64,000 nucleotides of DNA from an uncultured Alphaproteobacteria bacterium (lineage in GTDB: Bacteria; Pseudomonadota; Alphaproteobacteria; Rs-D84), in assembly GCA_944389515.1 (NCBI GenBank), contig CALXMQ010000001.1:7079-71078 (forward strand), written 5' to 3'. Positions within the stretch are counted from its first letter, which is position 1, and each line of letters starts with the position of its first letter. Position numbers and translations under genes: made by a program. The notes beneath the pieces were generated by a model. It did not search any database and was not told the origin of the DNA. It saw only the letters and a list, made by a program, of their open reading frames with translations. This document shows, piece after piece, positions 1 through 64,000 of the stretch.

Positions 1-1372
1 CAATATCGCGGCATGTTTCCAATCCACGTTCGGCATAGATGCGTTTGCTGTTTAATTCTGCGACAATCAGGCGATTGGTTGCGTTGGTCAATACGTCGCC
101 ATCCAAAGATATCTGGTTCCCCAGTTCGTAAAATTCAGGTGTGTAAATTGGTTCACCAGTATCACGATTCAAATATCGACCGGTTATATCCAAACAGTGC
201 ACATAATCTTCGCCACATGCTGTGTCCGCGGTGATATCGGTTCGAACCTGGGCAATGCAGTCATTGATAGATGTCGAATTATGGGCGTTATAATTTTCCA
301 ATCGTGCCATATTCATTTCGCGTTCTGTATCGCGGATTGTACTGTTTGCCTGAACCAGTTGGCCATCCAGTGCGTTCAGTAATGCGGAACAATCATTTTC
401 TATGTACATACCGTATGCAGAAACAACCATATCCAGTGTGGATTGCGATGGGCATTGTTCAGAAATCAAATCAACGCATTGGGCATGTACCGCGTTATAT
501 AATGCTTCGCCAGTTAAATTGGCAATGTTTTGACCAGATGCCAAATCTGTTGTTGCCCATATTTGATTTATATCACCAGCGATGTCCAAAGTGCCCGATG
601 TAGATAAAGATTGATTTTTTGTAGATGCCAAAACATCACGAATCCCGTTCAGTTGTTGTGCGGATTCTGACTTATCATCGGTGACGGCCAATTCGCCTTC
701 GCTGGCATTTAACATGGCGTTTACTTCGGCGGCTGTTTTAGGAATAACTTCTATGTTCAAATCGTGAAAATCTTGTAATTGATCTGATGCCTGGGATAAT
801 GCACGTTCGCGTTCTTGGATGTCGGTCAGGCGTGATGAACATATGCATCTGCGATAAGAATCATTTGCGGTGGCACAAAATTGATCCATGCATGTAAAAT
901 ACGCATTACGGCATGTGTTATACCCAGTCCCAAATGTGTTTGTAACAGTTGATGGTGCGATTGTTGTGGCGCGCGCATTGCGTGCCGTACGTGCAGATGG
1001 TGTAACAGTATTACGTGCCGTGGTTGCGGTTCGGACAACGTTGTTTGTTGTGGCACTGCGCGGTGATGCGGTTGTTTGTTGGTTTGTTGCCGTTCTGGCA
1101 ACAGATGCCGCACGTGATGTTCCAGATGTCGTTGCAGTGCGCACATTGCCAGATGTGCGATTGACCGTTGTTGAATTATTTCTGGTTATTGTTCTGGTTG
1201 TATTATTACTGGATTGTGTTGTTGGAATTCGGGCAGTTCGTGCAATAACGGCCGTCCCAGAATTTGTGGTTGATTGGGTGTTTCGGGTGACCGTGTTTGT
1301 ATCACGTACCGCAGCATCGGCATGTGCGATGCCAATTAAACACGCAATAGTAAAGATTATCAACCTTTTCAT
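1..1372 (-). CDS. Large Cys-rich secreted protein, family A paralog (N-terminal 457 codons; gene runs off the left edge)
   Basis: Absent from the ORF track because no stop lies in the window. I checked the minus frame codon by codon and it is open from ATG 1372-1370 to position 2. It encodes MKRLIIFTIACLIGIAHA (signal peptide), then a ~130-aa Thr/Arg/Asn/Ser-rich region, then CRNAYFTCMDQFCATANDSYRRCICSS. The same Cys signature occurs in 1877-4066, 4116-6683 and 38502-41828. Confidence 0.75.
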   Translation of the reverse strand, partial: MKRLIIFTIACLIGIAHADAAVRDTNTVTRNTQSTTNSGTAVIARTARIPTTQSSNNTTRTITRNNSTTVNRTSGNVRTATTSGTSRAASVARTATNQQTTASPRSATTNNVVRTATTARNTVTPSARTARNARATTIAPSTVTNTFGTGYNTCRNAYFTCMDQFCATANDSYRRCICSSRLTDIQERERALSQASDQLQDFHDLNIEVIPKTAAEVNAMLNASEGELAVTDDKSESAQQLNGIRDVLASTKNQSLSTSGTLDIAGDINQIWATTDLASGQNIANLTGEALYNAVHAQCVDLISEQCPSQSTLDMVVSAYGMYIENDCSALLNALDGQLVQANSTIRDTEREMNMARLENYNAHNSTSINDCIAQVRTDITADTACGEDYVHCLDITGRYLNRDTGEPIYTPEFYELGNQISLDGDVLTNATNRLIVAELNSKRIYAERGLETCRDI

Positions 1373-1451
1373 AATGTATATATAAATAATGATAACAAAA
1401 ATATATTTTTATGAAAAGTGATATTTATTCAGTAATTGTGTTTTTATCAAT

Positions 1452-1478
1452 AAAAAAATTCCGCAACAGATGCGGAAT
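1452..1478 (-). terminator. Intrinsic terminator of infA
   Basis: Hairpin ATTCCGCA-tctgt-TGCGGAAT followed by a T-run on the minus strand, directly after the infA stop. Confidence 0.7.
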
Positions 1479-1733
1479 TTAATTTTCTGGTGTGTTACCT
1501 TCATTTGTTGGTCGGGTGCGTTCGACAAATGTGATGCGACCCTTGTCTAAATCATATGGGGTCATTTCAACACGAACATGTTCACCAACATTGACCCATA
1601 TGCGTGCCTTGCGCATTTTGCCGCATACGGTTGCCAAAATTTCGTGGCCATTTTCTAGCTTTACGCGAAACATAGTGTTTGGTAATTTATCCATAACCGT
1701 GCCACTGAAAACAATTACATCATCTTTTGCCAT
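1479..1733 (-). CDS. infA: Translation initiation factor IF-1
   Basis: 84 aa, [42 protein letters not shown]...; unmistakable S1-like IF-1 sequence with a short C-terminal extension. Confidence 0.95.
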
Positions 1734-1876
1734 AAGTATTCCTGTATGTATTTACTTAAAAATCTGACGAATATGATACATTTTTATAAAAAACATTGCA
1801 AGATGTTTTTATCTGCTTGCACCAATGGGCTGCATTTGATAAAATTATGTATAATTATAAAAGTAGGACGGGATAC

Positions 1877-4066
1877 ATGAAACTAGGAATACTTTTTGCT
1901 GTGATATCTTTGATACCAGGGATTGGATTGGCGGCAACGCGTGATGATGCGACTGTGCGAATTGGTGTCAATCGTATGGCCCAGGCGGCGTCGCGTGCGC
2001 CAAATATGTCTGTGGATGTTTCTGCTGGTGCAAACATATCTGCATCAATGCCGACATTAAATGTAAATCCTGGGGTTTCTGGTTCTGGGGGTGGTGGTGA
2101 TACAACCCCAAGTGGCAGTGGCAATGTGTCCGATAATACAACGGGTTCGGGAAATGTGACGGTTGATGATGTGCCTGTGGCATCCAGCGAAACGTGTCGC
2201 GAAGCGTATCGGGCATGCATGGATGAATTCTGTTTGCTGGATGAATCCGAAGGAAACCGGTGTGCGTGTTCGTCAAATATCAATCAATCAAAATCTTTGA
2301 TTCAGGAAATTCAATCAATCCAAGAAGAAGCGGATTTGCTGTATACCGAAGGGGTGGAACGCGAACAAATGGGTGCCCAGGCTAAATTAGTGTTTGGTGA
2401 AAGTGAAGAGGCACAAAAAAGTTCACGTATATCAGGAATAAATTTTGCAGACTGGATAAACAGTGGTGTCGAAGAAGATGTCAGTTTGGGCAGCGACAGT
2501 GATATTGGTGATCCGTTATATGCAATGGCGGCAGAATTTTGTGCCAGCCGGTTGGATGCGTGTGGCGAAGATGCAGAAATGGAAGAATTTTTGTATGCAC
2601 GTCAAATTGTTCAAGACTGTAAAAATTTTGAATCATATTTGGAAGATCAAAAATCTATTGCAGAGGCAAATAAACGCACGGCTGAGGCCGCTGTACGTCA
2701 GGCACGTTTAGAAATGCTGGATACCACAAACAAATATAATCGTGGTGAATGTTTGTTGGCGTATCGTTCATGTATCGCGGACAAGGGCGGTTGTGGTGTA
2801 AATTTTGAAAACTGTTTGGATGCAGATTTATTACAGCGTCGTGCAAATGCATGTGAAAATGTGTTGGATCAATGTATGGCGGTGCGTGAATATGTTTTGC
2901 AAGATTGGCAAGACGAAGCGGTTAGTATTTTAACCGATGCTGCAAAATATGCAGACAGAAATGCGCGTGCAACATGTTTGGCACGTATTCAGTTATGCTT
3001 AGAAGACAGTTGTTCTACGGAAACAAATTCTGCGTGTTTAACAAATGTAAATGTTGCAGCAGGCATTTGTCCAGTTATTGATGAATGCGAAGAAATGATT
3101 CCGGGGATTAAATCGGTTGTAAATGACAAATTGGGGTATTTGCGTACCCAGTTCTGTCAAAATGATATTGATGCATGTTTGCGTGACAGATGTGGTGAAA
3201 ACTTTACCGCGCCAGAATGTGTTGGTAAAAGTGCACTGGAAATTGCGGCATTGTGTCCACAAGATATGTTCCCGTCATGCAGCAATGAAACACAATTTGA
3301 TATTATTGTTCAGGCCGCCATGTTGCAAATGGATTATCAGATGTTACAGGGATGCTTGAATTATTTCAGTGAACAGTTGGGTGCGGTGTGCGGTACGGAT
3401 ATGTCGTGCTTGCCAACTGATACGCAAATTGCGTCGTTGGTCGAAGTGCCAGATACCCAAGAAGATTTGGCCGCGTTGCGCGAAAGTGTGCGTGCTAATA
3501 CCGAAGCGGCGGTAAACGATTTCTTTGTTCAGTTTGAACAGGATAAAACGGTGGCCGCGTGCCAAGACAGTCAAAAGCCAGCAGATAGGGAAAGCCTGGG
3601 GGACAGTGTATTTAATTCTGCGAAAATGATTGCGCAAATAAATGCAGAAAATCGTTCTATGCGTGAACTGGAATCAAAAATTGCAGAATTATCGCGTGAA
3701 CAAGATTTAGAAGAAGCGGAAGAAAACTGTTATAACCTGTATCAGGTTGAAACACCAGACGAATCCAGTAAAAATTATAGTTATATCCGCAGTGTTACAT
3801 TTGAACCAGCGTTGCGTAATTGTCATGTTTGCCGTATGCAGCAAGTTTGTGAAACAGGTGGCCAGTCCAAAGGGGCGGCCGGTGCCCAGGGTGCGGCCGG
3901 TGGTTTGGCGGCTGGTGCGTCAGCAGGTACAATGGTGTCACCGGGTTGGGGAACAGCGATTGGCGCAGTTGTCGGTGCGGTTGGCGGATTCTTTGTTGGA
4001 CGCGAAGCTGGTGGTGAACAAGAATTCTGTCAGGAAATTGAAAGTTGTGAAGATATAAATATGTAA
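1877..4066 (+). CDS. Large Cys-rich secreted protein, family A paralog
   Basis: Start moved to the internal ATG at 1877 (MKLGILFAVISLIPGIGLAATRD, signal peptide; AGGA upstream). Contains CREAYRACMDEFCLLDESEGNRCACSS and dozens of further Cys. It has a Gly-zipper-like hydrophobic stretch near the C-terminus and ends CEDINM. Confidence 0.85.
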   Translation: MKLGILFAVISLIPGIGLAATRDDATVRIGVNRMAQAASRAPNMSVDVSAGANISASMPTLNVNPGVSGSGGGGDTTPSGSGNVSDNTTGSGNVTVDDVPVASSETCREAYRACMDEFCLLDESEGNRCACSSNINQSKSLIQEIQSIQEEADLLYTEGVEREQMGAQAKLVFGESEEAQKSSRISGINFADWINSGVEEDVSLGSDSDIGDPLYAMAAEFCASRLDACGEDAEMEEFLYARQIVQDCKNFESYLEDQKSIAEANKRTAEAAVRQARLEMLDTTNKYNRGECLLAYRSCIADKGGCGVNFENCLDADLLQRRANACENVLDQCMAVREYVLQDWQDEAVSILTDAAKYADRNARATCLARIQLCLEDSCSTETNSACLTNVNVAAGICPVIDECEEMIPGIKSVVNDKLGYLRTQFCQNDIDACLRDRCGENFTAPECVGKSALEIAALCPQDMFPSCSNETQFDIIVQAAMLQMDYQMLQGCLNYFSEQLGAVCGTDMSCLPTDTQIASLVEVPDTQEDLAALRESVRANTEAAVNDFFVQFEQDKTVAACQDSQKPADRESLGDSVFNSAKMIAQINAENRSMRELESKIAELSREQDLEEAEENCYNLYQVETPDESSKNYSYIRSVTFEPALRNCHVCRMQQVCETGGQSKGAAGAQGAAGGLAAGASAGTMVSPGWGTAIGAVVGAVGGFFVGREAGGEQEFCQEIESCEDINM

Positions 4067-4115
4067 TTGGGTATGTCCCAATTACATATTATTATGTATT
4101 CAGGAGAGAGTATAT

Positions 4116-6683
4116 ATGAAAACACGTGTCGTTTTGGGTTCTGTTGTATGTTTGATGATGTTGGTTGTGGGGGTGTCGTCGTATGCAGTGACAACATCAA
4201 AAAACAGTCGGCAATCTGCGATTGCCCAGGGTACAACTGTACGTACCAAGGTAGAAGCCACCGGTTTATATGACCAGGCATGTTATGATGCGTATTTTGG
4301 ATGTATGGATCAATTTTGTATAACTGATAATGCCAGTGGCGGCGCATGTAATTGCAGTAATACAATAAATGAATACAATACCGAATTAGCCGAGATTCAA
4401 GAAATATTAGATGAAGCAAATCGACTGCGTACCGAAGAAGTTGAACGTGTGCGTGCAGGGGCAGATGCTGATATCGTATTTACTGGTGAACGCCGTTATG
4501 ACGAAGATGGGAATATTTTGGCGGAAGGCACAATGACCGAAGAAGAAGAAAAGGAAAAACGGCGCGCTGATTTATTGGCTATATTTAATACCAGTATTTA
4601 TGATACGGGTGATGTTTTTGCCGAAGAAAGCACCGTGGCCAATATGGCAGATATGATTGGTGATGAATTATATAATGCCGCTAATGAATTATGTGTAAAC
4701 CAGGTGCCTGAATCTTGTGCTGGGGATATTGCATTTTTACAACAATTATATTCTCGGCAGATAACATCTGATTGTTTGGGGTATAAAAATTCTTTGTCCC
4801 AGCAACGTACAAATGCTGAAAATGAATTGGCGGCGGCGGAATCAGAAGTGCGCACTGCGTTAAAAGAAAGTTTTGAAAGTGCCAATAAATTTGATTTAGG
4901 GCAATGTATGGTCGAATTCAAAAAGTGTATGCAAACAGAAGATGCGTGTGGTGAAGATTGGGAAAATTGTGTGATGACCATTGCGTCTGAAAATATGCAG
5001 AATAATGCAGCAACCAGTACGGCTGGGACAACTGTGGATACGGTGGATACATATGATATAACCGCATCAACGATGGAAATGTTAAATGCGAAACGTCCTA
5101 TTTGTGAAAATGTTTTGGATCAATGTGTGGCGGTACGCGACCAAGTATGGCCTAATTTCTTGCGCGAAGCGGCGCCAACCATCAAGGTGGCCGAAGGCAT
5201 CGTTGAATCAAAATTCCGGCAATCTTGTTTGGCCAATATTTCTGAATGTATTACAACGGCGTGTCGTGATGATATCGCAGGCAAAGGTGTTGCAACAATG
5301 GATGCATGTTTGTCACGTCCGGAAATGGCGCGCAGTTTCTGCAAGGTGGAAATTGATCCGTGTGAACGTATGGAACCACTGATTTGGGGATATGTCGAAG
5401 ATAAATTGGCGGCAATGCGTGTCGATGCATGTACCCAAGAAGTCAAAGATTGCTTTACCGCAGATACACGCTGTGGGCCGAATTTTGAAAACTGTATCGG
5501 TATGGATTACGATTATATCCACGATATTTGTCCGATTGACAGTTTGGTTGTGTGCAAGGCGAATAATCCAAACTTTTCAATGGATGATTTGGACGATATG
5601 TTGATGGGATTGTATCTGAATATTGATAATTCAATGATGGATCAATGTCAGAATTTGGTTGATACTAAAATGGCTGAAATTTGTGGCAGTACGACAGATT
5701 GTAATCGATTTGCGTCTGATGATACGATTGGAACTGGTTCTTTGCGCAGTCAAAAAGATGGCAATGTTTATCGGGTAACTGGCATGATTTCGTTTGGCAG
5801 TATCAAAATGGGTGACATAGATGGTGAAACTGTTGATGATGGTGACGGTGGAACTGTTAAATTGGAACCAGGGGATATCGGTGTTGGCGAATATATTGCA
5901 AAAATTCGTGAACGTAATGCAGATGTACCAAATGCAGAGGCAATTATTGGCACAATCGAAGAAGAATTAAATAATATTGCTGGTACAATAAATCGGACAA
6001 TCGATTTGATAGAAAGTGATCCTGAAATTCAATATTGTGTCAGTGGACGTGATTTGTCGCAAATCACAGGCGAAGAAGGTGAATCAACAACAGGGCGTTT
6101 CCCGAACTTGTTGAACCAGGTAAAAATGCAAATTGCGGCATCGGCATTGCGTCAGGCCCAAGACAATTATAATAATAAATTGAATCAGGCGATTGCAGAG
6201 GCAACCAAGGATGCGTCCGCAGATTTGGCACAATATATGTGTCAAATGTTACCGACAACTGGTGGTGTTGTATTGGGGGGATTGGATGTTGATACACCAT
6301 TGACCACACCATATTCAATCAGTTACGATGTTGGATCTGGGTTGGATAACAGTTTATTGGTCCAGGGCGCTGGCCGTGGCAGTGGCGCCACCAGTGGAAC
6401 CGCATCAATGGATACAACCGCAGGTACCAGCCAGGCTGCTGAAATTATAAATTCGTTTACTGGTTTGGGGTCAAATCGTGTCAAGATAGATTTGCCCAGT
6501 GGTACGCGTGAAATGTGGTCTTTGTTTAATCGGGAAACACGTACATGCCATTATTGTACGTCTACGATTACGAAATCATGTGAATCAATCAGTAAAAAAG
6601 GATTCTTGGGCATTGGGGCGAAAAACGAATTGAAATGCACAGAATCCGAGCCTGTGGAAAAGTGCGAAGATATTGTGATGTAG
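4116..6683 (+). CDS. Large Cys-rich secreted protein, family A paralog (tandem to 1877-4066)
   Basis: 855 aa with signal peptide MKTRVVLGSVVCLMMLVVGVSSYA and GGAGAG RBS. Contains CYDAYFGCMDQFCITDNASGGACNCSN and CENVLDQCVAVRD (CENVLDQCMAVRE in the neighbour). Ends CEDIVM. Confidence 0.85.
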   Translation: MKTRVVLGSVVCLMMLVVGVSSYAVTTSKNSRQSAIAQGTTVRTKVEATGLYDQACYDAYFGCMDQFCITDNASGGACNCSNTINEYNTELAEIQEILDEANRLRTEEVERVRAGADADIVFTGERRYDEDGNILAEGTMTEEEEKEKRRADLLAIFNTSIYDTGDVFAEESTVANMADMIGDELYNAANELCVNQVPESCAGDIAFLQQLYSRQITSDCLGYKNSLSQQRTNAENELAAAESEVRTALKESFESANKFDLGQCMVEFKKCMQTEDACGEDWENCVMTIASENMQNNAATSTAGTTVDTVDTYDITASTMEMLNAKRPICENVLDQCVAVRDQVWPNFLREAAPTIKVAEGIVESKFRQSCLANISECITTACRDDIAGKGVATMDACLSRPEMARSFCKVEIDPCERMEPLIWGYVEDKLAAMRVDACTQEVKDCFTADTRCGPNFENCIGMDYDYIHDICPIDSLVVCKANNPNFSMDDLDDMLMGLYLNIDNSMMDQCQNLVDTKMAEICGSTTDCNRFASDDTIGTGSLRSQKDGNVYRVTGMISFGSIKMGDIDGETVDDGDGGTVKLEPGDIGVGEYIAKIRERNADVPNAEAIIGTIEEELNNIAGTINRTIDLIESDPEIQYCVSGRDLSQITGEEGESTTGRFPNLLNQVKMQIAASALRQAQDNYNNKLNQAIAEATKDASADLAQYMCQMLPTTGGVVLGGLDVDTPLTTPYSISYDVGSGLDNSLLVQGAGRGSGATSGTASMDTTAGTSQAAEIINSFTGLGSNRVKIDLPSGTREMWSLFNRETRTCHYCTSTITKSCESISKKGFLGIGAKNELKCTESEPVEKCEDIVM

Positions 6684-6688
6684 TATAT

Positions 6689-6714
6689 AAAACCCACGTA
6701 ATGTGGGTTTTTTG
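6689..6714 (+). terminator. Intrinsic terminator
   Basis: AAACCCAC-gtaa-TGTGGGTTT followed by TTTTG just after the stop at 6683. Confidence 0.75.
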
Positions 6715-6790
6715 TTAAAAATAAATTCCTAGACATTTTATTGAATAAATGTGATATTATATATGCGTAAACGAACAAAAGGGGTAATAT

Positions 6791-7168
6791 ATGAAAAAAA
6801 TTTCTATTATGGCTGTGATGTGTGCATTGGTCACGGGTGTTGCCATTGCGGATTTTCAACCAAATACACCGCAACGTGCACCAGTTGGTGGTGGATTTGT
6901 TGGCGGCGTTGAAAATATTGTAACAGTAAAACAGGCCAAAGAAATGCGTGATGATGTTCCAGTGATTGTTCAAGGTCACATTGTACAACGTATGGGTGAT
7001 GATAAATATTTGTTCGAAGATTCAACTGATTCTGTGACGGTTGAAATTGATCGCAAGGATTGGCGCGGCCAGACAGTAACACCATCTGATACTGTTAAAT
7101 TATATGGCGAAGTTGATGCCGGATTATTCAAAACAGAAATTGATGTTGATTATGTTGAAAAAATATAA
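6791..7168 (+). CDS. ygiW: YgiW/YdeI-type periplasmic OB-fold (BOF) protein
   Basis: 125 aa with a signal peptide. VKQAKEMRDDVPVIVQGHIVQRMGDDKYLFEDSTDSVTVEIDRKDWRGQTVTPSDTVKLYGEVD matches the YgiW family pattern as I remember it. Confidence 0.8.
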   Translation: MKKISIMAVMCALVTGVAIADFQPNTPQRAPVGGGFVGGVENIVTVKQAKEMRDDVPVIVQGHIVQRMGDDKYLFEDSTDSVTVEIDRKDWRGQTVTPSDTVKLYGEVDAGLFKTEIDVDYVEKI

Positions 7169-7193
7169 TCTGGGATTTTTTGTGATGAAAAAT

Positions 7194-7221
7194 AAACCGC
7201 CCGTGTGGGCGGTTTGTTTTT
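7194..7221. terminator. Bidirectional intrinsic terminator between convergent genes
   Basis: AAACCGCCC-gtgt-GGGCGGTTT flanked by A-run and T-run. Confidence 0.7.
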
Positions 7222-7498
7222 ATTCAAGTGGACAGGGGGATGTAAATTCATATGTGCCAGTGCTGTCGGTGTAACTGATGCCGGTGGGGGCATACATTAT
7301 GCATGAACCGTCGGGATTTGATACCAAACAGCTGGTTGCCGTGCCGGCAGATGTATATCCGGATGGGCATGTACTGGTCGCGATTGTCATATGTGTTTCC
7401 ATTATTGTAACGTAACCCGTGGGACATGATGTAGACAGTGTTGCGGCAAATGCGGAATTTACCATAAATGCCATGTATAACATAATTATTTTTTTCAT
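7220..7498 (-). CDS. Small Cys-rich secreted protein (family B, minimal member); distal gene of cassette copy 1
   Basis: 92 aa, signal peptide MKKIIMLYMAFMVNSAFA, 8 Cys. Clear paralog of 22073-22375. The C-terminal GSCIMYAPTGISYTDSTGTYEFTSPC resembles the CYIP...G.Y.F...C module of the larger family B proteins. Confidence 0.8.
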   Translation of the reverse strand: MKKIIMLYMAFMVNSAFAATLSTSCPTGYVTIMETHMTIATSTCPSGYTSAGTATSCLVSNPDGSCIMYAPTGISYTDSTGTYEFTSPCPLE

Positions 7499-7513
7499 TT
7501 TTATTCACCTGGT

Positions 7514-7933
7514 TTAATCTGAAAGGCTGGAAAATAAACTGTTTTTTATTGAGCTAGTTGCTCGTTCTAAGTACATGCTGGTGTTCCTGGCACAATTATA
7601 TAAGCAGCCATCAGTGGTTCCTAAATCCATATAAAATACCCATTGTGATACAGCTGGACTGGTCATTTTTATCCAGCAATATTTATTTGCATTACTGGTT
7701 GTAGATGCGGTAAGGGTGCTTGATTTTGCACCGCTGGATGTTCCTTTTTTATCACTGCAAAATGCCACACCAGAAACAGGTATTTCATTACATGTTGCAG
7801 TCCATTGTGATCCGGAACCAGAAGCATCACTGCAGGTTGTGGATGATGACAAATTCACACACTTGGTCACGGCCGTGGCAGGGGGAATTGTCGCAATACA
7901 AATTATACCGGTGATTATTAAATGTTTTTTCAT
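7514..7933 (-). CDS. Small Cys-rich secreted protein; proximal gene of cassette copy 1
   Basis: 139 aa with a signal peptide and GGAGA RBS. Paralog of 22394-22837: shared VTKCV.LSSSTTC, CW.KM.SPAVS.W and C-terminal LSD. Confidence 0.8.
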   Translation of the reverse strand: MKKHLIITGIICIATIPPATAVTKCVNLSSSTTCSDASGSGSQWTATCNEIPVSGVAFCSDKKGTSSGAKSSTLTASTTSNANKYCWIKMTSPAVSQWVFYMDLGTTDGCLYNCARNTSMYLERATSSIKNSLFSSLSD

Positions 7934-7965
7934 ATTCTTATCTCCATCGTTCTTTTGTTTTTAAG

Positions 7966-8180
7966 TAAAAGAAAACCACCAGATTTTTTCGGGTGGTTGG
8001 AGTTTAAGAACAATCACTATAATTGCGTGGTTTATTCAATGTATTCACCACACTCCAACCGCATGGGTTGGATTTATTTTACGTCGTTGTGCGACGATAG
8101 TGATGGGTTCTTAAGCCCAATGTGGGAATACCCCACATCAATTTTTATATTATCACACGTGTGGGGTAAATCAACAGTAA
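7966..8180 (-). promoter_or_regulatory. Promoter plus riboswitch-like structured leader, type 1, copy A, ending in an intrinsic terminator
   Basis: TTGATT ... TAATAT promoter (about 8146-8180). The leader has helices TTAAGAAC/GTTCTTAA, CGTCG/CGACG, CCAACC/GGTTGG and GTGGT/ACCAC, a competing CTCCAACC, and the terminator AACCACCC-gaaaaaatc-TGGTGGTT plus T-run. The architecture repeats with covariation at 22865-23106 and 17976-18166. Confidence 0.6.
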
Positions 8181-8250
8181 ATGTTTTGTGTCGTAATAAA
8201 TTTGTTTATATGTGTTTGAATCTGGTATTGTTCAAAAATCGGATATGTAT

Positions 8251-8278
8251 AAAAAACGGGGAATTTCCCCGTTTTTTT
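8251..8278 (-). terminator. Intrinsic terminator after the MotB-like gene
   Basis: AACGGGGAA-at-TTCCCCGTT flanked by A- and T-runs immediately after the stop at 8279. Confidence 0.75.
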
Positions 8279-9391
8279 TTATCGATTGGTCAGTTGTAAT
8301 TCAATGCGTCTGTTTTGTTGCAGACTGGCAGAATCTGTGCCCAATACAACAGGGTGCAAATCACCAAACCCACTGGGGATTAAACGGCGGCGTGATACGC
8401 CGTCACGTGCCAGTTCTGCGGCAACCGCATTGGCGCGCAGCAACGATAATTCCATATTATTTGAATAACCACGTGTGCCGGGGATAACCTGTTGTCTGTC
8501 GGTGTGGCCGTCAACACGGATAATCCAATCAATGTTTGTTGGTATTTTGTTTTCTAAATCTTTGATTACATTGGCAATCAGACGCAGTTGATTTTTTCCT
8601 TCGGGTGACAGGGTATAAGAACCACTGCTGAATAAAATATCACTGGATATTATAAAGCGATCGCCGGTTGTTTGAATAAAACTGTCATCACCCAGGGCAT
8701 CTTTTATCGCCTTGTAAAACGTTGATTGGTATTGGGCAACTTGGTTTAATTCAGCAACTTTATCTGCCAAAGCCTTGTTCAGACGATTTGACATTTCAAC
8801 GTATTGGATGTCTTTTTGATGCGATTCTTCTTCGGCGGCATCCAATGCGGCCTGTAATTTATTTAATTGATCTGCCAATGATGCACGTTGTGTCGCCATT
8901 TGTTCTTGTAATGCACGGCGTTCTTGTTCTAATTCAGCGGTGCGTTGTTTATCCAAAGTTGCCTGGTTTAATTGATTTGTTAAATCTGCAACCTGGGCGG
9001 ATAAATCATTTCCTTGGGATTGTAATTCCGCGACCTTGGATTCATAATCGGCAATCAATTCATCCATTGTCATGTCAACTTGTTGTAATTCTGTGGCCAG
9101 TTGTGTGTTGTTCGCACTAAGGTTTTCCAGTTCTGTGCGTGCCAATACCAACAATCTTTTTGCTTCTTCTTCGTCGGCCGTCATTTGGACGATTTTTTCG
9201 GCCTGTTCCGCATTTGTTTTTTTCAAATCAGCCACAGTTTTTGCACCACTGTCACGGTTAAATACACTGGTTGTTGTCCATAAAAATACAAACACAATCA
9301 GCAGAAAAATAAGTATTATAACCAGGTTCGAAAATAAATCTACGAACGCCGGCCATGTATTTGTCTTTTCCCGAAATCTGATGTTCATCAT
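8279..9391 (-). CDS. MotB/OmpA-family protein with a long coiled-coil linker
   Basis: 370 aa. N-terminal MotB-type TM segment with Asp (TWPAFVDLFSNLVIILIFLLIV). About 200 aa of heptad-like Q/E/L/A-rich sequence follows. C-terminal OmpA-like domain: GHTD...N.ELSLLRANAVA..L...G......GFG...P......NRRIEL. Confidence 0.8.
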   Translation of the reverse strand: MMNIRFREKTNTWPAFVDLFSNLVIILIFLLIVFVFLWTTTSVFNRDSGAKTVADLKKTNAEQAEKIVQMTADEEEAKRLLVLARTELENLSANNTQLATELQQVDMTMDELIADYESKVAELQSQGNDLSAQVADLTNQLNQATLDKQRTAELEQERRALQEQMATQRASLADQLNKLQAALDAAEEESHQKDIQYVEMSNRLNKALADKVAELNQVAQYQSTFYKAIKDALGDDSFIQTTGDRFIISSDILFSSGSYTLSPEGKNQLRLIANVIKDLENKIPTNIDWIIRVDGHTDRQQVIPGTRGYSNNMELSLLRANAVAAELARDGVSRRRLIPSGFGDLHPVVLGTDSASLQQNRRIELQLTNR

Positions 9392-9421
9392 GTTTTCTCT
9401 CTCTTGATTATTTTATGAACG

Positions 9422-10171
9422 TTATTCTGTAAATGTCTGTTTTATTTCACGCAAGTTGTCGTTTATTTGTGGCAATATTGTCGATACGGTATCGGTGGTG
9501 GCAACACTGGTGTGTGCAGACAAGTAATCTTCGACTTCGCGGAAAATGGCATTTTGTGCCAACTGGACCTGTAACCCTAAAAATCCGACGGTCAGGCTGC
9601 CGGCCAGTCCCATCAGCGAACTGGTAAATGCGGTTGCCATGCCAGATAATGGACGTGTCAGACCAGATTGCATTGTTTGCATAACAGACGCATCGTCGAA
9701 ATTTAATGAACCAATTAAATCTGCAAATCCGCCCACGGTTACAATCAATCCCCAAAATGTTCCCAGCAATCCCAAGAATATCAATGTATTTGTGATGTAT
9801 CGTACGGATTCACGTGAATCTTCGAACCGGGTTAAAATCATATCCAGCATGCCATTTAATGTTGTCGCAGATATACGAATCGGTCGTGCCCGTAATATCA
9901 ATGCAACAGAACGTAACAGACGTGGGGGCAGGGCGGCGTTTTTACGTCCCATAAAATATGCACGTGCCCATTTGTATTCTGGTAACAATTTGAACATTTC
10001 AACAAAACACAGCCCAATTCCGAATATTGTTGTGCCAATAATTATACCGTTTAAGAAAACATTAGCGGCCGCAACACGCAAAAATGGTTCATAAAACAAA
10101 ATCAACCCAGCCACCAATAATGCGGTGAATAACGCCATACGATTTAGTGCACGGTGAAACTGATTTGTCAT
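9422..10171 (-). CDS. MotA/TolQ/ExbB-family proton-channel protein
   Basis: 249 aa with several TM segments. LGLLGTFWGL and ATAFTSSLMGLAGS are typical of the MotA/ExbB/TolQ family. Sits directly upstream of the MotB-like gene. Confidence 0.75.
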   Translation of the reverse strand: MTNQFHRALNRMALFTALLVAGLILFYEPFLRVAAANVFLNGIIIGTTIFGIGLCFVEMFKLLPEYKWARAYFMGRKNAALPPRLLRSVALILRARPIRISATTLNGMLDMILTRFEDSRESVRYITNTLIFLGLLGTFWGLIVTVGGFADLIGSLNFDDASVMQTMQSGLTRPLSGMATAFTSSLMGLAGSLTVGFLGLQVQLAQNAIFREVEDYLSAHTSVATTDTVSTILPQINDNLREIKQTFTE

Positions 10172-10364
10172 ATATCTCTCTTATGCTATCTTATATAAAT
10201 GATGTTAGTAAATTTTTGTAATTCAAGTCAAGCGGTTACTGTGTTTTTATAACTGAAATCGTTTATGTATAAAACACTTGATTTTATTAAATAAATTGGC
10301 ATAATTGGTGGGATTCCTGCTGGCGACATGGGGTTGTCGGCTGTATAAACCAAAGGAAAACTTT

Positions 10365-10703
10365 ATGGCTTATTATGAAAGCGTTCTGGTTTTTCGCCAG
10401 GATTTGACCGAACCGCAGGTCAAAGAAAAAGCGGTAAAATATACTGATATTATCAAAGAATTGGGCGGCGATGTTAAATCCACAGAATTTTGGGGATTGA
10501 AAAACTTGGCCTATATTATTCGTAAAAATCGCAAGGCACATTATGTCATGCTGAACATTGAATTGCCGGGTGATAAATTGGCGGAATATGAACGTCGTGC
10601 ACGCATTGACGAAGATGTTATTCGTTTCTTGAACGTCCGTGTTGATGCATTGTCAACAACACCGTCAATCATGATGAAAAAGAATACCGAGGAGGCAGAA
10701 TAA
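10365..10703 (+). CDS. rpsF: 30S ribosomal protein S6
   Basis: Start moved to ATG 10365 ([14 protein letters not shown]..., AAAGGAAAA RBS). Typical S6 sequence; its stop overlaps the rpsR start (TAATG). Confidence 0.9.
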
Positions 10704-10930
10704 TGGCAGTTCGTGCAGCAATTTATCGTAAAAAATCTAACCCATTAAAGGGCAAGGTTATTGATTATAAAGATATTAAAACATTGTCACATTATATCAC
10801 AGAACGTGGCAAAATTGTTCCGTCACGTATCAGTGGCGTTTCCCAGAAAGATCAGCGTGAATTGGCGACTGCCATTAAACGTGCGCGTCATTTGGGATTG
10901 ATGCCATTTGTTCGCAACAATCTTGGGTAA
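10703..10930 (+). CDS. rpsR: 30S ribosomal protein S18
   Basis: 75 aa; [50 protein letters not shown] is canonical S18. Confidence 0.95.
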
Positions 10931-11086
10931 ATTGAATTAAAACGATACATATGCCCAGTTGTTGGCAAGCACCGTATACAATCAGTTACACTGGCGCCCC
11001 AACAACCAGCAAATGTGACGTTATAATTCAATTTCAAAATATGTATATTTGGGATTATCCCTAACTTGAAATAAAGGACAGATAAA

Positions 11087-11710
11087 ATGAAAGTTATTTT
11101 AACAGAAAAAATTACTAAACTGGGTAATATTGGTGATACTGTCGAAGTAAAAACAGGTTTCGCACGTAATTATTTGTTGCCTTTGGGCAAAGCAATGCGT
11201 TGGTCACGTGAAAATGTTGCGTTGTTCGAAGCGAAAAAGGCAGAATTACAAGCACGGCAGGAAGCTGCACGTAAAGCGGCAGAATCCAATGTTGATGCAG
11301 TTAAAAATGCAAAGTTGTACATGATTCGCCAGGCGGGTGATACAGGTCAACTGTATGGTTCTGTATCAACACGTGATATTGCACGTATGTTAAAAGATGC
11401 TGCAAATGTTGTTGTCGAATCTGCCCAGGTTATGTTGGGTGCACCAATTAAATCTGTGGGTGTATTTGATACACAAATTGCATTGCATCCAGATGTTATT
11501 GTGCCAGTAAAAGTATATGTTGCACAATCCCAAGATGAAATTGATGCATTGGTTGCTGGTAAAGTTTTGACATTTGGTACAAAAAAAGTTGATGAAGAAG
11601 AAGTCGCTGCGACAGAATCAACGGATTCACAACCAGAACAGTCAGAAGAAAAGACCGAAGAAAAATCAGCAGAATCTGTACCAACAGAACAAAATGCAGA
11701 TGCAGAATAA
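11087..11710 (+). CDS. rplI: 50S ribosomal protein L9 with an acidic C-terminal tail
   Basis: MKVILTEKITKLGNIGDTVEVKTGFARNYLLPLGKA is canonical L9. A ~45-aa Glu/Ser/Thr-rich tail follows. Confidence 0.95.
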   Translation: MKVILTEKITKLGNIGDTVEVKTGFARNYLLPLGKAMRWSRENVALFEAKKAELQARQEAARKAAESNVDAVKNAKLYMIRQAGDTGQLYGSVSTRDIARMLKDAANVVVESAQVMLGAPIKSVGVFDTQIALHPDVIVPVKVYVAQSQDEIDALVAGKVLTFGTKKVDEEEVAATESTDSQPEQSEEKTEEKSAESVPTEQNADAE

Positions 11711-11739
11711 AAAATGGGGCGTTGCCCCATTTTTTTTTA
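11710..11739. terminator. Bidirectional intrinsic terminator
   Basis: ATGGGGC-gt-TGCCCCAT flanked by A- and T-runs between convergent genes. Confidence 0.75.
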
Positions 11740-11765
11740 TTGATATATCCGGATATATTGAATTT

Positions 11766-12590
11766 TCATATTTCCACAGGTGGCAAAATGGCGGTTGCAT
11801 TGGAATAATTGCACTTGCTTGTAAAAGTATATGTGCCTTCGGTTACATTTATGCTGCGGCCAACGGGTATATAACAATCTGTTATTGCATCTGAACCACG
11901 AAGACTGGTGCCGTATACTGTTGGATTGGAACCGGTTACACTGGGGCATTGTGGGCATGTGTATGTCACCATATTCAAAGAGGTTGTTGATGTTAAATAA
12001 TACCCGGCATTGCAACTTGGCTTGGCCGTGCCACCAGCACATGTTGCATTTGTGGGGCATGCAGCGCAGGTTTTTGCAGAGCCTATCGCTATCATTCCGC
12101 CGCGGTCATAATATCCACTGCGACATTGGTAAGCACACCTGCCTGCGGACACATCACATTTCATTTCGTTACCGTTGGTGGTTGATTCCCAATCTTCCAT
12201 GCCTTGGCATGGTAAACCTTGGCATATTTGTTGGCCTTGTTGTTCTTTGACACAGTTTGTCCATGTAACCAAGCAATCACGTGCAATGGATTGTTCGTTA
12301 TATCTGGTTTCCAGAATATATCCAGATTTGCAAGAATTACAATATGTTTTTGTATATGTTGCTGATGCTGCACCACCACTGGTACCATATGATGCATAAG
12401 ATATTGTTCCGGTGGTTGCGCAATATGATGTATTTGTTGCAGTTAAACCCGAATCGTTAGAACCCAGTACAACACCAGATATTGTGCGGCATGTTTCTGA
12501 ATACTGGCCACCGTCAACAACACTGGCTCCAGCAAAAACATTTGGGGTGATAAAGATTGTTAAAATAACGGATAAAATTAGTTTTTTCAT
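11766..12590 (-). CDS. Cys-rich secreted protein, family B (CxxCP / GYY repeats, CYIP C-terminal module)
   Basis: Start moved to ATG 12590 (MKKLILSVILTIFITPNVFAGA, GGGGA RBS). The 38 upstream codons of the tracked ORF are a translation of the conserved leader DNA. Motifs: CNSCKSGYILE, CRSGYYDRG, CAACPTNATCAGG, CNAGYYLTS, DCYIPVGRSINVTEGTYTFTSKCNY. Confidence 0.8.
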   Translation of the reverse strand: MKKLILSVILTIFITPNVFAGASVVDGGQYSETCRTISGVVLGSNDSGLTATNTSYCATTGTISYASYGTSGGAASATYTKTYCNSCKSGYILETRYNEQSIARDCLVTWTNCVKEQQGQQICQGLPCQGMEDWESTTNGNEMKCDVSAGRCAYQCRSGYYDRGGMIAIGSAKTCAACPTNATCAGGTAKPSCNAGYYLTSTTSLNMVTYTCPQCPSVTGSNPTVYGTSLRGSDAITDCYIPVGRSINVTEGTYTFTSKCNYSNATAILPPVEI

Positions 12591-12620
12591 ATGGATATCC
12601 CCTTGATTCAAGTTGTGGGC

Positions 12621-12784
12621 AACCCACCGATTTATTTCGGCAAAAAAGGGGATAAAAAAATCCCAGAAAACTGGGATTTTTGAAACAAATAAAAATGCCA
12701 CCATAATCGGTGGTTTATTTTCGGCATTTATTTATACCTATTTTACCCCAAAATCCGCCCACACGTCAATAGCATTTTTGACGT
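12621..12784 (-). promoter_or_regulatory. Conserved promoter plus leader cassette, type 2, copy L1
   Basis: Palindrome ACGTCAA-N8-TTGACGT (12763-12784). -35 TTGACG (12769-12764), N18, -10 TAAAAT (12745-12740). The leader carries CCACC/GGTGG and AAAAATCCCA/TGGGATTTTT hairpins with U-tracts. Nearly identical to 26216-26379 and similar to 33401-33565. Confidence 0.6.
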
Positions 12785-12830
12785 TTTTTACCGACCGTTT
12801 ATCTTCGGCAAAAATCAAAGGAATATCCAT

Positions 12831-13526
12831 ATGAAAAAACTGGTTTTATTTGCAACATATGTTGTCGGGATTGTAATGATGTTATCCGATAATGCATTGG
12901 CGGTATCGACCGTTGTTGGGGGAACGTGTCCCAATGGTCAAGTTTGGTGCAGTGTATATGCCATTGCTGGCGAAGGATGTTGTATTCCACAAGGAACATT
13001 ATGCACCAAGGATTCATGTGGGGGTGGCAGTACGATTATAGTTGCGTGCAAGGGATTGGAATGCGCAGGAAAAACGACTTGGTCTGATTATGGAACTGGG
13101 GGGGCGCAAATAAAATGCAGCACACTTACCGAAGATGGTGTATGTGAATATCGTTGTAATCCAGATGGATATTACAGATCCAGTATTGCTGAAAATGCAG
13201 GCATACGGTGTGAACCGTGTCCAGAACACGCAACGTGTACGGGTGGGCCTGTGCCATGTTGTAACCTGATGTATTATCCAGAAAAAAGTACCGCAGTGTA
13301 TCCGGGACTTACCGGCCAGGTAACAACGTATCAGTGTCTGAAATGTCCGTCGTATAGATGGTATTCTGATGATACCAGCAGTATGGGTATAACTATGTAC
13401 GGGATGACGCCGCCAAATGTTTGTGTGGGCAGTATTACTGCGTGTTATATTCCAGAAGGTACACATTCTGGTGACAAGACTGGACGATTTCAAATCGTAA
13501 ATAATAACTGTAATTATGTTGAATAA
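12831..13526 (+). CDS. Cys-rich secreted protein, family B
   Basis: 231 aa with signal peptide MKKLVLFATYVVGIVMMLSDNALA. Motifs: CNPDGYYRS, CEPCPEHATCTGG, ACYIPEGTHSGDKTGRFQIVNNNCNY. Confidence 0.8.
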   Translation: MKKLVLFATYVVGIVMMLSDNALAVSTVVGGTCPNGQVWCSVYAIAGEGCCIPQGTLCTKDSCGGGSTIIVACKGLECAGKTTWSDYGTGGAQIKCSTLTEDGVCEYRCNPDGYYRSSIAENAGIRCEPCPEHATCTGGPVPCCNLMYYPEKSTAVYPGLTGQVTTYQCLKCPSYRWYSDDTSSMGITMYGMTPPNVCVGSITACYIPEGTHSGDKTGRFQIVNNNCNYVE

Positions 13527-13553
13527 AAAATGGTGCAATTTGCACCATTTTTT
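13525..13553 (+). terminator. Intrinsic terminator
   Basis: ATGGTGCAA-t-TTGCACCAT followed by a T-run. Confidence 0.75.
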
Positions 13554-13583
13554 ATAAACTTTCGTGCATTACATATATATAAT

Positions 13584-14252
13584 ATGCATGAAATGAAATT
13601 AGAATCTGTGGGGGTATTGATAAATTTGCAACCATTGGGTGAACGTGATTCTGTCGCCCGTATTTTTACTGCTGATTTTGGTGTGTTGTGTGGATTGCTG
13701 CGTGGTGCCCAGGTGGCGCGAAAAAACAAACCATTGGTGGGCCAGGTGGGGGCGGTGTCATGGAACGCACGATTGGATTCGCAACTGGGGGTGTTTCATT
13801 GGGATGCTGAAAAAAATTTGGCGGCATCTTTGATGATGCGATATAAACCGTTGGAATATATGAACAGTGCTTTTGCATTATTGGCGACGCTGTTACCAGA
13901 ACGGGAACAATATCAAAAATTATATAATGACACATTGATTTTGTTGCAAAATTTAATGTGTGATTCATGTGATGATGTGTATTTGAATTGGGAAATTTCT
14001 TTGTTGCGTGAATTGGGATATGCGTTGAATTTATTATCTTGTTCGGGGTGTGGAACGCATGATAATTTAGAATATTTGTCGCCACGAACTGGACGTGCGG
14101 TATGTTCAAATTGTGCCACACCATATATTGATAAATTGTATAAATTGCCGTTGAATTTAGATGTTACATGTCGTTTTTTAGAACGTGCGTGTATGACCCA
14201 GGGTGTGGATTTGCCGTCTGTACGGAAAATGTTGGTACGTGGCGTGAAATAA
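13584..14252 (+). CDS. recO: DNA repair protein RecO
   Basis: Start placed after the upstream terminator (ATG 13584; 13593 is also possible). ESVGVLINLQPLGERDSVARIFT and a C-terminal CxxC...CxxC zinc motif (CSGCG...CSNC) fit RecO. Confidence 0.8.
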   Translation: MHEMKLESVGVLINLQPLGERDSVARIFTADFGVLCGLLRGAQVARKNKPLVGQVGAVSWNARLDSQLGVFHWDAEKNLAASLMMRYKPLEYMNSAFALLATLLPEREQYQKLYNDTLILLQNLMCDSCDDVYLNWEISLLRELGYALNLLSCSGCGTHDNLEYLSPRTGRAVCSNCATPYIDKLYKLPLNLDVTCRFLERACMTQGVDLPSVRKMLVRGVK

Positions 14253-14327
14253 TGTAATTTATTCCTTGCACAACAAAATTTTTTTGATTATGGTATTGTT
14301 GTTCAACAGATATAAAGGAGAAAAAAT

Positions 14328-15161
14328 ATGACTTGGACAATTTTAGTTCTGGTTGTTGGTATCCTTTTGTTCCTGTTCGGTGGCATGTTGCTGCCCAAGG
14401 GTGATGAAAAGAAACCATCTGCTGGAAGAATCGTTGCAAAGAAATGTATCAGTGTTATTGCAATCATCTTGATTTCGGGCAGTATGTGCCGTTTGTATAT
14501 GCCTTATTACCTGACTGCTATAAATCCGGCAATCGTTCAGGAAATGGTCAATGGCATGCAAGAACAGCAGCAGGCTGAAAAAAATAAACAGATTCGTAAA
14601 TTTGTTCGCGCCGAAGGCGAAAAAATGATGCGTGATGCCCCAGTTTTGGGTAATCGCGATGCGAAAAAGACAATTTATGTTTGGACAGACTTCTCTTGTC
14701 CTTTCTGCCGTCGTGTCCATGGCGAAATCGAACGCGTATTGGCCAATCGTGATGACACACGCGTAGTTATCAAGAACTTCTCTATACATGGGGCGTTGTC
14801 TGATGCACCAGCCAAGGCGGTTATCGCAGCAAAACTGCAAGATCCAGCCAAAGCAGCAGAATTGACAGATATGCTGATGACACGTGATTTCTATACCCAA
14901 GAAGATTTGCAAGATCAATCCACCATTGGTGAAAAGGTTGAAGCAAATGTTATGAAAATGGCAAAAGAAATTGGCTTGGATACAGAAAAATTGAAAGCTG
15001 ATATGAACGGCGATGTTGTTGCACGTGAATTGCGCAATGTTCGTGATTTGGCACAACGCTTTGAAATCAGCGGAACACCGTTCTTGATTATCGGTGAACA
15101 GGCGTTCCCGGGTGCAATCCCAGCCGATCAAATTGAATCTGCATTAAATGACGCAGAATAA
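14328..15161 (+). CDS. Membrane-anchored DsbA-family thiol:disulfide oxidoreductase
   Basis: N-terminal TM segments, then a thioredoxin-fold domain with active site FSCPFCRRVH (CPFC) and a DsbA-like C-terminal (GTPFLIIGEQAFPGA). Confidence 0.85.
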   Translation: MTWTILVLVVGILLFLFGGMLLPKGDEKKPSAGRIVAKKCISVIAIILISGSMCRLYMPYYLTAINPAIVQEMVNGMQEQQQAEKNKQIRKFVRAEGEKMMRDAPVLGNRDAKKTIYVWTDFSCPFCRRVHGEIERVLANRDDTRVVIKNFSIHGALSDAPAKAVIAAKLQDPAKAAELTDMLMTRDFYTQEDLQDQSTIGEKVEANVMKMAKEIGLDTEKLKADMNGDVVARELRNVRDLAQRFEISGTPFLIIGEQAFPGAIPADQIESALNDAE

Positions 15162-15180
15162 TATTTTCGGTTTATCTGAT

Positions 15181-15209
15181 AAAAAACGGGGCATTTGCCC
15201 CGTTTTTTA
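15181..15209. terminator. Bidirectional intrinsic terminator
   Basis: AACGGGGCA-tt-TGCCCCGTT flanked by A- and T-runs. Confidence 0.75.
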
Positions 15210-15523
15210 TGATTGATAGTAACAGTCACTGTCATATACACCAGAACCGGTGCTGTCTGAAAAAGATGTGCCTGATGGTATATAACATGTTGTTATACCG
15301 ATGCTGCCAGTGGTGGCCGTGGTTGCGGCAGAATGACCGGTTGCTGTTGCGCAACTGGTGCAATTATTGCCCAATAAACCCGTGCTGGTGGCGTAATATC
15401 CTTGGTTACAGGAATATCTGCACATGGCAAGTGTCCCTGTTTTTACGCATTGTACTGTGTAATGTCCAGATTCGTTGTGGGTTGGTGTTGTGCTGGGGCA
15501 GGCGGACGGGAATTTTAAAAATC
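15207..15523 (-). pseudogene. 5'-truncated family B Cys-rich gene (C-terminal module only)
   Basis: The frame is open from the stop at 15524-15522 down to 15207 and encodes ...ACPSTTPTHNESGHYTVQCVKTGTLAMCRYSCNQGYYATS...TTCYIPSGTSFSDSTGSGVYDSDCYYQS. There is no signal peptide, RBS or type 1/2 leader. The only ATG (15425) gives a 72-aa product without an export signal. Confidence 0.45.
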
Positions 15524-15762
15524 ATAAGCAAAAATGACCCTGCAGCCTTCAATATATAACCGCAGATTCCAGACCTTTTACAAAAATCGGGTGGATAAAG
15601 CATACGGCAATCAATGGCCATTTGGCTTTATCGTGGATATGTCAGTGCGATTGTGCACTGTTTGCTTATGGGATTTTCAAGTCCCTGAATCAAACGTCCC
15701 CGTTGATTCAATTTTAAGTATAGTTTATGTTGTTTATAAAAACAATAAAAACATTATGCGAC

Positions 15763-16064
15763 CTTGTTTACTGGATTGCCACGCCGTTCGCAATGACAAG
15801 GTAAACAAGTAATATATACTTGAATTCTCTAACCACCCCGTCGGTATAACCGCCACCCCTCCAATGGAGGGGAACTGGCTGTATACCATTGCGGAACAAA
15901 GTTCCCCTCTGCGGAGGGGAGGGCACAATCGGGCCCCACGAAAATGCAATTTTCGTGGGTGATTATTGCCACCGGGGTGGTAACATCATTGACAATTTTA
16001 ATCACGAGTTACCAATTACCAGCGACAAGTAAAACGGTCATGCATACGCGCGGTGTGGCAATCC
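15763..16064. repeat. GC-rich hairpin island bounded by a 10-bp inverted repeat (REP/MITE-like element or structured RNA)
   Basis: GGATTGCCAC (15773-15782) is the reverse complement of GTGGCAATCC (16055-16064). Inside are at least 6 stem-loops: CTTGTTTAC/GTAAACAAG, CCCCTCC-aat-GGAGGGG, GGAAC-aaa-GTTCC, CCCCTC-tgc-GGAGGGG, CCCACGAAAAT-gca-ATTTTCGTGGG and CCACC-gg-GGTGG. The island is visibly more GC-rich than its flanks. Confidence 0.4.
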
Positions 16065-16120
16065 AATAAAAAGCCGCGCATTTGCGCGGACAATATCTAT
16101 ACTCTACACTCTATATTCTA

Positions 16121-16149
16121 ATAAAAAACGTGGCGATGCCACGTTTTTT
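16121..16149 (-). terminator. Intrinsic terminator of pgk
   Basis: AACGTGGCA-t-CGCCACGTT plus T-run on the minus strand, overlapping the pgk stop codon. Confidence 0.7.
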
Positions 16150-17317
16150 ATTTGTCGGACAATATTTCAATGCCGGGCAGGGTGCGACCCTCTATAAATT
16201 CAAGAAATGCGCCGCCACCGGTTGATACATATGTAATATCGTCTTTGACACCGCATGCCTGTAATGCAGCAACGGTATCACCGCCGCCAACGATGCTGGT
16301 CAATTTTCCGGCGCGTGTTTGTTCGGCGATTGTTCGTGCAATCGCAAAAGACCCGTATGACCAAGTTGGTTGCCATTCTGCCATGCCGACTGTGCCGTTC
16401 CAGATTACTGTGGCGGCATCCCGAATCGCCGCGGTATCACGTTCGGTCGTGGCGATGCCGGCATCAATAATAACATCGTCATCTTGGATTTGGGTGAAAT
16501 CTTTGTTTGTACGTTCGGCAGTCGGGGTAAATTCTGGGGCAACGCCTTTGTCCAAAGGTAACAAAACTTCACAATTATTTTGTTTTGCGTATTCTAATAT
16601 TTCTAGTGCGTTATCTTTTTGGTCGGCTTCGAATAAAGAATTACCAACCTTGCCACCCAATGCGTAATTAAATGTTGTCCCCAATGCGCCACCAATAATC
16701 AATTTGTCAGATAATTTCGCCAATGCACGCAGAACCCCGATTTTTGTGGAAACTTTGCTGCCACCGACGATGGATAATAATGGGCGCGCTGGGTTTTCCA
16801 TAACCGCGGTCAGATTTTCTATTTCAGATGCCAGTAATAATCCAGCATATGATGGTAAAATTTCTGCAACGCCAACTGTACTGGCGTGGGCGCGGTGTGA
16901 TACGGCAAATGCGTCATTTATAAAAATGTCAAATCCGTCGGACAATTTTTTTGCAAAATCGGGGTCGTTTTGTTCTTCGCCAGGATAAAAGCGTACATTT
17001 TCCAACAAAACGACATCACCGTCGTTCATGTTTTGCATGAAATTTTTATCTAAGCAATCTGCAATCAATGGAATTTTCATATATTCAGCCACCGGTGCCA
17101 AAGTATATTCCATGTTGTGTGTGCCCTTTGGTCGTCCCAGGTGTGCGCAAATCGCAATTCTGGCGCCACCAGCGCGCAGGGCATTTATTGTTGGCATACT
17201 TTGTTCAATTCTGAATGCGTCGGTGATTTTACCATCAACAATTTGAACGTTAAAATCATCGCGCAGCAAAATATATTTTCCACGTACATCAAGATTTTCA
17301 ATCGTGCGTAATTTCAT
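16148..17317 (-). CDS. pgk: Phosphoglycerate kinase
   Basis: 389 aa; RDDFNV, HLGRPKG, STGGGAFLEFIEG are canonical PGK motifs. Confidence 0.95.
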   Translation of the reverse strand: MKLRTIENLDVRGKYILLRDDFNVQIVDGKITDAFRIEQSMPTINALRAGGARIAICAHLGRPKGTHNMEYTLAPVAEYMKIPLIADCLDKNFMQNMNDGDVVLLENVRFYPGEEQNDPDFAKKLSDGFDIFINDAFAVSHRAHASTVGVAEILPSYAGLLLASEIENLTAVMENPARPLLSIVGGSKVSTKIGVLRALAKLSDKLIIGGALGTTFNYALGGKVGNSLFEADQKDNALEILEYAKQNNCEVLLPLDKGVAPEFTPTAERTNKDFTQIQDDDVIIDAGIATTERDTAAIRDAATVIWNGTVGMAEWQPTWSYGSFAIARTIAEQTRAGKLTSIVGGGDTVAALQACGVKDDITYVSTGGGAFLEFIEGRTLPGIEILSDK

Positions 17318-17939
17318 TGTTATTCATCCTTTCCTTGATTGGTTTATAACTTTTACGATAATGTTCGTTTATACCATATTTTTCAATCGCGCGCAAATGT
17401 TCTGCGGTCGGATATCCGGCGTTTTTATCCCATCCATACATCGGAAATTGAATCGATAAATCATGCATGATTTTATCACGTGTTTCTTTGGCAATAATGG
17501 ATGCAGCCGCAATCGACAATGATTTTGCATCGCCTTTGATTATTGGGGTGCCAGTTATATTTGGTGGCAATTTGTTCCCGTCAATTAAACAAAACTGTGG
17601 TGTGCAGGGTAATTTTTCAATGGCACGTGTCATTGCGGTCATTGATGCACGTAAAATATTTAATTCATCGATTTCAGATGCACTGCATTGTGCAACCGCC
17701 CAAATTGTGTTCTGAATTATCCAATCATATGCGATGGCGCGCATATGTTGTGTCATTTGTTTTGAATCGCGAATAATCACAGGAATTTCAACGTCACGAT
17801 GTGGAAAAATCACCGCGGCGGCAACAACTGGACCGCACAAGGGGCCACGGCCGGCTTCGTCCACGCCGGCGATGGTGGTATATCCAGTATCGTTTTCAAT
17901 ATCAAATGTGGGTGCTGGTTTCATAGTGATTAAAACCAT
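17298..17939 (-). CDS. rnhB: Ribonuclease HII
   Basis: IAGVDEAGRGPLCGPVVAAAV and DSKQMT...SIAAASIIAK are canonical RNase HII. The 3' end overlaps the pgk start by 20 nt. Confidence 0.9.
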   Translation of the reverse strand: MVLITMKPAPTFDIENDTGYTTIAGVDEAGRGPLCGPVVAAAVIFPHRDVEIPVIIRDSKQMTQHMRAIAYDWIIQNTIWAVAQCSASEIDELNILRASMTAMTRAIEKLPCTPQFCLIDGNKLPPNITGTPIIKGDAKSLSIAAASIIAKETRDKIMHDLSIQFPMYGWDKNAGYPTAEHLRAIEKYGINEHYRKSYKPIKERMNNNEITHD

Positions 17940-17975
17940 ATCATAAATTTATGGTAAATGGAAAACTTTTCATAT

Positions 17976-18166
17976 ATAATGTATGGCGTATCGGCGTGTT
18001 GCCGGTATGGGGTGTCACAACCCGTTAGTACGCGTTTCGTATATGCGAAATGAAAAATTCTCCAACCCGGGGTTGGAGGGTGCTGAATAACCAATAAAGC
18101 ACGCTATTCGTACTAATAGTTGTGAACCTCCAACCCACCTGAAAAAATTTTCTGGTGGTTTTTTAT
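17976..18166 (+). promoter_or_regulatory. Promoter plus riboswitch-like structured leader, type 1, copy C
   Basis: TATAAT at 17976-17981. Helices: TTAGTACG (18026-33)/CGTACTAA (18110-17), TTTCG/CGAAA, CTCCAACC (18061-68)/GGTTGGAG (18072-79), GTGC/GCAC around TGAATA. Competitor CCTCCAACCC at 18128-37. Terminator CCACC-N14-GGTGG plus T7 at 18136-18166. Confidence 0.55.
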
Positions 18167-18179
18167 TATGGGGGGATTT

Positions 18180-18530
18180 ATGGTTGGAATAAAGCACCGG
18201 GTGTGTGAATTTGACATCAATGCTGGACGGATTATTACAATGTTGCGCACGCGTATGGGAATCAGTCAGCAGGATTTGGGTAAAAAATTGGGCGTCACTT
18301 TTCAGCAAATTCAAAAATATGAAAGTGGAAAAAGCAGATTAAACGCCGCACGATTAAATGATATTTGTCGTGTGTTTGAAATATCGCCGGCTGCGTTTTA
18401 TGACGAAGTAAATAAGTCATATGTTCATGATAAAAATATGACCTGTTTGATAAATACTGTTTATAAATTGCCAAACAACAAACGTAAAATTATTTTTCAA
18501 ATTGCCACAGCATTTCATTTAGCAGGCTAA
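18180..18530 (+). CDS. XRE-family helix-turn-helix transcriptional regulator
   Basis: Start placed at ATG 18180 (GGGGGA RBS 3 nt upstream, after the leader terminator). LRTRMGISQQDLGKKLGVTFQQIQKYESGKSRL is a typical Cro/C1 HTH. Confidence 0.75.
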   Translation: MVGIKHRVCEFDINAGRIITMLRTRMGISQQDLGKKLGVTFQQIQKYESGKSRLNAARLNDICRVFEISPAAFYDEVNKSYVHDKNMTCLINTVYKLPNNKRKIIFQIATAFHLAG

Positions 18531-20257
18531 ATCGCCATGCGGTCGGCAATTTGTTTTTGCACGTATTCATCTTCGCTGTTATATAATGGCCATTGGCCGT
18601 CGGCCAAATCACGCATGGTGGTCAATGGTTGATCTAATCTGGCACGATACAGCCACATGTTTGACATTACGCGTTTTATATAACTGCGTGTTTCGTATGT
18701 TGGAAATGTTTCTATATATAATAATGGGTCATATGTTTCAAACATATTTTCAAATTGAACCAATGTGCCCATGCCAGCATTATATGCCGCCAACATTTTG
18801 ATGATATTATTATTTATATTGGGGTGCGCCAATAAATCAACAATGTATTGTTGACCCAAAAACATATTGTGTTCAGGCTTTAACATGTCGATATCCGACA
18901 TATCAACCTTGTTTTCACGGGCAACGCGTTTGGCGGTGCTGGGCATAATTTGCATCAAACCATTTGCACCAGCGCCAGATTTAGCGTTGGCACGGAAACC
19001 GCTTTCTTGTTTTGTTATGGCCAGTAATAATGCGCGGTCGATTGACCAGCCGCCCATTGGTTCCCAGTCTGGCAATGGATATTGTGCAGAATATATAATG
19101 TTATCATCAATTTCCAAAATGCCACGGTCTTTGATTAAACTGGATGCCTGAATCGACACACGGGGCAGGCCATATGCAGTTGCCACAGAATTGATTGCGT
19201 GTAATGTTTTATCGGTTACTTTGGCAGTAATCATGTATTTTAGGTATAATTCAGCGCGGTCTTTTTGGCCAACCTGTAATAATCCCAGCGCAATTTTCCC
19301 ATATTTTGTTTCACGCAATATGTCAATGTCGTCATCTGTGCAATCTTGTTCAAAAAATTCATAACGTGGTGTACGTCCCAGCATTACAGATGACAATGCG
19401 CCGTAAAATGCCATTGGATGTGCCGCCGCAATTTTCCAGTATTTTTTTGCGGCACTGCGATTACCGTTTGCATCAGCCGCACGGCCGGCCCAAAATGCGG
19501 CTTCGGTTTTACGGGCATTATTTATTTGTGGTAAATCCAAGATTGCACTGAAATATTTTTCACTTTCATCATATTTTTCTTCTTTGAAATACAGTAATCC
19601 CATTGCCCACATACCGTATTCAGATTTTGCATCAGATGCAACAAAACCCCATTTTTTGGCCAATTCAAATTCACCATTTGTATAATATATAAATGCCAAT
19701 CGACCGGCCAGACGACCATAATCAGATTCGGTCAATTTTTTCTTAAATGAAGAATCTTCTAATATTAAACGGGCGTTTTTTGTTGTACCACTGCGAATTG
19801 CGCGTTTGAATTTATTTATTTTTGTGTTTGTGTCACCGCTGTATTTTTTCGCAGTCCATGTTTCTGATTGTGCGGTTTCAATCGATGCGCCGCCACTGAT
19901 TGTGCGTGGAACATATGGTTTGCGAACAGTTGCCTGTTTTATTTTTGCCAGTTTTGCCATGCGTTCTGCGCCGGGCATATCATAATATTTGTTCATCCAT
20001 GCAACCAGTTCTTTGCCACGGGTGCGATATGTATCAGAAATAAAACGTTGATATAAAACTTCGTTCATCAACAATGGGTCTGATAACTGTTTTTCTAATT
20101 TTTGCGCGGCGCTGATTTCTTCTTCGTCTTGTAATAAAAATATTTGTGTGTACAGACTGGCGTCAGCGTCAGACAATACGTCAATGTTTGGCAAATCAGA
20201 TGCCATCGCAGAAAGCGGCAAAAATATTGCTATTAAAAATGTGAATATTTTTTTCAT
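18527..20257 (-). CDS. Soluble lytic murein transglycosylase (Slt-type)
   Basis: Signal peptide, superhelical N-terminal region, and C-terminal SLT domain with ITKQESGFRANAKSGAGANGLMQIMPSTA. Confidence 0.85.
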   Translation of the reverse strand: MKKIFTFLIAIFLPLSAMASDLPNIDVLSDADASLYTQIFLLQDEEEISAAQKLEKQLSDPLLMNEVLYQRFISDTYRTRGKELVAWMNKYYDMPGAERMAKLAKIKQATVRKPYVPRTISGGASIETAQSETWTAKKYSGDTNTKINKFKRAIRSGTTKNARLILEDSSFKKKLTESDYGRLAGRLAFIYYTNGEFELAKKWGFVASDAKSEYGMWAMGLLYFKEEKYDESEKYFSAILDLPQINNARKTEAAFWAGRAADANGNRSAAKKYWKIAAAHPMAFYGALSSVMLGRTPRYEFFEQDCTDDDIDILRETKYGKIALGLLQVGQKDRAELYLKYMITAKVTDKTLHAINSVATAYGLPRVSIQASSLIKDRGILEIDDNIIYSAQYPLPDWEPMGGWSIDRALLLAITKQESGFRANAKSGAGANGLMQIMPSTAKRVARENKVDMSDIDMLKPEHNMFLGQQYIVDLLAHPNINNNIIKMLAAYNAGMGTLVQFENMFETYDPLLYIETFPTYETRSYIKRVMSNMWLYRARLDQPLTTMRDLADGQWPLYNSEDEYVQKQIADRMAI

Positions 20258-20269
20258 GTGTTTTTGATA

Positions 20270-20770
20270 TCAAAATAGTGATGTTTTTGGCAGTTTGCAT
20301 ACATTGGCATCATCATTATCTTCGGGTATTTGTGCCAAGATTTTTTTGAAATCCGAAATGCGCGAAAATTTACGATACACAGATACAAACCGTACAAATG
20401 CGATTGGATCCAGATTTAATAAAGAATCAGATACCATTTGGCCGACCATTGCGCTGGTTACTGTATCATCGGCGGTTTCTGTTTCCAATCTGCGATGAAT
20501 TGATGTCACCAGTTTTTCAATTTGTTCGTCACCGACATCGCGATTTCGGCATGCTAATTTAATACTGCGGCGCAATTTTTCGCGGTCAAAAGCTTCTAGT
20601 TTTCCGCTGTTTTTTCGTACCATTAAATCGCGCATTTGAACGCGTTCAACAGTTGTGAATTTTGCGCCACATTGATTGCATACGCGACGACGCCGAATAA
20701 TTGCATCTTCGGTATCTGGGCGAGAATCAGTCACCCGACTGTCGGTTGAATTACAATATGGACATCTCAT
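20270..20770 (-). CDS. nrdR: Transcriptional repressor NrdR
   Basis: Start moved to MRCPYCNSTDSRVTDSR (zinc ribbon CxxC...CxxC), followed by an ATP-cone. Canonical NrdR. Confidence 0.9.
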   Translation of the reverse strand: MRCPYCNSTDSRVTDSRPDTEDAIIRRRRVCNQCGAKFTTVERVQMRDLMVRKNSGKLEAFDREKLRRSIKLACRNRDVGDEQIEKLVTSIHRRLETETADDTVTSAMVGQMVSDSLLNLDPIAFVRFVSVYRKFSRISDFKKILAQIPEDNDDANVCKLPKTSLF

Positions 20771-20948
20771 ATCCATATACGGTAGCAATCAAATCCCCAA
20801 CTGTAAAGCAGAAAGTGATTGTCTGGGGTTTGGCCAAAAAATGCGTTTTTTATAAAAATCAAGCACTTTATTTCTGTTTGATTGTTGTGGGGCGACTTTT
20901 TAATAGGGGCATTTTGTGATAAAATATGTTCACAGGGCCAGAAGAGAG

Positions 20949-22049
20949 ATGAATAAATATCTGAACCAGATTTTGACCGGTGATTGTGTCGATATTATGC
21001 GCGGAATTCCGGATGCATCGGTGGATGCTGTGTTTGCAGATGCCCCATATAATTTGCAGTTGGGGGCAAAAACACTGTATCGGCCCGAAGATCAAACGGC
21101 CGCACGTGCGGTGCGTGATGCGTGGGATTCTTTTGACAGCATGGACGCATATGATGAATTTACGCGTGCATGGATGACAGAATGTAAACGGGTGTTAAAG
21201 CCAGATGGTGCAATGTGGGTTATTGGCAGTTATCATAACATCTTTCGTGTTGGCGCCATTTTACAGGATTTAGGATTTTGGATTTTGAACGATATTGTAT
21301 GGGTAAAAACAAATCCAATGCCGAATTTTCGTGGGACGCGATTTACAAATGCACATGAAACACTGATTTGGGCAACACCGCGCAAGACTGGCAAATATAC
21401 TTTTAATTATGAAACCATGAAAAAATTAAATGGCGGCAAACAGATGCGTTCTGATTGGGATATAAATATTTGTTTGGGTGAAGAACGTGTCAAGGGCGCA
21501 GATGGAAAAAGTTTACATAATACACAAAAACCGATGGATTTATTACGTCGTGTGATTTTGTCTTCAACCAAGCAGGGCGATATTATTTTGGATCCTTTTA
21601 TGGGCAGTGGTACAACGGCGGCGGCGGCCCGGGAATTAGGACGCAATTTTATCGGAATTGAACGCGAAGCCGCATATGTGGCGGCGGCCCAGGAACGTGT
21701 TGCCGCGGTAAAACCGATTGATTTGTCGGATATAGAAGTTGCGACACCAAAACGTGCCGAAGTGCGCGTGGCGTTCAAAGAATTGATAGAAGCAGGTTTG
21801 TTATATGTTGGTCAAACATTGGTCAGTCCACGTGGTGAACGTGTGATGATTACACGTGATGGCCAGTTGACGCACACGTTGTATGGCAAGGCATCAATTC
21901 ATGTTATGGCCGCGCGATTGCAGCACAGTGTCAGTTTTAATGGATGGGATTATTGGTCTGCGGAAAAACGTGATGGTTCTTTGGTGCCGATTGATGAATT
22001 ACGTAAATATGTGCGCAGTGTAAAACACGATATGAAAAAAGTTGCATAA
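20949..22049 (+). CDS. ccrM: CcrM-type (beta-class) N6-adenine DNA methyltransferase
   Basis: Start moved to MNKYLNQILTGDC. Motif IV reads FADAPYNL (DPPY variant). The AdoMet motif is LDPFMGSGTTAAAA. A ~80-aa C-terminal extension is present, as in CcrM. Confidence 0.85.
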   Translation: MNKYLNQILTGDCVDIMRGIPDASVDAVFADAPYNLQLGAKTLYRPEDQTAARAVRDAWDSFDSMDAYDEFTRAWMTECKRVLKPDGAMWVIGSYHNIFRVGAILQDLGFWILNDIVWVKTNPMPNFRGTRFTNAHETLIWATPRKTGKYTFNYETMKKLNGGKQMRSDWDINICLGEERVKGADGKSLHNTQKPMDLLRRVILSSTKQGDIILDPFMGSGTTAAAARELGRNFIGIEREAAYVAAAQERVAAVKPIDLSDIEVATPKRAEVRVAFKELIEAGLLYVGQTLVSPRGERVMITRDGQLTHTLYGKASIHVMAARLQHSVSFNGWDYWSAEKRDGSLVPIDELRKYVRSVKHDMKKVA

Positions 22050-22075
22050 AAACGGGGCATTACCCCGTTTTTTTA
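22048..22075. terminator. Bidirectional intrinsic terminator
   Basis: AACGGGGCA-tt-ACCCCGTT flanked by A- and T-runs. Confidence 0.75.
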
Positions 22076-22375
22076 TCCAACAGGGGATATATTTATACCA
22101 GACATTGGACACGGTTCTGTAAATTCGTATGTGCCGGTATTATCTGTATAATTGACCCCGGTTGGCGCGTACATCATGCATGAACCATTTGGATTTGATA
22201 CCAGACAGCTGTATGCTGAACCAACAGACGTAGTGCCCGATGGGCAGGTGCCAGATTCAATGGTTAAATAACTTTCTGTAATAGCGACATAACCCGTGGG
22301 GCATGATGTTGATGGCGTGGCTGCAATCACACATGTTGGGGCGATTGCCATAATAAATACAAATATTTGCTTCAT
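22073..22375 (-). CDS. Small Cys-rich secreted protein (family B minimal member); distal gene of cassette copy 2
   Basis: 100 aa; aligns along its full length with 7220-7498 (SCPTGYVAITESYLTIESGTCPSGTTSVGSAYSCLVSNPNGSCMMYAPTGVNYTDNTGTYEFTEPCP). Confidence 0.8.
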   Translation of the reverse strand: MKQIFVFIMAIAPTCVIAATPSTSCPTGYVAITESYLTIESGTCPSGTTSVGSAYSCLVSNPNGSCMMYAPTGVNYTDNTGTYEFTEPCPMSGINISPVG

Positions 22376-22393
22376 GATTTATCCCCCATCTGT

Positions 22394-22837
22394 TTAGTCA
22401 GATAAATTACTGAACATTGCCGAACGAAATGTGGAATTATCTTCCAATGCGCGTCTGCAAGAACCTGCGCAATCCCTGTGGCAAGCAACAGAAGAAAAGC
22501 CACTGGATATCCATCTGGAAACAGCGGGTGAAACCATTTTGCACCAACAGTTATTATTTTCATCGGATCTTGATAATGATGTGCTTGCGGTGCCTGCACT
22601 GCCGCTTGATGATGCGCACATACTAATTCCAATGACTGATATATTTTTTGTGCCACAAGTTACAGACCAATCTACTTTAGATGTAGATGCTTGGTGTTCA
22701 GCGACGCATGTTGTTGAACTTGATAACTGTACGCATTTTGTTACACCACCAATTGGCATTACGGATATTGCAAAAGTTGGTGAAATGGTGGCGATACAAA
22801 TTGCGCCTGCGATTAAGAAACATTTGTGCATTTTCAA
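22394..22837 (-). CDS. Small Cys-rich secreted protein; proximal gene of cassette copy 2
   Basis: 147 aa with a signal peptide. Paralog of 7514-7933 (VTKCVQLSSSTTC, CWCKMVSPAVSRW, ends FSNLSD). Confidence 0.8.
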   Translation of the reverse strand: MKMHKCFLIAGAICIATISPTFAISVMPIGGVTKCVQLSSSTTCVAEHQASTSKVDWSVTCGTKNISVIGISMCASSSGSAGTASTSLSRSDENNNCWCKMVSPAVSRWISSGFSSVACHRDCAGSCRRALEDNSTFRSAMFSNLSD

Positions 22838-22864
22838 ACTCCTGTTTTTTCTTGGTTAAAAGAA

Positions 22865-23106
22865 ACCACCAAGCGTTTTGGTGGTCAGGAGGTTGACTAC
22901 AATTGAACGAATTGTGTCGCGTATTTGATATTCAGCGACCCTCCTGACCCAAATGTTCAGGAGTTTATTTTTCGTCGTAATATTAAAACAGCGCACTTTG
23001 CGCGCCATGTTTGTATATTCCGACGCGTTCATAAGGGTAGTCACACCCCATTGACAGAATACCTGTCAACGTCAGTATTATATTATATATGGTTTAAGTT
23101 TTGCAA
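22865..23106 (-). promoter_or_regulatory. Promoter plus riboswitch-like structured leader, type 1, copy B
   Basis: TTGCAA (23101-06), N18, TATAAT (23082-77). Helices: TGAACG (23031-26)/CGTTCA (22909-04), CGTCG...CGACG with an insertion, CTCCTGA/TCAGGAG (22941-63), GTCGC/GCGAC (22916-39) around TGAATA. Competitor CCTCCTGACC at 22892-83. Terminator ACCACCA-aaacgc-TTGGTGGT plus T-run at 22885-22858. Confidence 0.6.
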
Positions 23107-23111
23107 TATTT

Positions 23112-23423
23112 TTATCGTGTGCGGCCACACAGCTTGGATATATATTTTGCTATTTTATGGTCATGGCGTCGATATGCGATGTTCATCGCGGATTTTATTA
23201 TATTTGTTTCTGGTGATGTGGATAGTAATGTTTGAATATCAATGTAATCAGATTCCAATGCCAAAATTTCTTGGTGTACACTGATGGATTTGTTGATTAA
23301 AGCATCCTGGGAATTCTGGCTGTTTTGTTTTATGGCGGCCTTGGTTGCGTATGCGCGCGCAATTTCATAACGTAATCGTGCCATTTCCAGATTATAAAAA
23401 CCGTTTGTGTGTTCTGGTGTCAT
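23112..23423 (-). CDS. Hypothetical small helical protein
   Basis: Start moved to MTPEHTNGFYNLEMARLRYEIA (AAGGA RBS 10 nt upstream). No recognisable family and no signal peptide. Confidence 0.5.
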   Translation of the reverse strand: MTPEHTNGFYNLEMARLRYEIARAYATKAAIKQNSQNSQDALINKSISVHQEILALESDYIDIQTLLSTSPETNIIKSAMNIAYRRHDHKIAKYISKLCGRTR

Positions 23424-23486
23424 AAATAAAAATCCTTTTGGGTGTATGATATACAAATCATAACGTTTGTCAATGTTGGAATAAAA

Positions 23487-23516
23487 CTTGTATTTTTATA
23501 ACTATAAACTATATAT
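23487..23516 (+). promoter_or_regulatory. Putative sigma-32 (RpoH) type promoter of clpP-clpX
   Basis: CTTG (23487-90), N18, CTATATAT (23509-16). The same CTTG-N18-CTATATAT sits upstream of clpB and resembles the alphaproteobacterial RpoH consensus CTTG-N17/18-CYTATNT. Confidence 0.45.
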
Positions 23517-23582
23517 ATCATAAATTCGCGAATCGGGTTTTTGTGTGATATAGTTTTATTTGTAAAATAAGGATTTAGTAAG

Positions 23583-24164
23583 ATGGCTTTGATACCAATG
23601 GTAATAGAGGAATCGCCCCGTGGTGAACGTTCCTTTGACATTTTTTCACGTTTGCTGCGCGATCGTATTGTTATGATAAATGGGCAAATTGAACCGGGCA
23701 TGGCCAATACGGTTGTGGCCCAGTTGCTGTTTTTGGAATCAGAAAATCCAAATGCTGAAATTTCATTATATATCAATTCACCGGGCGGTGATGTGTCTGC
23801 TGGGTGGGCGATTATGGATACTATGCAATATATAAAATCGCCGGTTTCAACCATTGGTATGGGATTGGTGGCATCGATGGGGTCTGTTCTGTTGGCGGCC
23901 GGTGAAAAGGGCAAGCGTTTTGCGTTGCCGAACACCAGCATTATGATTCATCAACCTTTGGGTGGATTCGAAGGCCAGGTCACAGATGTCGAAATTCGTA
24001 TGAAGGAATTACAGCGTACTAAAAAAACATTGATTAAACAAATGTCTGAATTTACGGGGCGCAAAGAAAAAGAATTATTTGACGCCATGGAACGCGATAA
24101 TTGGATGACGCCAGATGATGCCAAAGATTTTGGCTTGATTGATGGTGTGTTAAAACGTAAATAA
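23583..24164 (+). CDS. clpP: ATP-dependent Clp protease proteolytic subunit
   Basis: [39 protein letters not shown]: canonical ClpP with the Ser-His-Asp context. Confidence 0.95.
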
Positions 24165-24200
24165 TTTTATCTGATATTTTATTATGGGGGATATCGGGAT

Positions 24201-25475
24201 ATGAGTGACGATAAAATTAAATCCACTGATGATACACAGACAAATACGCCGCCACAATTTTGCAGTTTTTGTGGCAAGGCTGTGTATGAAGTAAAAAAAC
24301 TGGTCAGTGGGCGCAATGTATGTATTTGTGATGAATGTATAAATCTGTGTAATGATATTATGGCAGATGATATGCGTGATGAAATCAGTACGAATACAAC
24401 AAAATTACCAACACCACGGCAAATTTATAACTTTTTGAACGAATATATTGTTGGCCAAGATAATGCAAAACGTACTTTGTCGGTGGCGGTATATAATCAT
24501 TATAAACGTCACAGTGTGTCCATGGATACCAAGGTTGAAATTCAAAAATCAAATGTTTTGCTGATTGGGCCGACTGGCACGGGTAAAACTTTGTTTGCCC
24601 AAACGTTGGCGCGTATTTTGGATGTGCCGTTCGCAATCGCAGACGCCACCACTTTGACCGAGGCTGGATACGTTGGTGATGACGTGGAAAGCGTTTTAAC
24701 ACGACTGTTGCAAAATGCGAATTTTGATGTTGAACGTGCTGGTCGTGGAATAATTTACATCGATGAAATCGACAAAATTGCGCGTAAATCTGAAAATCCA
24801 TCATTGACGCGCGATGTTTCTGGCGAAGGTGTACAACAGGCGTTGTTAAAATTAGTCGAAGGCACAGTTGCAAATGTGCCAGCCGGTGGGGCAGGGCGCA
24901 AACACCCGGGCGAGGCCACTGTGCAACTGGATACATCCAAGATTTTATTTATCTGTGGTGGGGCATTTGATGGATTAAATAAAATTATTGGTGCGCGTAC
25001 CAATGAACGTGCTGGTATCGGGTTTGGTGCGCACGTAGAATCGAAAAAAGAACGCGATGCCAAGAATCGCTTGGACGATGTTCAACCCGAAGATTTGGTA
25101 AAGTTTGGTATTATTCCTGAATTGGTTGGGCGTTTGCCGATCGTAACGACATTACAGGATTTAGACGAAGACGCATTAGTAAAAATTTTGACAGAGCCCA
25201 AAAATGCAATCGTAAAGCAATATGCGGCGATGTTGGAAATGGATGGCGTGAAATTGACGATAACTGATGACGGGTTGCGTGCGATTGCGAAACGTGCGGT
25301 CGAACGTAAAACAGGTGCGCGCGGATTGCGCAGTATTTTGGAAAAAATATTGCTGGAACCGATGTTCGAAGCCCCTGAAAAAGAAGATTTGGCCGAAATC
25401 GTAATTGACAAGGATGTTGTTGCCGGTAAAAAGCCACCGGTGGAAATATTGCGTGATGCCAAGAAAGTTGCATAA
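24201..25475 (+). CDS. clpX: ATP-dependent Clp protease ATP-binding subunit ClpX
   Basis: N-terminal zinc-binding CSFCGK...CDECI, Walker [19 protein letters not shown]: canonical ClpX. Confidence 0.95.
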
Positions 25476-25504
25476 AAACACGGGGCAAACGCCCCGTGTT
25501 TTTA
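25474..25504. terminator. Bidirectional intrinsic terminator
   Basis: AACACGGGGC-aaac-GCCCCGTGTT flanked by A- and T-runs. Confidence 0.75.
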
Positions 25505-26191
25505 TTATCCTGTAAATCTGTTTGAATAATAACAATCACCCCCGGTTATTGTGAAAAAGCCCGTATCATCCAAAGAATTTGTATTGTTTGGAATATAGCA
25601 TTCTTGGATTGATATTGCGCCGGGTTCGGACGTTGAACCATTGACAATCATTGGTGCAAATCCATCTTGAATAATCGTATATTGTGGGCATAGTTGGCAT
25701 GTATATGTGTTATCAGTTGTGTTCTTTTTACTGTAACGATTTTGGTTACATATTGGTGGCTGTGACCATATGGTACATGTTGCGTCATCCGGGCATTCAG
25801 CACATGCGCCTGCGCTGATTTGGCCATTTACGGTTGTTTTTGATGTGGCGTACCAATTTGATACACATTTATAAACACATTGGGCACTGCTTGTATCCTT
25901 TACACATTTTGCCATACGCCCAAGTGTTGCGGTGTTCCACGATGTTTCACTGGGGCATTCGTCGGGGCATTCTGTTTTATCGTCGTCATCATCGCCACCC
26001 CCAGGGCCAATTATACCACCGCATTCTGCGATACACCATATAGAGCTGGATGCACAGCAAATTGTTGGACTGCTGCTGCATAAAACTTCGTTTTCGCGGC
26101 CTGCGATTGGGCATGGTTGGGTCAAAGATGTTGTTGCATATGCCACAGATGCTGAAAATATTACAACAAGTGCAAAGAATATTTGTTTCAC
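25505..26191 (-). CDS. Cys-rich secreted protein, family B
   Basis: Start moved to GTG 26191 (VKQIFFALVVIFSASVAYA, GGGGGA RBS). The upstream 36 codons of the tracked ORF are leader DNA. Motifs: CVSNWYATS, CAECPDDATCT, ECYIPNNTNSLDDTGFFTITGGDCYY. Confidence 0.8.
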   Translation of the reverse strand: MKQIFFALVVIFSASVAYATTSLTQPCPIAGRENEVLCSSSPTICCASSSIWCIAECGGIIGPGGGDDDDDKTECPDECPSETSWNTATLGRMAKCVKDTSSAQCVYKCVSNWYATSKTTVNGQISAGACAECPDDATCTIWSQPPICNQNRYSKKNTTDNTYTCQLCPQYTIIQDGFAPMIVNGSTSEPGAISIQECYIPNNTNSLDDTGFFTITGGDCYYSNRFTG

Positions 26192-26215
26192 TGATATCCC
26201 CCTGGGTTTGTTTAC

Positions 26216-26379
26216 AACCCACCGATTTATTTCGGCAAAAAAGGGGATAAAAAAATCCCAGAAAATTGGGATTTTTGAAACAAATAAAAACGCCACCATA
26301 ATCGGTGGTTTATTTTCGGCATTTATTTACATCTATTTTACCCCAAAATCCGCCCACACGTCAACACCATTTTTGACGT
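26216..26379 (-). promoter_or_regulatory. Conserved promoter plus leader cassette, type 2, copy L2
   Basis: Palindrome ACGTCAA-N8-TTGACGT (26358-26379). -35 TTGACG (26364-59), N18, -10 TAAAAT (26340-35). The leader is nearly base-for-base identical to L1. Confidence 0.6.
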
Positions 26380-26568
26380 TTTTATCAGTGTTTTTATTTA
26401 TATTGAATTTCTGTTAAAACCAATGATTCTGAAAAAGAGACGGTTTTATTTAATCTGATAATCAATCTGTCCACAAAATTTCATTTTTCATGACAGCAAT
26501 ATTGATAATTGTAATCTGTCTGTTTCGATACAGGAATAAAAAAACACCCAAAATGGGTGCTTTATTTC

Positions 26569-26653
26569 TGGTGGCCCTGGTCGGACTCGAACCGACACTC
26601 CTTGCAGAACTTGATTTTGAGTCAAGCGCGTCTACCAATTCCGCCACGGGGCC
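26569..26653 (-). tRNA. tRNA-Leu (anticodon CAA)
   Basis: 85 nt: GGCCCCG acceptor, GGCGGAATTGGTAGACGC D-arm, anticodon stem CTTGA/TCAAG with loop CTCAAAA, long variable arm, GGTTCGAGTCC T-arm, encoded CCA. Confidence 0.9.
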
Positions 26654-26671
26654 AAAACGCAATACAACAAA

Positions 26672-27046
26672 TTATTTTGTTGCAGCCTTGCGTGATTCAA
26701 CCTTTTTAACCAAACGTGCACTGCGATTCGCTTTGTGTGTTGGTTTTTTTGTTGGTTTTTCCACTGTGCCAATCTTTTTATTGATGGCCTTTTTTATAGC
26801 CGCCATTTCAGGTGTTAAACGAGACGGTGATTTTGACATCACATACGCATCCAGACCGCCATGCTTGGTCAATGTACGCAGGCCAGCCGTTGAAATACGC
26901 AGTGAAAAATCGCGATTCAAAATATCGCTGTGAAATTTTAACTTTTGCAAATTGGGCAAAAATGTACGCTTTGTATGACGTTCAGAATGCGATACGTTCA
27001 TACCAACCATTGTTTTTTTGCCTGTAACTTTACATACGCGTGGCAT
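26672..27046 (-). CDS. rpmB: 50S ribosomal protein L28 with a Lys-rich C-terminal tail
   Basis: Start moved to MPRVCKVTGKKTMVGMNVSHSERHTKRTFLPNLQ (AAGGA RBS). Canonical L28 N-terminus. Confidence 0.9.
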   Translation of the reverse strand: MPRVCKVTGKKTMVGMNVSHSERHTKRTFLPNLQKLKFHSDILNRDFSLRISTAGLRTLTKHGGLDAYVMSKSPSRLTPEMAAIKKAINKKIGTVEKPTKKPTHKANRSARLVKKVESRKAATK

Positions 27047-27204
27047 ATTATAATCCTTTGATAACTGGGGCATAATTTATACTACAATTCCCAAAAAGTC
27101 AAGAATTGTTTTATTATTTTTTATACCGCGACAGTTTGCACATTATATCACAATTTTTTCAAATTGCAATGTGTTATGATAAATCAATGTTTTGATTCCT
27201 GTAC

Positions 27205-27234
27205 CTTGAAATTACATAAAATGCTACTATATAT
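27205..27234 (+). promoter_or_regulatory. Putative sigma-32 (RpoH) type promoter of clpB
   Basis: CTTG (27205-08), N18, CTATATAT (27227-34). Identical -10 element and spacing to the clpP promoter. Confidence 0.45.
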
Positions 27235-27263
27235 AGAGAAAAATAACAAGGAGATACATATCT

Positions 27264-29321
27264 ATGAATCCAGAAGAAATGCAAGAAACGCCAGAACAGG
27301 CGATTGCAAAATATACCACTGATTTTACTAAATTGGCGGCAGATGGAAAATTAGACCCGGTCATTGGACGTGACGAAGAAATTCGTCGCACTATCCAGGT
27401 TTTGTCCCGGCGTACAAAAAATAACCCTGTGCTGATTGGTAATCCGGGTGTTGGAAAAACAGCAATAGTCGAAGGTTTGGCCGAACGAATCGTATCACGC
27501 GATGTGCCCGAAAATTTATTGAACAAGAAATTGTTATCTTTGGATATGGGCGCAATGATGGCTGGCGCGATGTTTCGTGGTCAATTCGAAGGTCGGTTCA
27601 AGGCGATATTAAAGGCGGTCAAAGATTCTGATGGGCAAATTATTTTGTTCATTGATGAATTACATACATTGGTCGGCGCTGGCAAAGGCGAAGGTTCAAT
27701 GGATGCAGGTAATTTGATAAAACCAATGTTGGCGCGTGGCGAATTGCACTGTTTGGGGGCGACGACGCTGGATGAATATCGGCAATATATTGAAAAAGAC
27801 CCGGCATTGGCGCGGCGTTTCCAGCCTGTATATGTTGATGAACCATCTGTGGATGATACGATTTCAATTCTGCGTGGATTAAAAGAAAAATACGAAGGTC
27901 ATCATGGTGTTCGTATTTCTGATGCGGCGTTGGTATCCGCAGTGCGTTTATCGAATCGATATATCACAGACCGATTTTTGCCGGATAAAGCAATCGACTT
28001 GATTGATGAGGCCGCAGCACGTGTTCGTATAGAGGTTGCGTCAAAACCTGATAAACTGGATGAAGTTGACCGGCATTTGATGCAGTTGAAAATAGAACAG
28101 CAGGCGTTGAAAAAAGAAAAAGACGAAGATTCAAAAAAGCGGTTGAAAGAATTAGAAACAATTATCCGTGATACCGAGGCAGAATCTGCCAAACTGACCG
28201 CAGATTGGCGCGCAGAACAAGAAAAAATGCGTGCGTTATCTGATGCGATGGCAGCATTGGATGCCGCCAAAGCCGAAGTCGCCAGCGCAATGCGTAACGG
28301 CGATTATGAAAAGGCGTCTGCATTACAATACGGCAAGATTCCAGAATTGGAACAACAAATCAGTAAAATGAATACTGATGCGCGTGAATATAAAACTGTG
28401 TTACCAGAACATATTGCGGCCGTGGTCAGTAAATGGACTGGGGTGCCGGCAGATAAATTGAGTATGGAAGAACAATCAAAATTGTTAAACATAGAAGATG
28501 AATTGCGCAAACGCGTTGTTGGCCAAGATCATGCGCTGACTGTTGTTGCACGTGCGATTCGTCGCAGCCGCGCAGGGTTATCTGACCCACATCGGCCATC
28601 GGGCAGCTTTATGTTCTTGGGGCCAACAGGGGTTGGAAAAACAGAAGTTGCCAAAGCGTTGGCAGAATATCTGTTTAATGATGAAACGGCCATGACCCGT
28701 ATTGATATGAGTGAATATATGGAACCGCATTCTGTGTCACGTCTGATTGGCAGTCCCCCAGGATATGTTGGATATGAACAAGGTGGGGTTTTGACAGAAA
28801 GTGTTCGTCGTCGTCCGTACCAGGTTTTATTGTTCGATGAAATCGAAAAGGCAAATCCAGATGTATTTAACGTGTTTTTGCAAATACTGGATGATGGACG
28901 TTTAACAGATGGCCAGGGACATGTGGTAAACTTTACGAACACCATTATAATTATGACCAGTAATTTGCCTGATATGGATGCGGTCAAAAAACAATTCCGT
29001 CCGGAATTTATAAATCGTATTGACGAAATTGTATTCTTTAATCCGTTGGGCAAAGACGTTATGGCTGGGATTGTTAAAATCCAGTTACGTAATCTGGAAA
29101 ATCGTTTGGCAGAACGTCGGATAAGTTTGAACGTATCAGACAAGGCGATTAAATGGTTGGGCGATAATGGATACGATCCTGTATTTGGTGCGCGGCCATT
29201 GAAACGACTGATTACGTCCGCGGTCGAAGATAAAATCGCAGATTTGATTTTGTCTGGCACAGTGGGCGAAGGCAGCACCGTTGTTGTCGATGTTCATGGT
29301 AAAGATTTGATTGTCGAATAA
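27264..29321 (+). CDS. clpB: ClpB disaggregase lacking the N-terminal domain
   Basis: 685 aa starting near the position of the internal start of E. coli ClpB (..[44 protein letters not shown]). Both Walker A motifs ([16 protein letters not shown]) and the coiled-coil M-domain are present. No upstream ORF encodes an N-domain. Confidence 0.9.
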
Positions 29322-29352
29322 CAAACACGGGGCAAATGCCCCGTGTTTATTT
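29322..29352. terminator. Bidirectional intrinsic terminator
   Basis: AACACGGGGCA-aa-TGCCCCGTGTT between convergent genes. Confidence 0.7.
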
Positions 29353-30978
29353 TTGATTACCTATTATAAATCGACGCATTTGTGCAATTTTTTTCATGCG
29401 TTCGGTTTCCAGATATACTTTGGCTTTATTGCTTAGTTCCAATATTGCTGTGCCGTTTGACATGTTTGTTATTCCGTTGGCATAAATATTGTACTGGGAA
29501 AACTTTTGTTTATATTCAGGAATACGTGAACGTAAATTTACGTCATACACCATCCATGTCGGAATTGCTGGATATTTTGGATTATTTACAACTGTTCCAT
29601 GTATTGCCAAAACCGTGTTATCGCACAATAATTTGATTTTTGTGTCAACATGATTGCCAATAAATTTCACGCCGTTGATATAAATGTCATTGTACGTGCC
29701 ATCCAGTGTGGTTTTGATTGATTTTACGGTCACAGTTATGTTTTGATACTGTACGGCATTGGCGTTTTTACGCACGGTTTCTGGGGTGATAACTGGTTCG
29801 TCGTTGTGCAAAATATGATGCAACAAGTTATTTTGACGTGCCATATTGTCGGGTGTTGCGACTTGTATCAATTTGCACCGAACTTCATTGCCAGATTTAT
29901 TTATAATAACAGTATTACTTAGCGTGGCACGTGCCTTGATTTTGGGTGTGTTCATCGGCATAGAATACACTTGTTCAATTATGTCAGTATCAGAAATGAT
30001 GGTAAATCTGCGTGATGAATCGTGTGACATATATATTTTGTGCAAATGCGGTTCGTATCCAACAGATGTCAGCCCGTATTTTGAAAATGGCACAACGGTA
30101 TGGTTATTGACATCAATCACATACAGATTGAATTGATTGTCGCCTTTTTTCTTGCGTACGATGGCGATGTTTGTTTTGTCGTCGAACAAACATAAATCGT
30201 ATGGGGTACTTGCACCAGTCAATATTGGATAACCATTGTTTTGATTGGTGGTGTATAAATTAAATGTCCCATTTCTTGTTGCCTTGCAGTACAACGGTAA
30301 ATGAACAACATTTGGTTTTTCGCAATGTGGTGTGGCAACTGGTGCGACAGATGATTGTTTTTTATGGTGAACCCGGTGAAATGACTGGGTCACAGTATTA
30401 TAATTTGAAAATCGACGTGCCAATTCGGAATTCAGTTCAGCCGGTATTTCTTTGCCGGATGATTTATAACGCCCCAGTATTGTACGCAGTGATGTATCAC
30501 GCATTTTAGCGAATCGGTCTTTGGACTGATTCGTATTTGCAATGCGGCCACGCTTAAATATTTGTGTTGTTGGGTTATAGTTGGGGAACCGGCGCGCCAA
30601 TTCTGCGTTTAATTCATTATCAATTTGGGTACCTGATTTTTTTGTTTGATGATAAATTTGGCGCAGACGAATATCGGGCAATTCAGACAACGGTACTGAT
30701 TTATTACCCAAAGCTTTCGGTGGTTGTATCTTGGGAATTGACGTTTTTGTTTGTACAGATTTGCCGTCACTTTGCGTCGACATTTCGTTTGACGATATCA
30801 GTTCGTTTAATGCGCCCATAACAAAATTTATTGCTATTTTTTTTGCGATTGCATCAGACAGGTTTGCGGCCGTGCGCTGAAAATCACGAAAAGCTGCTGC
30901 CACAGTTTTATCACTTAAAATTTTTTCAGCCAGTTGTTCCAGAAAACTTTCCGACCCAGAATTTGTTGTTTTGGGCAT
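29347..30978 (-). CDS. Hypothetical protein with a tandem ~45-aa repeat
   Basis: 543 aa with no signal peptide. Two copies of a motif: ...TKKSGTQIDNELNAELARRFPNYNPTTQIFKRG and ...YKSSGKEIPAELNSELARRFSNYNTVTQSFHRV. The C-terminal two thirds look beta-rich. No family recognised. Confidence 0.7.
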   Translation of the reverse strand: MPKTTNSGSESFLEQLAEKILSDKTVAAAFRDFQRTAANLSDAIAKKIAINFVMGALNELISSNEMSTQSDGKSVQTKTSIPKIQPPKALGNKSVPLSELPDIRLRQIYHQTKKSGTQIDNELNAELARRFPNYNPTTQIFKRGRIANTNQSKDRFAKMRDTSLRTILGRYKSSGKEIPAELNSELARRFSNYNTVTQSFHRVHHKKQSSVAPVATPHCEKPNVVHLPLYCKATRNGTFNLYTTNQNNGYPILTGASTPYDLCLFDDKTNIAIVRKKKGDNQFNLYVIDVNNHTVVPFSKYGLTSVGYEPHLHKIYMSHDSSRRFTIISDTDIIEQVYSMPMNTPKIKARATLSNTVIINKSGNEVRCKLIQVATPDNMARQNNLLHHILHNDEPVITPETVRKNANAVQYQNITVTVKSIKTTLDGTYNDIYINGVKFIGNHVDTKIKLLCDNTVLAIHGTVVNNPKYPAIPTWMVYDVNLRSRIPEYKQKFSQYNIYANGITNMSNGTAILELSNKAKVYLETERMKKIAQMRRFIIGNQK

Positions 30979-31056
30979 ATCATCATCCTTGGGTTCATAA
31001 TTTTTTAATAATATTTTTTATGTGACGTTTTGCCCCATAATCAGATTTATACAATA

Positions 31057-32862
31057 TTATTTTTGTTTTTTATCCTTGAATTGAATATCACGCAGTTTTT
31101 TATATTCACCGTCCAATGCGACCAATTCTGAATCTGTACCTTGTTCTATGATTTTTCCATCTTTGACCACGCATATAATATCTGCATCCAAAATGGTTGA
31201 TAATCTGTGGGCAATTACAAATGTTGTACGTCCACGCATTAAATCGCGCAGTGCAGATTGAATTTGTTTTTCACTTTGTGTATCCAATGCAGACGTGGCT
31301 TCGTCCAACAATAATATTGGTGCATCTTTTAATATTGCACGGGCAATAGCGATTCGTTGCTTTTGCCCACCAGACAATAACGCCCCACCTTCACCAACTT
31401 TGGATTTATATTTATGCGGAAATGCCATAATAAAATCATGGGCGTTTGCCGCACGTGCCGCGGCAATTACTTGTTCTGATGTGGCGTTTGGGGCACCATA
31501 TTTTATATTATCTTCGATTGTACCATTAAACAGAAATACGTCTTGGGATACTTCTGCAATATTTTGACGTAATGATTTCAGTGTATATTTCTGGATATCG
31601 GTATTGTTTATTTCGACTTTGCCACGTTGGGGTTCATAAAAACGTTCAATTAAATTGAACATTGTTGTTTTACCACCACCAGACGGCCCAACTAATGCGC
31701 ATACTTTGCCAGCCGGCACGTTCAAATTTATATCACGCAAAATCGGTTCACCAGGCGTATATTCAAATGATACATGGTTGAATTTGACCGACAGTTTCCC
31801 AGGTTTTAATTCACGGGCATTTGGCGCATCGACAATATCTGGCTTGCTGTCCAGGAAATTAAACAAAACTTCGGCAGCCAACAAACCATGTTGTACGGTG
31901 TTGCTGGTGCTGGTAATGCTGCGCGCTGGTTTATACGCCGCGGTCAACGCCAATAAAAATGCAGTAAAATCACCGGTTGTAATTGCACCAGTCACAATAA
32001 AATGCCCACCTGCAATCAAGGCCAAACATAATCCGATTGAAATCATCAGTTCCAATAATGGTGATTGCAGTGCAAATGCCTGGGTTCCTTTGTATGAGTT
32101 TACCATTGACGAATTCAAAACACGTTCGAATTTTTTTGTTTCTGTATCTTCATTGGCAAATGCCTGGATTGTTTTAATGCCATGCAATGTTTGATTCAAA
32201 TGTTGGGATACATCGTTTGCAATACCAAACGATTCGCGTGATAATTTACGCCGGCGACGCATAATTAAAACCATTGGTATCATTATCGCAGGCACTAAAA
32301 ATATCAATATCGCGCATAATTGTGGGGCATAATAAATCATCAACCCCAATGTCATTGCCAATGTTGCAATTTGTTGAACAGTACTGATAAGTGTCCCGGT
32401 AACCAAATTCAAAACAGCACCAGCCTGGACACTGAAATAATTCAAATGTTTACCAATTCCATCGCCATAGAAATTGGAAATATTCATTTTTACCATATGG
32501 TTATATATGCGCTTTTGCAAATCTGCGCTGGCGTTCAGACCGGCTTTGGCCATTATCAGTGATTTAGCGTAACTGAATATTCCCTTGAATCCAAATGCAG
32601 CGATAACTTGCAGTCCGAAAAAGTAAATATGCGCCATACTTTTTTGTATAAACGCCTTGTCTACAACCTGTTGTACCAGGGTGATTGTATATGCTTCGGC
32701 TGCTGCCGCACATATTGTTGCGATTACGCCGCACACCAACCATTTCCATTGTGGTTTGCCGATTTCGCGCCATACACGCCCATATAAAGACCATTTGATA
32801 CGGGCGTTATTTTCATCGCCCCGGATAAGTTTTTTTATACTTTTCTTTATTTTCTGTAACAT
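31057..32862 (-). CDS. ABC transporter, fused permease/ATPase (MsbA-like exporter)
   Basis: Start moved to MLQKIKKSIKK. Six-TM ABC exporter domain followed by Walker A GPSGGGKTT, signature LSGGQKQRIAIARA and Walker B ILLLDEATSALD. Confidence 0.85.
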   Translation of the reverse strand: MLQKIKKSIKKLIRGDENNARIKWSLYGRVWREIGKPQWKWLVCGVIATICAAAAEAYTITLVQQVVDKAFIQKSMAHIYFFGLQVIAAFGFKGIFSYAKSLIMAKAGLNASADLQKRIYNHMVKMNISNFYGDGIGKHLNYFSVQAGAVLNLVTGTLISTVQQIATLAMTLGLMIYYAPQLCAILIFLVPAIMIPMVLIMRRRRKLSRESFGIANDVSQHLNQTLHGIKTIQAFANEDTETKKFERVLNSSMVNSYKGTQAFALQSPLLELMISIGLCLALIAGGHFIVTGAITTGDFTAFLLALTAAYKPARSITSTSNTVQHGLLAAEVLFNFLDSKPDIVDAPNARELKPGKLSVKFNHVSFEYTPGEPILRDINLNVPAGKVCALVGPSGGGKTTMFNLIERFYEPQRGKVEINNTDIQKYTLKSLRQNIAEVSQDVFLFNGTIEDNIKYGAPNATSEQVIAAARAANAHDFIMAFPHKYKSKVGEGGALLSGGQKQRIAIARAILKDAPILLLDEATSALDTQSEKQIQSALRDLMRGRTTFVIAHRLSTILDADIICVVKDGKIIEQGTDSELVALDGEYKKLRDIQFKDKKQK

Positions 32863-33015
32863 GAAACTAATTATAAGTGGTGGGGCAAATTCTGTCCAGT
32901 GAAAGATTAAAATCATGTTTTTTCATTTTTAATTTGACAATATTACTAAATATGTATAAAATTTGTGAGCTTTCAAAGAGTTTTGAAAAGCAAAAATATA
33001 AAAAAGCAAAGTTTT

Positions 33016-33091
33016 GGGGTTGTAGCTCAGTTGGTAGAGCACCTGCTTTGCAAGCAGGGGGTCGTCAGTTCGAGTCTGATCAGCTCCACCA
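33016..33091 (+). tRNA. tRNA-Ala (anticodon UGC)
   Basis: 76 nt: GGGGTTGTAGCTCAGTTGGTAGAGCACCTGCTTTGCAAGCAGGGGGTCGTCAGTTCGAGTCTGATCAGCTCCACCA. Has the G3:U70 pair and anticodon loop TTTGCAA. Confidence 0.95.
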
Positions 33092-33125
33092 TAAAAATAA
33101 ATGCGTCAAAGGGGGTGAATATACG

Positions 33126-33332
33126 ATGGTGAAAGTTCTGGTTCGCGACAATAACGTCGAACAGGCATTGCGCGTTGCAAAACGTAAATCACAAAAAGAA
33201 GGCCTGTATCGCGAAATGAAGGAACGTCAGCGTTATGAAAAACCAACAACTAAACGCAAACGTTTAAAAGAAGAAGCCGTGCGTAACGAAAAGAAACGTC
33301 AATCAAAACAACGTATGGTCTTTGGATTCTAA
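33126..33332 (+). CDS. rpsU: 30S ribosomal protein S21
   Basis: Start moved to [46 protein letters not shown]. Canonical S21; the longer tracked ORF runs through the tRNA. Confidence 0.9.
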
Positions 33333-33339
33333 AAAAATA

Positions 33340-33366
33340 AATGCCGCCCGTTTGGGCGGTTTTTTT
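33340..33366 (+). terminator. Intrinsic terminator of rpsU
   Basis: CCGCCC-gttt-GGGCGG followed by T7. Confidence 0.75.
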
Positions 33367-33400
33367 GCATTTTTTGTTAAAAATACAAGTACTGATAAAA

Positions 33401-33568
33401 ACGTCAAAAATGGTATTGACGTGTGGGCGGATTTTGGGGTAAAATAAACATAAATAAATGCCGAAAATAAACCACCGATTAAAATCGGCGTTTTTATTTT
33501 TGAAAAAATCCCCATTTTCTGCATTTTTTATTCCCCCTTTTTTGCCGAAAAAAATCGGTGGTTTTATT
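33401..33568 (+). promoter_or_regulatory. Conserved promoter plus leader cassette, type 2, copy L3 (more diverged)
   Basis: Palindrome ACGTCAA-N8-TTGACGT (33401-33422). -35 TTGACG (33416-21), N18, -10 TAAAAT (33440-45). Leader ATGCCGAAAATAAACCACCGATT...TTTTTTGCCGAAAAAAATCGGTGG. Confidence 0.55.
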
Positions 33569-34561
33569 GTGTCAGGTATAATTTTATTAGAACCACAATG
33601 GGCGTTTTCTTATTCTTCACCAACCGATGGGGGGTGCAGAATTATTGGTAATTGTTCCGACGTCATCAGTTCTGCGGGTGGAACAGGCGAGTTAGGCAAT
33701 TATATAAATTTGACACCGTGGTCAGGCGGAACGTCTATATGTTATTATCCGACAGGTGGTTCTGGATTGGTTGGTGAATATATGCGTGATGATTGCGTTA
33801 TGTTTAGTGTTACTGGTGGTCAGGCCTATGCACATGAATGTCCGGCATGCAATACTGGGTATGAACTGGTGCCAACCGAATATACATTTGGTGATTGTAA
33901 AATGATATTAGACACGTGTGTCGAAGAAGATTGTGTTATAACAAATGGTGCGTGTCCTGGTACTTTGCCGCCTGCGATTGCAAATTGTTCTTCTGCATCA
34001 ACGTTTTGTTTTGGTGGAACAACATATGTCAGTTGTGATGTATGCCTCAGCAGTTATAATCGGGCGTTAAAAGAAACGATAACGGTTGATGGATGCGATA
34101 ATGTGTTGAATCTGTATCAATGCAATAAAGGATTTGTTCCTGCGGATCCATGCGCAGATTGTACGTCTGATTCACAATGGACTTTTGTTCCTGGGGGATC
34201 AACGGTTAGTTCGGGTGCATATAAACGTGTGTATCGTGAATGCAAAACAAGCAGTATGGGAATTGAGTATTGTGCAGAAGAAACAAAATGGTCTTGTTTT
34301 TCTGGGTATTATGGGACGCTGACGGACACAGGAGATGACAGTTTTTCTGGACGTTGCACCATATGTCCATCACCAACAGGGGAAGATGCGGATAGAATTG
34401 ACAGTGATATCGGAAATAACCGCAGTATTACGAGTTGTTATATCCCAGCAAATACAAATGTGGTTGCAAACGAAGGAACGTATCAGTTTACAAGAGATTG
34501 TTCGTATTCAAATAGTGTTGTTGTTGGACCACCGGTCAGTGGTGGCGAAGCCGCACAATAA
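33569..34561 (+). CDS. Cys-rich secreted protein, family B (start uncertain: GTG 33569 or ATG 33458)
   Basis: Motifs: CPACNTGYELV, CFSGYYGTL, CTICPSPTGE, SCYIPANTNVVANEGTYQFTRDCSY. In this copy the leader uORF has no stop and is in frame with the CDS. The product may therefore start at 33458 (MPKINHRLKSAF...) or at GTG 33569 after the leader. Confidence 0.65.
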   Translation: MSGIILLEPQWAFSYSSPTDGGCRIIGNCSDVISSAGGTGELGNYINLTPWSGGTSICYYPTGGSGLVGEYMRDDCVMFSVTGGQAYAHECPACNTGYELVPTEYTFGDCKMILDTCVEEDCVITNGACPGTLPPAIANCSSASTFCFGGTTYVSCDVCLSSYNRALKETITVDGCDNVLNLYQCNKGFVPADPCADCTSDSQWTFVPGGSTVSSGAYKRVYRECKTSSMGIEYCAEETKWSCFSGYYGTLTDTGDDSFSGRCTICPSPTGEDADRIDSDIGNNRSITSCYIPANTNVVANEGTYQFTRDCSYSNSVVVGPPVSGGEAAQ

Positions 34562-34574
34562 TTCAAAATTATCA

Positions 34575-34608
34575 AAATATTGGGGCAAATTTATTTGCCC
34601 CAATATTT
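34575..34608. terminator. Bidirectional terminator hairpin overlapping the polA stop
   Basis: AAATATTGGGGCAAAT-tt-ATTTGCCCCAATATTT is a perfect long palindrome between convergent genes. Confidence 0.6.
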
Positions 34609-37365
34609 TCCAATTACATAATCTGCTGCCAATGGCACGGACAATTTTGCAACGTTTTCCATTGCCGATTCGATTTGTTGGGCAAAATCGTTTGCCACAT
34701 TTTCATCGCATTCAAATATTATTTCATCGTGAACCTGCATAATCATTTTGATTTTATCTGGGTTTGGTTGCACGATGTCGCGGTCAATATTTACCATGGC
34801 ACGACGCATTAAATCAGCCTCGAACCCTTGGATAGGGGCGTTTATTGCGGCGCGCATTGCGTATGCACGCATGCGTGGATTTCTTACCTCTGGTAATTCT
34901 ATGCGGCGTCCCCATGGGGTATATACGCACGCATGTGTTGTGGCAAAATCTTTGATGTATTCAATATATTTTTTTATTTCAGGTAACCCAGCCATATATG
35001 AATTTATTATGTTTTGGGCATCTGGGCGTGATATGCCCAGTTGACCAGATAATCCAAATGATGATATTCCATATATGATTGAAAAGTTTACTGTTTTTGC
35101 CGCACGACGCAAATCACGTGGCACGGGTGCATCTGATGCAATGCCGAATATCTGGCGTGCTGTTTGTTCGTGAATATCACGACCGGCGTTAAATGTTTCT
35201 TTGAACGTATGAACATCTGCGACATCTGCCAACAAGCGCAGTTGAATTTGTGAATAATCTGCGGATATCAGTACACGTCCATTTGGTGCAACAAAGCATT
35301 TTCTGATTTCTTCGCCCAATTCTGTTTTTATTGGTATGTTTTGCAGATTGGGGTCACGGCTGGACAGGCGGCCGGTGTTCGTACTGGTTTGTAAATATGT
35401 GGTATGAATACGACCGTCTGATGCGATTTGGCGCGGCAATGCGTCAGCGTATGTGCCGGCAAGTTTTGCGATTGAACGCCAATTTAGTATTTTTTCAATT
35501 ATTGGGTGTGTGTCCAGCAAATCATTTAATGTTTCAGCGTCTGTTGAACGCTTTTTATTTGCCGGCAGATTTAATTCATCAAATAATATTGTGGCCAGTT
35601 GTTTGGGACTGGCGATATTAAATTCATGACCGGCCATTTGCCATATTTCTGATTCCAGTTGGGTCAGTTGATTATGAAATACGCCCGATAATTGTAACAG
35701 ACCATCACGATTGACCAATACACCGGCGCGTTCCATTTTTATTAAAACAGGCATCAATGGCAAATCACATGTTTCATATAATTCGCGTAATTTGTCATTT
35801 TTATTCAGTTGTGGACGCATCAGTTTATACAATGCCATGCAAATTGTTGCATCTTCGGCGGCATATGGTGTTGCCGCAGATATATCCAGTGTATCAAAAT
35901 GCATATCTGCGTCACGTGTTTTGGGTGGAAACAGTGATGAAAATGGTATGTTTATATGCGCTAAATATTTTTGTGCCAATTCATCTAAACCATGGCCGTG
36001 TAATGTGCCATGTAATGCATATGATATCAGCATTGTGTCATCAACTGGGGATATTTGATATATATCCCATCCATCATTTGCAAACATGTGCAAATCAAAT
36101 TTCAGGTTATGTCCAACCTTGGTAATATTTTTGTTTGTAAATATAGGCCACAGTTTTTTATATACGGTATCAATATCCAACTGATTTGGGGCGATTGTAT
36201 TTTCTGTGAATAAATCATCACTGCCAATACGGTGGCGAATCGGAATATATACCCCATGCGAATCGTTTGTTGCCAGTGAAATGCCAACTATTTTAGAATC
36301 CAGATAATTCAGCCCGGTGGTTTCTGTATCAATGGCGATGACATCGTCAACAGTTGCCAGAAATTTATCCAGTTCATCAACGGTTGTAATTGTTTCTGAT
36401 GTCAGTTGTTTATTTTTATTTGTTTGGGTTGATTTTTGTTCTGGTTCGATACCACAATCTGATGCGGCAAATTCAAATATTGTTGGTTGTGGCCCCGCGT
36501 TGAATTTATCCATTGGGAACAGTTTTTCTATTTTAGCAACCAATGAATTACTTTCTAATTTTTCACGAACAAAATTTAATGCAGTTGGGGTATTAAATAT
36601 AAACGGTGTGATTTTCAACCCAGATAAATCAACGTCTGTTTTTAATGTTACCAGTTGCTTGGAAATATATGCGCTGTCACGATTATCACGTAAAATATTG
36701 CGTGTACGTTCGTTTGGAATATCGTCCAGGTGTTTGAATAATTCGTCCAAAGAACCAAATTTATTTATCAGTTCTGCGGCCTTTTTGGGACCGATTCCAG
36801 GAACGCCAGGAACATTGTCAGACGAATCGCCCATTAAACTTTGTATATCAATAACCTGGTCTGGGCGAACGCCAAATTTTTCTAAAACCTGGGGGGCACG
36901 GATTTCACGCTGTTTCATGCCGTCGTATAAAAACACGCAATCTGATACCAGTTGCATTAAATCTTTATCACTGGTGATAATGCGTGTTGCGTCGTGTCCA
37001 GTACAGTTTTCTTTTGCCAATGTTGCAATTACATCGTCGGCTTCAACCCCGGGGATACATAGTACTGGGATTCCCATGGCGGCGACACCTTCGCGTACCA
37101 GATATGATTGCGATATCAAATCGGCCGGGGTTTCAGTACGGTTGGCCTTGTACGCAGGATATATATCTTGGCGAAAAGAAATTCGCGATGCATCAAATAC
37201 ACATACAAATGAATCGTTCTGTTTTGCTGACGCCAATATTGGTAAAATCATATTGAAAAATCCGTAAACGGCACCAGTGGGTGTGCCATCACTGCGTGTC
37301 AGGCGACTGTGTACGCCATAATATGCGCGAAACAATATGGAATTACCGTCAATCAGCGTCAGCAT
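34591..37365 (-). CDS. polA: DNA polymerase I
   Basis: 924 aa with 5'-3' exonuclease (DGNSILFRAYY, GVPGIGPKKA), 3'-5' exonuclease (IAIDTETTGL) and polymerase motifs (LISADYSQIQLRLLA, RRAAKTVNFSIIYG, QVHDEIIFE). Confidence 0.95.
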   Translation of the reverse strand: MLTLIDGNSILFRAYYGVHSRLTRSDGTPTGAVYGFFNMILPILASAKQNDSFVCVFDASRISFRQDIYPAYKANRTETPADLISQSYLVREGVAAMGIPVLCIPGVEADDVIATLAKENCTGHDATRIITSDKDLMQLVSDCVFLYDGMKQREIRAPQVLEKFGVRPDQVIDIQSLMGDSSDNVPGVPGIGPKKAAELINKFGSLDELFKHLDDIPNERTRNILRDNRDSAYISKQLVTLKTDVDLSGLKITPFIFNTPTALNFVREKLESNSLVAKIEKLFPMDKFNAGPQPTIFEFAASDCGIEPEQKSTQTNKNKQLTSETITTVDELDKFLATVDDVIAIDTETTGLNYLDSKIVGISLATNDSHGVYIPIRHRIGSDDLFTENTIAPNQLDIDTVYKKLWPIFTNKNITKVGHNLKFDLHMFANDGWDIYQISPVDDTMLISYALHGTLHGHGLDELAQKYLAHINIPFSSLFPPKTRDADMHFDTLDISAATPYAAEDATICMALYKLMRPQLNKNDKLRELYETCDLPLMPVLIKMERAGVLVNRDGLLQLSGVFHNQLTQLESEIWQMAGHEFNIASPKQLATILFDELNLPANKKRSTDAETLNDLLDTHPIIEKILNWRSIAKLAGTYADALPRQIASDGRIHTTYLQTSTNTGRLSSRDPNLQNIPIKTELGEEIRKCFVAPNGRVLISADYSQIQLRLLADVADVHTFKETFNAGRDIHEQTARQIFGIASDAPVPRDLRRAAKTVNFSIIYGISSFGLSGQLGISRPDAQNIINSYMAGLPEIKKYIEYIKDFATTHACVYTPWGRRIELPEVRNPRMRAYAMRAAINAPIQGFEADLMRRAMVNIDRDIVQPNPDKIKMIMQVHDEIIFECDENVANDFAQQIESAMENVAKLSVPLAADYVIGKYWGK

Positions 37366-37380
37366 ATTTTCCCCATTTTA

Positions 37381-37917
37381 TTAAAATACATAACGCAGTT
37401 TCAGGCGCGCTTCGTATTGTAAAAAGTCTGGTTTCAGGCCAGCAAAATCATATATATCTGCGGCGTACAGGGCGCGACCTTCGATATCGACGTCAATCGG
37501 CAACACCGGGATGTCAAATGTTACACCCAACATAGCCTGGTACGCGGCGACCGAATCAATATCGATAAATCCTTCGTCTTGGCCACTGAATATATTTCCA
37601 ATACCGATTCCAATGTATGGCTTTACCATTGGCAGTGGCATTTTTGCATATGCATTTATCATGCCGATATGCATTTTTATGCTGTCTGCGTGCATATAGT
37701 CATATTCCAATTCAAACCGAAATACTGGGATATCAAACCCAATAACCGCGCCGTATGATTGGGCATTGCGGCTGACATCTGTGTCGTTGGCAAATATTGT
37801 TGCACCACCAACCGCAACAGTTGCGCCGGCATATACGTCAAATAATGCACCGGCATTGGCAGCGCCAGAAACTGATATAATCGCAGCGGTTAAAACACCT
37901 GCATATTTTAATTTCAT
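37381..37917 (-). CDS. Small outer-membrane beta-barrel protein (OmpX/OmpW-size)
   Basis: 178 aa with signal peptide ...SGAANA. Alternating hydrophobic pattern and C-terminal LKLRYVF beta-signal. Confidence 0.8.
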   Translation of the reverse strand: MKLKYAGVLTAAIISVSGAANAGALFDVYAGATVAVGGATIFANDTDVSRNAQSYGAVIGFDIPVFRFELEYDYMHADSIKMHIGMINAYAKMPLPMVKPYIGIGIGNIFSGQDEGFIDIDSVAAYQAMLGVTFDIPVLPIDVDIEGRALYAADIYDFAGLKPDFLQYEARLKLRYVF

Positions 37918-37962
37918 ATTTTTCTCCTTTGTGTGATATTATAATAAAAAAAAGAGAAGTAT

Positions 37963-38481
37963 ATGCAAGAAAATAAACCGATTTTAATTGTTGGATTGGG
38001 AAATCCAGGGGCACAGTATGAAAAGACACGTCATAATGTTGGTTTTATGGCGGTGCGGCATTTCGTTCCGGATGATGCCACATGGCGAAATGAATATGAT
38101 GCATTGACATATGTTGAAAATATTGACGGGCGACGTGTTATATTTGTGTTACCACAAACGTTTATGAATAACAGTGGCACGGCGGTTGGCGCATTGGCAC
38201 GGTTTTATAAGATTCCAAATGAAAATATAACGGTTATACATGATGATATGGATTTGAAAACGGGGGTATTGCGTGAAAAAATTGGCGGCGGCAGTGCTGG
38301 TCATAATGGTATAAAATCTGTTGATGCGGCAATCGGGTCAGATTATCGCCGTATTCGTATCGGAATTGGGCACCCACGTGATTTTGGTTTACCGATGGAT
38401 CCAGCTGATTGGGTGTTGGGTAAATTTACAGATTCAGAAATGGCACAAATCCAAGATGCCATTTCTAAAATCATTTTGTGA
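37963..38481 (+). CDS. pth: Peptidyl-tRNA hydrolase
   Basis: LIVGLGNPGAQYEKTRHNVGFM and GGSAGHNGIKS are canonical Pth motifs. Confidence 0.95.
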   Translation: MQENKPILIVGLGNPGAQYEKTRHNVGFMAVRHFVPDDATWRNEYDALTYVENIDGRRVIFVLPQTFMNNSGTAVGALARFYKIPNENITVIHDDMDLKTGVLREKIGGGSAGHNGIKSVDAAIGSDYRRIRIGIGHPRDFGLPMDPADWVLGKFTDSEMAQIQDAISKIIL

Positions 38482-38501
38482 TATTTTATTAAAATTTATA
38501 A

Positions 38502-41500
38502 TTATCCCCCTGGGGCGGATGTGCTGCGATATTCTAGCAACATGTTTTTGGGGATGTCTGTTACACATTGACTGGTTCCATCATTAGATGAACACCAAGA
38601 CCAGGTTGCGTCTTTGAAGTTACGAATAAATTCTGCGTTGCTGACTTCTTCTTTGGCACGATAGAAGCTGGCTGGATATTGCGCAACATTTGATTCATCA
38701 TATTGTGGCGTTATATATTTCCCATTGGCGGTTACAATGATATATGAACCTTTGCAAGTCAGTGTTTGCCCACCCGGATATGTGTCGGTTTTGTCGCTTG
38801 ATGCCATGGAACCCACACAGAACAGAAATGCCAGTTTGGCGTCTTCGGCTTCGCCGCCAACGGTGTAATATTCACTGGGTTGAAATGCGACAACAAATTC
38901 TGCATTATCTGGCATGCATAATCCCCCATCTTTGTCCTCAGGAATTGTACCGGTTACTGTAACACCAGTAGAGCCAAGTCCGGTATACTGTAATCCTGTA
39001 TTCCAATATGGGCTGGTGCCGTCCCAATCAACATTGTCTGTGTCTATCAACTTACCCAGACAACAATTACCAAAACCGTCACGACCACCGGCGGTATTAT
39101 CAGCGGCCTTGCAACAATTTTCATAACTGTTTTCACCCAATGTGATTGGAATACGCCAAAAGTTATTTGCTGGGCAAACTTCGCCGTCGTCTGACAGGTT
39201 GGCTTCGGATACGCATGTACTGGTTTGTGTTTCTGCGTCCCATTGCGGTATAAATCCTGGGCCACATGATGTATCACGGCAACTGTCGATTGCGTCGTCT
39301 GTATTAGTATTTTTTGCAAACCAAGACAATAATGTTTCTTGGCCATCTGTCAATATTTGATTGTGTGAATTCGCAGCGCTAAGGTTGCTGGCAGGGTGCG
39401 CTTCGCAGTTACCCCAAATTTGTTCTGTGATACGGCAAACCTGGCATTCGTCAGATTTTGATTTCGAATATAAACCTGTTTGTGTATCAAACCCACATTC
39501 ATTTGCGCATAAATCATATATGCACATGGTGTTGCTGGGTACCAGTTCGCCATCTTCGTTTTCTTCGGAAATAATGCATGATTTACCAGCAAAACCATCA
39601 ACCAATTCGTCATTGGTAATATCGTATGTGGCAGAACCGTTGGTTGTATAACGTACACCATACGTAGACGGATAAAATGAACCATTATATGTATCTATGA
39701 CAGATGATTCTTGGGTTGTAATTTGATTGATTGCATCAATACCAGCACTGGCCACGCAATCCATAACTTCGTCCCAACATGCCGTGCGGTTGATAATTGC
39801 CTTGCGGTTGACGGATGTTTGAATATCTTCGCATAAACCAAAGTTACCAGAAATTGATTTGCATGATTGGATAATGCATGCACGACCAACTTCGCGGCAT
39901 GTTTGCAGAATTGTTTCATATGTTTTGTCTGTGGCAATTTCTGTCATACCAGCGTTCCAATCTGTGCCGCCATCCACAGAATCTAATAATGCGGTACATG
40001 CCGTTTGCACTTCGGCACACATCTGTTTAACTGTTTTGTCCGCTTCGACACCAAAGATTGATAATGCGCGCGCATCAAATTCTTCGATGGATTCAGCCGA
40101 TTCGGTTAAACATTGGGTTGTCAATGTTGTACAACTTTGGCGGACTTCTTCCAGTTTATTTTCTTGGGCCAGTTTAATTTGTGCCAACGCATCTTCTATA
40201 AATGCATCCCATACATAATCAGCAATATCTTGGCAGTTTTCAGTTGCCGCTTCGAGATACATTTTTTTTGAATTCAAATATGATACAAATTTTGCGTTTC
40301 CTGGGGCACCAGTCCATGTTTGGTTGGCTTCGGGTCTGGTAATTAAACTGCCCAGATTTACCAAGTTAGATGTTAAAATCGCTTCGCCAGTTGATGGATC
40401 GATATATTGACCACTGATATCCAAACATTTTTGCAAATTTGTGCCACATACAGCCGTATCAGTCAGCATATCTAACATTTTTTTCTTGCATGTCAATATG
40501 TCGTCAGAATTGCGTTCTTGGTATATATCCAGTCGTGATATATCTAATAAAGCACTGCCTTCGCGGATTTTTTCACGTGCCAAATCTTGTTGGGTTTGAT
40601 ATGCCTTGGATACAGTATTGCAATCTTGTTCAATGGCCATTTGATATCCGCTTTCTACGATATCCAATTCATCTTGGGTGCAAACTTCCAGTGCCATTTC
40701 ACGACAAATTGGTAATGCGGCACTGTATAATTCTGTGCCTGTTTTGCTGGTCGTGGATGCGCCGGCCAATGAATCAACACTGTCAAATGCCGCCGCTGCG
40801 TTTAATGATAATGAAATCGGTGCCAGGTTAGAATCAAACGAACTGGTGTCAAATGTTGAATTTAATTTTTCAGATATTTCGTCTAATAATTCCTTGGATT
40901 TAGATTTGTCTTCTTGGTTAAATGCCAATTCGCCTTCGGTTGCCTGGTATATTGATTCTGCATCTTCTTTATCCATATTGACGGTCAACAGGCGTTGGTT
41001 AAAATCCAATAATTTATCTTCGACTTCGGCCAGTTGTGCCTTGACATTATCAAATTCATTGACGCGTGACGAACATGCACAGCGTTTTAATTGGCTGTCT
41101 TTATTGGCACAAAATTCATCCATACAGCTGTAATAAACTTCGCGGCATTGGGTATAGTCACGATTCATAATTTCTTCGGCAGTGACGCCGGCGCGTGCAA
41201 CACGACCAGAATTCCCAGTTACCGTGCGACGCGCAGTGGATGTGGCACCGCCAGATTTCACAGGTTGTGTTGTGGCCGCACGTGACAATGCACTGCGTGA
41301 TTGGGATGATGTATCTGAACGCATGTTGGATGTACGTTGTGACGTTGTTACACCACGCGAAACAGATGCGCTGGATAAGTTACCAGTGCGTGATACAGAA
41401 GTGGTATTTCCACGAATTGTTGCGGCGCGCGATGGTACAGAAATTGTTTTACCAGATGTTGTTGCACCACGCGACATTACATTTGATGTTGTTCGTGCAG

Positions 41501-41828
41501 ATACAGATTGGGTTGTGCCATTGGTTGTATTACGTGTGCCGCCGTCACGAACAACGACATTATCACGGGTTGTAACAGATGATGTTTCGCGACTGCGTAC
41601 ATTGGTGCCGGTGTTGGTAATATTTGTTGCGCGCGAAATCCCAGATGTTGTTGTGATTTGTGGTGTGTCGGTATGTGATTCTGAATTTTGGCGTACAACA
41701 GTTGTTGTTGCGTCACGACGTGTTGCGGCACGTGCAATCGCGTCCGCCGAATCATCAGCGTGCGCATATGGTATGCCCAGCATAAATACCGCCGTGCAGT
41801 ATGATAAAATCCGTTTGATTCCTTTCAT
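38502..41828 (-). CDS. Large Cys-rich secreted protein, family A paralog with a Thr/Arg/Ser-rich N-terminal region
   Basis: 1108 aa with signal peptide MKGIKRILSYCTAVFMLGIPYAHA. About 200 aa of T/R/S/N-rich low-complexity sequence precede CREVYYSCMDEFCANKDSQLKRCACSS. The body is long and Cys-rich. Confidence 0.85.
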   Translation of the reverse strand: MKGIKRILSYCTAVFMLGIPYAHADDSADAIARAATRRDATTTVVRQNSESHTDTPQITTTSGISRATNITNTGTNVRSRETSSVTTRDNVVVRDGGTRNTTNGTTQSVSARTTSNVMSRGATTSGKTISVPSRAATIRGNTTSVSRTGNLSSASVSRGVTTSQRTSNMRSDTSSQSRSALSRAATTQPVKSGGATSTARRTVTGNSGRVARAGVTAEEIMNRDYTQCREVYYSCMDEFCANKDSQLKRCACSSRVNEFDNVKAQLAEVEDKLLDFNQRLLTVNMDKEDAESIYQATEGELAFNQEDKSKSKELLDEISEKLNSTFDTSSFDSNLAPISLSLNAAAAFDSVDSLAGASTTSKTGTELYSAALPICREMALEVCTQDELDIVESGYQMAIEQDCNTVSKAYQTQQDLAREKIREGSALLDISRLDIYQERNSDDILTCKKKMLDMLTDTAVCGTNLQKCLDISGQYIDPSTGEAILTSNLVNLGSLITRPEANQTWTGAPGNAKFVSYLNSKKMYLEAATENCQDIADYVWDAFIEDALAQIKLAQENKLEEVRQSCTTLTTQCLTESAESIEEFDARALSIFGVEADKTVKQMCAEVQTACTALLDSVDGGTDWNAGMTEIATDKTYETILQTCREVGRACIIQSCKSISGNFGLCEDIQTSVNRKAIINRTACWDEVMDCVASAGIDAINQITTQESSVIDTYNGSFYPSTYGVRYTTNGSATYDITNDELVDGFAGKSCIISEENEDGELVPSNTMCIYDLCANECGFDTQTGLYSKSKSDECQVCRITEQIWGNCEAHPASNLSAANSHNQILTDGQETLLSWFAKNTNTDDAIDSCRDTSCGPGFIPQWDAETQTSTCVSEANLSDDGEVCPANNFWRIPITLGENSYENCCKAADNTAGGRDGFGNCCLGKLIDTDNVDWDGTSPYWNTGLQYTGLGSTGVTVTGTIPEDKDGGLCMPDNAEFVVAFQPSEYYTVGGEAEDAKLAFLFCVGSMASSDKTDTYPGGQTLTCKGSYIIVTANGKYITPQYDESNVAQYPASFYRAKEEVSNAEFIRNFKDATWSWCSSNDGTSQCVTDIPKNMLLEYRSTSAPGG

Positions 41829-41917
41829 CCTGTATCTTTATAGATAATGTTAGCAAAATTTTGAAATTTGGGGCAAGGAGAAATTAGTTATTTTTAATTC
41901 ATAATTTATGAGTATTT

Positions 41918-42002
41918 TGGTGCGAGCAGGGGGAATCGAACCCCCAAGGATTTTGTCCACAGCATCCTTAGTGCTGCGCGTCTACCGTTTCGCCATGCTC
42001 GC
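41918..42002 (-). tRNA. tRNA-Leu with anticodon AAG
   Basis: 85 nt: GCGAGCA-TG-GCG-AAACGGTAGA-CGC-G-CAGCA-CTAAGGA-TGCTG-TGGACAAAATCCTT-GGGGG-TTCGATT-CCCCC-TGCTCGC-ACCA. All four stems are perfect. The loop C-U-A-A-G-G-A places AAG at positions 34-36. Confidence 0.85.
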
Positions 42003-42159
42003 AATATGTACAACTTTGTGTTCTGCGTCCCGGCGGCACTTCGCTGCGCTGCGTAGTCGCCATGCCTGTGATTATTCATAAAATCTTACAAGAACATGTT
42101 TTTTTTTCAATCATTTTATGATAGAATATATTCGATATTAAGATGTAGGGGATATCAAA

Positions 42160-43632
42160 ATGAAAAAAGTTTCTTTACTTGCTTTGATGTTGGCGCCAAT
42201 CGCGGCAAATGCGGCTGGGACTTACTATACGGGGGCATATCAATCCCCACAAACCAGTTATGCGTCACAAACATATGCTGGACGGCAAACAGGGTATGCA
42301 AATCGGTATAATAATACGTACAGTGCGCCTTCGTATGCCAGTACGCGGTATAATTCGTATGGCAATAATGCTGTGACGGCACGGAATACGACAAACGCGC
42401 AATCACAGCAATCGGCAAGTAATAAGAAAACAGGATTTTGGTTGGATGCTGGAATTACACATGAAATGGCACAATGGCAAATGGAAATGAACCAATCTGG
42501 CAGTATTTTAAGCTATGATAATGTCGGTTGGAACGTATTTGATGTGTCCGCAGGGTATGCTTTTAGTGCTGGGAATACAACAATGCAGATTGATGCTGGT
42601 TTGAAATATGGTATGCAATGGGGTGAAAGCACCATGTATGATGACGATATTTCAAATGGCGGATTTTTGGTGACCACGTGGGTTGATGCGGTAACCGAAG
42701 ATGAAATTGGTGACCAGATTGGGCATGCAATGTCAATCGGTACCAGCCAAGGTGGCAACATGTTGGGATTTAATGTTGGGTTTGGGCTGACTGATATTTT
42801 CAAAATTGGTAATGTTACATTTACGCCGTCTGTGGGATATCGGTATTTGAAATATAAACTGGAAACAGAAAATAATTATGGTTTGTCAGTTGATACAACA
42901 GCATGTTTCCGGGTTGATGGCAGTGATGAAATTCAATGTGATCCGGCAATCGTTGTGAATCTGGGGGATGGCAGTCAACAAATTATTTGGCGTGATGATA
43001 TAAATGGCAGTATGGATGTGCCAGATAATGCAACCAGTATAAATACTGGCAGTACATATTATTATCAACAGCCCGGGGTCAGTCATTCATATGAAACAAC
43101 ATGGTCTGGGCCGTATATCGCGTTGGATATGGATTATATAATCAATCAAAACAATTCGGTCAATGGACGTATTGAATTGGGATTTCCTGGTTATTCGTCT
43201 GTTGGTGATCAACCGTATCGATTTGATTGGGCGCATCCGAAAAGTGTAGAAGATGAAGCCGGTATGTTTGGCGCAATTCATTTTGGATTGGGGGCAAATT
43301 GGCAAACTGCGATAACAGATTCTGTTGCATTGTCTGTGGGTTTGACATATGATTATTACAGTGTCAGCGGCGCGGATGCAAAAACATATCTGAATATGAC
43401 ATATTATAATGATTGGTATAATATGATTTTGGATGCATGGAAGACTGATTATCCAGATAATACCGAAGATTATATGTTGGGCAAGATAGAGGGCGTAACA
43501 GGTGATGCAACCGCGATAAATATTAAAAATTTAGAGGCACAATGTCCAGGTGGCGTTTGTTCGTCTGATGGTGAAATAGAATCTTTCTATAAAGCATTGG
43601 GAATTCGCGTCGGCATAAACGCTAAATTCTGA
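42160..43632 (+). CDS. Putative outer-membrane beta-barrel protein
   Basis: 490 aa with signal peptide MKKVSLLALMLAPIAANA. A Tyr/Asn/Ser/Gln-rich N-terminal segment is followed by alternating beta-strand patterns. C-terminal GIRVGINAKF ends in Phe. Confidence 0.75.
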   Translation: MKKVSLLALMLAPIAANAAGTYYTGAYQSPQTSYASQTYAGRQTGYANRYNNTYSAPSYASTRYNSYGNNAVTARNTTNAQSQQSASNKKTGFWLDAGITHEMAQWQMEMNQSGSILSYDNVGWNVFDVSAGYAFSAGNTTMQIDAGLKYGMQWGESTMYDDDISNGGFLVTTWVDAVTEDEIGDQIGHAMSIGTSQGGNMLGFNVGFGLTDIFKIGNVTFTPSVGYRYLKYKLETENNYGLSVDTTACFRVDGSDEIQCDPAIVVNLGDGSQQIIWRDDINGSMDVPDNATSINTGSTYYYQQPGVSHSYETTWSGPYIALDMDYIINQNNSVNGRIELGFPGYSSVGDQPYRFDWAHPKSVEDEAGMFGAIHFGLGANWQTAITDSVALSVGLTYDYYSVSGADAKTYLNMTYYNDWYNMILDAWKTDYPDNTEDYMLGKIEGVTGDATAINIKNLEAQCPGGVCSSDGEIESFYKALGIRVGINAKF

Positions 43633-43653
43633 TGGCGGTAAAACAGGTTGGGT

Positions 43654-44262
43654 ATGAAAAAAATTTTATTCGCGTTGTTTTATGCAATGGCGCCGGTGGT
43701 TGCATCGGCCGCCATTGATTTGTCTGGGGTGGCGTCGGTAAATGTTACCAGTGATACGGCGGCGACTGCAAAAAATATGGCTTTTGACGAAGCGCGCCGT
43801 CAAATTATTACTGATGTGTTGGGGCAATATTCAATCCCAGACCAGTTGGATGCAGTTATGCAAACGGCTAAATCTGCTGATTTGACAAATTTAATTGCGT
43901 CGTCATCGATTGATGGTGAAAAACAATCTGATACGACTTATTCTGCAAATATTACAATGACGATTGATGCGGATGCGGCGCGTGCATGGATGAACGAAAA
44001 TAATATTCAAAATTGGCTGACAGACGGAAAATCAGGTGATATGTGCGTGGTGCAGATTGTGATGTCTGATAAGTTAGCTGGGTGGATAGAATTGAATAAT
44101 ATCGCACGTACCGAAGGTATAGATTTAGATACCAAGTATATAAATGGTAACAGGGTAACGATTGAAATACCAACGTCTTTGCGCAGTGCGTTTACAATCG
44201 CTATACGTGAAGCAGGTTGGCGTTATGCTGACCAAAATGGTGTATTGCATATCATAAAGTAA
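43654..44262 (+). CDS. Hypothetical exported protein
   Basis: Start at ATG 43654 (MKKILFALFYAMAPVVASA). No family recognised. Only 15-20 nt from the flanking OM protein genes. Confidence 0.7.
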   Translation: MKKILFALFYAMAPVVASAAIDLSGVASVNVTSDTAATAKNMAFDEARRQIITDVLGQYSIPDQLDAVMQTAKSADLTNLIASSSIDGEKQSDTTYSANITMTIDADAARAWMNENNIQNWLTDGKSGDMCVVQIVMSDKLAGWIELNNIARTEGIDLDTKYINGNRVTIEIPTSLRSAFTIAIREAGWRYADQNGVLHIIK

Positions 44263-44266
44263 TTTT

Positions 44267-45145
44267 ATGTTCAAAAAAATATCTGTGATTTTATTTTGTT
44301 TGTGTGTGCCATTTGCTGCGATGGCGGATGACGCAGAATCTTTGTTCGGGGTATCACATAATGACCAAGTGTTGAAATTTTCTGTGCGCCGAATTGGGCT
44401 GGATTGGTCGAAAACCCAGGTTCGTAATGCCGCAGAATATCAAGATTCACCCGTGTCTGCATTAAATGCCACCAGCCAAGATTATATCAAGGGGGCGTTT
44501 GATACTATTTTGGAATTTACAAAAAATAAATTCAAATGGGATAACAGCCTGATTATGGAATATGGTAAAACAACACTGAAACCATATGATGCACCGGCAA
44601 CAACTGATGATAATGCAGACAAAATTTTATTTTCCAGTGATTTATCTTATTCTTGCTGGGAATTTGCTGGGTTAAAATTTGGTCCAACGGTACGTGCCGC
44701 GTATGAAACACAATTTCAAGACAGTGATTCTTTGCCACGACAAAATATTGTTCGTTCCAGTGCTGGTATTTCTTTGTTTGACCATGATGTTGTCAAAAGT
44801 TTATATTTAACCGGCATACATGAATATGATTTTACATATGCTGGGGCGCAAAATAACAAGTTCGGTGCAGAATTTGGATGGCGTTTAGAATATGGTATTC
44901 GTGACGGGGTGAAATTGTCGTCTGATGGATATTATCGTGAATATTTTTCTTATTCTGAATATGTTGGAACTGATTTAGAACGTGATTTTAGTGCGGTGTT
45001 GCGTTTGGATACAAATTTGTGGGGGCATTTTACAATGGGACCATATGTGCAATATCGTTTGGCCAAGGCGCGTGGCGCAGAACATTACGGCAGCAATTTG
45101 ATTGTTGGCATTTCTTTTAATTATATAACTGATTTCTTGTTATAA
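44267..45145 (+). CDS. Hypothetical exported protein, beta-rich (possible OM protein)
   Basis: 292 aa with signal peptide MFKKISVILFCLCVPFAAMA and an alternating aromatic/polar pattern. No family assigned with confidence. Confidence 0.65.
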   Translation: MFKKISVILFCLCVPFAAMADDAESLFGVSHNDQVLKFSVRRIGLDWSKTQVRNAAEYQDSPVSALNATSQDYIKGAFDTILEFTKNKFKWDNSLIMEYGKTTLKPYDAPATTDDNADKILFSSDLSYSCWEFAGLKFGPTVRAAYETQFQDSDSLPRQNIVRSSAGISLFDHDVVKSLYLTGIHEYDFTYAGAQNNKFGAEFGWRLEYGIRDGVKLSSDGYYREYFSYSEYVGTDLERDFSAVLRLDTNLWGHFTMGPYVQYRLAKARGAEHYGSNLIVGISFNYITDFLL

Positions 45146-45147
45146 TT

Positions 45148-47559
45148 TTATTTCACAATGCTGAATTGTATTGCGGTGGCGCCGCCCATTTCGTCTATGA
45201 CCCGAACGGTATGGTCACCAATCGGTGTATTGTGTGTAAATGTTTGACCAGATATGCTGGTGCCAATCATTTCATTATCCAGAAACCAGAAAATTTTTAT
45301 ATCGTCCATGTCTGATATGGCGCGAAAGGCGATTCCTTGGGCGTTTTTGTCGGATAATATTACCGTACGTGTTCCGTCAACCGGTGATAATATTATTGGT
45401 GCGGTATGGGTGGTGGTAATGGCGTCCAGGTTGCATCCAGGCATAAATGGGGGTGGGGTGTTACGTGAAATGCCGGCACGTTGAAACATGTCTAAATATT
45501 CTGCATCCCAAAATTCATATACAGCCATGTGTGTTGTGTTCGGGTCACGTGTGCAGGCGCGCAGACCTGTTTTATTATCAATGGGAACAGCACGATAAAC
45601 AGATGATGTTGCGATTGGGGATTTGCCGGGAATAAAATATGCACGAACTGTTTTGGGACAATATTTTCCGGCCAATCCGCCGACGTCGGCACACATATCA
45701 ATTTCTGATATATTCAAATCGTCACGCATAAAATTATTGTTTTGTATGCGTATACCGTGTGTTGCGTAATATTTAGATGTGGCATTGGCCAATGCAAAGT
45801 ATATTGGGGCGGCGGCGTGTGCGCCACTGAACGCGTTATTTGGGGTGCCGTCAAAATTACCGACCCATACAATCAAAACAAAATCACCAAATATGCCGGC
45901 AGTCCACGCATCGCGAAAAGAAGACGATGTTCCTGTTTTCCAATAATGGCGCAGTGTGTTTTCTGGTTCTTTTGCAAATGGAATACGTTTTGTCGGGGTG
46001 TATTGGTGTGCCAGCATGTCCAACGTTATAAAAAAAGATTCAGGACTTAAAATTTGTGAAATCGCGTCGTGTGGTTCTGATATTTTTGTGCGTATATTAT
46101 AACGTGTGCCCAGATTTGCCATTGTCGCATAAATATCTGCCAGTTCAAACATTGATACTTCTGCACCGCCCAGGGCAATAGAAATTCCGTAATAATCTGG
46201 TGATTTCAGGTTTGTAACACCAGATTTGGTCAATATATTATAAAAATTTTTTGTTCCGATTTGGCGCAATAAATTTATTGCTGGTATATTTCGTGATAAT
46301 GTCAATGCATCGCGAGCCAGCACAGGACCAAAAAATTCACTGTCTGAATTTTCAGGTGCGTATACGCCAAAATTTATTTTTGCGTCTTTTAGTAAAGTCA
46401 TGGAATGTATCAATCCCATGTCAACGGCGGTTGCGTATATCAATGGTTTCAGTGTAGATCCCGGACTGCGTCGGGCACGCACACCATCGTTTTCACCAAA
46501 TATAGATTTATCAAAATAATTCGCAGATCCAATATATGCCAATGTTTCCATTGTTTTATAATTTATCAGTATTGCTGACGCATTATTTATGCCATTGTTG
46601 CGCTTTTTTGCGATTTCTGATTCCAAAGTATGTTCTAATGTTTGTTGTAAATCTAAATCTAATGTGGTTTGTATTGTTGAATTATGTGTGCCAATATCTG
46701 ACCAATAATTATTGTTTTGTGATATTTGATAATTTATAAAATGCGGTGCATAAAAAGGTAAATTATTCGTGGTGCGTACATCCAATGGCATTTGTGCCAA
46801 TGCAATCAGGTTTTTGTCTGTTGGATTTTTATCAACCCAACGTCGAACCAAGTCACCACGCATATTCATCATGTTTTTTAACCCGGAATCTGTGTTCAAA
46901 CCACGCTTGGTCGGGTTTTGTGGAATCGTAGACAGTGTTATTGCCTGGATTGTTGTTAAATCATATGCTGGTTTATCAAAATATATCAAAGATGCTGCGC
47001 CAATACTTTCAATATTGCCGCCATATGGTGCCAAGTTCAGGTATGCTTCGAGTATTTCATTTTTTGAATAGAATAAATCAATATAAATTGCCGCGGCAAT
47101 TTGTTTCAGTTTACCCATGATTTGTCGCGTGTCCAGGTGATATTTTATACGGGCAACCTGCATTGTGATGGTGGATGCGCCAGCCGGGTTTTCAACACCA
47201 GAAAAATAGTTTATTGTGGCGCGTATCAAAGATATTGGGTTTATTCCAATATGATATTTGAAATATTTATCTTCGTATAAAATGGTTGCGCGTTGTACAT
47301 CTGGGCTGATTTTATCCAGTGGGGTGTATAATCTGTATTTATCATCTGCGGATAATGTTATGCGTAATAATTTTCCATTTCTGTCAAAATATGCGCGTCC
47401 AAAATGTGTGTCAGATAGTAATGGTGGGGTAAAAAATATTTTTATAATAATCCATAATAAAATTAAAATACCAACGGTTATATATAAAACCCGATGGCGG
47501 CGCATATGCGTCGCCATACGATGGATGATTGTTTTTAACCTAGTGGTTTGGTGTTTCAT
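45148..47559 (-). CDS. pbpC: Penicillin-binding protein 1C (bifunctional glycosyltransferase/transpeptidase)
   Basis: GT51 motifs (RATILYEDKYFKYHIGINPISLIRA, GASTITMQVARI), transpeptidase SxxK (GSTLKP) and a C-terminal PBP1C-specific domain. The start overlaps the stop of the alpha-2-macroglobulin gene. Confidence 0.9.
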   Translation of the reverse strand: MKHQTTRLKTIIHRMATHMRRHRVLYITVGILILLWIIIKIFFTPPLLSDTHFGRAYFDRNGKLLRITLSADDKYRLYTPLDKISPDVQRATILYEDKYFKYHIGINPISLIRATINYFSGVENPAGASTITMQVARIKYHLDTRQIMGKLKQIAAAIYIDLFYSKNEILEAYLNLAPYGGNIESIGAASLIYFDKPAYDLTTIQAITLSTIPQNPTKRGLNTDSGLKNMMNMRGDLVRRWVDKNPTDKNLIALAQMPLDVRTTNNLPFYAPHFINYQISQNNNYWSDIGTHNSTIQTTLDLDLQQTLEHTLESEIAKKRNNGINNASAILINYKTMETLAYIGSANYFDKSIFGENDGVRARRSPGSTLKPLIYATAVDMGLIHSMTLLKDAKINFGVYAPENSDSEFFGPVLARDALTLSRNIPAINLLRQIGTKNFYNILTKSGVTNLKSPDYYGISIALGGAEVSMFELADIYATMANLGTRYNIRTKISEPHDAISQILSPESFFITLDMLAHQYTPTKRIPFAKEPENTLRHYWKTGTSSSFRDAWTAGIFGDFVLIVWVGNFDGTPNNAFSGAHAAAPIYFALANATSKYYATHGIRIQNNNFMRDDLNISEIDMCADVGGLAGKYCPKTVRAYFIPGKSPIATSSVYRAVPIDNKTGLRACTRDPNTTHMAVYEFWDAEYLDMFQRAGISRNTPPPFMPGCNLDAITTTHTAPIILSPVDGTRTVILSDKNAQGIAFRAISDMDDIKIFWFLDNEMIGTSISGQTFTHNTPIGDHTVRVIDEMGGATAIQFSIVK

Positions 47560-50500
47560 TTAATACGGTGAATATACCTGGTTTATCGGTGGCATTGATT
47601 GATGGATTATACATTGATTGGGCGGTAATGGCAGGAACTATAAATTTACCGCCAGCACCGATTTGCACATTGTATGTAAATGTTTGTTCTGAACGGGTCA
47701 GGTCTGTATATATTAAAACCCTGTCTTCACGCATTTCGATAAATTCCATATTTCCCGTGGCAGATTCTGGGGTTGGAATAAATCCGCCAGGCAATAAGTC
47801 TGTGATAACAACATTATCGGCAACATCGACCCCACCACGTGTACGTGCAAATATTTTAACAGTTATAATATCACCCAGATTGGCGGATGTTATTTTGTCG
47901 CCATCAGCATTATAATATTCGCGAATTATTTCAATCCCGTTTGATGCCGGATTGGGGGCTGTTGGATACCCTTGCTGTAATAATGTATAGTATGCGGTGT
48001 CTGAATCACTGCAATTTGCGCAATTTATTTCAAGGCTGGTTGCATTTGATGGGATTTCTGCGATAACCCCAGATTGGGTTGTTTTTACGATTGGGGTTGC
48101 ATCTGTGTCTGTTGTAATTGTGACCGATGATATTGGTGCATTATTATTACCAGACATACCCATTATGACAATCGCGGATGTGTACGCACTGTACATACCT
48201 GATTCTATATATTTACGGATGGATATTGATTGCATTGGGTTTTGTGATGAAAAATATTTGTTCAAGATGTAATAATACATCGCATCATTGGCAACGTTGT
48301 TATTAAACAGGCTGCTGTATTCAAAATCAGAGTTTGCAGATTCTTTGTATTTGGCAATTAAATTCCGTGCCAAATCTTCTTGTTGTAATATTTTATAAGA
48401 TGCCGCGATATATATGCCCATTAAATCGGATTCCCAATCAGGAATATTTTCATTTGCATATTGGGTAAATGCATCAATATAACTGGTTGTGACAAAATCG
48501 TTTGATGAAATGACATATATGGCATATGCCACAGCGCGTGCGTATGCGGCATCTGTTATTGTGCCACCTGCAAATGTGCGCAGGTAATCAATGCCACGTG
48601 ATAACATATCATTTGGTACTGGGAACCCAGCATTTTTTGCAATGGTTAAAAATTGTACAACATATGATGTCAGATATGCTGAATCTGTATTTGATTGATT
48701 GGCACGTGGTGTTGCACCCCCAGACCACAGTGCAAATGAACCGTCGTCGTTTTGACGATTGCGTAATGTATTTATTGCCGTGGTAATTTTGGTTGTGGCA
48801 TTATCAAATGTTGTTCCCAAAATTTCATTGTTTGGCATTACCGCATACGGTATTGCACGTGAAACAATTTGTTCTGTACATGGATATTCATAATTAGCCA
48901 AGTATTCAAACAAAGGCATTATATATGCCGCTGCGCCACGTGATATATATAAACGTCGTGTTGCGTATTCTGGGTACAGGTCGATTGCAAAATCTGATAT
49001 TTTTGTGATTTCTGAATCAATTAAATCTGATTTGATATATGTGTTAAATGTTGTTGCTGGGCGTACAGATATTGCTGTTGTGCCGCGGCGTGAAATATCA
49101 GATGCAGTGGCATTAAATGATACCGTGGCATTACCCAGCGCATTTGTTGCACGTGCAGTAAATGTAAACAGTTTTTCTGCGTTTGTTGCAATCGGTGCGC
49201 GTGCTGTTTGGGCAGACGTAATTTCAATGCCATCCGTTGTATCAGACATAACAGATATATCCGCGTTGTCGCCGGTCATGTTGGTGATAACAGTGTTTAT
49301 ATCAAATATATCGCCAGGTGCAACCGCGGTTGGTGCAGATGTTGATATAATAATTGGTGATTGCACCAATGTTTTTGTATCCGCAGAACCAATCGCAGAT
49401 GTGTTTGCCGCAACCGCGAATATTTGCAATTCGCCATTAAAATATTCTGGTATTTCAAATTGTATATTTGATGGGGTATTTGCGTGTGCGTCAATTATAC
49501 CAGAATAAAATGCAACCGGGGGCAGGGTGGCACGACCAAATGGATTGTTCACGATTTGTTCAATGGCACCATCGACACCGTAATCGCCACCGCCAGTTTT
49601 GGCGTATTCACGTAATATGTTGTATTCAGGTAATAACAATGACAATATTTGAAATGTATCAACCTGTAATGCAGATTTTTGGAAAAAGTGTGCCAAAGGA
49701 TTTGGAATTTGATATTTTGCGACCTGTAAAATTCCGGTGTTTACCGCAAATATCATCAATTTAGCATCTTTGTTTGTTGTGTATTCAACGTTTAATTTAC
49801 CGTCAGATACAATATCGGGTGCATTTAATTTTATTTTAATATTTCGTGCAGATGTGTCCGCAGAAAAAGGTGCCACAGCATACGCGTATGGCGTGGTGAA
49901 AATATCGCGGCTGTTTATATCGCGGACGAACGAAACGTTTATATATCCAGTGCCTTCAAATCCACTGGGTAATTTAATTTTTTGTACAGATGTTGTAGAT
50001 GTGCTGGTAAACCATTTGTATGCATAAACTTTATCGCGTTCAATCGTTATCAAACCTGTGCCAGTATATGGGGCGGTTATATTGATTGTTATTTCTTCGC
50101 CAGGGATGTATTCTGATTTGTTTAATTTTATGGCTAATTCTGCGTTTGTGTCAGATGACAATGTTTCATTTGTTTGACCGGCAACAAAATATTCAATATT
50201 TGCCAATATTCTGTCAGATGAATCTAAAATTTGTAATATGTATGATCCGCCGTTTGTTGTGTTTAATGTCAATTCTGTGCCATTGACAGGAATATTTATT
50301 TGTGATTGTGATATTATCTTGTCTTTGGACACAGTTTGGTATTTGTACATATTGTTGTAATCTTTGATTAAACTGGTTTGTTTTTCACGACGTATAATAC
50401 GCATTGTTAAACCGTCTGTGGCCATTGGTGTTGATGTGTGATCAATAGAAATCAATTTAATATTACGTTTTGCATTGCGATTGATGTATGACAAATCGCT

Positions 50501-53290
50501 GGTGGCATGCCATCCAATTAAATACTTAGCATTTGATACATTTGTTGTTATGTTGGTTTGAACATTTATACCAGAATTTTGTTCAAATCCACGTATGTTT
50601 AATGCCAATTTGTATGTACCATTTGGGATGTTTGTATCAAATTTAATATCAAATTTTGCCGCACCGTTGGTGTCTGTAAATACATCTGGGATGGTGGTGG
50701 AAAATGTTTGCGCACGGCGAACAGTGTTTTCTGATAATCCTGTGTCAGATATAAAGTTTGGTGTGAATTTATATTCAGGATATTTATCAAAAGTAAATTC
50801 AACTGGGGTCAATGTCGCAGTGGCGCTGATTTTGCGATTCGCGGCCGGGGTGCCAAATAAATTTCGCAAAGAAACATTAGCAGATAAATTATCTGGTGAA
50901 ATCCATCCGTTATCAGATGCACTGGCAATTTTTGCAGATATTTTCATTGTGTCGGGTGTAAATTCTTGGACATCAAAACTTGTCATGCCCAACATGTCAT
51001 CTAGTTTATCGTTTGATGTCAAAGAATATAGATATGCAGTCCATCCGCCCAATGCGGCATCGTTGGGGATTTTGTATTGTATGTCAAACATACCGTCAGA
51101 TGTCAGTGAAAATGTACGTTCCAGTGCCAAGCGTCCGCGTGAATCACGAATTTGCATTTTAACTGGTATCCCGGCCAAAGATTTGAAAGACTTGTTTTTA
51201 ACAATTCCGCCAACGATTAAATTTTCACCAGGGCGATAAATACCGCGATCTGAAAACACAAATGCGTTCATTGGTACCGCAGTGGTGGAATATGTGCCGT
51301 CAATATTAAATTTAGAATATTCAACGCGCTGGTTGTATGCGTTATATGGAATAAAAGATACATCATTGCCACGACGCGCAACAATCGCCACAGGTTCACG
51401 CGCGTTTTTATATTCAGACCATGGCAGGTTTGGAATATCCGCACGACCATCAGAATCTGTGCGTCCCATCCATACGGCGTTGCCATTGCGACCTAAAACA
51501 CTGATTTCAACATCGGATGCCGGGGTGCCAGCCCCCAGGTTTGATATGAATACAACAGATGAACCGTCCATATTTACTTTACGTATTATGCCTAAATCTG
51601 TCAGCAATATTAAACGTTTGTCGTTGAATTCAGATGCGCTTTCTGATGTGCCAGTTTGAATAATAAATATACCGGTGTTGTCACCATATGTGCGGTCCAG
51701 ATAATCACCCAAATCAATCGAAGCATAATTTGCGCGTGTGGCAGATGGATTTACAAATGAAATTTGTTTTTGAAATACCACAGACATATCATAAACCCCA
51801 AAATTCCAGGACTTAAATTCCATGGCGTTGGCAAAAACGTTATATGTTTGTGATATTAAATGATTTATTTCAGATGATTTAACTTTATATAAATTTATGT
51901 ATGCAGTATCTGCACCACCGCGTGCAACAATACCTAATTCGCGGTTGCCGGCCAATGATAGTAATGCACCATCACCAGCAATAGTTACAGATTGTTCAGG
52001 ATATGGTACACGCAGCACAGTTTTTATACCGTTCTGCATTGTAAAATCATTTGCAGATGTGATGCCTGGGGTTATATCAACGTATATGTATCGTGGTGTT
52101 TTTTCTGATACAGAATATGCAAAAGCGTATTGGTATACGCCATTTGGTGCGGTTAAATCTGTGGCAGATAAATTTAATTTTTCAGATTTTGATATTACAT
52201 CGGATGTTATTTCATCGTTTTTCCATATGTGGGGGGTATTATTTTCACGTTCATCATCATCGCGATATTCTGGTAATAAATATGCGTTGATATGTTGGGA
52301 CCAATTTGTTCCGTTGTGTGCGGCGGTTGTGGTGTTCAGTAATATCAACTGTTGTGCATTGCCGTCATTGTTTGTGGCCACAACTGTTTCCACAGATGCG
52401 ATTTTGAATATATTATCCGCAGATTCAACCGTTATATTCGCAGTCAGTTTTTCTGTACGGCCATCGCCGCTGCGTGCAGGTACACGATTCAGTTTTAGAC
52501 GCATAATTTGTGGGGTGTCGGTTATTTCTGTTGGCGCAGATGTTATGAAAGCGGTGCGGCGAAATTTATCAAACTTTACAGAAAAATCTAATTTTTTATC
52601 ATCCAGTTTCATAGAAACTTTATCACTAAAATCGGTGGTATCAATTTCGTAATTAAATGATATTACTGCAACACCAATTACAGATTTTTTTGCGTCTGGA
52701 TTTGTGTACAGATTAAAATTATCGATTGATGCCACAATGTCTGGGATGGTAAAAGATATACGGGTTTTGTCTGGGGTGACATCGTTATTAAATAAATCTG
52801 AATCAATTTTTACTGTGAATTTAGTATTCGCAGGCCAGTGTGATTCTGGGGTAAATACCAGTGTGTCATTGCCGCGCATATTCCACGTGCCACGAATAAA
52901 TGGGGTTATTTTAATTTGTTTTGATAAATCGGCGCTATCAATGTTGGATTTGAACGCAGGGGCATAGTTTCCAGATTTTACAGTATATGCAATTATCACA
53001 CTGTCGGGATTGGTTATATCACGTGCATTGTTTGGTTCAGGAATACTGTGTGATGTGGCAAAAAACATTGTGTTGTTGTCAGAAAATGTCGCAACGGTTG
53101 GGGCATATGCGTTTGCAATCAGTTTGGTTTTATCATTGTTTATCCCAAAAATCCCCCACAATATGCCGGCCACAATTCCCAACAATAACAATATTCCACC
53201 AACCCAGATTAAAAATCTGTTTAATGGTGTGTTTTTATTGGATTTGGCGTGTTGTTTGGTGATTCGTTTGGACTGTTGTTTGCGTTGCAT
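47540..53290 (-). CDS. yfhM: Bacterial alpha-2-macroglobulin (YfhM/ECAM-like), membrane anchored
   Basis: Start moved to MQRKQQSKR (GGAAGGGG RBS). N-terminal TM helix, very long MG-domain-like beta-rich body, and thioester motif in YEYPCTEQIVSR. Confidence 0.9.
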   Translation of the reverse strand: MQRKQQSKRITKQHAKSNKNTPLNRFLIWVGGILLLLGIVAGILWGIFGINNDKTKLIANAYAPTVATFSDNNTMFFATSHSIPEPNNARDITNPDSVIIAYTVKSGNYAPAFKSNIDSADLSKQIKITPFIRGTWNMRGNDTLVFTPESHWPANTKFTVKIDSDLFNNDVTPDKTRISFTIPDIVASIDNFNLYTNPDAKKSVIGVAVISFNYEIDTTDFSDKVSMKLDDKKLDFSVKFDKFRRTAFITSAPTEITDTPQIMRLKLNRVPARSGDGRTEKLTANITVESADNIFKIASVETVVATNNDGNAQQLILLNTTTAAHNGTNWSQHINAYLLPEYRDDDERENNTPHIWKNDEITSDVISKSEKLNLSATDLTAPNGVYQYAFAYSVSEKTPRYIYVDITPGITSANDFTMQNGIKTVLRVPYPEQSVTIAGDGALLSLAGNRELGIVARGGADTAYINLYKVKSSEINHLISQTYNVFANAMEFKSWNFGVYDMSVVFQKQISFVNPSATRANYASIDLGDYLDRTYGDNTGIFIIQTGTSESASEFNDKRLILLTDLGIIRKVNMDGSSVVFISNLGAGTPASDVEISVLGRNGNAVWMGRTDSDGRADIPNLPWSEYKNAREPVAIVARRGNDVSFIPYNAYNQRVEYSKFNIDGTYSTTAVPMNAFVFSDRGIYRPGENLIVGGIVKNKSFKSLAGIPVKMQIRDSRGRLALERTFSLTSDGMFDIQYKIPNDAALGGWTAYLYSLTSNDKLDDMLGMTSFDVQEFTPDTMKISAKIASASDNGWISPDNLSANVSLRNLFGTPAANRKISATATLTPVEFTFDKYPEYKFTPNFISDTGLSENTVRRAQTFSTTIPDVFTDTNGAAKFDIKFDTNIPNGTYKLALNIRGFEQNSGINVQTNITTNVSNAKYLIGWHATSDLSYINRNAKRNIKLISIDHTSTPMATDGLTMRIIRREKQTSLIKDYNNMYKYQTVSKDKIISQSQINIPVNGTELTLNTTNGGSYILQILDSSDRILANIEYFVAGQTNETLSSDTNAELAIKLNKSEYIPGEEITINITAPYTGTGLITIERDKVYAYKWFTSTSTTSVQKIKLPSGFEGTGYINVSFVRDINSRDIFTTPYAYAVAPFSADTSARNIKIKLNAPDIVSDGKLNVEYTTNKDAKLMIFAVNTGILQVAKYQIPNPLAHFFQKSALQVDTFQILSLLLPEYNILREYAKTGGGDYGVDGAIEQIVNNPFGRATLPPVAFYSGIIDAHANTPSNIQFEIPEYFNGELQIFAVAANTSAIGSADTKTLVQSPIIISTSAPTAVAPGDIFDINTVITNMTGDNADISVMSDTTDGIEITSAQTARAPIATNAEKLFTFTARATNALGNATVSFNATASDISRRGTTAISVRPATTFNTYIKSDLIDSEITKISDFAIDLYPEYATRRLYISRGAAAYIMPLFEYLANYEYPCTEQIVSRAIPYAVMPNNEILGTTFDNATTKITTAINTLRNRQNDDGSFALWSGGATPRANQSNTDSAYLTSYVVQFLTIAKNAGFPVPNDMLSRGIDYLRTFAGGTITDAAYARAVAYAIYVISSNDFVTTSYIDAFTQYANENIPDWESDLMGIYIAASYKILQQEDLARNLIAKYKESANSDFEYSSLFNNNVANDAMYYYILNKYFSSQNPMQSISIRKYIESGMYSAYTSAIVIMGMSGNNNAPISSVTITTDTDATPIVKTTQSGVIAEIPSNATSLEINCANCSDSDTAYYTLLQQGYPTAPNPASNGIEIIREYYNADGDKITSANLGDIITVKIFARTRGGVDVADNVVITDLLPGGFIPTPESATGNMEFIEMREDRVLIYTDLTRSEQTFTYNVQIGAGGKFIVPAITAQSMYNPSINATDKPGIFTVLNETPNH

Positions 53291-53468
53291 ATAAAATACC
53301 CCTTCCTGTGATGAAATCATATTAGATGCGAAACTATCAAATTACAAGTCAATAATTAAAATTTGCTACGGCTTTTTTTGCTTTTAGGATTTTTATCAAA
53401 CAAATCGGGGAGCCCCCACCGGGACGAGAGAAGCGTGTATTTGTCCATAAATAACAAAGGAGGCCATC

Positions 53469-54113
53469 GTGGTATATGGATATATACGTGTGTCGACCGA
53501 CCACCAGACAACAGAAAACCAAAGGTTTGAAATTCAAAAATTCTGTGAAAAGCAAGAATTGGTTATTGATTGCTGGATAGAAGAAACAATTTCTGCAACC
53601 AAAGATTTGAATAAAAGAAAATTGGGGCGTTTAATAAAGCGTATCCAAAAAGATGATTTAATAATTGCGTCCGAGTTGTCACGACTTGGACGTAATTTAT
53701 TACAAATAATGAGTATCTTGCATCATTGTATGAATATTGGTGCCCGTATATGGACAATAAAAGATAATTATCGTTTGGGGTCTGATATTACCAGCAAAGT
53801 ATTAGCGTTCGCATTTGGTTTGTCTGCGGAAATTGAAAGAAATTTGATTTCACAACGAACCAAAGAAGCGTTGGCACGTGTCAAGGCCGAAGGCAAGCGT
53901 GTCGGTCGTCCCCAGGGCAGTCGAAATGTCAGTAAATTAGAAGGACGTGAAAAATATATCGCCCAGAAATTAGCAGATGGCAGCAAGAAAAATGCGATTG
54001 CACGTCGTTTGCACGTTCATCGTGATACTTTGGCAAGGTTTATTGAAGAACGTGGAATCGTTTCAGATAACGCCACAGGCATTAAAATGCAATGCGACCA
54101 CGTGTCAGAATAA
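53469..54113 (+). CDS. Small serine recombinase (resolvase/invertase family)
   Basis: GTG start with AGGAGG RBS. YGYIRVSTDHQTTENQ carries the catalytic Ser. ASELSRLGRN, the E-helix and a C-terminal HTH (IARRLHVHRDTLARFI) follow. Confidence 0.85.
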   Translation: MVYGYIRVSTDHQTTENQRFEIQKFCEKQELVIDCWIEETISATKDLNKRKLGRLIKRIQKDDLIIASELSRLGRNLLQIMSILHHCMNIGARIWTIKDNYRLGSDITSKVLAFAFGLSAEIERNLISQRTKEALARVKAEGKRVGRPQGSRNVSKLEGREKYIAQKLADGSKKNAIARRLHVHRDTLARFIEERGIVSDNATGIKMQCDHVSE

Positions 54114-55918
54114 AAAATTCATCTGTACCGTATGGGTTGTCAACAAAACTGGCAGTTATTGATTTATATGAAATGGAGTATTCTATTGATGGCCGTCCAC
54201 GCATATCGATTGTGTAGTTATTATATATTATGGCGCCGTTATTTGCACGCCCAATGGGCAATCGCAAATTCATTTCGCCACCAACGATTGTGTCTGGAAC
54301 AGAAATTCCAAATGTCCAGTTACCGATTGTTGCATCAACCCCAAGCGAGGCTGTATATATGTTTGAAAAATTGTTTATCAGTGAATTTTTTGTGATACGT
54401 GGTGTGCCAAATGTAACACGGGCGTTTTGTGATAATGTTACACGTCCAATATCAAATTCGTTTGACATACCAATAAATCCAAACCAATCTGGGCCGGCGG
54501 TGTCCATAAAACTGTCACCCAGTTCCAGGTCTGTTTCTGTCAAACCCATTTTTATATTTCCAAATTTTGCAATATTTATATCGTCTGGGGCGCGCAATCT
54601 GTGAAATCCTTGTCCGGGATTTTTAACAGAAATTATGTTTGAAATATCAGTGTTAAATGCGCGACCGTATTTATCAAAGTATGCGAATTGTGGATTCGCG
54701 TTTTTTATATTGTGTGCGATTACACCAGAAACCCGTGCAGGTTGTAATGTTTGCCATGTTCCGTTTTCTAATGGAACCAATGGTGCGCCAACTGGTCTGG
54801 TTGCGCGTTCCAAATCCAACATGCCATGACCATATATTGCATCAACGCCGGGGGTGCCTAAATCACGGGCGGTTTCAAATAATAGTTCTGTGATTTCACT
54901 GGCCTGCATGTATGGGAACGCTTCGCGAATTACCGCCAGTGCCGCTGATACAATCGGTGCAGCAAAACTGGTGCCGGTGGCAATAGATTTGCCGGTATCT
55001 AAATTTGTGCCTGGGGCTGTTATGCACCAGTCGCTGGTTATGCCGCATGCATTACTGTAATCGGCCAAAGATTGCGTTTCACTGTCCCATGCGACGACGT
55101 TTATAAAATGTCCATGTAATTCTGGCATAACAACAGGTAATGCAGATAATGCGCTGCTTTGTGAACTGGAATCATTACCAGCCGCCCATACGAATATCGC
55201 GTCACGTTCAACAGCGTTTGATAACTGGTTTACAAAATTTTCATCAGTCAGATTTATCAGTTGTTGGCGCGAGTGTAATTCTGTGGCGCGCATAGGGACA
55301 GACCAACTGGCGTTATAAATGTTCGCGTCGCTGGCACTGGCGATTGTGTCGCCGATTTCTGAATATGGAATAAAATCCATATTGTATGCAATTTTGTATG
55401 ATGTTACGGTGGCGTTTGGGGCAATGGGGCCACTGGCAATCGCGGCAACGGCACTGCCGTGCCATGAATCTAATCCGGCATCTAATATTGCAATATTTGT
55501 TGTGCGGCCAGTATATCCACGTGCAATAGAATACGCCAATCTTATATCATTATATTGATTAAAGTTTTGTGCGTATTCGTCTGTATTGGTGGCATTTGCC
55601 AGTTGTATTGATTCAACGTCACCACCAACCATGTTGTATGATGGCAATGTTGGTTGGACGTATGTTGGAACATCTTGGGGGGGTGGCGGATGTGGTGCTG
55701 GTTGATAATCCAATCAGTGCCAATGCACCACCCAATACGGTTGCGCTGGATAATAATGGAATTGTTGCGGCGCCTAAAAAAGATGCACATTTATCTGGGT
55801 TGTTTTTGCGGTATTCAGAATTGGTGCAATCATATGCCGTGGTGGGCGTGATTTGCAGTGCCATCACGGATGGTATACAGGTAAATATACATAAAATAGA
55901 TACCAGTACTTGTTTCAT
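54082..55918 (-). CDS. S8 (subtilisin-family) serine protease autotransporter, interrupted by a frameshift in a C7 tract
   Basis: ORF 55918-55619 supplies the signal peptide (MKQVLVSILCIFTCIPSVMA). ORF 55713-54082 supplies the catalytic triad (ILDAGLD, HGSAVAAIA, GTSFAAPIV) and a C-terminal beta-domain ending RIAF. The two frames overlap across CCCCCCC (55683-55677); removing one C joins them. Confidence 0.75.
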
Positions 55919-56152
55919 TTTTGTCTATTACATATTAAATACATAAAATGTTTTTGTCAAGTTTTTGTGTAGGAATTTATTATGTGTGAAAATGGCAATT
56001 TTTGCTTGATTTTTGTACAGAATTATTCTAATATTCGGCTACACGTTTTTACGTGAAGAACACAGTCATTTGGTTAAAAGTTTCTGTCCGGGTACTAAAA
56101 TTCGGTTTTTTACCAATGACGAGGATAACAACAGAAAACAAAGGATATAAAA

Positions 56153-57010
56153 ATGGCATTGCCAACATTTTCTATGAAACAGTTGATGGAATCTGGTGTG
56201 CATTTTGGGCACCATACACGTCGCTGGAACCCGTTGATGACACCATATGTTTATGGGGTTAAAGATAAAATTCATATTATCAATTTGAATAAAACAGCAC
56301 CATTGTTGCATCGCGCCTTGGTTGCATTAGAAGCAATCGCAGCGGCGGGTGGTAAAATCTTGTTCGTCGCAACCAAGCACCAGGCCAAAGATATTGTTAA
56401 AGATGCAGCAGAACGTTGTGGACAATTTTATGTGAATAACCGCTGGTTGGGTGGTATGTTGACAAACTGGACAACGGTTTCACAATCAATTCGTCGTCTG
56501 AAAAAAATGGAATCTGATATTGAAAACGCCGAAAAATTAGGACTGACAAAAAAAGAAGTCGGCGTTATGACCAAAGAAGTTGCAAAATTACGCGACATAT
56601 TTGGTGGTATATTGGAAATGCATGGTACACCCCAGGCGATGATTGTTATTGATGTACCGCGTGAAATCAATGCTGTGCGTGAAGCAAAAATTTTGGATAT
56701 CCCAACAATCGCGATTTGCGATACAAATGCAAATCCGGAAATGGTGGATTATCCTGTGCCGGGTAATGATGATGCGGCACGTGCAATCCAATTATATTGC
56801 GATTTGTTCGTAGACGCGATTTTGTCTGGTATTGAAAAACGCTTGGGCGGTGCGGCCGGTAAAAAGGTTGAATCTGATATGTCTGATGTCGCCGATGATT
56901 TCGAAGCAGATATCAAAGATAAAGAAGCACAACAAAAATCCAAAATGTCCGAAGCACGTGCAGAACGTCGTGGAAAACTGATGGAAAAAGCGGAAAAAGC
57001 AGATAAATAA
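56153..57010 (+). CDS. rpsB: 30S ribosomal protein S2
   Basis: MKQLMESGVHFGHHTRRWNPLMTPYVYG is canonical S2, with an acidic/Lys-rich C-terminal tail. Confidence 0.95.
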   Translation: MALPTFSMKQLMESGVHFGHHTRRWNPLMTPYVYGVKDKIHIINLNKTAPLLHRALVALEAIAAAGGKILFVATKHQAKDIVKDAAERCGQFYVNNRWLGGMLTNWTTVSQSIRRLKKMESDIENAEKLGLTKKEVGVMTKEVAKLRDIFGGILEMHGTPQAMIVIDVPREINAVREAKILDIPTIAICDTNANPEMVDYPVPGNDDAARAIQLYCDLFVDAILSGIEKRLGGAAGKKVESDMSDVADDFEADIKDKEAQQKSKMSEARAERRGKLMEKAEKADK

Positions 57011-57085
57011 TATCTGGGGATATAAATCGGTATTCGGGGTTATACCCGAATACCAAATTCAAATAATAATTTAATGGGGGAAAAA

Positions 57086-57955
57086 ATGGCAGAAGTTACC
57101 GCAAAATTGATTCAAGAACTGCGCGAAAAAACGTCCGCGGGGATGATGGATTGTAAAAAAGCGTTGGTTGAAAATAATGGTGATATCGAAGCGGCGGCCG
57201 ACTGGTTGCGTCAAAAAGGTATTGTCAAGGCGGCATCCAAGGCTGGGCGTGTTGCGGCGTCTGGGTTGGTTACTGTTGTTAAATGCGACAACATGGGATG
57301 CGTCGTCGAAGTAAATGCAGAAACAGATTTCGTTGCCAAAAATGATAAATTCCAGAAATTGGTATCTGATATCGCGACCAAGGCGGCAGAATTACAGGGT
57401 GATTTCGATGCGACAATGAACGCAGTCAAAGACGATATTGCTGCAACGATTTCTACTATTGGTGAAAATATGAATTTGCGCCGTATTGCCAAGGTAACAG
57501 GTGATCATATTTATACCTATATTCACAATGCATTGGTACCAGGTATGGGGCAAATTGGTGTTGTTGTCGCAATCAATGGTGATTCTGACAAAATTGATGA
57601 AATTGGTAATAAAGTTGCAATGCATATTGCCGCGAATAAACCTGAATTTATGACAATCGCAGACGTTGATCCTGCGGCGGTTGAACGTGAAAAAAAGGTC
57701 TTTATTGAATCTGGGGCAACAGCTGGGAAACCAGAACAAGTTGTTGAAAAAATGGTTCAAGGCCGCATTCACAAATATTATGCAGAAACAGTACTGGAAG
57801 AACAGCCGTTCGTCATGGATCCGTCCAAGACTGTTAAACAGGTTGTCGAAGAAGCTGGTGGTAAACTGGCTGGGTTTGCGTATTTTGTTCTGGGCGAAGG
57901 TATCCAGAAACGTGAAGACAATCTGGCCGATGAAGTTGCAAAAATGTTGTCATAA
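57086..57955 (+). CDS. tsf: Elongation factor Ts
   Basis: Start at MAEVTAKLIQELREKTSAGMMDCKKALVENNGDIEAAADWLRQKG (GGGGGA RBS). Canonical EF-Ts directly after rpsB. Confidence 0.95.
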   Translation: MAEVTAKLIQELREKTSAGMMDCKKALVENNGDIEAAADWLRQKGIVKAASKAGRVAASGLVTVVKCDNMGCVVEVNAETDFVAKNDKFQKLVSDIATKAAELQGDFDATMNAVKDDIAATISTIGENMNLRRIAKVTGDHIYTYIHNALVPGMGQIGVVVAINGDSDKIDEIGNKVAMHIAANKPEFMTIADVDPAAVEREKKVFIESGATAGKPEQVVEKMVQGRIHKYYAETVLEEQPFVMDPSKTVKQVVEEAGGKLAGFAYFVLGEGIQKREDNLADEVAKMLS

Positions 57956-57976
57956 TGGGCATTTTTGCGTACCGAT

Positions 57977-58005
57977 AAAAATCCGGCCAATGTGCCGGAT
58001 TTTTT
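57977..58005 (+). terminator. Intrinsic terminator of rpsB-tsf
   Basis: ATCCGGC-caatgt-GCCGGAT followed by T5. Confidence 0.75.
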
Positions 58006-58086
58006 ATATATGATATTATATGGCATTATTTTATGGAAAATCGGTATATATAATGGTATTTTTTTATAAGTAAGGGGTTTTGCGTA

Positions 58087-58479
58087 ATGAGAAAATATGT
58101 GGTTGATAATATATATGATAATGGGGCATATGCATCTGTTGTTATGCGCAGTAACAGCACTTTTCGTAAACAGTTATTTACGTCAGATTTTGTTGATGGT
58201 ATGAAGATTGGCGATAAATTGTTGGGATTGGGTAATGATGATAATTTAATGCCTGTGGCGTGGGTATATCGCAATCGTTTGCATTTGGTCATAGAACCAA
58301 TCAGTGATTACAGAATTCATAACTTTGTCACAGAACAATTTAGTTTGGCAGATGGTATGTATTTTCGATACGCGTTGATGCGTACATTATCGGCACGTGG
58401 AATTGCGCCAACTGTGTCTGTAACAAATAATTTACGTATGTTTTTGAATAATAAACAGAATACCAGAAATGGACGGTAA
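58087..58479 (+). CDS. Hypothetical protein
   Basis: 130-aa ORF with no signal peptide and no recognisable family. Coding status rests only on ORF length and position between terminators. Confidence 0.5.
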   Translation: MRKYVVDNIYDNGAYASVVMRSNSTFRKQLFTSDFVDGMKIGDKLLGLGNDDNLMPVAWVYRNRLHLVIEPISDYRIHNFVTEQFSLADGMYFRYALMRTLSARGIAPTVSVTNNLRMFLNNKQNTRNGR

Positions 58480-58499
58480 TAATCATAAGTGGTGAAAAT

Positions 58500-59714
58500 A
58501 TGCAAAACGAATTATTAAAAGAGTTAGATGCACGTGGTTTTATAAATCAATCATCAAATTTAGATGGGTTAAATGATGCATTAAATGCTGGGCGTGTTGT
58601 TGGTTATTGGGGGACTGACCCAACTGGGGATTCTTTGCATGTGGGGCATTTGGCGTCGTTGATGTTGATGCGGTGGTTTCAAAAATATGGGCACAAGCCA
58701 ATTTTATTGGTTGGTGGGGCAACTGGGCGTGTTGGTGACCCATCTGGACGTGATAAAGGGCGCCCCATGTTGACTGATGTTCAGATTGAACATAATTGCG
58801 CAGGGTTACGTAAATCTATTTCTAAATTTATTAAATTTGGCGATGGGGCGACAGATGCCATAATGGTTGATAATTATGATTGGATGAAGGGCTACAGCCA
58901 TATGGAATTTTTGCGTGAATATGGTACAGATTTCACGGTGCCGCGCATGTTGTCAATGGAAAGTGTGCGCAGACGTTTGGAAAATGGTATGACGTTTTTG
59001 GAATTTAATTATATGACTTTCCAGGCGGTAGATTTTTTAACACTGAATAAAAAATATAATTGCACATTACAATTTTGTGGCGCGGATCAATGGGGCAACA
59101 GTGTTATGGGTGTTGAATTGGTGCGAAAAAAATTAGGGCGTGAAGTATTTGTGTTATCAACTGCGTTGATTACGGATTCGCGTGGTGAAAAAATTGGTAA
59201 ATCTGCTGGAAATGCCGTGTGGGTAAACGAAGATAAAACAACACCATATGAATATTATCAGTATTTTAGAAATACCCCAGATGACTTAGTGGAAAAATTT
59301 TTGAAAATATTTACAGAAATTCCATTGGATGAAATTGCGCGTTTGTCGAAATTACAGGGTGCGGAATTAAATTCTGCGAAACGTATCTTGGCATTTGCGG
59401 CAACAGAAATTGCGCATGGTCATGCGGCGGCAGTGGCGGCAGAAAGTGCGGCCGATGCATTGTTCGCTGGTGGGGCAAACGCAGAAAATGTTCCGTCGGT
59501 GGAAATTGAAATGACTGACAAAATGGGGGTGTTGGATTTCTTGGTTTTGATAAAATTATTTCCATCAAAATCCGAAGCGCGTCGTATGGTTGAACAGGGT
59601 GGGGTTCAGATTGATGGTGACAAGGTAACTGATTGGAAATCTGTGGTTGTGCCACGCGATGAAATCATGGTGCAAAAGGGTAAAAAAGTATTTCTAAAAG
59701 TTATTTGTAAATGA
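58500..59714 (+). CDS. tyrS: Tyrosine--tRNA ligase
   Basis: HIGH motif (SLHVGHL), KMSKS-like KIGKSAGN and a C-terminal S4-like domain (SKSEARRMVEQGGVQIDG). Confidence 0.95.
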   Translation: MQNELLKELDARGFINQSSNLDGLNDALNAGRVVGYWGTDPTGDSLHVGHLASLMLMRWFQKYGHKPILLVGGATGRVGDPSGRDKGRPMLTDVQIEHNCAGLRKSISKFIKFGDGATDAIMVDNYDWMKGYSHMEFLREYGTDFTVPRMLSMESVRRRLENGMTFLEFNYMTFQAVDFLTLNKKYNCTLQFCGADQWGNSVMGVELVRKKLGREVFVLSTALITDSRGEKIGKSAGNAVWVNEDKTTPYEYYQYFRNTPDDLVEKFLKIFTEIPLDEIARLSKLQGAELNSAKRILAFAATEIAHGHAAAVAAESAADALFAGGANAENVPSVEIEMTDKMGVLDFLVLIKLFPSKSEARRMVEQGGVQIDGDKVTDWKSVVVPRDEIMVQKGKKVFLKVICK

Positions 59715-59715
59715 T

Positions 59716-59745
59716 AAAAACCGGGTCACAAATGACCCGGTTTTT
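59716..59745 (+). terminator. Intrinsic terminator of tyrS
   Basis: CCGGGTCA-caaa-TGACCCGG followed by T5. Confidence 0.8.
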
Positions 59746-59795
59746 ATTGTTGATGGGTTTGCAATTTGTCATGTTTTTGTTAAAATATATTGGAA

Positions 59796-60875
59796 ATGAA
59801 AAAAATATTTGCGCTTTTGCTGGTGGGATGTGTATTTGTTACCCAACCTGGGGTTTGTGCCAGTGAATTGGCCAATATTCAGGCGCAGATAAAAAAAACA
59901 GAACAGCAAAATAAAAAACTGGACCAACAGGTAAAATCATCCCAGCGTGAAATTGAATCAACAAAAAAACAGTTGGTCAAAGCGGCAGATAAAGTTAGCA
60001 CATTAGAAGAGCAACGCAGTGCGGTTGCAAAAAAAATTCAAGAATTGGATTCACAACGCGATAAATTAGAGGCGGAATTACAGAAAAACCGGGAACGAAT
60101 TGCCGATGCTGCGGCAACTATTTTATTCGTTGCATCGCACCCCAGTTTTGATTCTGAAAATATGCGCGATTACGTTTTGACGTCGGCGATATTATCTGGT
60201 GCCGCGGACAGTTTTGATTCCGAGATTAAAACAGCCACAGAACAAATTCGCGAATTGGGAGAAATTCGTAAAGAACGTGCCGTCGAAAAAGAAAAGTTAG
60301 ACAGAACTGCAAAGCGTTATGCAGATGAAAAAAATGAATTAGATAAGTTGTTGCGAACGCGATCTGCACAAAATCAAAAGTTGCGTACACAACAATCAGC
60401 ATTACAGAAAAAATTGCGTGATTTGTCGGCGCGCGCGAAAACAATATCTGAATTATCAGCCGGCGTGGGGAGTACGGAAATGTCAGGGGATTCGCGTTTT
60501 TCTATTCGCAAATTGAACAAGCCTGTGCGTGGGCGTGTCGTTGTGCATTTTGGTGAAAAAACAGCGTTGGGGTTAAAATCAGATGGGTGGCGTATACGTG
60601 TACGGGGCAGTGCATTAGTTATGGCACCAGCAGATGGAACTGTAAAATTTGCCGACAAATTCAAAGGATTTGGCCAGGTTGTAATTATGTCACATAAAAA
60701 TGGATATAATACAGTGATGACTAATCTGGGCGAAATCAATGTTATGTTGGGACAAGAAGTGTTGGCTGGTGAACCAATCGGTCGTATGGATTCTGATAAG
60801 CCTGAGATGTATTTAGAGGTGCGGCGTGGCGACAAGGCGGTTGATCCGGCACGTTTGTTCCGCGAAGAAGATTGA
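59796..60875 (+). CDS. EnvC-like coiled-coil / M23 (LytM) peptidase-domain protein
   Basis: Start at MKKIFALLLVGCVFV. A long coiled-coil (QQNKKLDQQVKSSQREIESTKKQL...) is followed by a C-terminal LytM domain (GWRIRVRGSALVMAPADGTVKFAD...GYNTVMTNLG). Confidence 0.85.
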   Translation: MKKIFALLLVGCVFVTQPGVCASELANIQAQIKKTEQQNKKLDQQVKSSQREIESTKKQLVKAADKVSTLEEQRSAVAKKIQELDSQRDKLEAELQKNRERIADAAATILFVASHPSFDSENMRDYVLTSAILSGAADSFDSEIKTATEQIRELGEIRKERAVEKEKLDRTAKRYADEKNELDKLLRTRSAQNQKLRTQQSALQKKLRDLSARAKTISELSAGVGSTEMSGDSRFSIRKLNKPVRGRVVVHFGEKTALGLKSDGWRIRVRGSALVMAPADGTVKFADKFKGFGQVVIMSHKNGYNTVMTNLGEINVMLGQEVLAGEPIGRMDSDKPEMYLEVRRGDKAVDPARLFREED

Positions 60876-60877
60876 TA

Positions 60878-61807
60878 TTATTTAGAAAATTGATTTTCCA
60901 GATTTATAAAGTTTTGCATCATACGGCGCATAAAGAAAATTTTTTCCATATTGTTATCTGCACTTTTTTGATTTATTGGATTTTTGCGTAAATCGTCGGC
61001 TGCTTTGATAAAACGGCGTAACCAAACAACCATGATTCTGTATTTCATAATTTCGCGCAGATTTTCGTTCTTTATTCCCGGCATTGTGTACAGGTTTTTA
61101 TTATGTAATGTACAGTATGTTTCATATACACGTTTGTATATATCTAGTTCGATTTGTAATGGTGCAAATATGTCACGATAAATGAATTTATAATCCGTTT
61201 CAGCGAAATCGATAAATGATATGCGGCTGGTTTTGGGGTCGTATAAAACATTGCCAGAATTTATGTCAGCGTGTGACCATGCCAGACGGGTTTCGTATTC
61301 AAATGTTCCAATTATATCACGCAATTTTGCCATTTGGGTTACTTCGGCCCGGGTAAACCATGTTGACATTTTGTTTTCTATGAAATTGTCTAAACGGCTA
61401 AATTTTAATTCGTAACGTATTTGGTGCGTTTGAATTTTACCAATCGGTTTTAATTCGTTCATATCAACCAAGAAACTGGCGATACTGTTTATAATTTCAA
61501 ACTGTTGCCGTTTTGACAGATTATTATATAAATCTGGGGTCAATGGTGTGCCGGGGGCGCGTTCTTCCAGAATTTGAAATTCATCGTCATTGATGTATTT
61601 CATTGCAGGTACGTTATACAGTGGATTTTTTATCGCACGAATATCGTCAATAATTTGTTTGGTTTTATGTTGCTTGTTCAACCATGCTTGCTTTGATGAA
61701 TCATTAAAAGTTGGTAATGGACGTTTTAACACAAATTCATCGCCGTAATAGACAGCGTAAGTTTCACGACCATGATTTTTAAGATTCTTTATATTGCTGT
61801 CTGCCAT
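60878..61807 (-). CDS. APH/choline-kinase-family phosphotransferase
   Basis: 309 aa. Catalytic loop WSHADINSGNVL (HxDxxxxN) and metal-binding ISFIDFAE (DFx). Lies 3 nt downstream of the Fic-domain gene. Confidence 0.75.
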   Translation of the reverse strand: MADSNIKNLKNHGRETYAVYYGDEFVLKRPLPTFNDSSKQAWLNKQHKTKQIIDDIRAIKNPLYNVPAMKYINDDEFQILEERAPGTPLTPDLYNNLSKRQQFEIINSIASFLVDMNELKPIGKIQTHQIRYELKFSRLDNFIENKMSTWFTRAEVTQMAKLRDIIGTFEYETRLAWSHADINSGNVLYDPKTSRISFIDFAETDYKFIYRDIFAPLQIELDIYKRVYETYCTLHNKNLYTMPGIKNENLREIMKYRIMVVWLRRFIKAADDLRKNPINQKSADNNMEKIFFMRRMMQNFINLENQFSK

Positions 61808-61810
61808 TTT

Positions 61811-62536
61811 TTACAACATTTTTGATTTGGTCAACAGTTTGATTATTTCGCGTTGTGTACGCAGCATGCATGCACCCATGTATGAATAATAGTCTTTGGA
61901 ATTGCCGTTCGCAAAAGCAGTAATTGCGGCCTTGTATTTCTGTTTATCGGTTGGATGATTGAACACAATCGGACGATATCCGCCATGAATTAAAACCCAG
62001 TTCATAATCAGACGGGCAGTACGCTTGTTAAAATCGTCAAATGGTTGCAGCATTATTAAATCGTAATGTACGTTAAATGCACGATTTAATGTGCATGATT
62101 CTGTATTATGCAGTTTGAATACGATGTCGTTCATTTTTGATAATATTTGTGATGAATCAGGCGCATGAACCCGTTGGCCATTTACGCTTATTTCAATAAT
62201 TTTGGGCGTTGTACGAAATAAGCCACCTTGGATATGTGTATTGGTGCATAATATACTGTGAATTTTGCAAATTTCGGTTATATCTATATCTTTTTTGGGG
62301 TTGTTGATGATGTAATCATATGCTTCGCCCAGATTTTTCATAGAATTATAATCCAGATATGGTTGCTGGTCTTTGTTGGGAACGTAAAATAGTGTACGTG
62401 GTTCTGTATAAGAAATTTCATGCCGTAACCAATTCAAATTATTCAAACGTTTGACAGTATCGGCACCCGATAACATTTTTGTTATCGTTTCACGATTTTG
62501 GTCAACCTGTTTTTTATATTTTTGGGTCTTGGTCAT
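61811..62536 (-). CDS. Fic-domain protein with a degenerate active-site motif
   Basis: 241 aa with a Fic-fold pattern (GGLFRTTP...V....HAP). The motif position reads LQPFDDFNKRTARLI where the canonical sequence is HPFxDGNGRxxR (His to Gln, Gly to Phe). Confidence 0.8.
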   Translation of the reverse strand: MTKTQKYKKQVDQNRETITKMLSGADTVKRLNNLNWLRHEISYTEPRTLFYVPNKDQQPYLDYNSMKNLGEAYDYIINNPKKDIDITEICKIHSILCTNTHIQGGLFRTTPKIIEISVNGQRVHAPDSSQILSKMNDIVFKLHNTESCTLNRAFNVHYDLIMLQPFDDFNKRTARLIMNWVLIHGGYRPIVFNHPTDKQKYKAAITAFANGNSKDYYSYMGACMLRTQREIIKLLTKSKML

Positions 62537-62700
62537 CGGTGTTACCTGCTTATTCTTACTTTATAAATATAACCCTTAAATCAAATTTGTCAATATTTTT
62601 TGATAAATTTATGTTTTATGTGTAAAAGGGGCTTGCGGGGCGCATTATTTTGTTTTATGCTTGTTTTAATGTTTTTAATATTGTGACGAAAGGAATTGTA

Positions 62701-64000
62701 ATGCTGAAAAAGTTATTGGTTTTAGTGGCTTTGATGGTGCCGATGGTTGTGTATGGCGCAGATAAATCCAAAGATGATGAACCTGTGGAACATTTAACAG
62801 ATGAACAAATTTATGAACAGTTGAAAAAATTGGCATTGGTGTTCGAAACCGCGCGCGATAATTTCGTAGAAGAAGCGGACGAGAAAAAAATGTTAGAAGC
62901 CGCAATGAACGGTATGTTACAGGCCTTGGATCCGCATTCTTCGTATTTGTCGGCAGATGATTTCAAGGAATTTAATGATAAATCATTGGGTGAATTTGGT
63001 GGGTTGGGAATCCAGATTACCAGTGATCGTGGCGCAGTACGGGTTATTTCGCCGATTGATGATACACCTGCGGACAAGGCTGGTATCAAGGCAGGGGATT
63101 ATATCACGCATATTGATGATGAACCAGTGTTTGATTTGACTTTGAATCAGGCGACTAAAAAGATGAAGGGACGGCCGGGAACCAAGGTTAAATTGACTGT
63201 TATATCCGAAGGACAAGAACCGCGCACAATTACATTAAAACGTGCAATTATCAAGGTCGAATCTGTAAAATATGAAGAAAAAACAATGGCTGGGATGGAA
63301 GATGACGAAGATGCCGATAAAATCGGATATATTCGTATATCTGATTTTGGGGCAACAACAGCCAAAGAGTTAAATAAAGCGCTGGAAAAATTGGAAGACA
63401 AGGGCGTAATCGGTTACGTTTTGGATGTACGGAATAATCCAGGGGGGTATTTAACAGCAGCGATTGATGTATCAGATGCATTTTTGGATGCAGGGGAAAT
63501 TGTTTCTACACGTGGAAAACGTAAAACAGATATAGAACGCAATTTTGCAAAGCCAGGTGATTTGGCCAATGGCAAGCCTGTGGTGGTGTTGATAAATCAT
63601 GGGTCGGCGTCTGCGTCTGAAATTGTGGCTGGGGCATTACAGGATAATGGACGTGCGTTGGTTATGGGGTCGCAATCATTTGGCAAGGGCAGTGTTCAAC
63701 AGCAAAAACCATTGGGGGATGGTACCGCGATTCATATTACGATTGCGCGTTATTATACACCGTCTGGGCGTTCAATTCAAAACGAGGGGATTACCCCGGA
63801 TATAGAAGTCTTGCAAAGCAAGGTAGAAGTTTTGGAACGTCGTGAAAGCCTGTATTCCGAAGCGTCGTTCAAAAACGCATTGAAAAATGAAGAGGCTGAT
63901 AAGAAAAATAAAGATAAATCTGATGACGAAGATACAGAATTGACAGATGCAGAAAAAGATGCGCTGGATTATCAATTACAGCGCGCAATGGATATGGTTC
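62701..64000 (+). CDS. ctpA: Carboxy-terminal processing (S41) peptidase, 3' end beyond the window
   Basis: Absent from the ORF track (no stop in the window). I checked that the frame is open from ATG 62701 to 64000. Signal peptide MLKKLLVLVALMVPMVVYG, PDZ region (GLGIQITSDRGAVRVISPIDDTPADKAGIKAGDYI), catalytic GSASASEIVAGALQD and FGKGSVQ. Confidence 0.9.
   Translation, partial: MLKKLLVLVALMVPMVVYGADKSKDDEPVEHLTDEQIYEQLKKLALVFETARDNFVEEADEKKMLEAAMNGMLQALDPHSSYLSADDFKEFNDKSLGEFGGLGIQITSDRGAVRVISPIDDTPADKAGIKAGDYITHIDDEPVFDLTLNQATKKMKGRPGTKVKLTVISEGQEPRTITLKRAIIKVESVKYEEKTMAGMEDDEDADKIGYIRISDFGATTAKELNKALEKLEDKGVIGYVLDVRNNPGGYLTAAIDVSDAFLDAGEIVSTRGKRKTDIERNFAKPGDLANGKPVVVLINHGSASASEIVAGALQDNGRALVMGSQSFGKGSVQQQKPLGDGTAIHITIARYYTPSGRSIQNEGITPDIEVLQSKVEVLERRESLYSEASFKNALKNEEADKKNKDKSDDEDTELTDAEKDALDYQLQRAMDMV

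Follow-up and report, generated by a model that had tools for sequence, protein, structure and literature searches.

Why is a promoter with its leader nearly identical in front of genes whose products have diverged, and what kind of element is it? We have studied this block in a window of 64 kb (the whole stretch of DNA that was analysed, 64,000 nucleotides), which contains three copies of the cassette:

12613-12814, minus strand: cassette L1
26208-26402, minus strand: cassette L2, the locus under study
33371-33564, plus strand: cassette L3

As the first-pass annotation had indicated, L2 is nearly identical to L1 (12613-12788 and 26208-26383 are 95% identical over 176 nt) and related to L3. 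The arm at 33378-33564 is 84% complementary, so the third copy lies on the opposite strand, a point missing from that annotation. The proteins encoded downstream are only 24–35% identical. L2 contains the following parts:

26379-26373 and 26364-26358, minus strand: palindrome, ACGTCAA and TTGACGT, with the spacer AAATGGTG
26335-26379, minus strand: core of the promoter module, with a -35 box TTGACG (26364-26359), an 18-nt spacer and a -10 box TAAAAT (26340-26335), 10/12 consensus positions
26322 to 26227, minus strand: uORF from ATG to TAA, encoding MPKINHRLWWRFYLFQKSQFSGIFLSPFLPK
26308-26293, minus strand: hairpin 1, CCACC-gattat-GGTGG, with a U run
minus strand: hairpin 2, AAAAATCCCA-attttc-TGGGATTTTT
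26259-26244, minus strand: hairpin 3, GGGAT-tttttt-ATCCC, with U6
26227-26219 and 26308-26300, minus strand: inverted 9-mers, the distal AATCGGTGG being complementary to CCACCGATT
25505-26203, minus strand: target gene, SD AGGGGGA (26203-26197) and GTG start (26191), coding for a 228 amino acid secreted Cys-rich protein

The palindrome, promoter, hairpins, 31-codon uORF, ribosome binding site and GTG start are all present on the minus strand where they had been annotated. They had been taken as a fixed, operator-controlled promoter and a leader with attenuation mediated by RNA or by the uORF peptide. In our opinion, the cassette is quite probably a DNA-inversion (phase-variation) switch, made of two modules of equal size, P and T. 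Flipping of T, and at some loci also of P, probably turns a family of secreted Cys-rich proteins on and off.

The order of the modules is [IR0]-P-[IRL]-T-[IRR]-gene, where IRL is inverted relative to IR0 and IRR. In this arrangement, P carries a sigma-70-type promoter and measures 78 bp between cores, the same as T. The modules are separated and flanked by recombination sites of about 30 bp, in which two 12-nt arms (the first similar to GCCGAAAATAAA) enclose a 6-nt core that is asymmetric (CGGTGG/CCACCG). The sites and modules of the three copies are the following:

26303-26320, minus strand: L2 IRL, the left recombination site, with arm GCCGAAAATAAA (26320-26309) and core CCACCG (26308-26303), from the inversion junction in locus L059
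26225-26302, minus strand: L2 T module, 78 bp from core to core and 72 bp between the 9-mers, forward in the window, from the L059 inversion
26219-26224, minus strand: L2 IRR core CGGTGG, the right recombination site, within AATCGGTGG, from the L059 inversion
12831-13526, plus strand: L1 geneB, divergent family member, 231 amino acids, which gets the promoter when P is flipped
12792-12797, minus strand: L1 IR0 core, the upstream site, CGGTCG in the window, preceded by arm GCCGAAGATAAA
12714-12791, minus strand: L1 module P, 78 bp between cores, with the -35 box at 12769-12764 and the -10 box at 12745-12740 (10/12 consensus), facing geneA in the window
12624-12713, minus strand: L1 IRL core (12713-12708), T module (12707-12630) and IRR core (12629-12624)
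11766-12590, minus strand: L1 geneA, family member, 274 amino acids
33416-33445, plus strand: L3 promoter, TTGACG-N18-TAAAAT
33472-33561, plus strand: L3 IRL core (33472-33477), T module (33478-33555) and IRR core (33556-33561)
33562-34561, plus strand: L3 gene body, with no SD or ATG of its own in the window orientation

The motifs CCACCG(A/T)TT and AA(A/T)CGGTGG flank T in all three copies, and IR0 and IRL flank P at L1. The arm-core motif is confined to six cassette sites within the window, which has no other cassette copies. The flank of the L2 IRL arm includes the ATG of the uORF (26322-26320). At L1, the ribosome binding sites and starts of geneA and geneB form a 37-nt inverted repeat (12572-12608 / 12813-12849).

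The main evidence comes from the comparison of assemblies: For each of the three loci there are other strains which have T in exact inversion, with the same boundaries. At the locus under study, it is exactly reverse-complemented in L059 (ERZ16268089). At L1 it is exactly inverted in L010 and L011, and in the L3 orthologue it is inverted in L018, L019 and L025 and forward in L020. Inversions with identical boundaries are also found at two paralogous loci, L021 and L036. Module P is inverted at L1 in L017, where the promoter faces geneB, and a second species also shows a P flip between divergent family genes (L040 against L022 and L041). At least four T and two P inversions thus share nucleotide boundaries across different loci and species. 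The opposite orientations come from different assemblies, as consensus contigs. The junctions show that T is flipped by recombination between IRL and IRR. Where IR0 exists, as in L1 with its two divergent family genes, they show that the promoter is moved from one gene to the other by recombination between IR0 and IRL. On this evidence, CCACCGATT and AATCGGTGG, the arms of the supposed leader hairpin, delimit T, an invertible stretch of DNA. We should also note that some short contigs (L018, L019 and L059) end at the cassette, no more than a hint of assembly bubbles.

The position of the exchange may be narrowed down. The nucleotides adjoining the core move with the segment (L009 to L010, and L001-type to L059), while a heterology at core position 5 stays with P (L022 against L040). 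The exchange would therefore take place within CGGT, around the dyad centre. The L1 IR0 core, CGGTCG in the window, reads CGGTGG in L009–L011 and L017. Of the 43 non-redundant cassettes where the partner core was found, every one but L036 (92 bp as measured) has a spacing of 77–79 bp from core to core, and this holds for P as well as T. To our knowledge, the resulting distance of 84 bp from centre to centre is very short for any invertase synapse, which is a point against an inversion switch. Phased A-tracts which might bend the 78-bp modules were considered and discarded: The periodicity of A/T tracts has its peak at about 12 bp instead of 10.5, in sequences which are not independent of one another.

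An attenuated leader has some features in its favour: Its promoter, U-tract hairpins and uORF exist, and the palindrome overlaps the -35 box. The L2 leader folds better than 200 of 200 shuffled sequences (z = -4.6), and seven terminator-like hits are observed where 1.1 are expected. Nevertheless, in related strains the segment with the leader is physically turned around, so that the CCACCGATT/AATCGGTGG pair marks the ends of this segment instead of an antiterminator helix. The proposed antiterminator partner is also located 3' of the terminators. The uORF, described as conserved in L1, is not conserved: L3 has a different middle part from L2 and reads on into the gene with no stop codon, and a diverged lineage, B, has a stop after eight codons (ATG CCT AAT CTA AAC CAC CGT TTA TAA); the conserved frame is on the opposite strand of T. 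The left arm of the palindrome, the presumed operator, is not conserved across species either (ACGGCAA, ACAGTAA, ACATCAA, or absent). An Rfam scan gave only tRNAs at the gathering threshold, and matches in a relaxed scan were far below it, with no family near threshold for the leader. A fixed leader with attenuation is thus very improbable. The second half of the palindrome has a weak match to a divergent promoter (9/12).

Returning to the inversion switch, its proposed logic is clearest for T modules of the L3 type, which form the majority. At most loci, the reverse complement of T bears an SD and an ATG together with 16 conserved codons (MQKSGIFSKIKTPILIGG), which share the reading frame of the gene. 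This peptide is found behind an SD and in frame with ORFs of 165–360 amino acids, and the frame is conserved at the amino acid level. In L3, the reverse complement of T supplies the SD GGGGGA, the ATG (complement 33522-33524) and 16 in-frame codons, giving a protein of 350 amino acids which begins with MQKMGIFSKIKTPILIGGFIVSGIILLEPQWAFS. Inversion of T in genes of this type would provide SD, ATG and the first 16 signal peptide codons in frame, and would turn the gene ON. In the forward orientation the gene lacks an SD and an ATG, and for this reason we infer that the orientation of T in the window is OFF. The ON form is seen in the lineage B orthologue (P0047, in L018 and L019), while L020 has forward T, and the ON-form protein is present in databases (P0047).

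In T modules of the L1/L2 type, including L2, the ATG would have been lost from T. Both promoter boxes lie 5' of IRL, outside T, in all copies, and terminator-like hairpins are found at the IRL junction in the forward orientation of L1, L2 and L3. Forward T of L2 has U-tract hairpins and an anti-SD, AUCCCC. The predicted probability that the SD is unpaired is 0.00–0.01 in forward and 0.16–0.43 in inverted orientation; for L2, it is 0.01 forward and 0.16 inverted. Forward T of this type would probably silence the gene in three ways: through the hairpin with its U-tract at the IRL junction, through a strong bidirectional hairpin, and through pairing of the anti-SD (AUCCCC) with the SD of the gene. 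Inversion would relieve the first and the third, not the bidirectional hairpin. As this central hairpin is nearly symmetric and its U5 tail persists on inversion, transcriptional relief may be partial. Every family gene in the consensus of the window appears to be OFF, which is a point against the switch and calls for an explanation: An ON copy may exist elsewhere in the genome.

The cassette is found in gut Alphaproteobacteria similar to Ca. Enterousia (Rs-D84), in at least seven MAGs. Neither GTDB genomes nor JGI metagenomes gave a match to exact 24-mers, and a degenerate promoter-IRL pattern was needed. This pattern detected 17 stretches in seven MAGs of one clade and seven further real metagenome loci; L043, L044 and L047, from the second pattern scan, are chance matches. 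A search of plasmids for the cassette found nothing. Lineage B (L018–L020) was retrieved independently, through its proteins, and keeps the promoter hexamers and the 18-nt spacing. The earlier description of a conserved promoter-plus-leader cassette upstream of one family of secreted Cys-rich genes is borne out. Species that have diverged in T sequence still share the 78-bp spacing and the arm-core sites. Marker nucleotides are mosaic among cassette copies and strains, which fits exchange between copies, in line with what had been suggested from the near identity of L1 and L2.

A larger rearrangement involves two of the copies:

26216-33561: segment of 7.35 kb between the inverted cassettes L2 and L3, with tRNA-Leu, rpmB, clpB, a 543 amino acid ORF, an msbA-like gene, rpsU and tRNA-Ala, found in both orientations among strains

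It is inverted in L001–L004 and collinear in L005, with breakpoints inside the shared interval of P module and IRL. We have tried to map the crossover more finely with two marker positions in P, an attempt which was abandoned: The markers are mosaic and L059 broke their apparent association. Consequently, the crossover can be placed no more precisely than in the shared P module with its IRL.

Could all these inversions be unprogrammed accidents, due to template switching, hairpin-mediated rearrangement or homologous recombination between copies, in a cassette that is simply a shared promoter and 5' UTR? The repeats are just 9–12 bp long, few assemblies represent each alternative state, and the 7.35-kb inversion could be plain homologous recombination. 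There are also irregular products: a non-canonical deletion in L017 (CCCACCG|CGGTGGG), and a duplication and a deletion at IR0 (L014 and L013, respectively). On the other hand, accidents do not account well for T and P inversions with identical boundaries at different loci and in different species, for a spacing and for sites that are held while T diverges, or for an inverted T that creates an in-frame start with SD, ATG and signal peptide, conserved at the amino acid level. We consider this explanation quite unlikely. A MITE that happens to carry a promoter is scarcely credible. The terminal inverted 9-mers, the several near-identical copies and the location of two copies downstream of tRNA genes would suit it, but there is no target-site duplication (the flanks are ..TAAA|CCACCG and CGGTGG|GTTG), and every copy is in the same register, upstream of a family gene or inside its 5' end, with none elsewhere in the window.

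The genes controlled by the proposed switch form a hypervariable family of secreted, Cys-rich proteins with conserved signal peptide and C-terminus. The latter reads ..CYIP....G.F.IT..CYYS in the 228 amino acid protein of L2. No Pfam or NCBIfam match was found for the family. Its members are good candidates for surface antigens or adhesins involved in interaction with a host or partner.

The window also contains a gene for a possible catalyst of the inversions:

53469-54113, plus strand: Mpi-family master DNA invertase, a small serine recombinase of 214 amino acids (Pfam Resolvase, 5.9e-32)

It matches the NCBIfam equivalog NF009949 with 307.9 bits, over a cutoff of 272, and homologues with 82–88% identity are named 'master DNA invertase Mpi family' by NCBI. 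The identical protein is present in 113 blocks of our collection, with fixed synteny. In a related species, the 88% identical orthologue adjoins the same alpha-2-macroglobulin gene, upstream of rpsB and tsf. This conserved core gene is the best candidate and most likely codes for the enzyme, though its link to the cassettes is circumstantial. The invertase would act in trans on all copies, cutting at the dyad centre of the core, and a crossover in CGGT is compatible with the 2-bp cut of serine recombinases. The dispersed sites share one consensus, with three cassettes in these 64 kb and up to five found per MAG; the Mpi of B. fragilis acts on 13 scattered regions, which it inverts (PMC4747536). 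We set aside a site-like motif, AAATCGGGGAGCCCCCACCGGG, that is located upstream of the invertase gene, as it is not conserved at the orthologous locus with the 88% identical protein.

The same switch might be driven by a Xer-like tyrosine recombinase that exchanges strands where the 6-nt core begins and ends, like Xer1 of Mycoplasma agalactiae or MYPE2900 of M. penetrans. The layout of the sites, 12-6-12 with an asymmetric 6-nt spacer, agrees with this, being typical of tyrosine recombinases too. In another MAG, BRZ_KL bin36, cassette L037_3690 is preceded by a XerC/D-like ORF, whose end is about 60 nt upstream, and enzymes of this type drive such switches in Mollicutes with reduced genomes (PMC2268961, PMC3599477). 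Nevertheless, no tyrosine recombinase was found in the window of 64 kb, where scans or neighbour tables covered most of the long ORFs, nor did tblastn with an approximate XerD query give a match there. Moreover, inversion of P tolerates the heterology at core position 5 (CGGTCG against CGGTGG), which is not exchanged (L022 against L040), and this is hard to fit with a 6-bp overlap that requires homology. A tyrosine recombinase is thus rather unlikely. Our most specific proposal is a tentative one, with somewhat less than even chances: The two modules form a combinatorial switch, a promoter flip plus a translation-start or terminator flip, driven by a single Mpi-family serine invertase through three sites exactly 84 bp apart from centre to centre. 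If this is true, one shared site would allow both ON/OFF control of each gene and the choice between genes A and B in a gut symbiont with a minimal genome. Each invertible loop would have about eight helical turns, about half of the classical small segments (PMC5903667), which implies an unusual synapse geometry.

The cassette is a variant of the inverton: Site-specific inversion switches are already known, the two-module 78-bp form is new. The invertible regions of the Bacteroides Mpi system measure about 170–230 bp and the mpl element of Mycoplasma penetrans about 135 bp; both RecV of Clostridioides difficile and MYPE2900 of M. penetrans are tyrosine recombinases. The closest parallel for the enzyme is Mpi (FinA) of Bacteroides fragilis, also a conserved small serine recombinase of the NF009949 family encoded away from its presumed targets. 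There, too, a gut bacterium has its surface molecules under the control of dispersed invertible promoter regions with common repeat sites (PMC4747536, PMC5903667). In our case, the host is an Alphaproteobacterium of the order Rs-D84 with a genome of less than 1 Mb, the Mpi homologue is a candidate catalyst, the targets are individual genes which code for secreted Cys-rich proteins, and the promoter module is joined, by a site common to both, to a second invertible module with translation start or terminators.

Clostridioides difficile cwpV (Cdi1) also has its promoter upstream of the invertible segment and a recombinase that is not adjacent; in one orientation, a hairpin of the left repeat and adjoining inverted sequence, followed by a U tract, forms a predicted intrinsic terminator at the left-repeat junction (PMC2784873). 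It differs in having 195 bp between 21-bp repeats and RecV as its enzyme (PMC2784873). The cwpV segment contains no ORF, whereas the 78-bp T holds SD, ATG and 16 codons of the gene in most family members, and is free of promoter and ORF parts only in the L1/L2 type. A predicted occlusion of the SD is added here.

In Mycoplasma pulmonis vsa and Ureaplasma parvum mba/UU172, as here, the inversion sites are located in the 5' coding region or adjoin it, inversion selects the gene that is joined to a promoter, a ribosome binding site and the 5' end of the ORF, divergent pairs alternate, and the hosts are host-associated bacteria with reduced genomes (PMC3047005). In these systems, a single expression site is shifted between silent genes, across kilobases, by tyrosine recombinases (proposed in the case of Ureaplasma), whereas each gene in our family has its own cassette, with promoter and translation start as separate 78-bp modules and a candidate serine invertase. 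In Mycoplasma penetrans, each gene of the mpl surface family has its own very small invertible promoter, with 12-bp inverted repeats, according to the account of Horino et al. in a later paper (PMC3047005), which names the enzyme as MYPE2900. It is a single module, with no separate module for leader or coding start.

If the proposed switch is correct, 78 bp are enough for a programmed invertible segment, while classical small invertible switches have 154–314 bp (PMC5903667), and its strict spacing makes the geometry of recombination directly testable. It would be the first concrete regulatory system for Ca. Enterousia-like Rs-D84 bacteria, uncultured gut bacteria of animals and humans with genomes of less than 1 Mb, whose description has until now been limited to metabolic reconstruction (PMC12306168). 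It also suggests plausible targets for the "Mpi-family master invertase" genes already annotated by pipelines in alphaproteobacterial MAGs.

These loci are mis-annotated by gene callers, and the state of the switch can be read straight from metagenomic reads. The lengths of the called genes vary with this state: 264/228, 312/274/328 and 367/350 amino acids. For the L2 protein of 228 amino acids, the gene callers used an upstream ATG instead.

The block at 26216–26379 (minus strand), which is copy L2 of the cassette, has the structure described in the first-pass annotation. All the features listed there are located in the sequence:

Features of the L2 block, as read from the sequence
26379–26358, minus strand: palindrome ACGTCAA-N8-TTGACGT
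26364–26335, minus strand: promoter match TTGACG-N18-TAAAAT (10/12 consensus positions)
L2 leader, minus strand: hairpin CCACC-gattat-GGTGG followed by a U run
L2 leader, minus strand: hairpin AAAAATCCCA-attttc-TGGGATTTTT
L2 leader, minus strand: hairpin GGGAT-tttttt-ATCCC followed by U6
26308–26300 and 26227–26219, minus strand: inverted 9-mers CCACCGATT and AATCGGTGG
L2 leader, minus strand: 31-codon uORF with its ATG at 26322
L2 gene, minus strand: SD AGGGGGA and GTG start at 26191

The near identity to the L1 block is also found: the repeat finder gives 95% against 12613–12788. The third copy is related, as had been proposed, through an 84%-complementary arm at 33378–33564 (repeat finder and alignment), so this copy, L3, lies on the opposite strand. 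The downstream coding regions are indeed diverged. Their proteins share only 24–35% identity, with common cysteine positions and a C-terminal motif, ..CYIP....G.Y.FT..C.YS. The fold of the leader RNA beats 200 of 200 shuffles (z = −4.6). The second half of the palindrome forms a weaker divergent promoter match at 12778–12805 (plus strand) and 33407–33380 (minus strand): TTGACG-N16-TATCTT or TATTTT, 9/12, directed away from the cassette and, at L1, toward geneB, the divergent family gene.

The leader segment, which we call T, is followed by the gene and preceded by a promoter segment, P; the recombination sites IR0, IRL and IRR are found before P, between P and T, and after T. Comparison of assemblies indicates that T is invertible DNA. 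Window proteins were looked up in public assemblies, which recovered the corresponding chromosomal region for a large number of samples; orientations were read from the consensus assemblies of these different samples. T measures 72 bp from 9-mer to 9-mer and 78 bp between the 6-nt cores. In the L1 locus, the stretch from CCACCG(A/T)TT to AA(A/T)CGGTGG is exactly reverse-complemented relative to the window in two loci from other assemblies (L010 and L011); both flanks are the same as in the window. At the L2 locus the length of the protein reveals the state of the leader, because gene callers extend the protein N-terminally by translating some of the leader. Tracing a 228 aa variant of the L2 protein led to L059, where T is inverted at L2 itself, adjoining clpX, with junctions AAACCACCGTTT|GTTTTCAGC...CGCCACCAT|AATCGGTGGG. 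The L3 orthologue of a sister lineage (about 85% protein identity) has T forward in L020 and inverted in L018, L019 and L025, a locus in a circular MAG. Two paralogous loci in one MAG, L021 and L036, show opposite orientations. Within a clone, inversion is presumably reversible.

At most loci, and across species, T read in reverse complement contains an arm, an A-run, GGGGA, about 8 nt and then ATG. Its codons are ATG CAG AAA TCT GGG ATT TTT TCA AAA ATA AAA ACA CCG ATT .. ATC GGT GG: an SD and a peptide, MQKSGIFSKIKTPILIGG, in frame via the right-hand core with an ORF of 165–360 aa. The peptide runs on into the hydrophobic core of a signal peptide, which has a cleavage site of the A-x-A type. 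Since the inverted T encodes a gene start, the U tracts of the leader are largely the antisense of Lys/Ile-rich codons and of the A-rich spacer that precedes the SD. The uORF, reported as conserved between L1 and L2, is an antisense-frame by-product of this coding strand: It is strongly different in L2 and L3, has no stop in L3 and has 8 codons in the sister lineage.

The orientation of T is predicted to set expression. In the window, the L3 gene has neither SD nor ATG; its flipped form would begin MQKMGIFSKIKTPILIGGFIVSGIILLEPQWAFS|YSS and have 350 aa. This type of ON form is present in L018 and L019 (protein P0047, 352 aa). In T of the L1/L2 type, ATG is changed to ATC and a few changes have made a perfect hairpin, TCCCAG-N4-CTGGGA, with an A run and a T run at its sides; in these genes, a separate SD and start codon follow the right-hand site. 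For the forward form we predict a hairpin at the left core with a U tract, a strong central hairpin with U7, and pairing of AUCCCCUUU with the SD of the gene. The predicted probability that the SD is unpaired is 0.00–0.01 in forward T, against 0.16 (L059) and 0.43 (L010) in inverted T. Forward T is likely to be the OFF state in this type. The central hairpin persists after inversion, with U5, so the transcriptional effect is uncertain.

In L037 and L045, the ON-form proteins have, after the shared signal peptide, repeats KGTVTD..GE.VIGASV.VKGTTNG, and they keep the family C-terminus CYYxN. By eye, these repeats resemble the carboxypeptidase-regulatory-like domain found N-terminally in TonB-dependent (SusC-type) receptors. 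Contig L037 (MAG BRZ_KL bin36), with three cassettes, also contains a XerC/D-like tyrosine recombinase gene at 3756–4646.

The promoter segment is also found in both orientations. L1 has a third copy of the site, IR0, upstream of the promoter and inverted relative to IRL; its sequence is GCCGAAGATAAACGGTCGG in the window, and L009–L011 have ..AAACGGTGGG. In L017, the 78 bp from IR0 to IRL, entire promoter included, are reverse-complemented, and the flipped promoter now adjoins the divergent family gene 12831–13526. In another species, L022 and L041 have the arrangement geneB(<-)-IR0-P(->)-IRL-T-IRR-geneA, while L040 has geneA(<-)-site-rc(T)-site-P(->)-site-geneB. This is a second, independent promoter flip, exactly the product predicted for IR0 x IRL recombination. 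In L027 and L030 the promoter directly adjoins a gene, and T is on the far side, beside a divergent family gene. The same gene is joined to different neighbours in L046 and L038 as compared with L027, so sites of different cassettes also recombine. L017 also lacks T at 3100–3135 (window 12624–12713): The cores are head to head in a perfect palindrome, CCCACCG|CGGTGGG, which is not expected as a product of inversion or simple slippage. IR0 is unstable: in the region of window 12790–12830, a 39-nt stretch, IR0 with the palindrome start, is tandemly duplicated in L014, and in L013 a deletion takes out the IR0 arm.

Each site has a GCCGAAAATAAA-like arm, a 6-nt core CGGTGG (complement CCACCG) and a second arm. 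For several species, or for one of the two orientations, it forms an almost perfect 12-6-12 dyad, for example GCCGAAAATAAA-CCACCG-ATTTATTTCGGC in L010 and GCCGAATCCAAA-CGGTGG-TTTGCTTTCGGC in L020. In 43 non-redundant cassettes, core-to-core spacing is 77–79 bp for T, despite its diverged sequence, and 78–79 bp for P; our search pattern fixed part of the P length and left free the part from IR0 to the promoter and the whole of T. The sole outlier is L036, with a T of 92 bp. The distance between site centres is 84 bp; classical small invertible segments have 154–314 bp (PMC5903667), and that of cwpV has 195 bp (PMC2784873). Phased A-tracts gained no support as the cause of such small loops: They recur about every 12 bp instead of every 10.5.

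One gene for a small serine recombinase is present in the window, at 53469–54113 (Pfam Resolvase). It matches the NCBIfam equivalog "master DNA invertase Mpi family serine-type recombinase" with 307.9 bits (cutoff 272). An identical protein is found in 113 collection blocks, each time flanked by alpha-2-macroglobulin and subtilase genes. The hit list is filled with 78–93%-identical homologues, several with the same Mpi-family name at NCBI. In a related species, an 88%-identical orthologue adjoins the same alpha-2-macroglobulin gene, upstream of rpsB and tsf and without the subtilase gene. The gene belongs to the vertically inherited core and not to a mobile element. The Mpi of Bacteroides fragilis works in trans on invertible regions at 13 dispersed positions (PMC4747536); when it is deleted, all seven capsule promoters are locked (bioRxiv 10.1101/2022.10.31.514637). 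We propose the Mpi homologue as the candidate enzyme inverting the cassettes, with about an even chance, or slightly better, of being correct.

Three core-adjacent nucleotides move with the inverted segment (L009 against L010, L001-type against L059), and the heterology at core position 5 (CGGTCG in IR0, CGGTGG in IRL) remains with P in both states (L022/L041 against L040). This places the exchange within CGGT, with the dyad centre G|T inside, and fits a serine-type cut. A 12-6-12 layout like that of the cassette sites is also typical of Xer-type sites, and in another MAG the XerC/D-like gene of contig L037 has its end about 60 nt before a cassette. With a 6-bp overlap, however, a tyrosine recombinase would need to tolerate the position 5 heterology, and we consider it an unlikely catalyst.

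A larger inversion involves L2 and L3, which are outward-facing inverted repeats around a 7.35-kb segment:

26216–33561: tRNA-Leu, rpmB, clpB, a 543 aa ORF, msbA-like, rpsU and tRNA-Ala

This segment is inverted in L001–L004 and the sister lineage, and collinear in L005. Each gene retains its own T type while the flanks swap, so the crossover took place in the shared P module through IRL, inclusive. Markers inside this interval are mosaic. Either homologous recombination or site-specific exchange of two IRL sites may be involved.

Functionally, the cassettes are an inverton system. As in the B. fragilis Mpi regulon, a gut bacterium combines many dispersed promoter switches with a single family of trans-acting serine invertases (here a candidate). 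As in cwpV, the promoter is outside the switch, with a (here predicted) junction terminator: the left-core hairpin and U tract of forward L1/L2-type T match in design the OFF terminator that cwpV has where its left repeat joins the segment (PMC2784873). Mycoplasma pulmonis vsa and Ureaplasma mba also invert at sites in the 5' end of the coding region and alternate between divergent genes (PMC3047005). Unlike all of these, the present system has 78-bp modules with fixed spacing, tandem promoter and translation-start modules with a common site, and a host from a different clade.

The window has 40.9% G+C, and its genes include those for ClpX, ClpB, PolA, RecO, a CcrM methyltransferase and an MsbA-like transporter, a content that suggests an alphaproteobacterium. 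A degenerate pattern search detects the cassette in Candidatus Enterousia intestinigallinarum and "uncultured Alphaproteobacteria" MAGs, one of them a circular genome of 958,618 bp. Ca. Enterousia, of order Rs-D84, are animal and human gut bacteria with genomes mostly below 1 Mb (PMC12306168). No paper on phase variation in Enterousia or Rs-D84 came up in our literature search.

The window has a second invertible element, of a different kind, at 15773–16064, between a DsbA-like gene and pgk. It has about 270 bp, is GC-richer, contains many perfect hairpins and is bounded by GGATTGCCACGCCGT and CGGTGTGGCAATCC; Rfam gives no credible match. L001 and L005 share the orientation of the window; in L002, L003, L004 and L006 the element is inverted.

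Other repeats are also present. A 221-nt repeat (72% identity, 7229–7449 and 22106–22326) overlaps minus-strand ORFs of about 92–100 aa (7220–7498 and 22073–22375), for which the neighbour tables list no Pfam family and which may be a second small paralogous family. The adjacent large ORFs 1796–4066 (756 aa) and 4116–6683 (855 aa) have common short repeats (families D5 and D9) and no Pfam match; they are probably tandem paralogues of an uncharacterised protein. Terminator hairpins AAACACGGGGCAAAYGCCCCGTGTTT, 90% identical, follow clpX (25476–25506) and clpB (29323–29353), with looser copies at 8251 and 15182 (repeat family D3): The motif is a reused bidirectional terminator.
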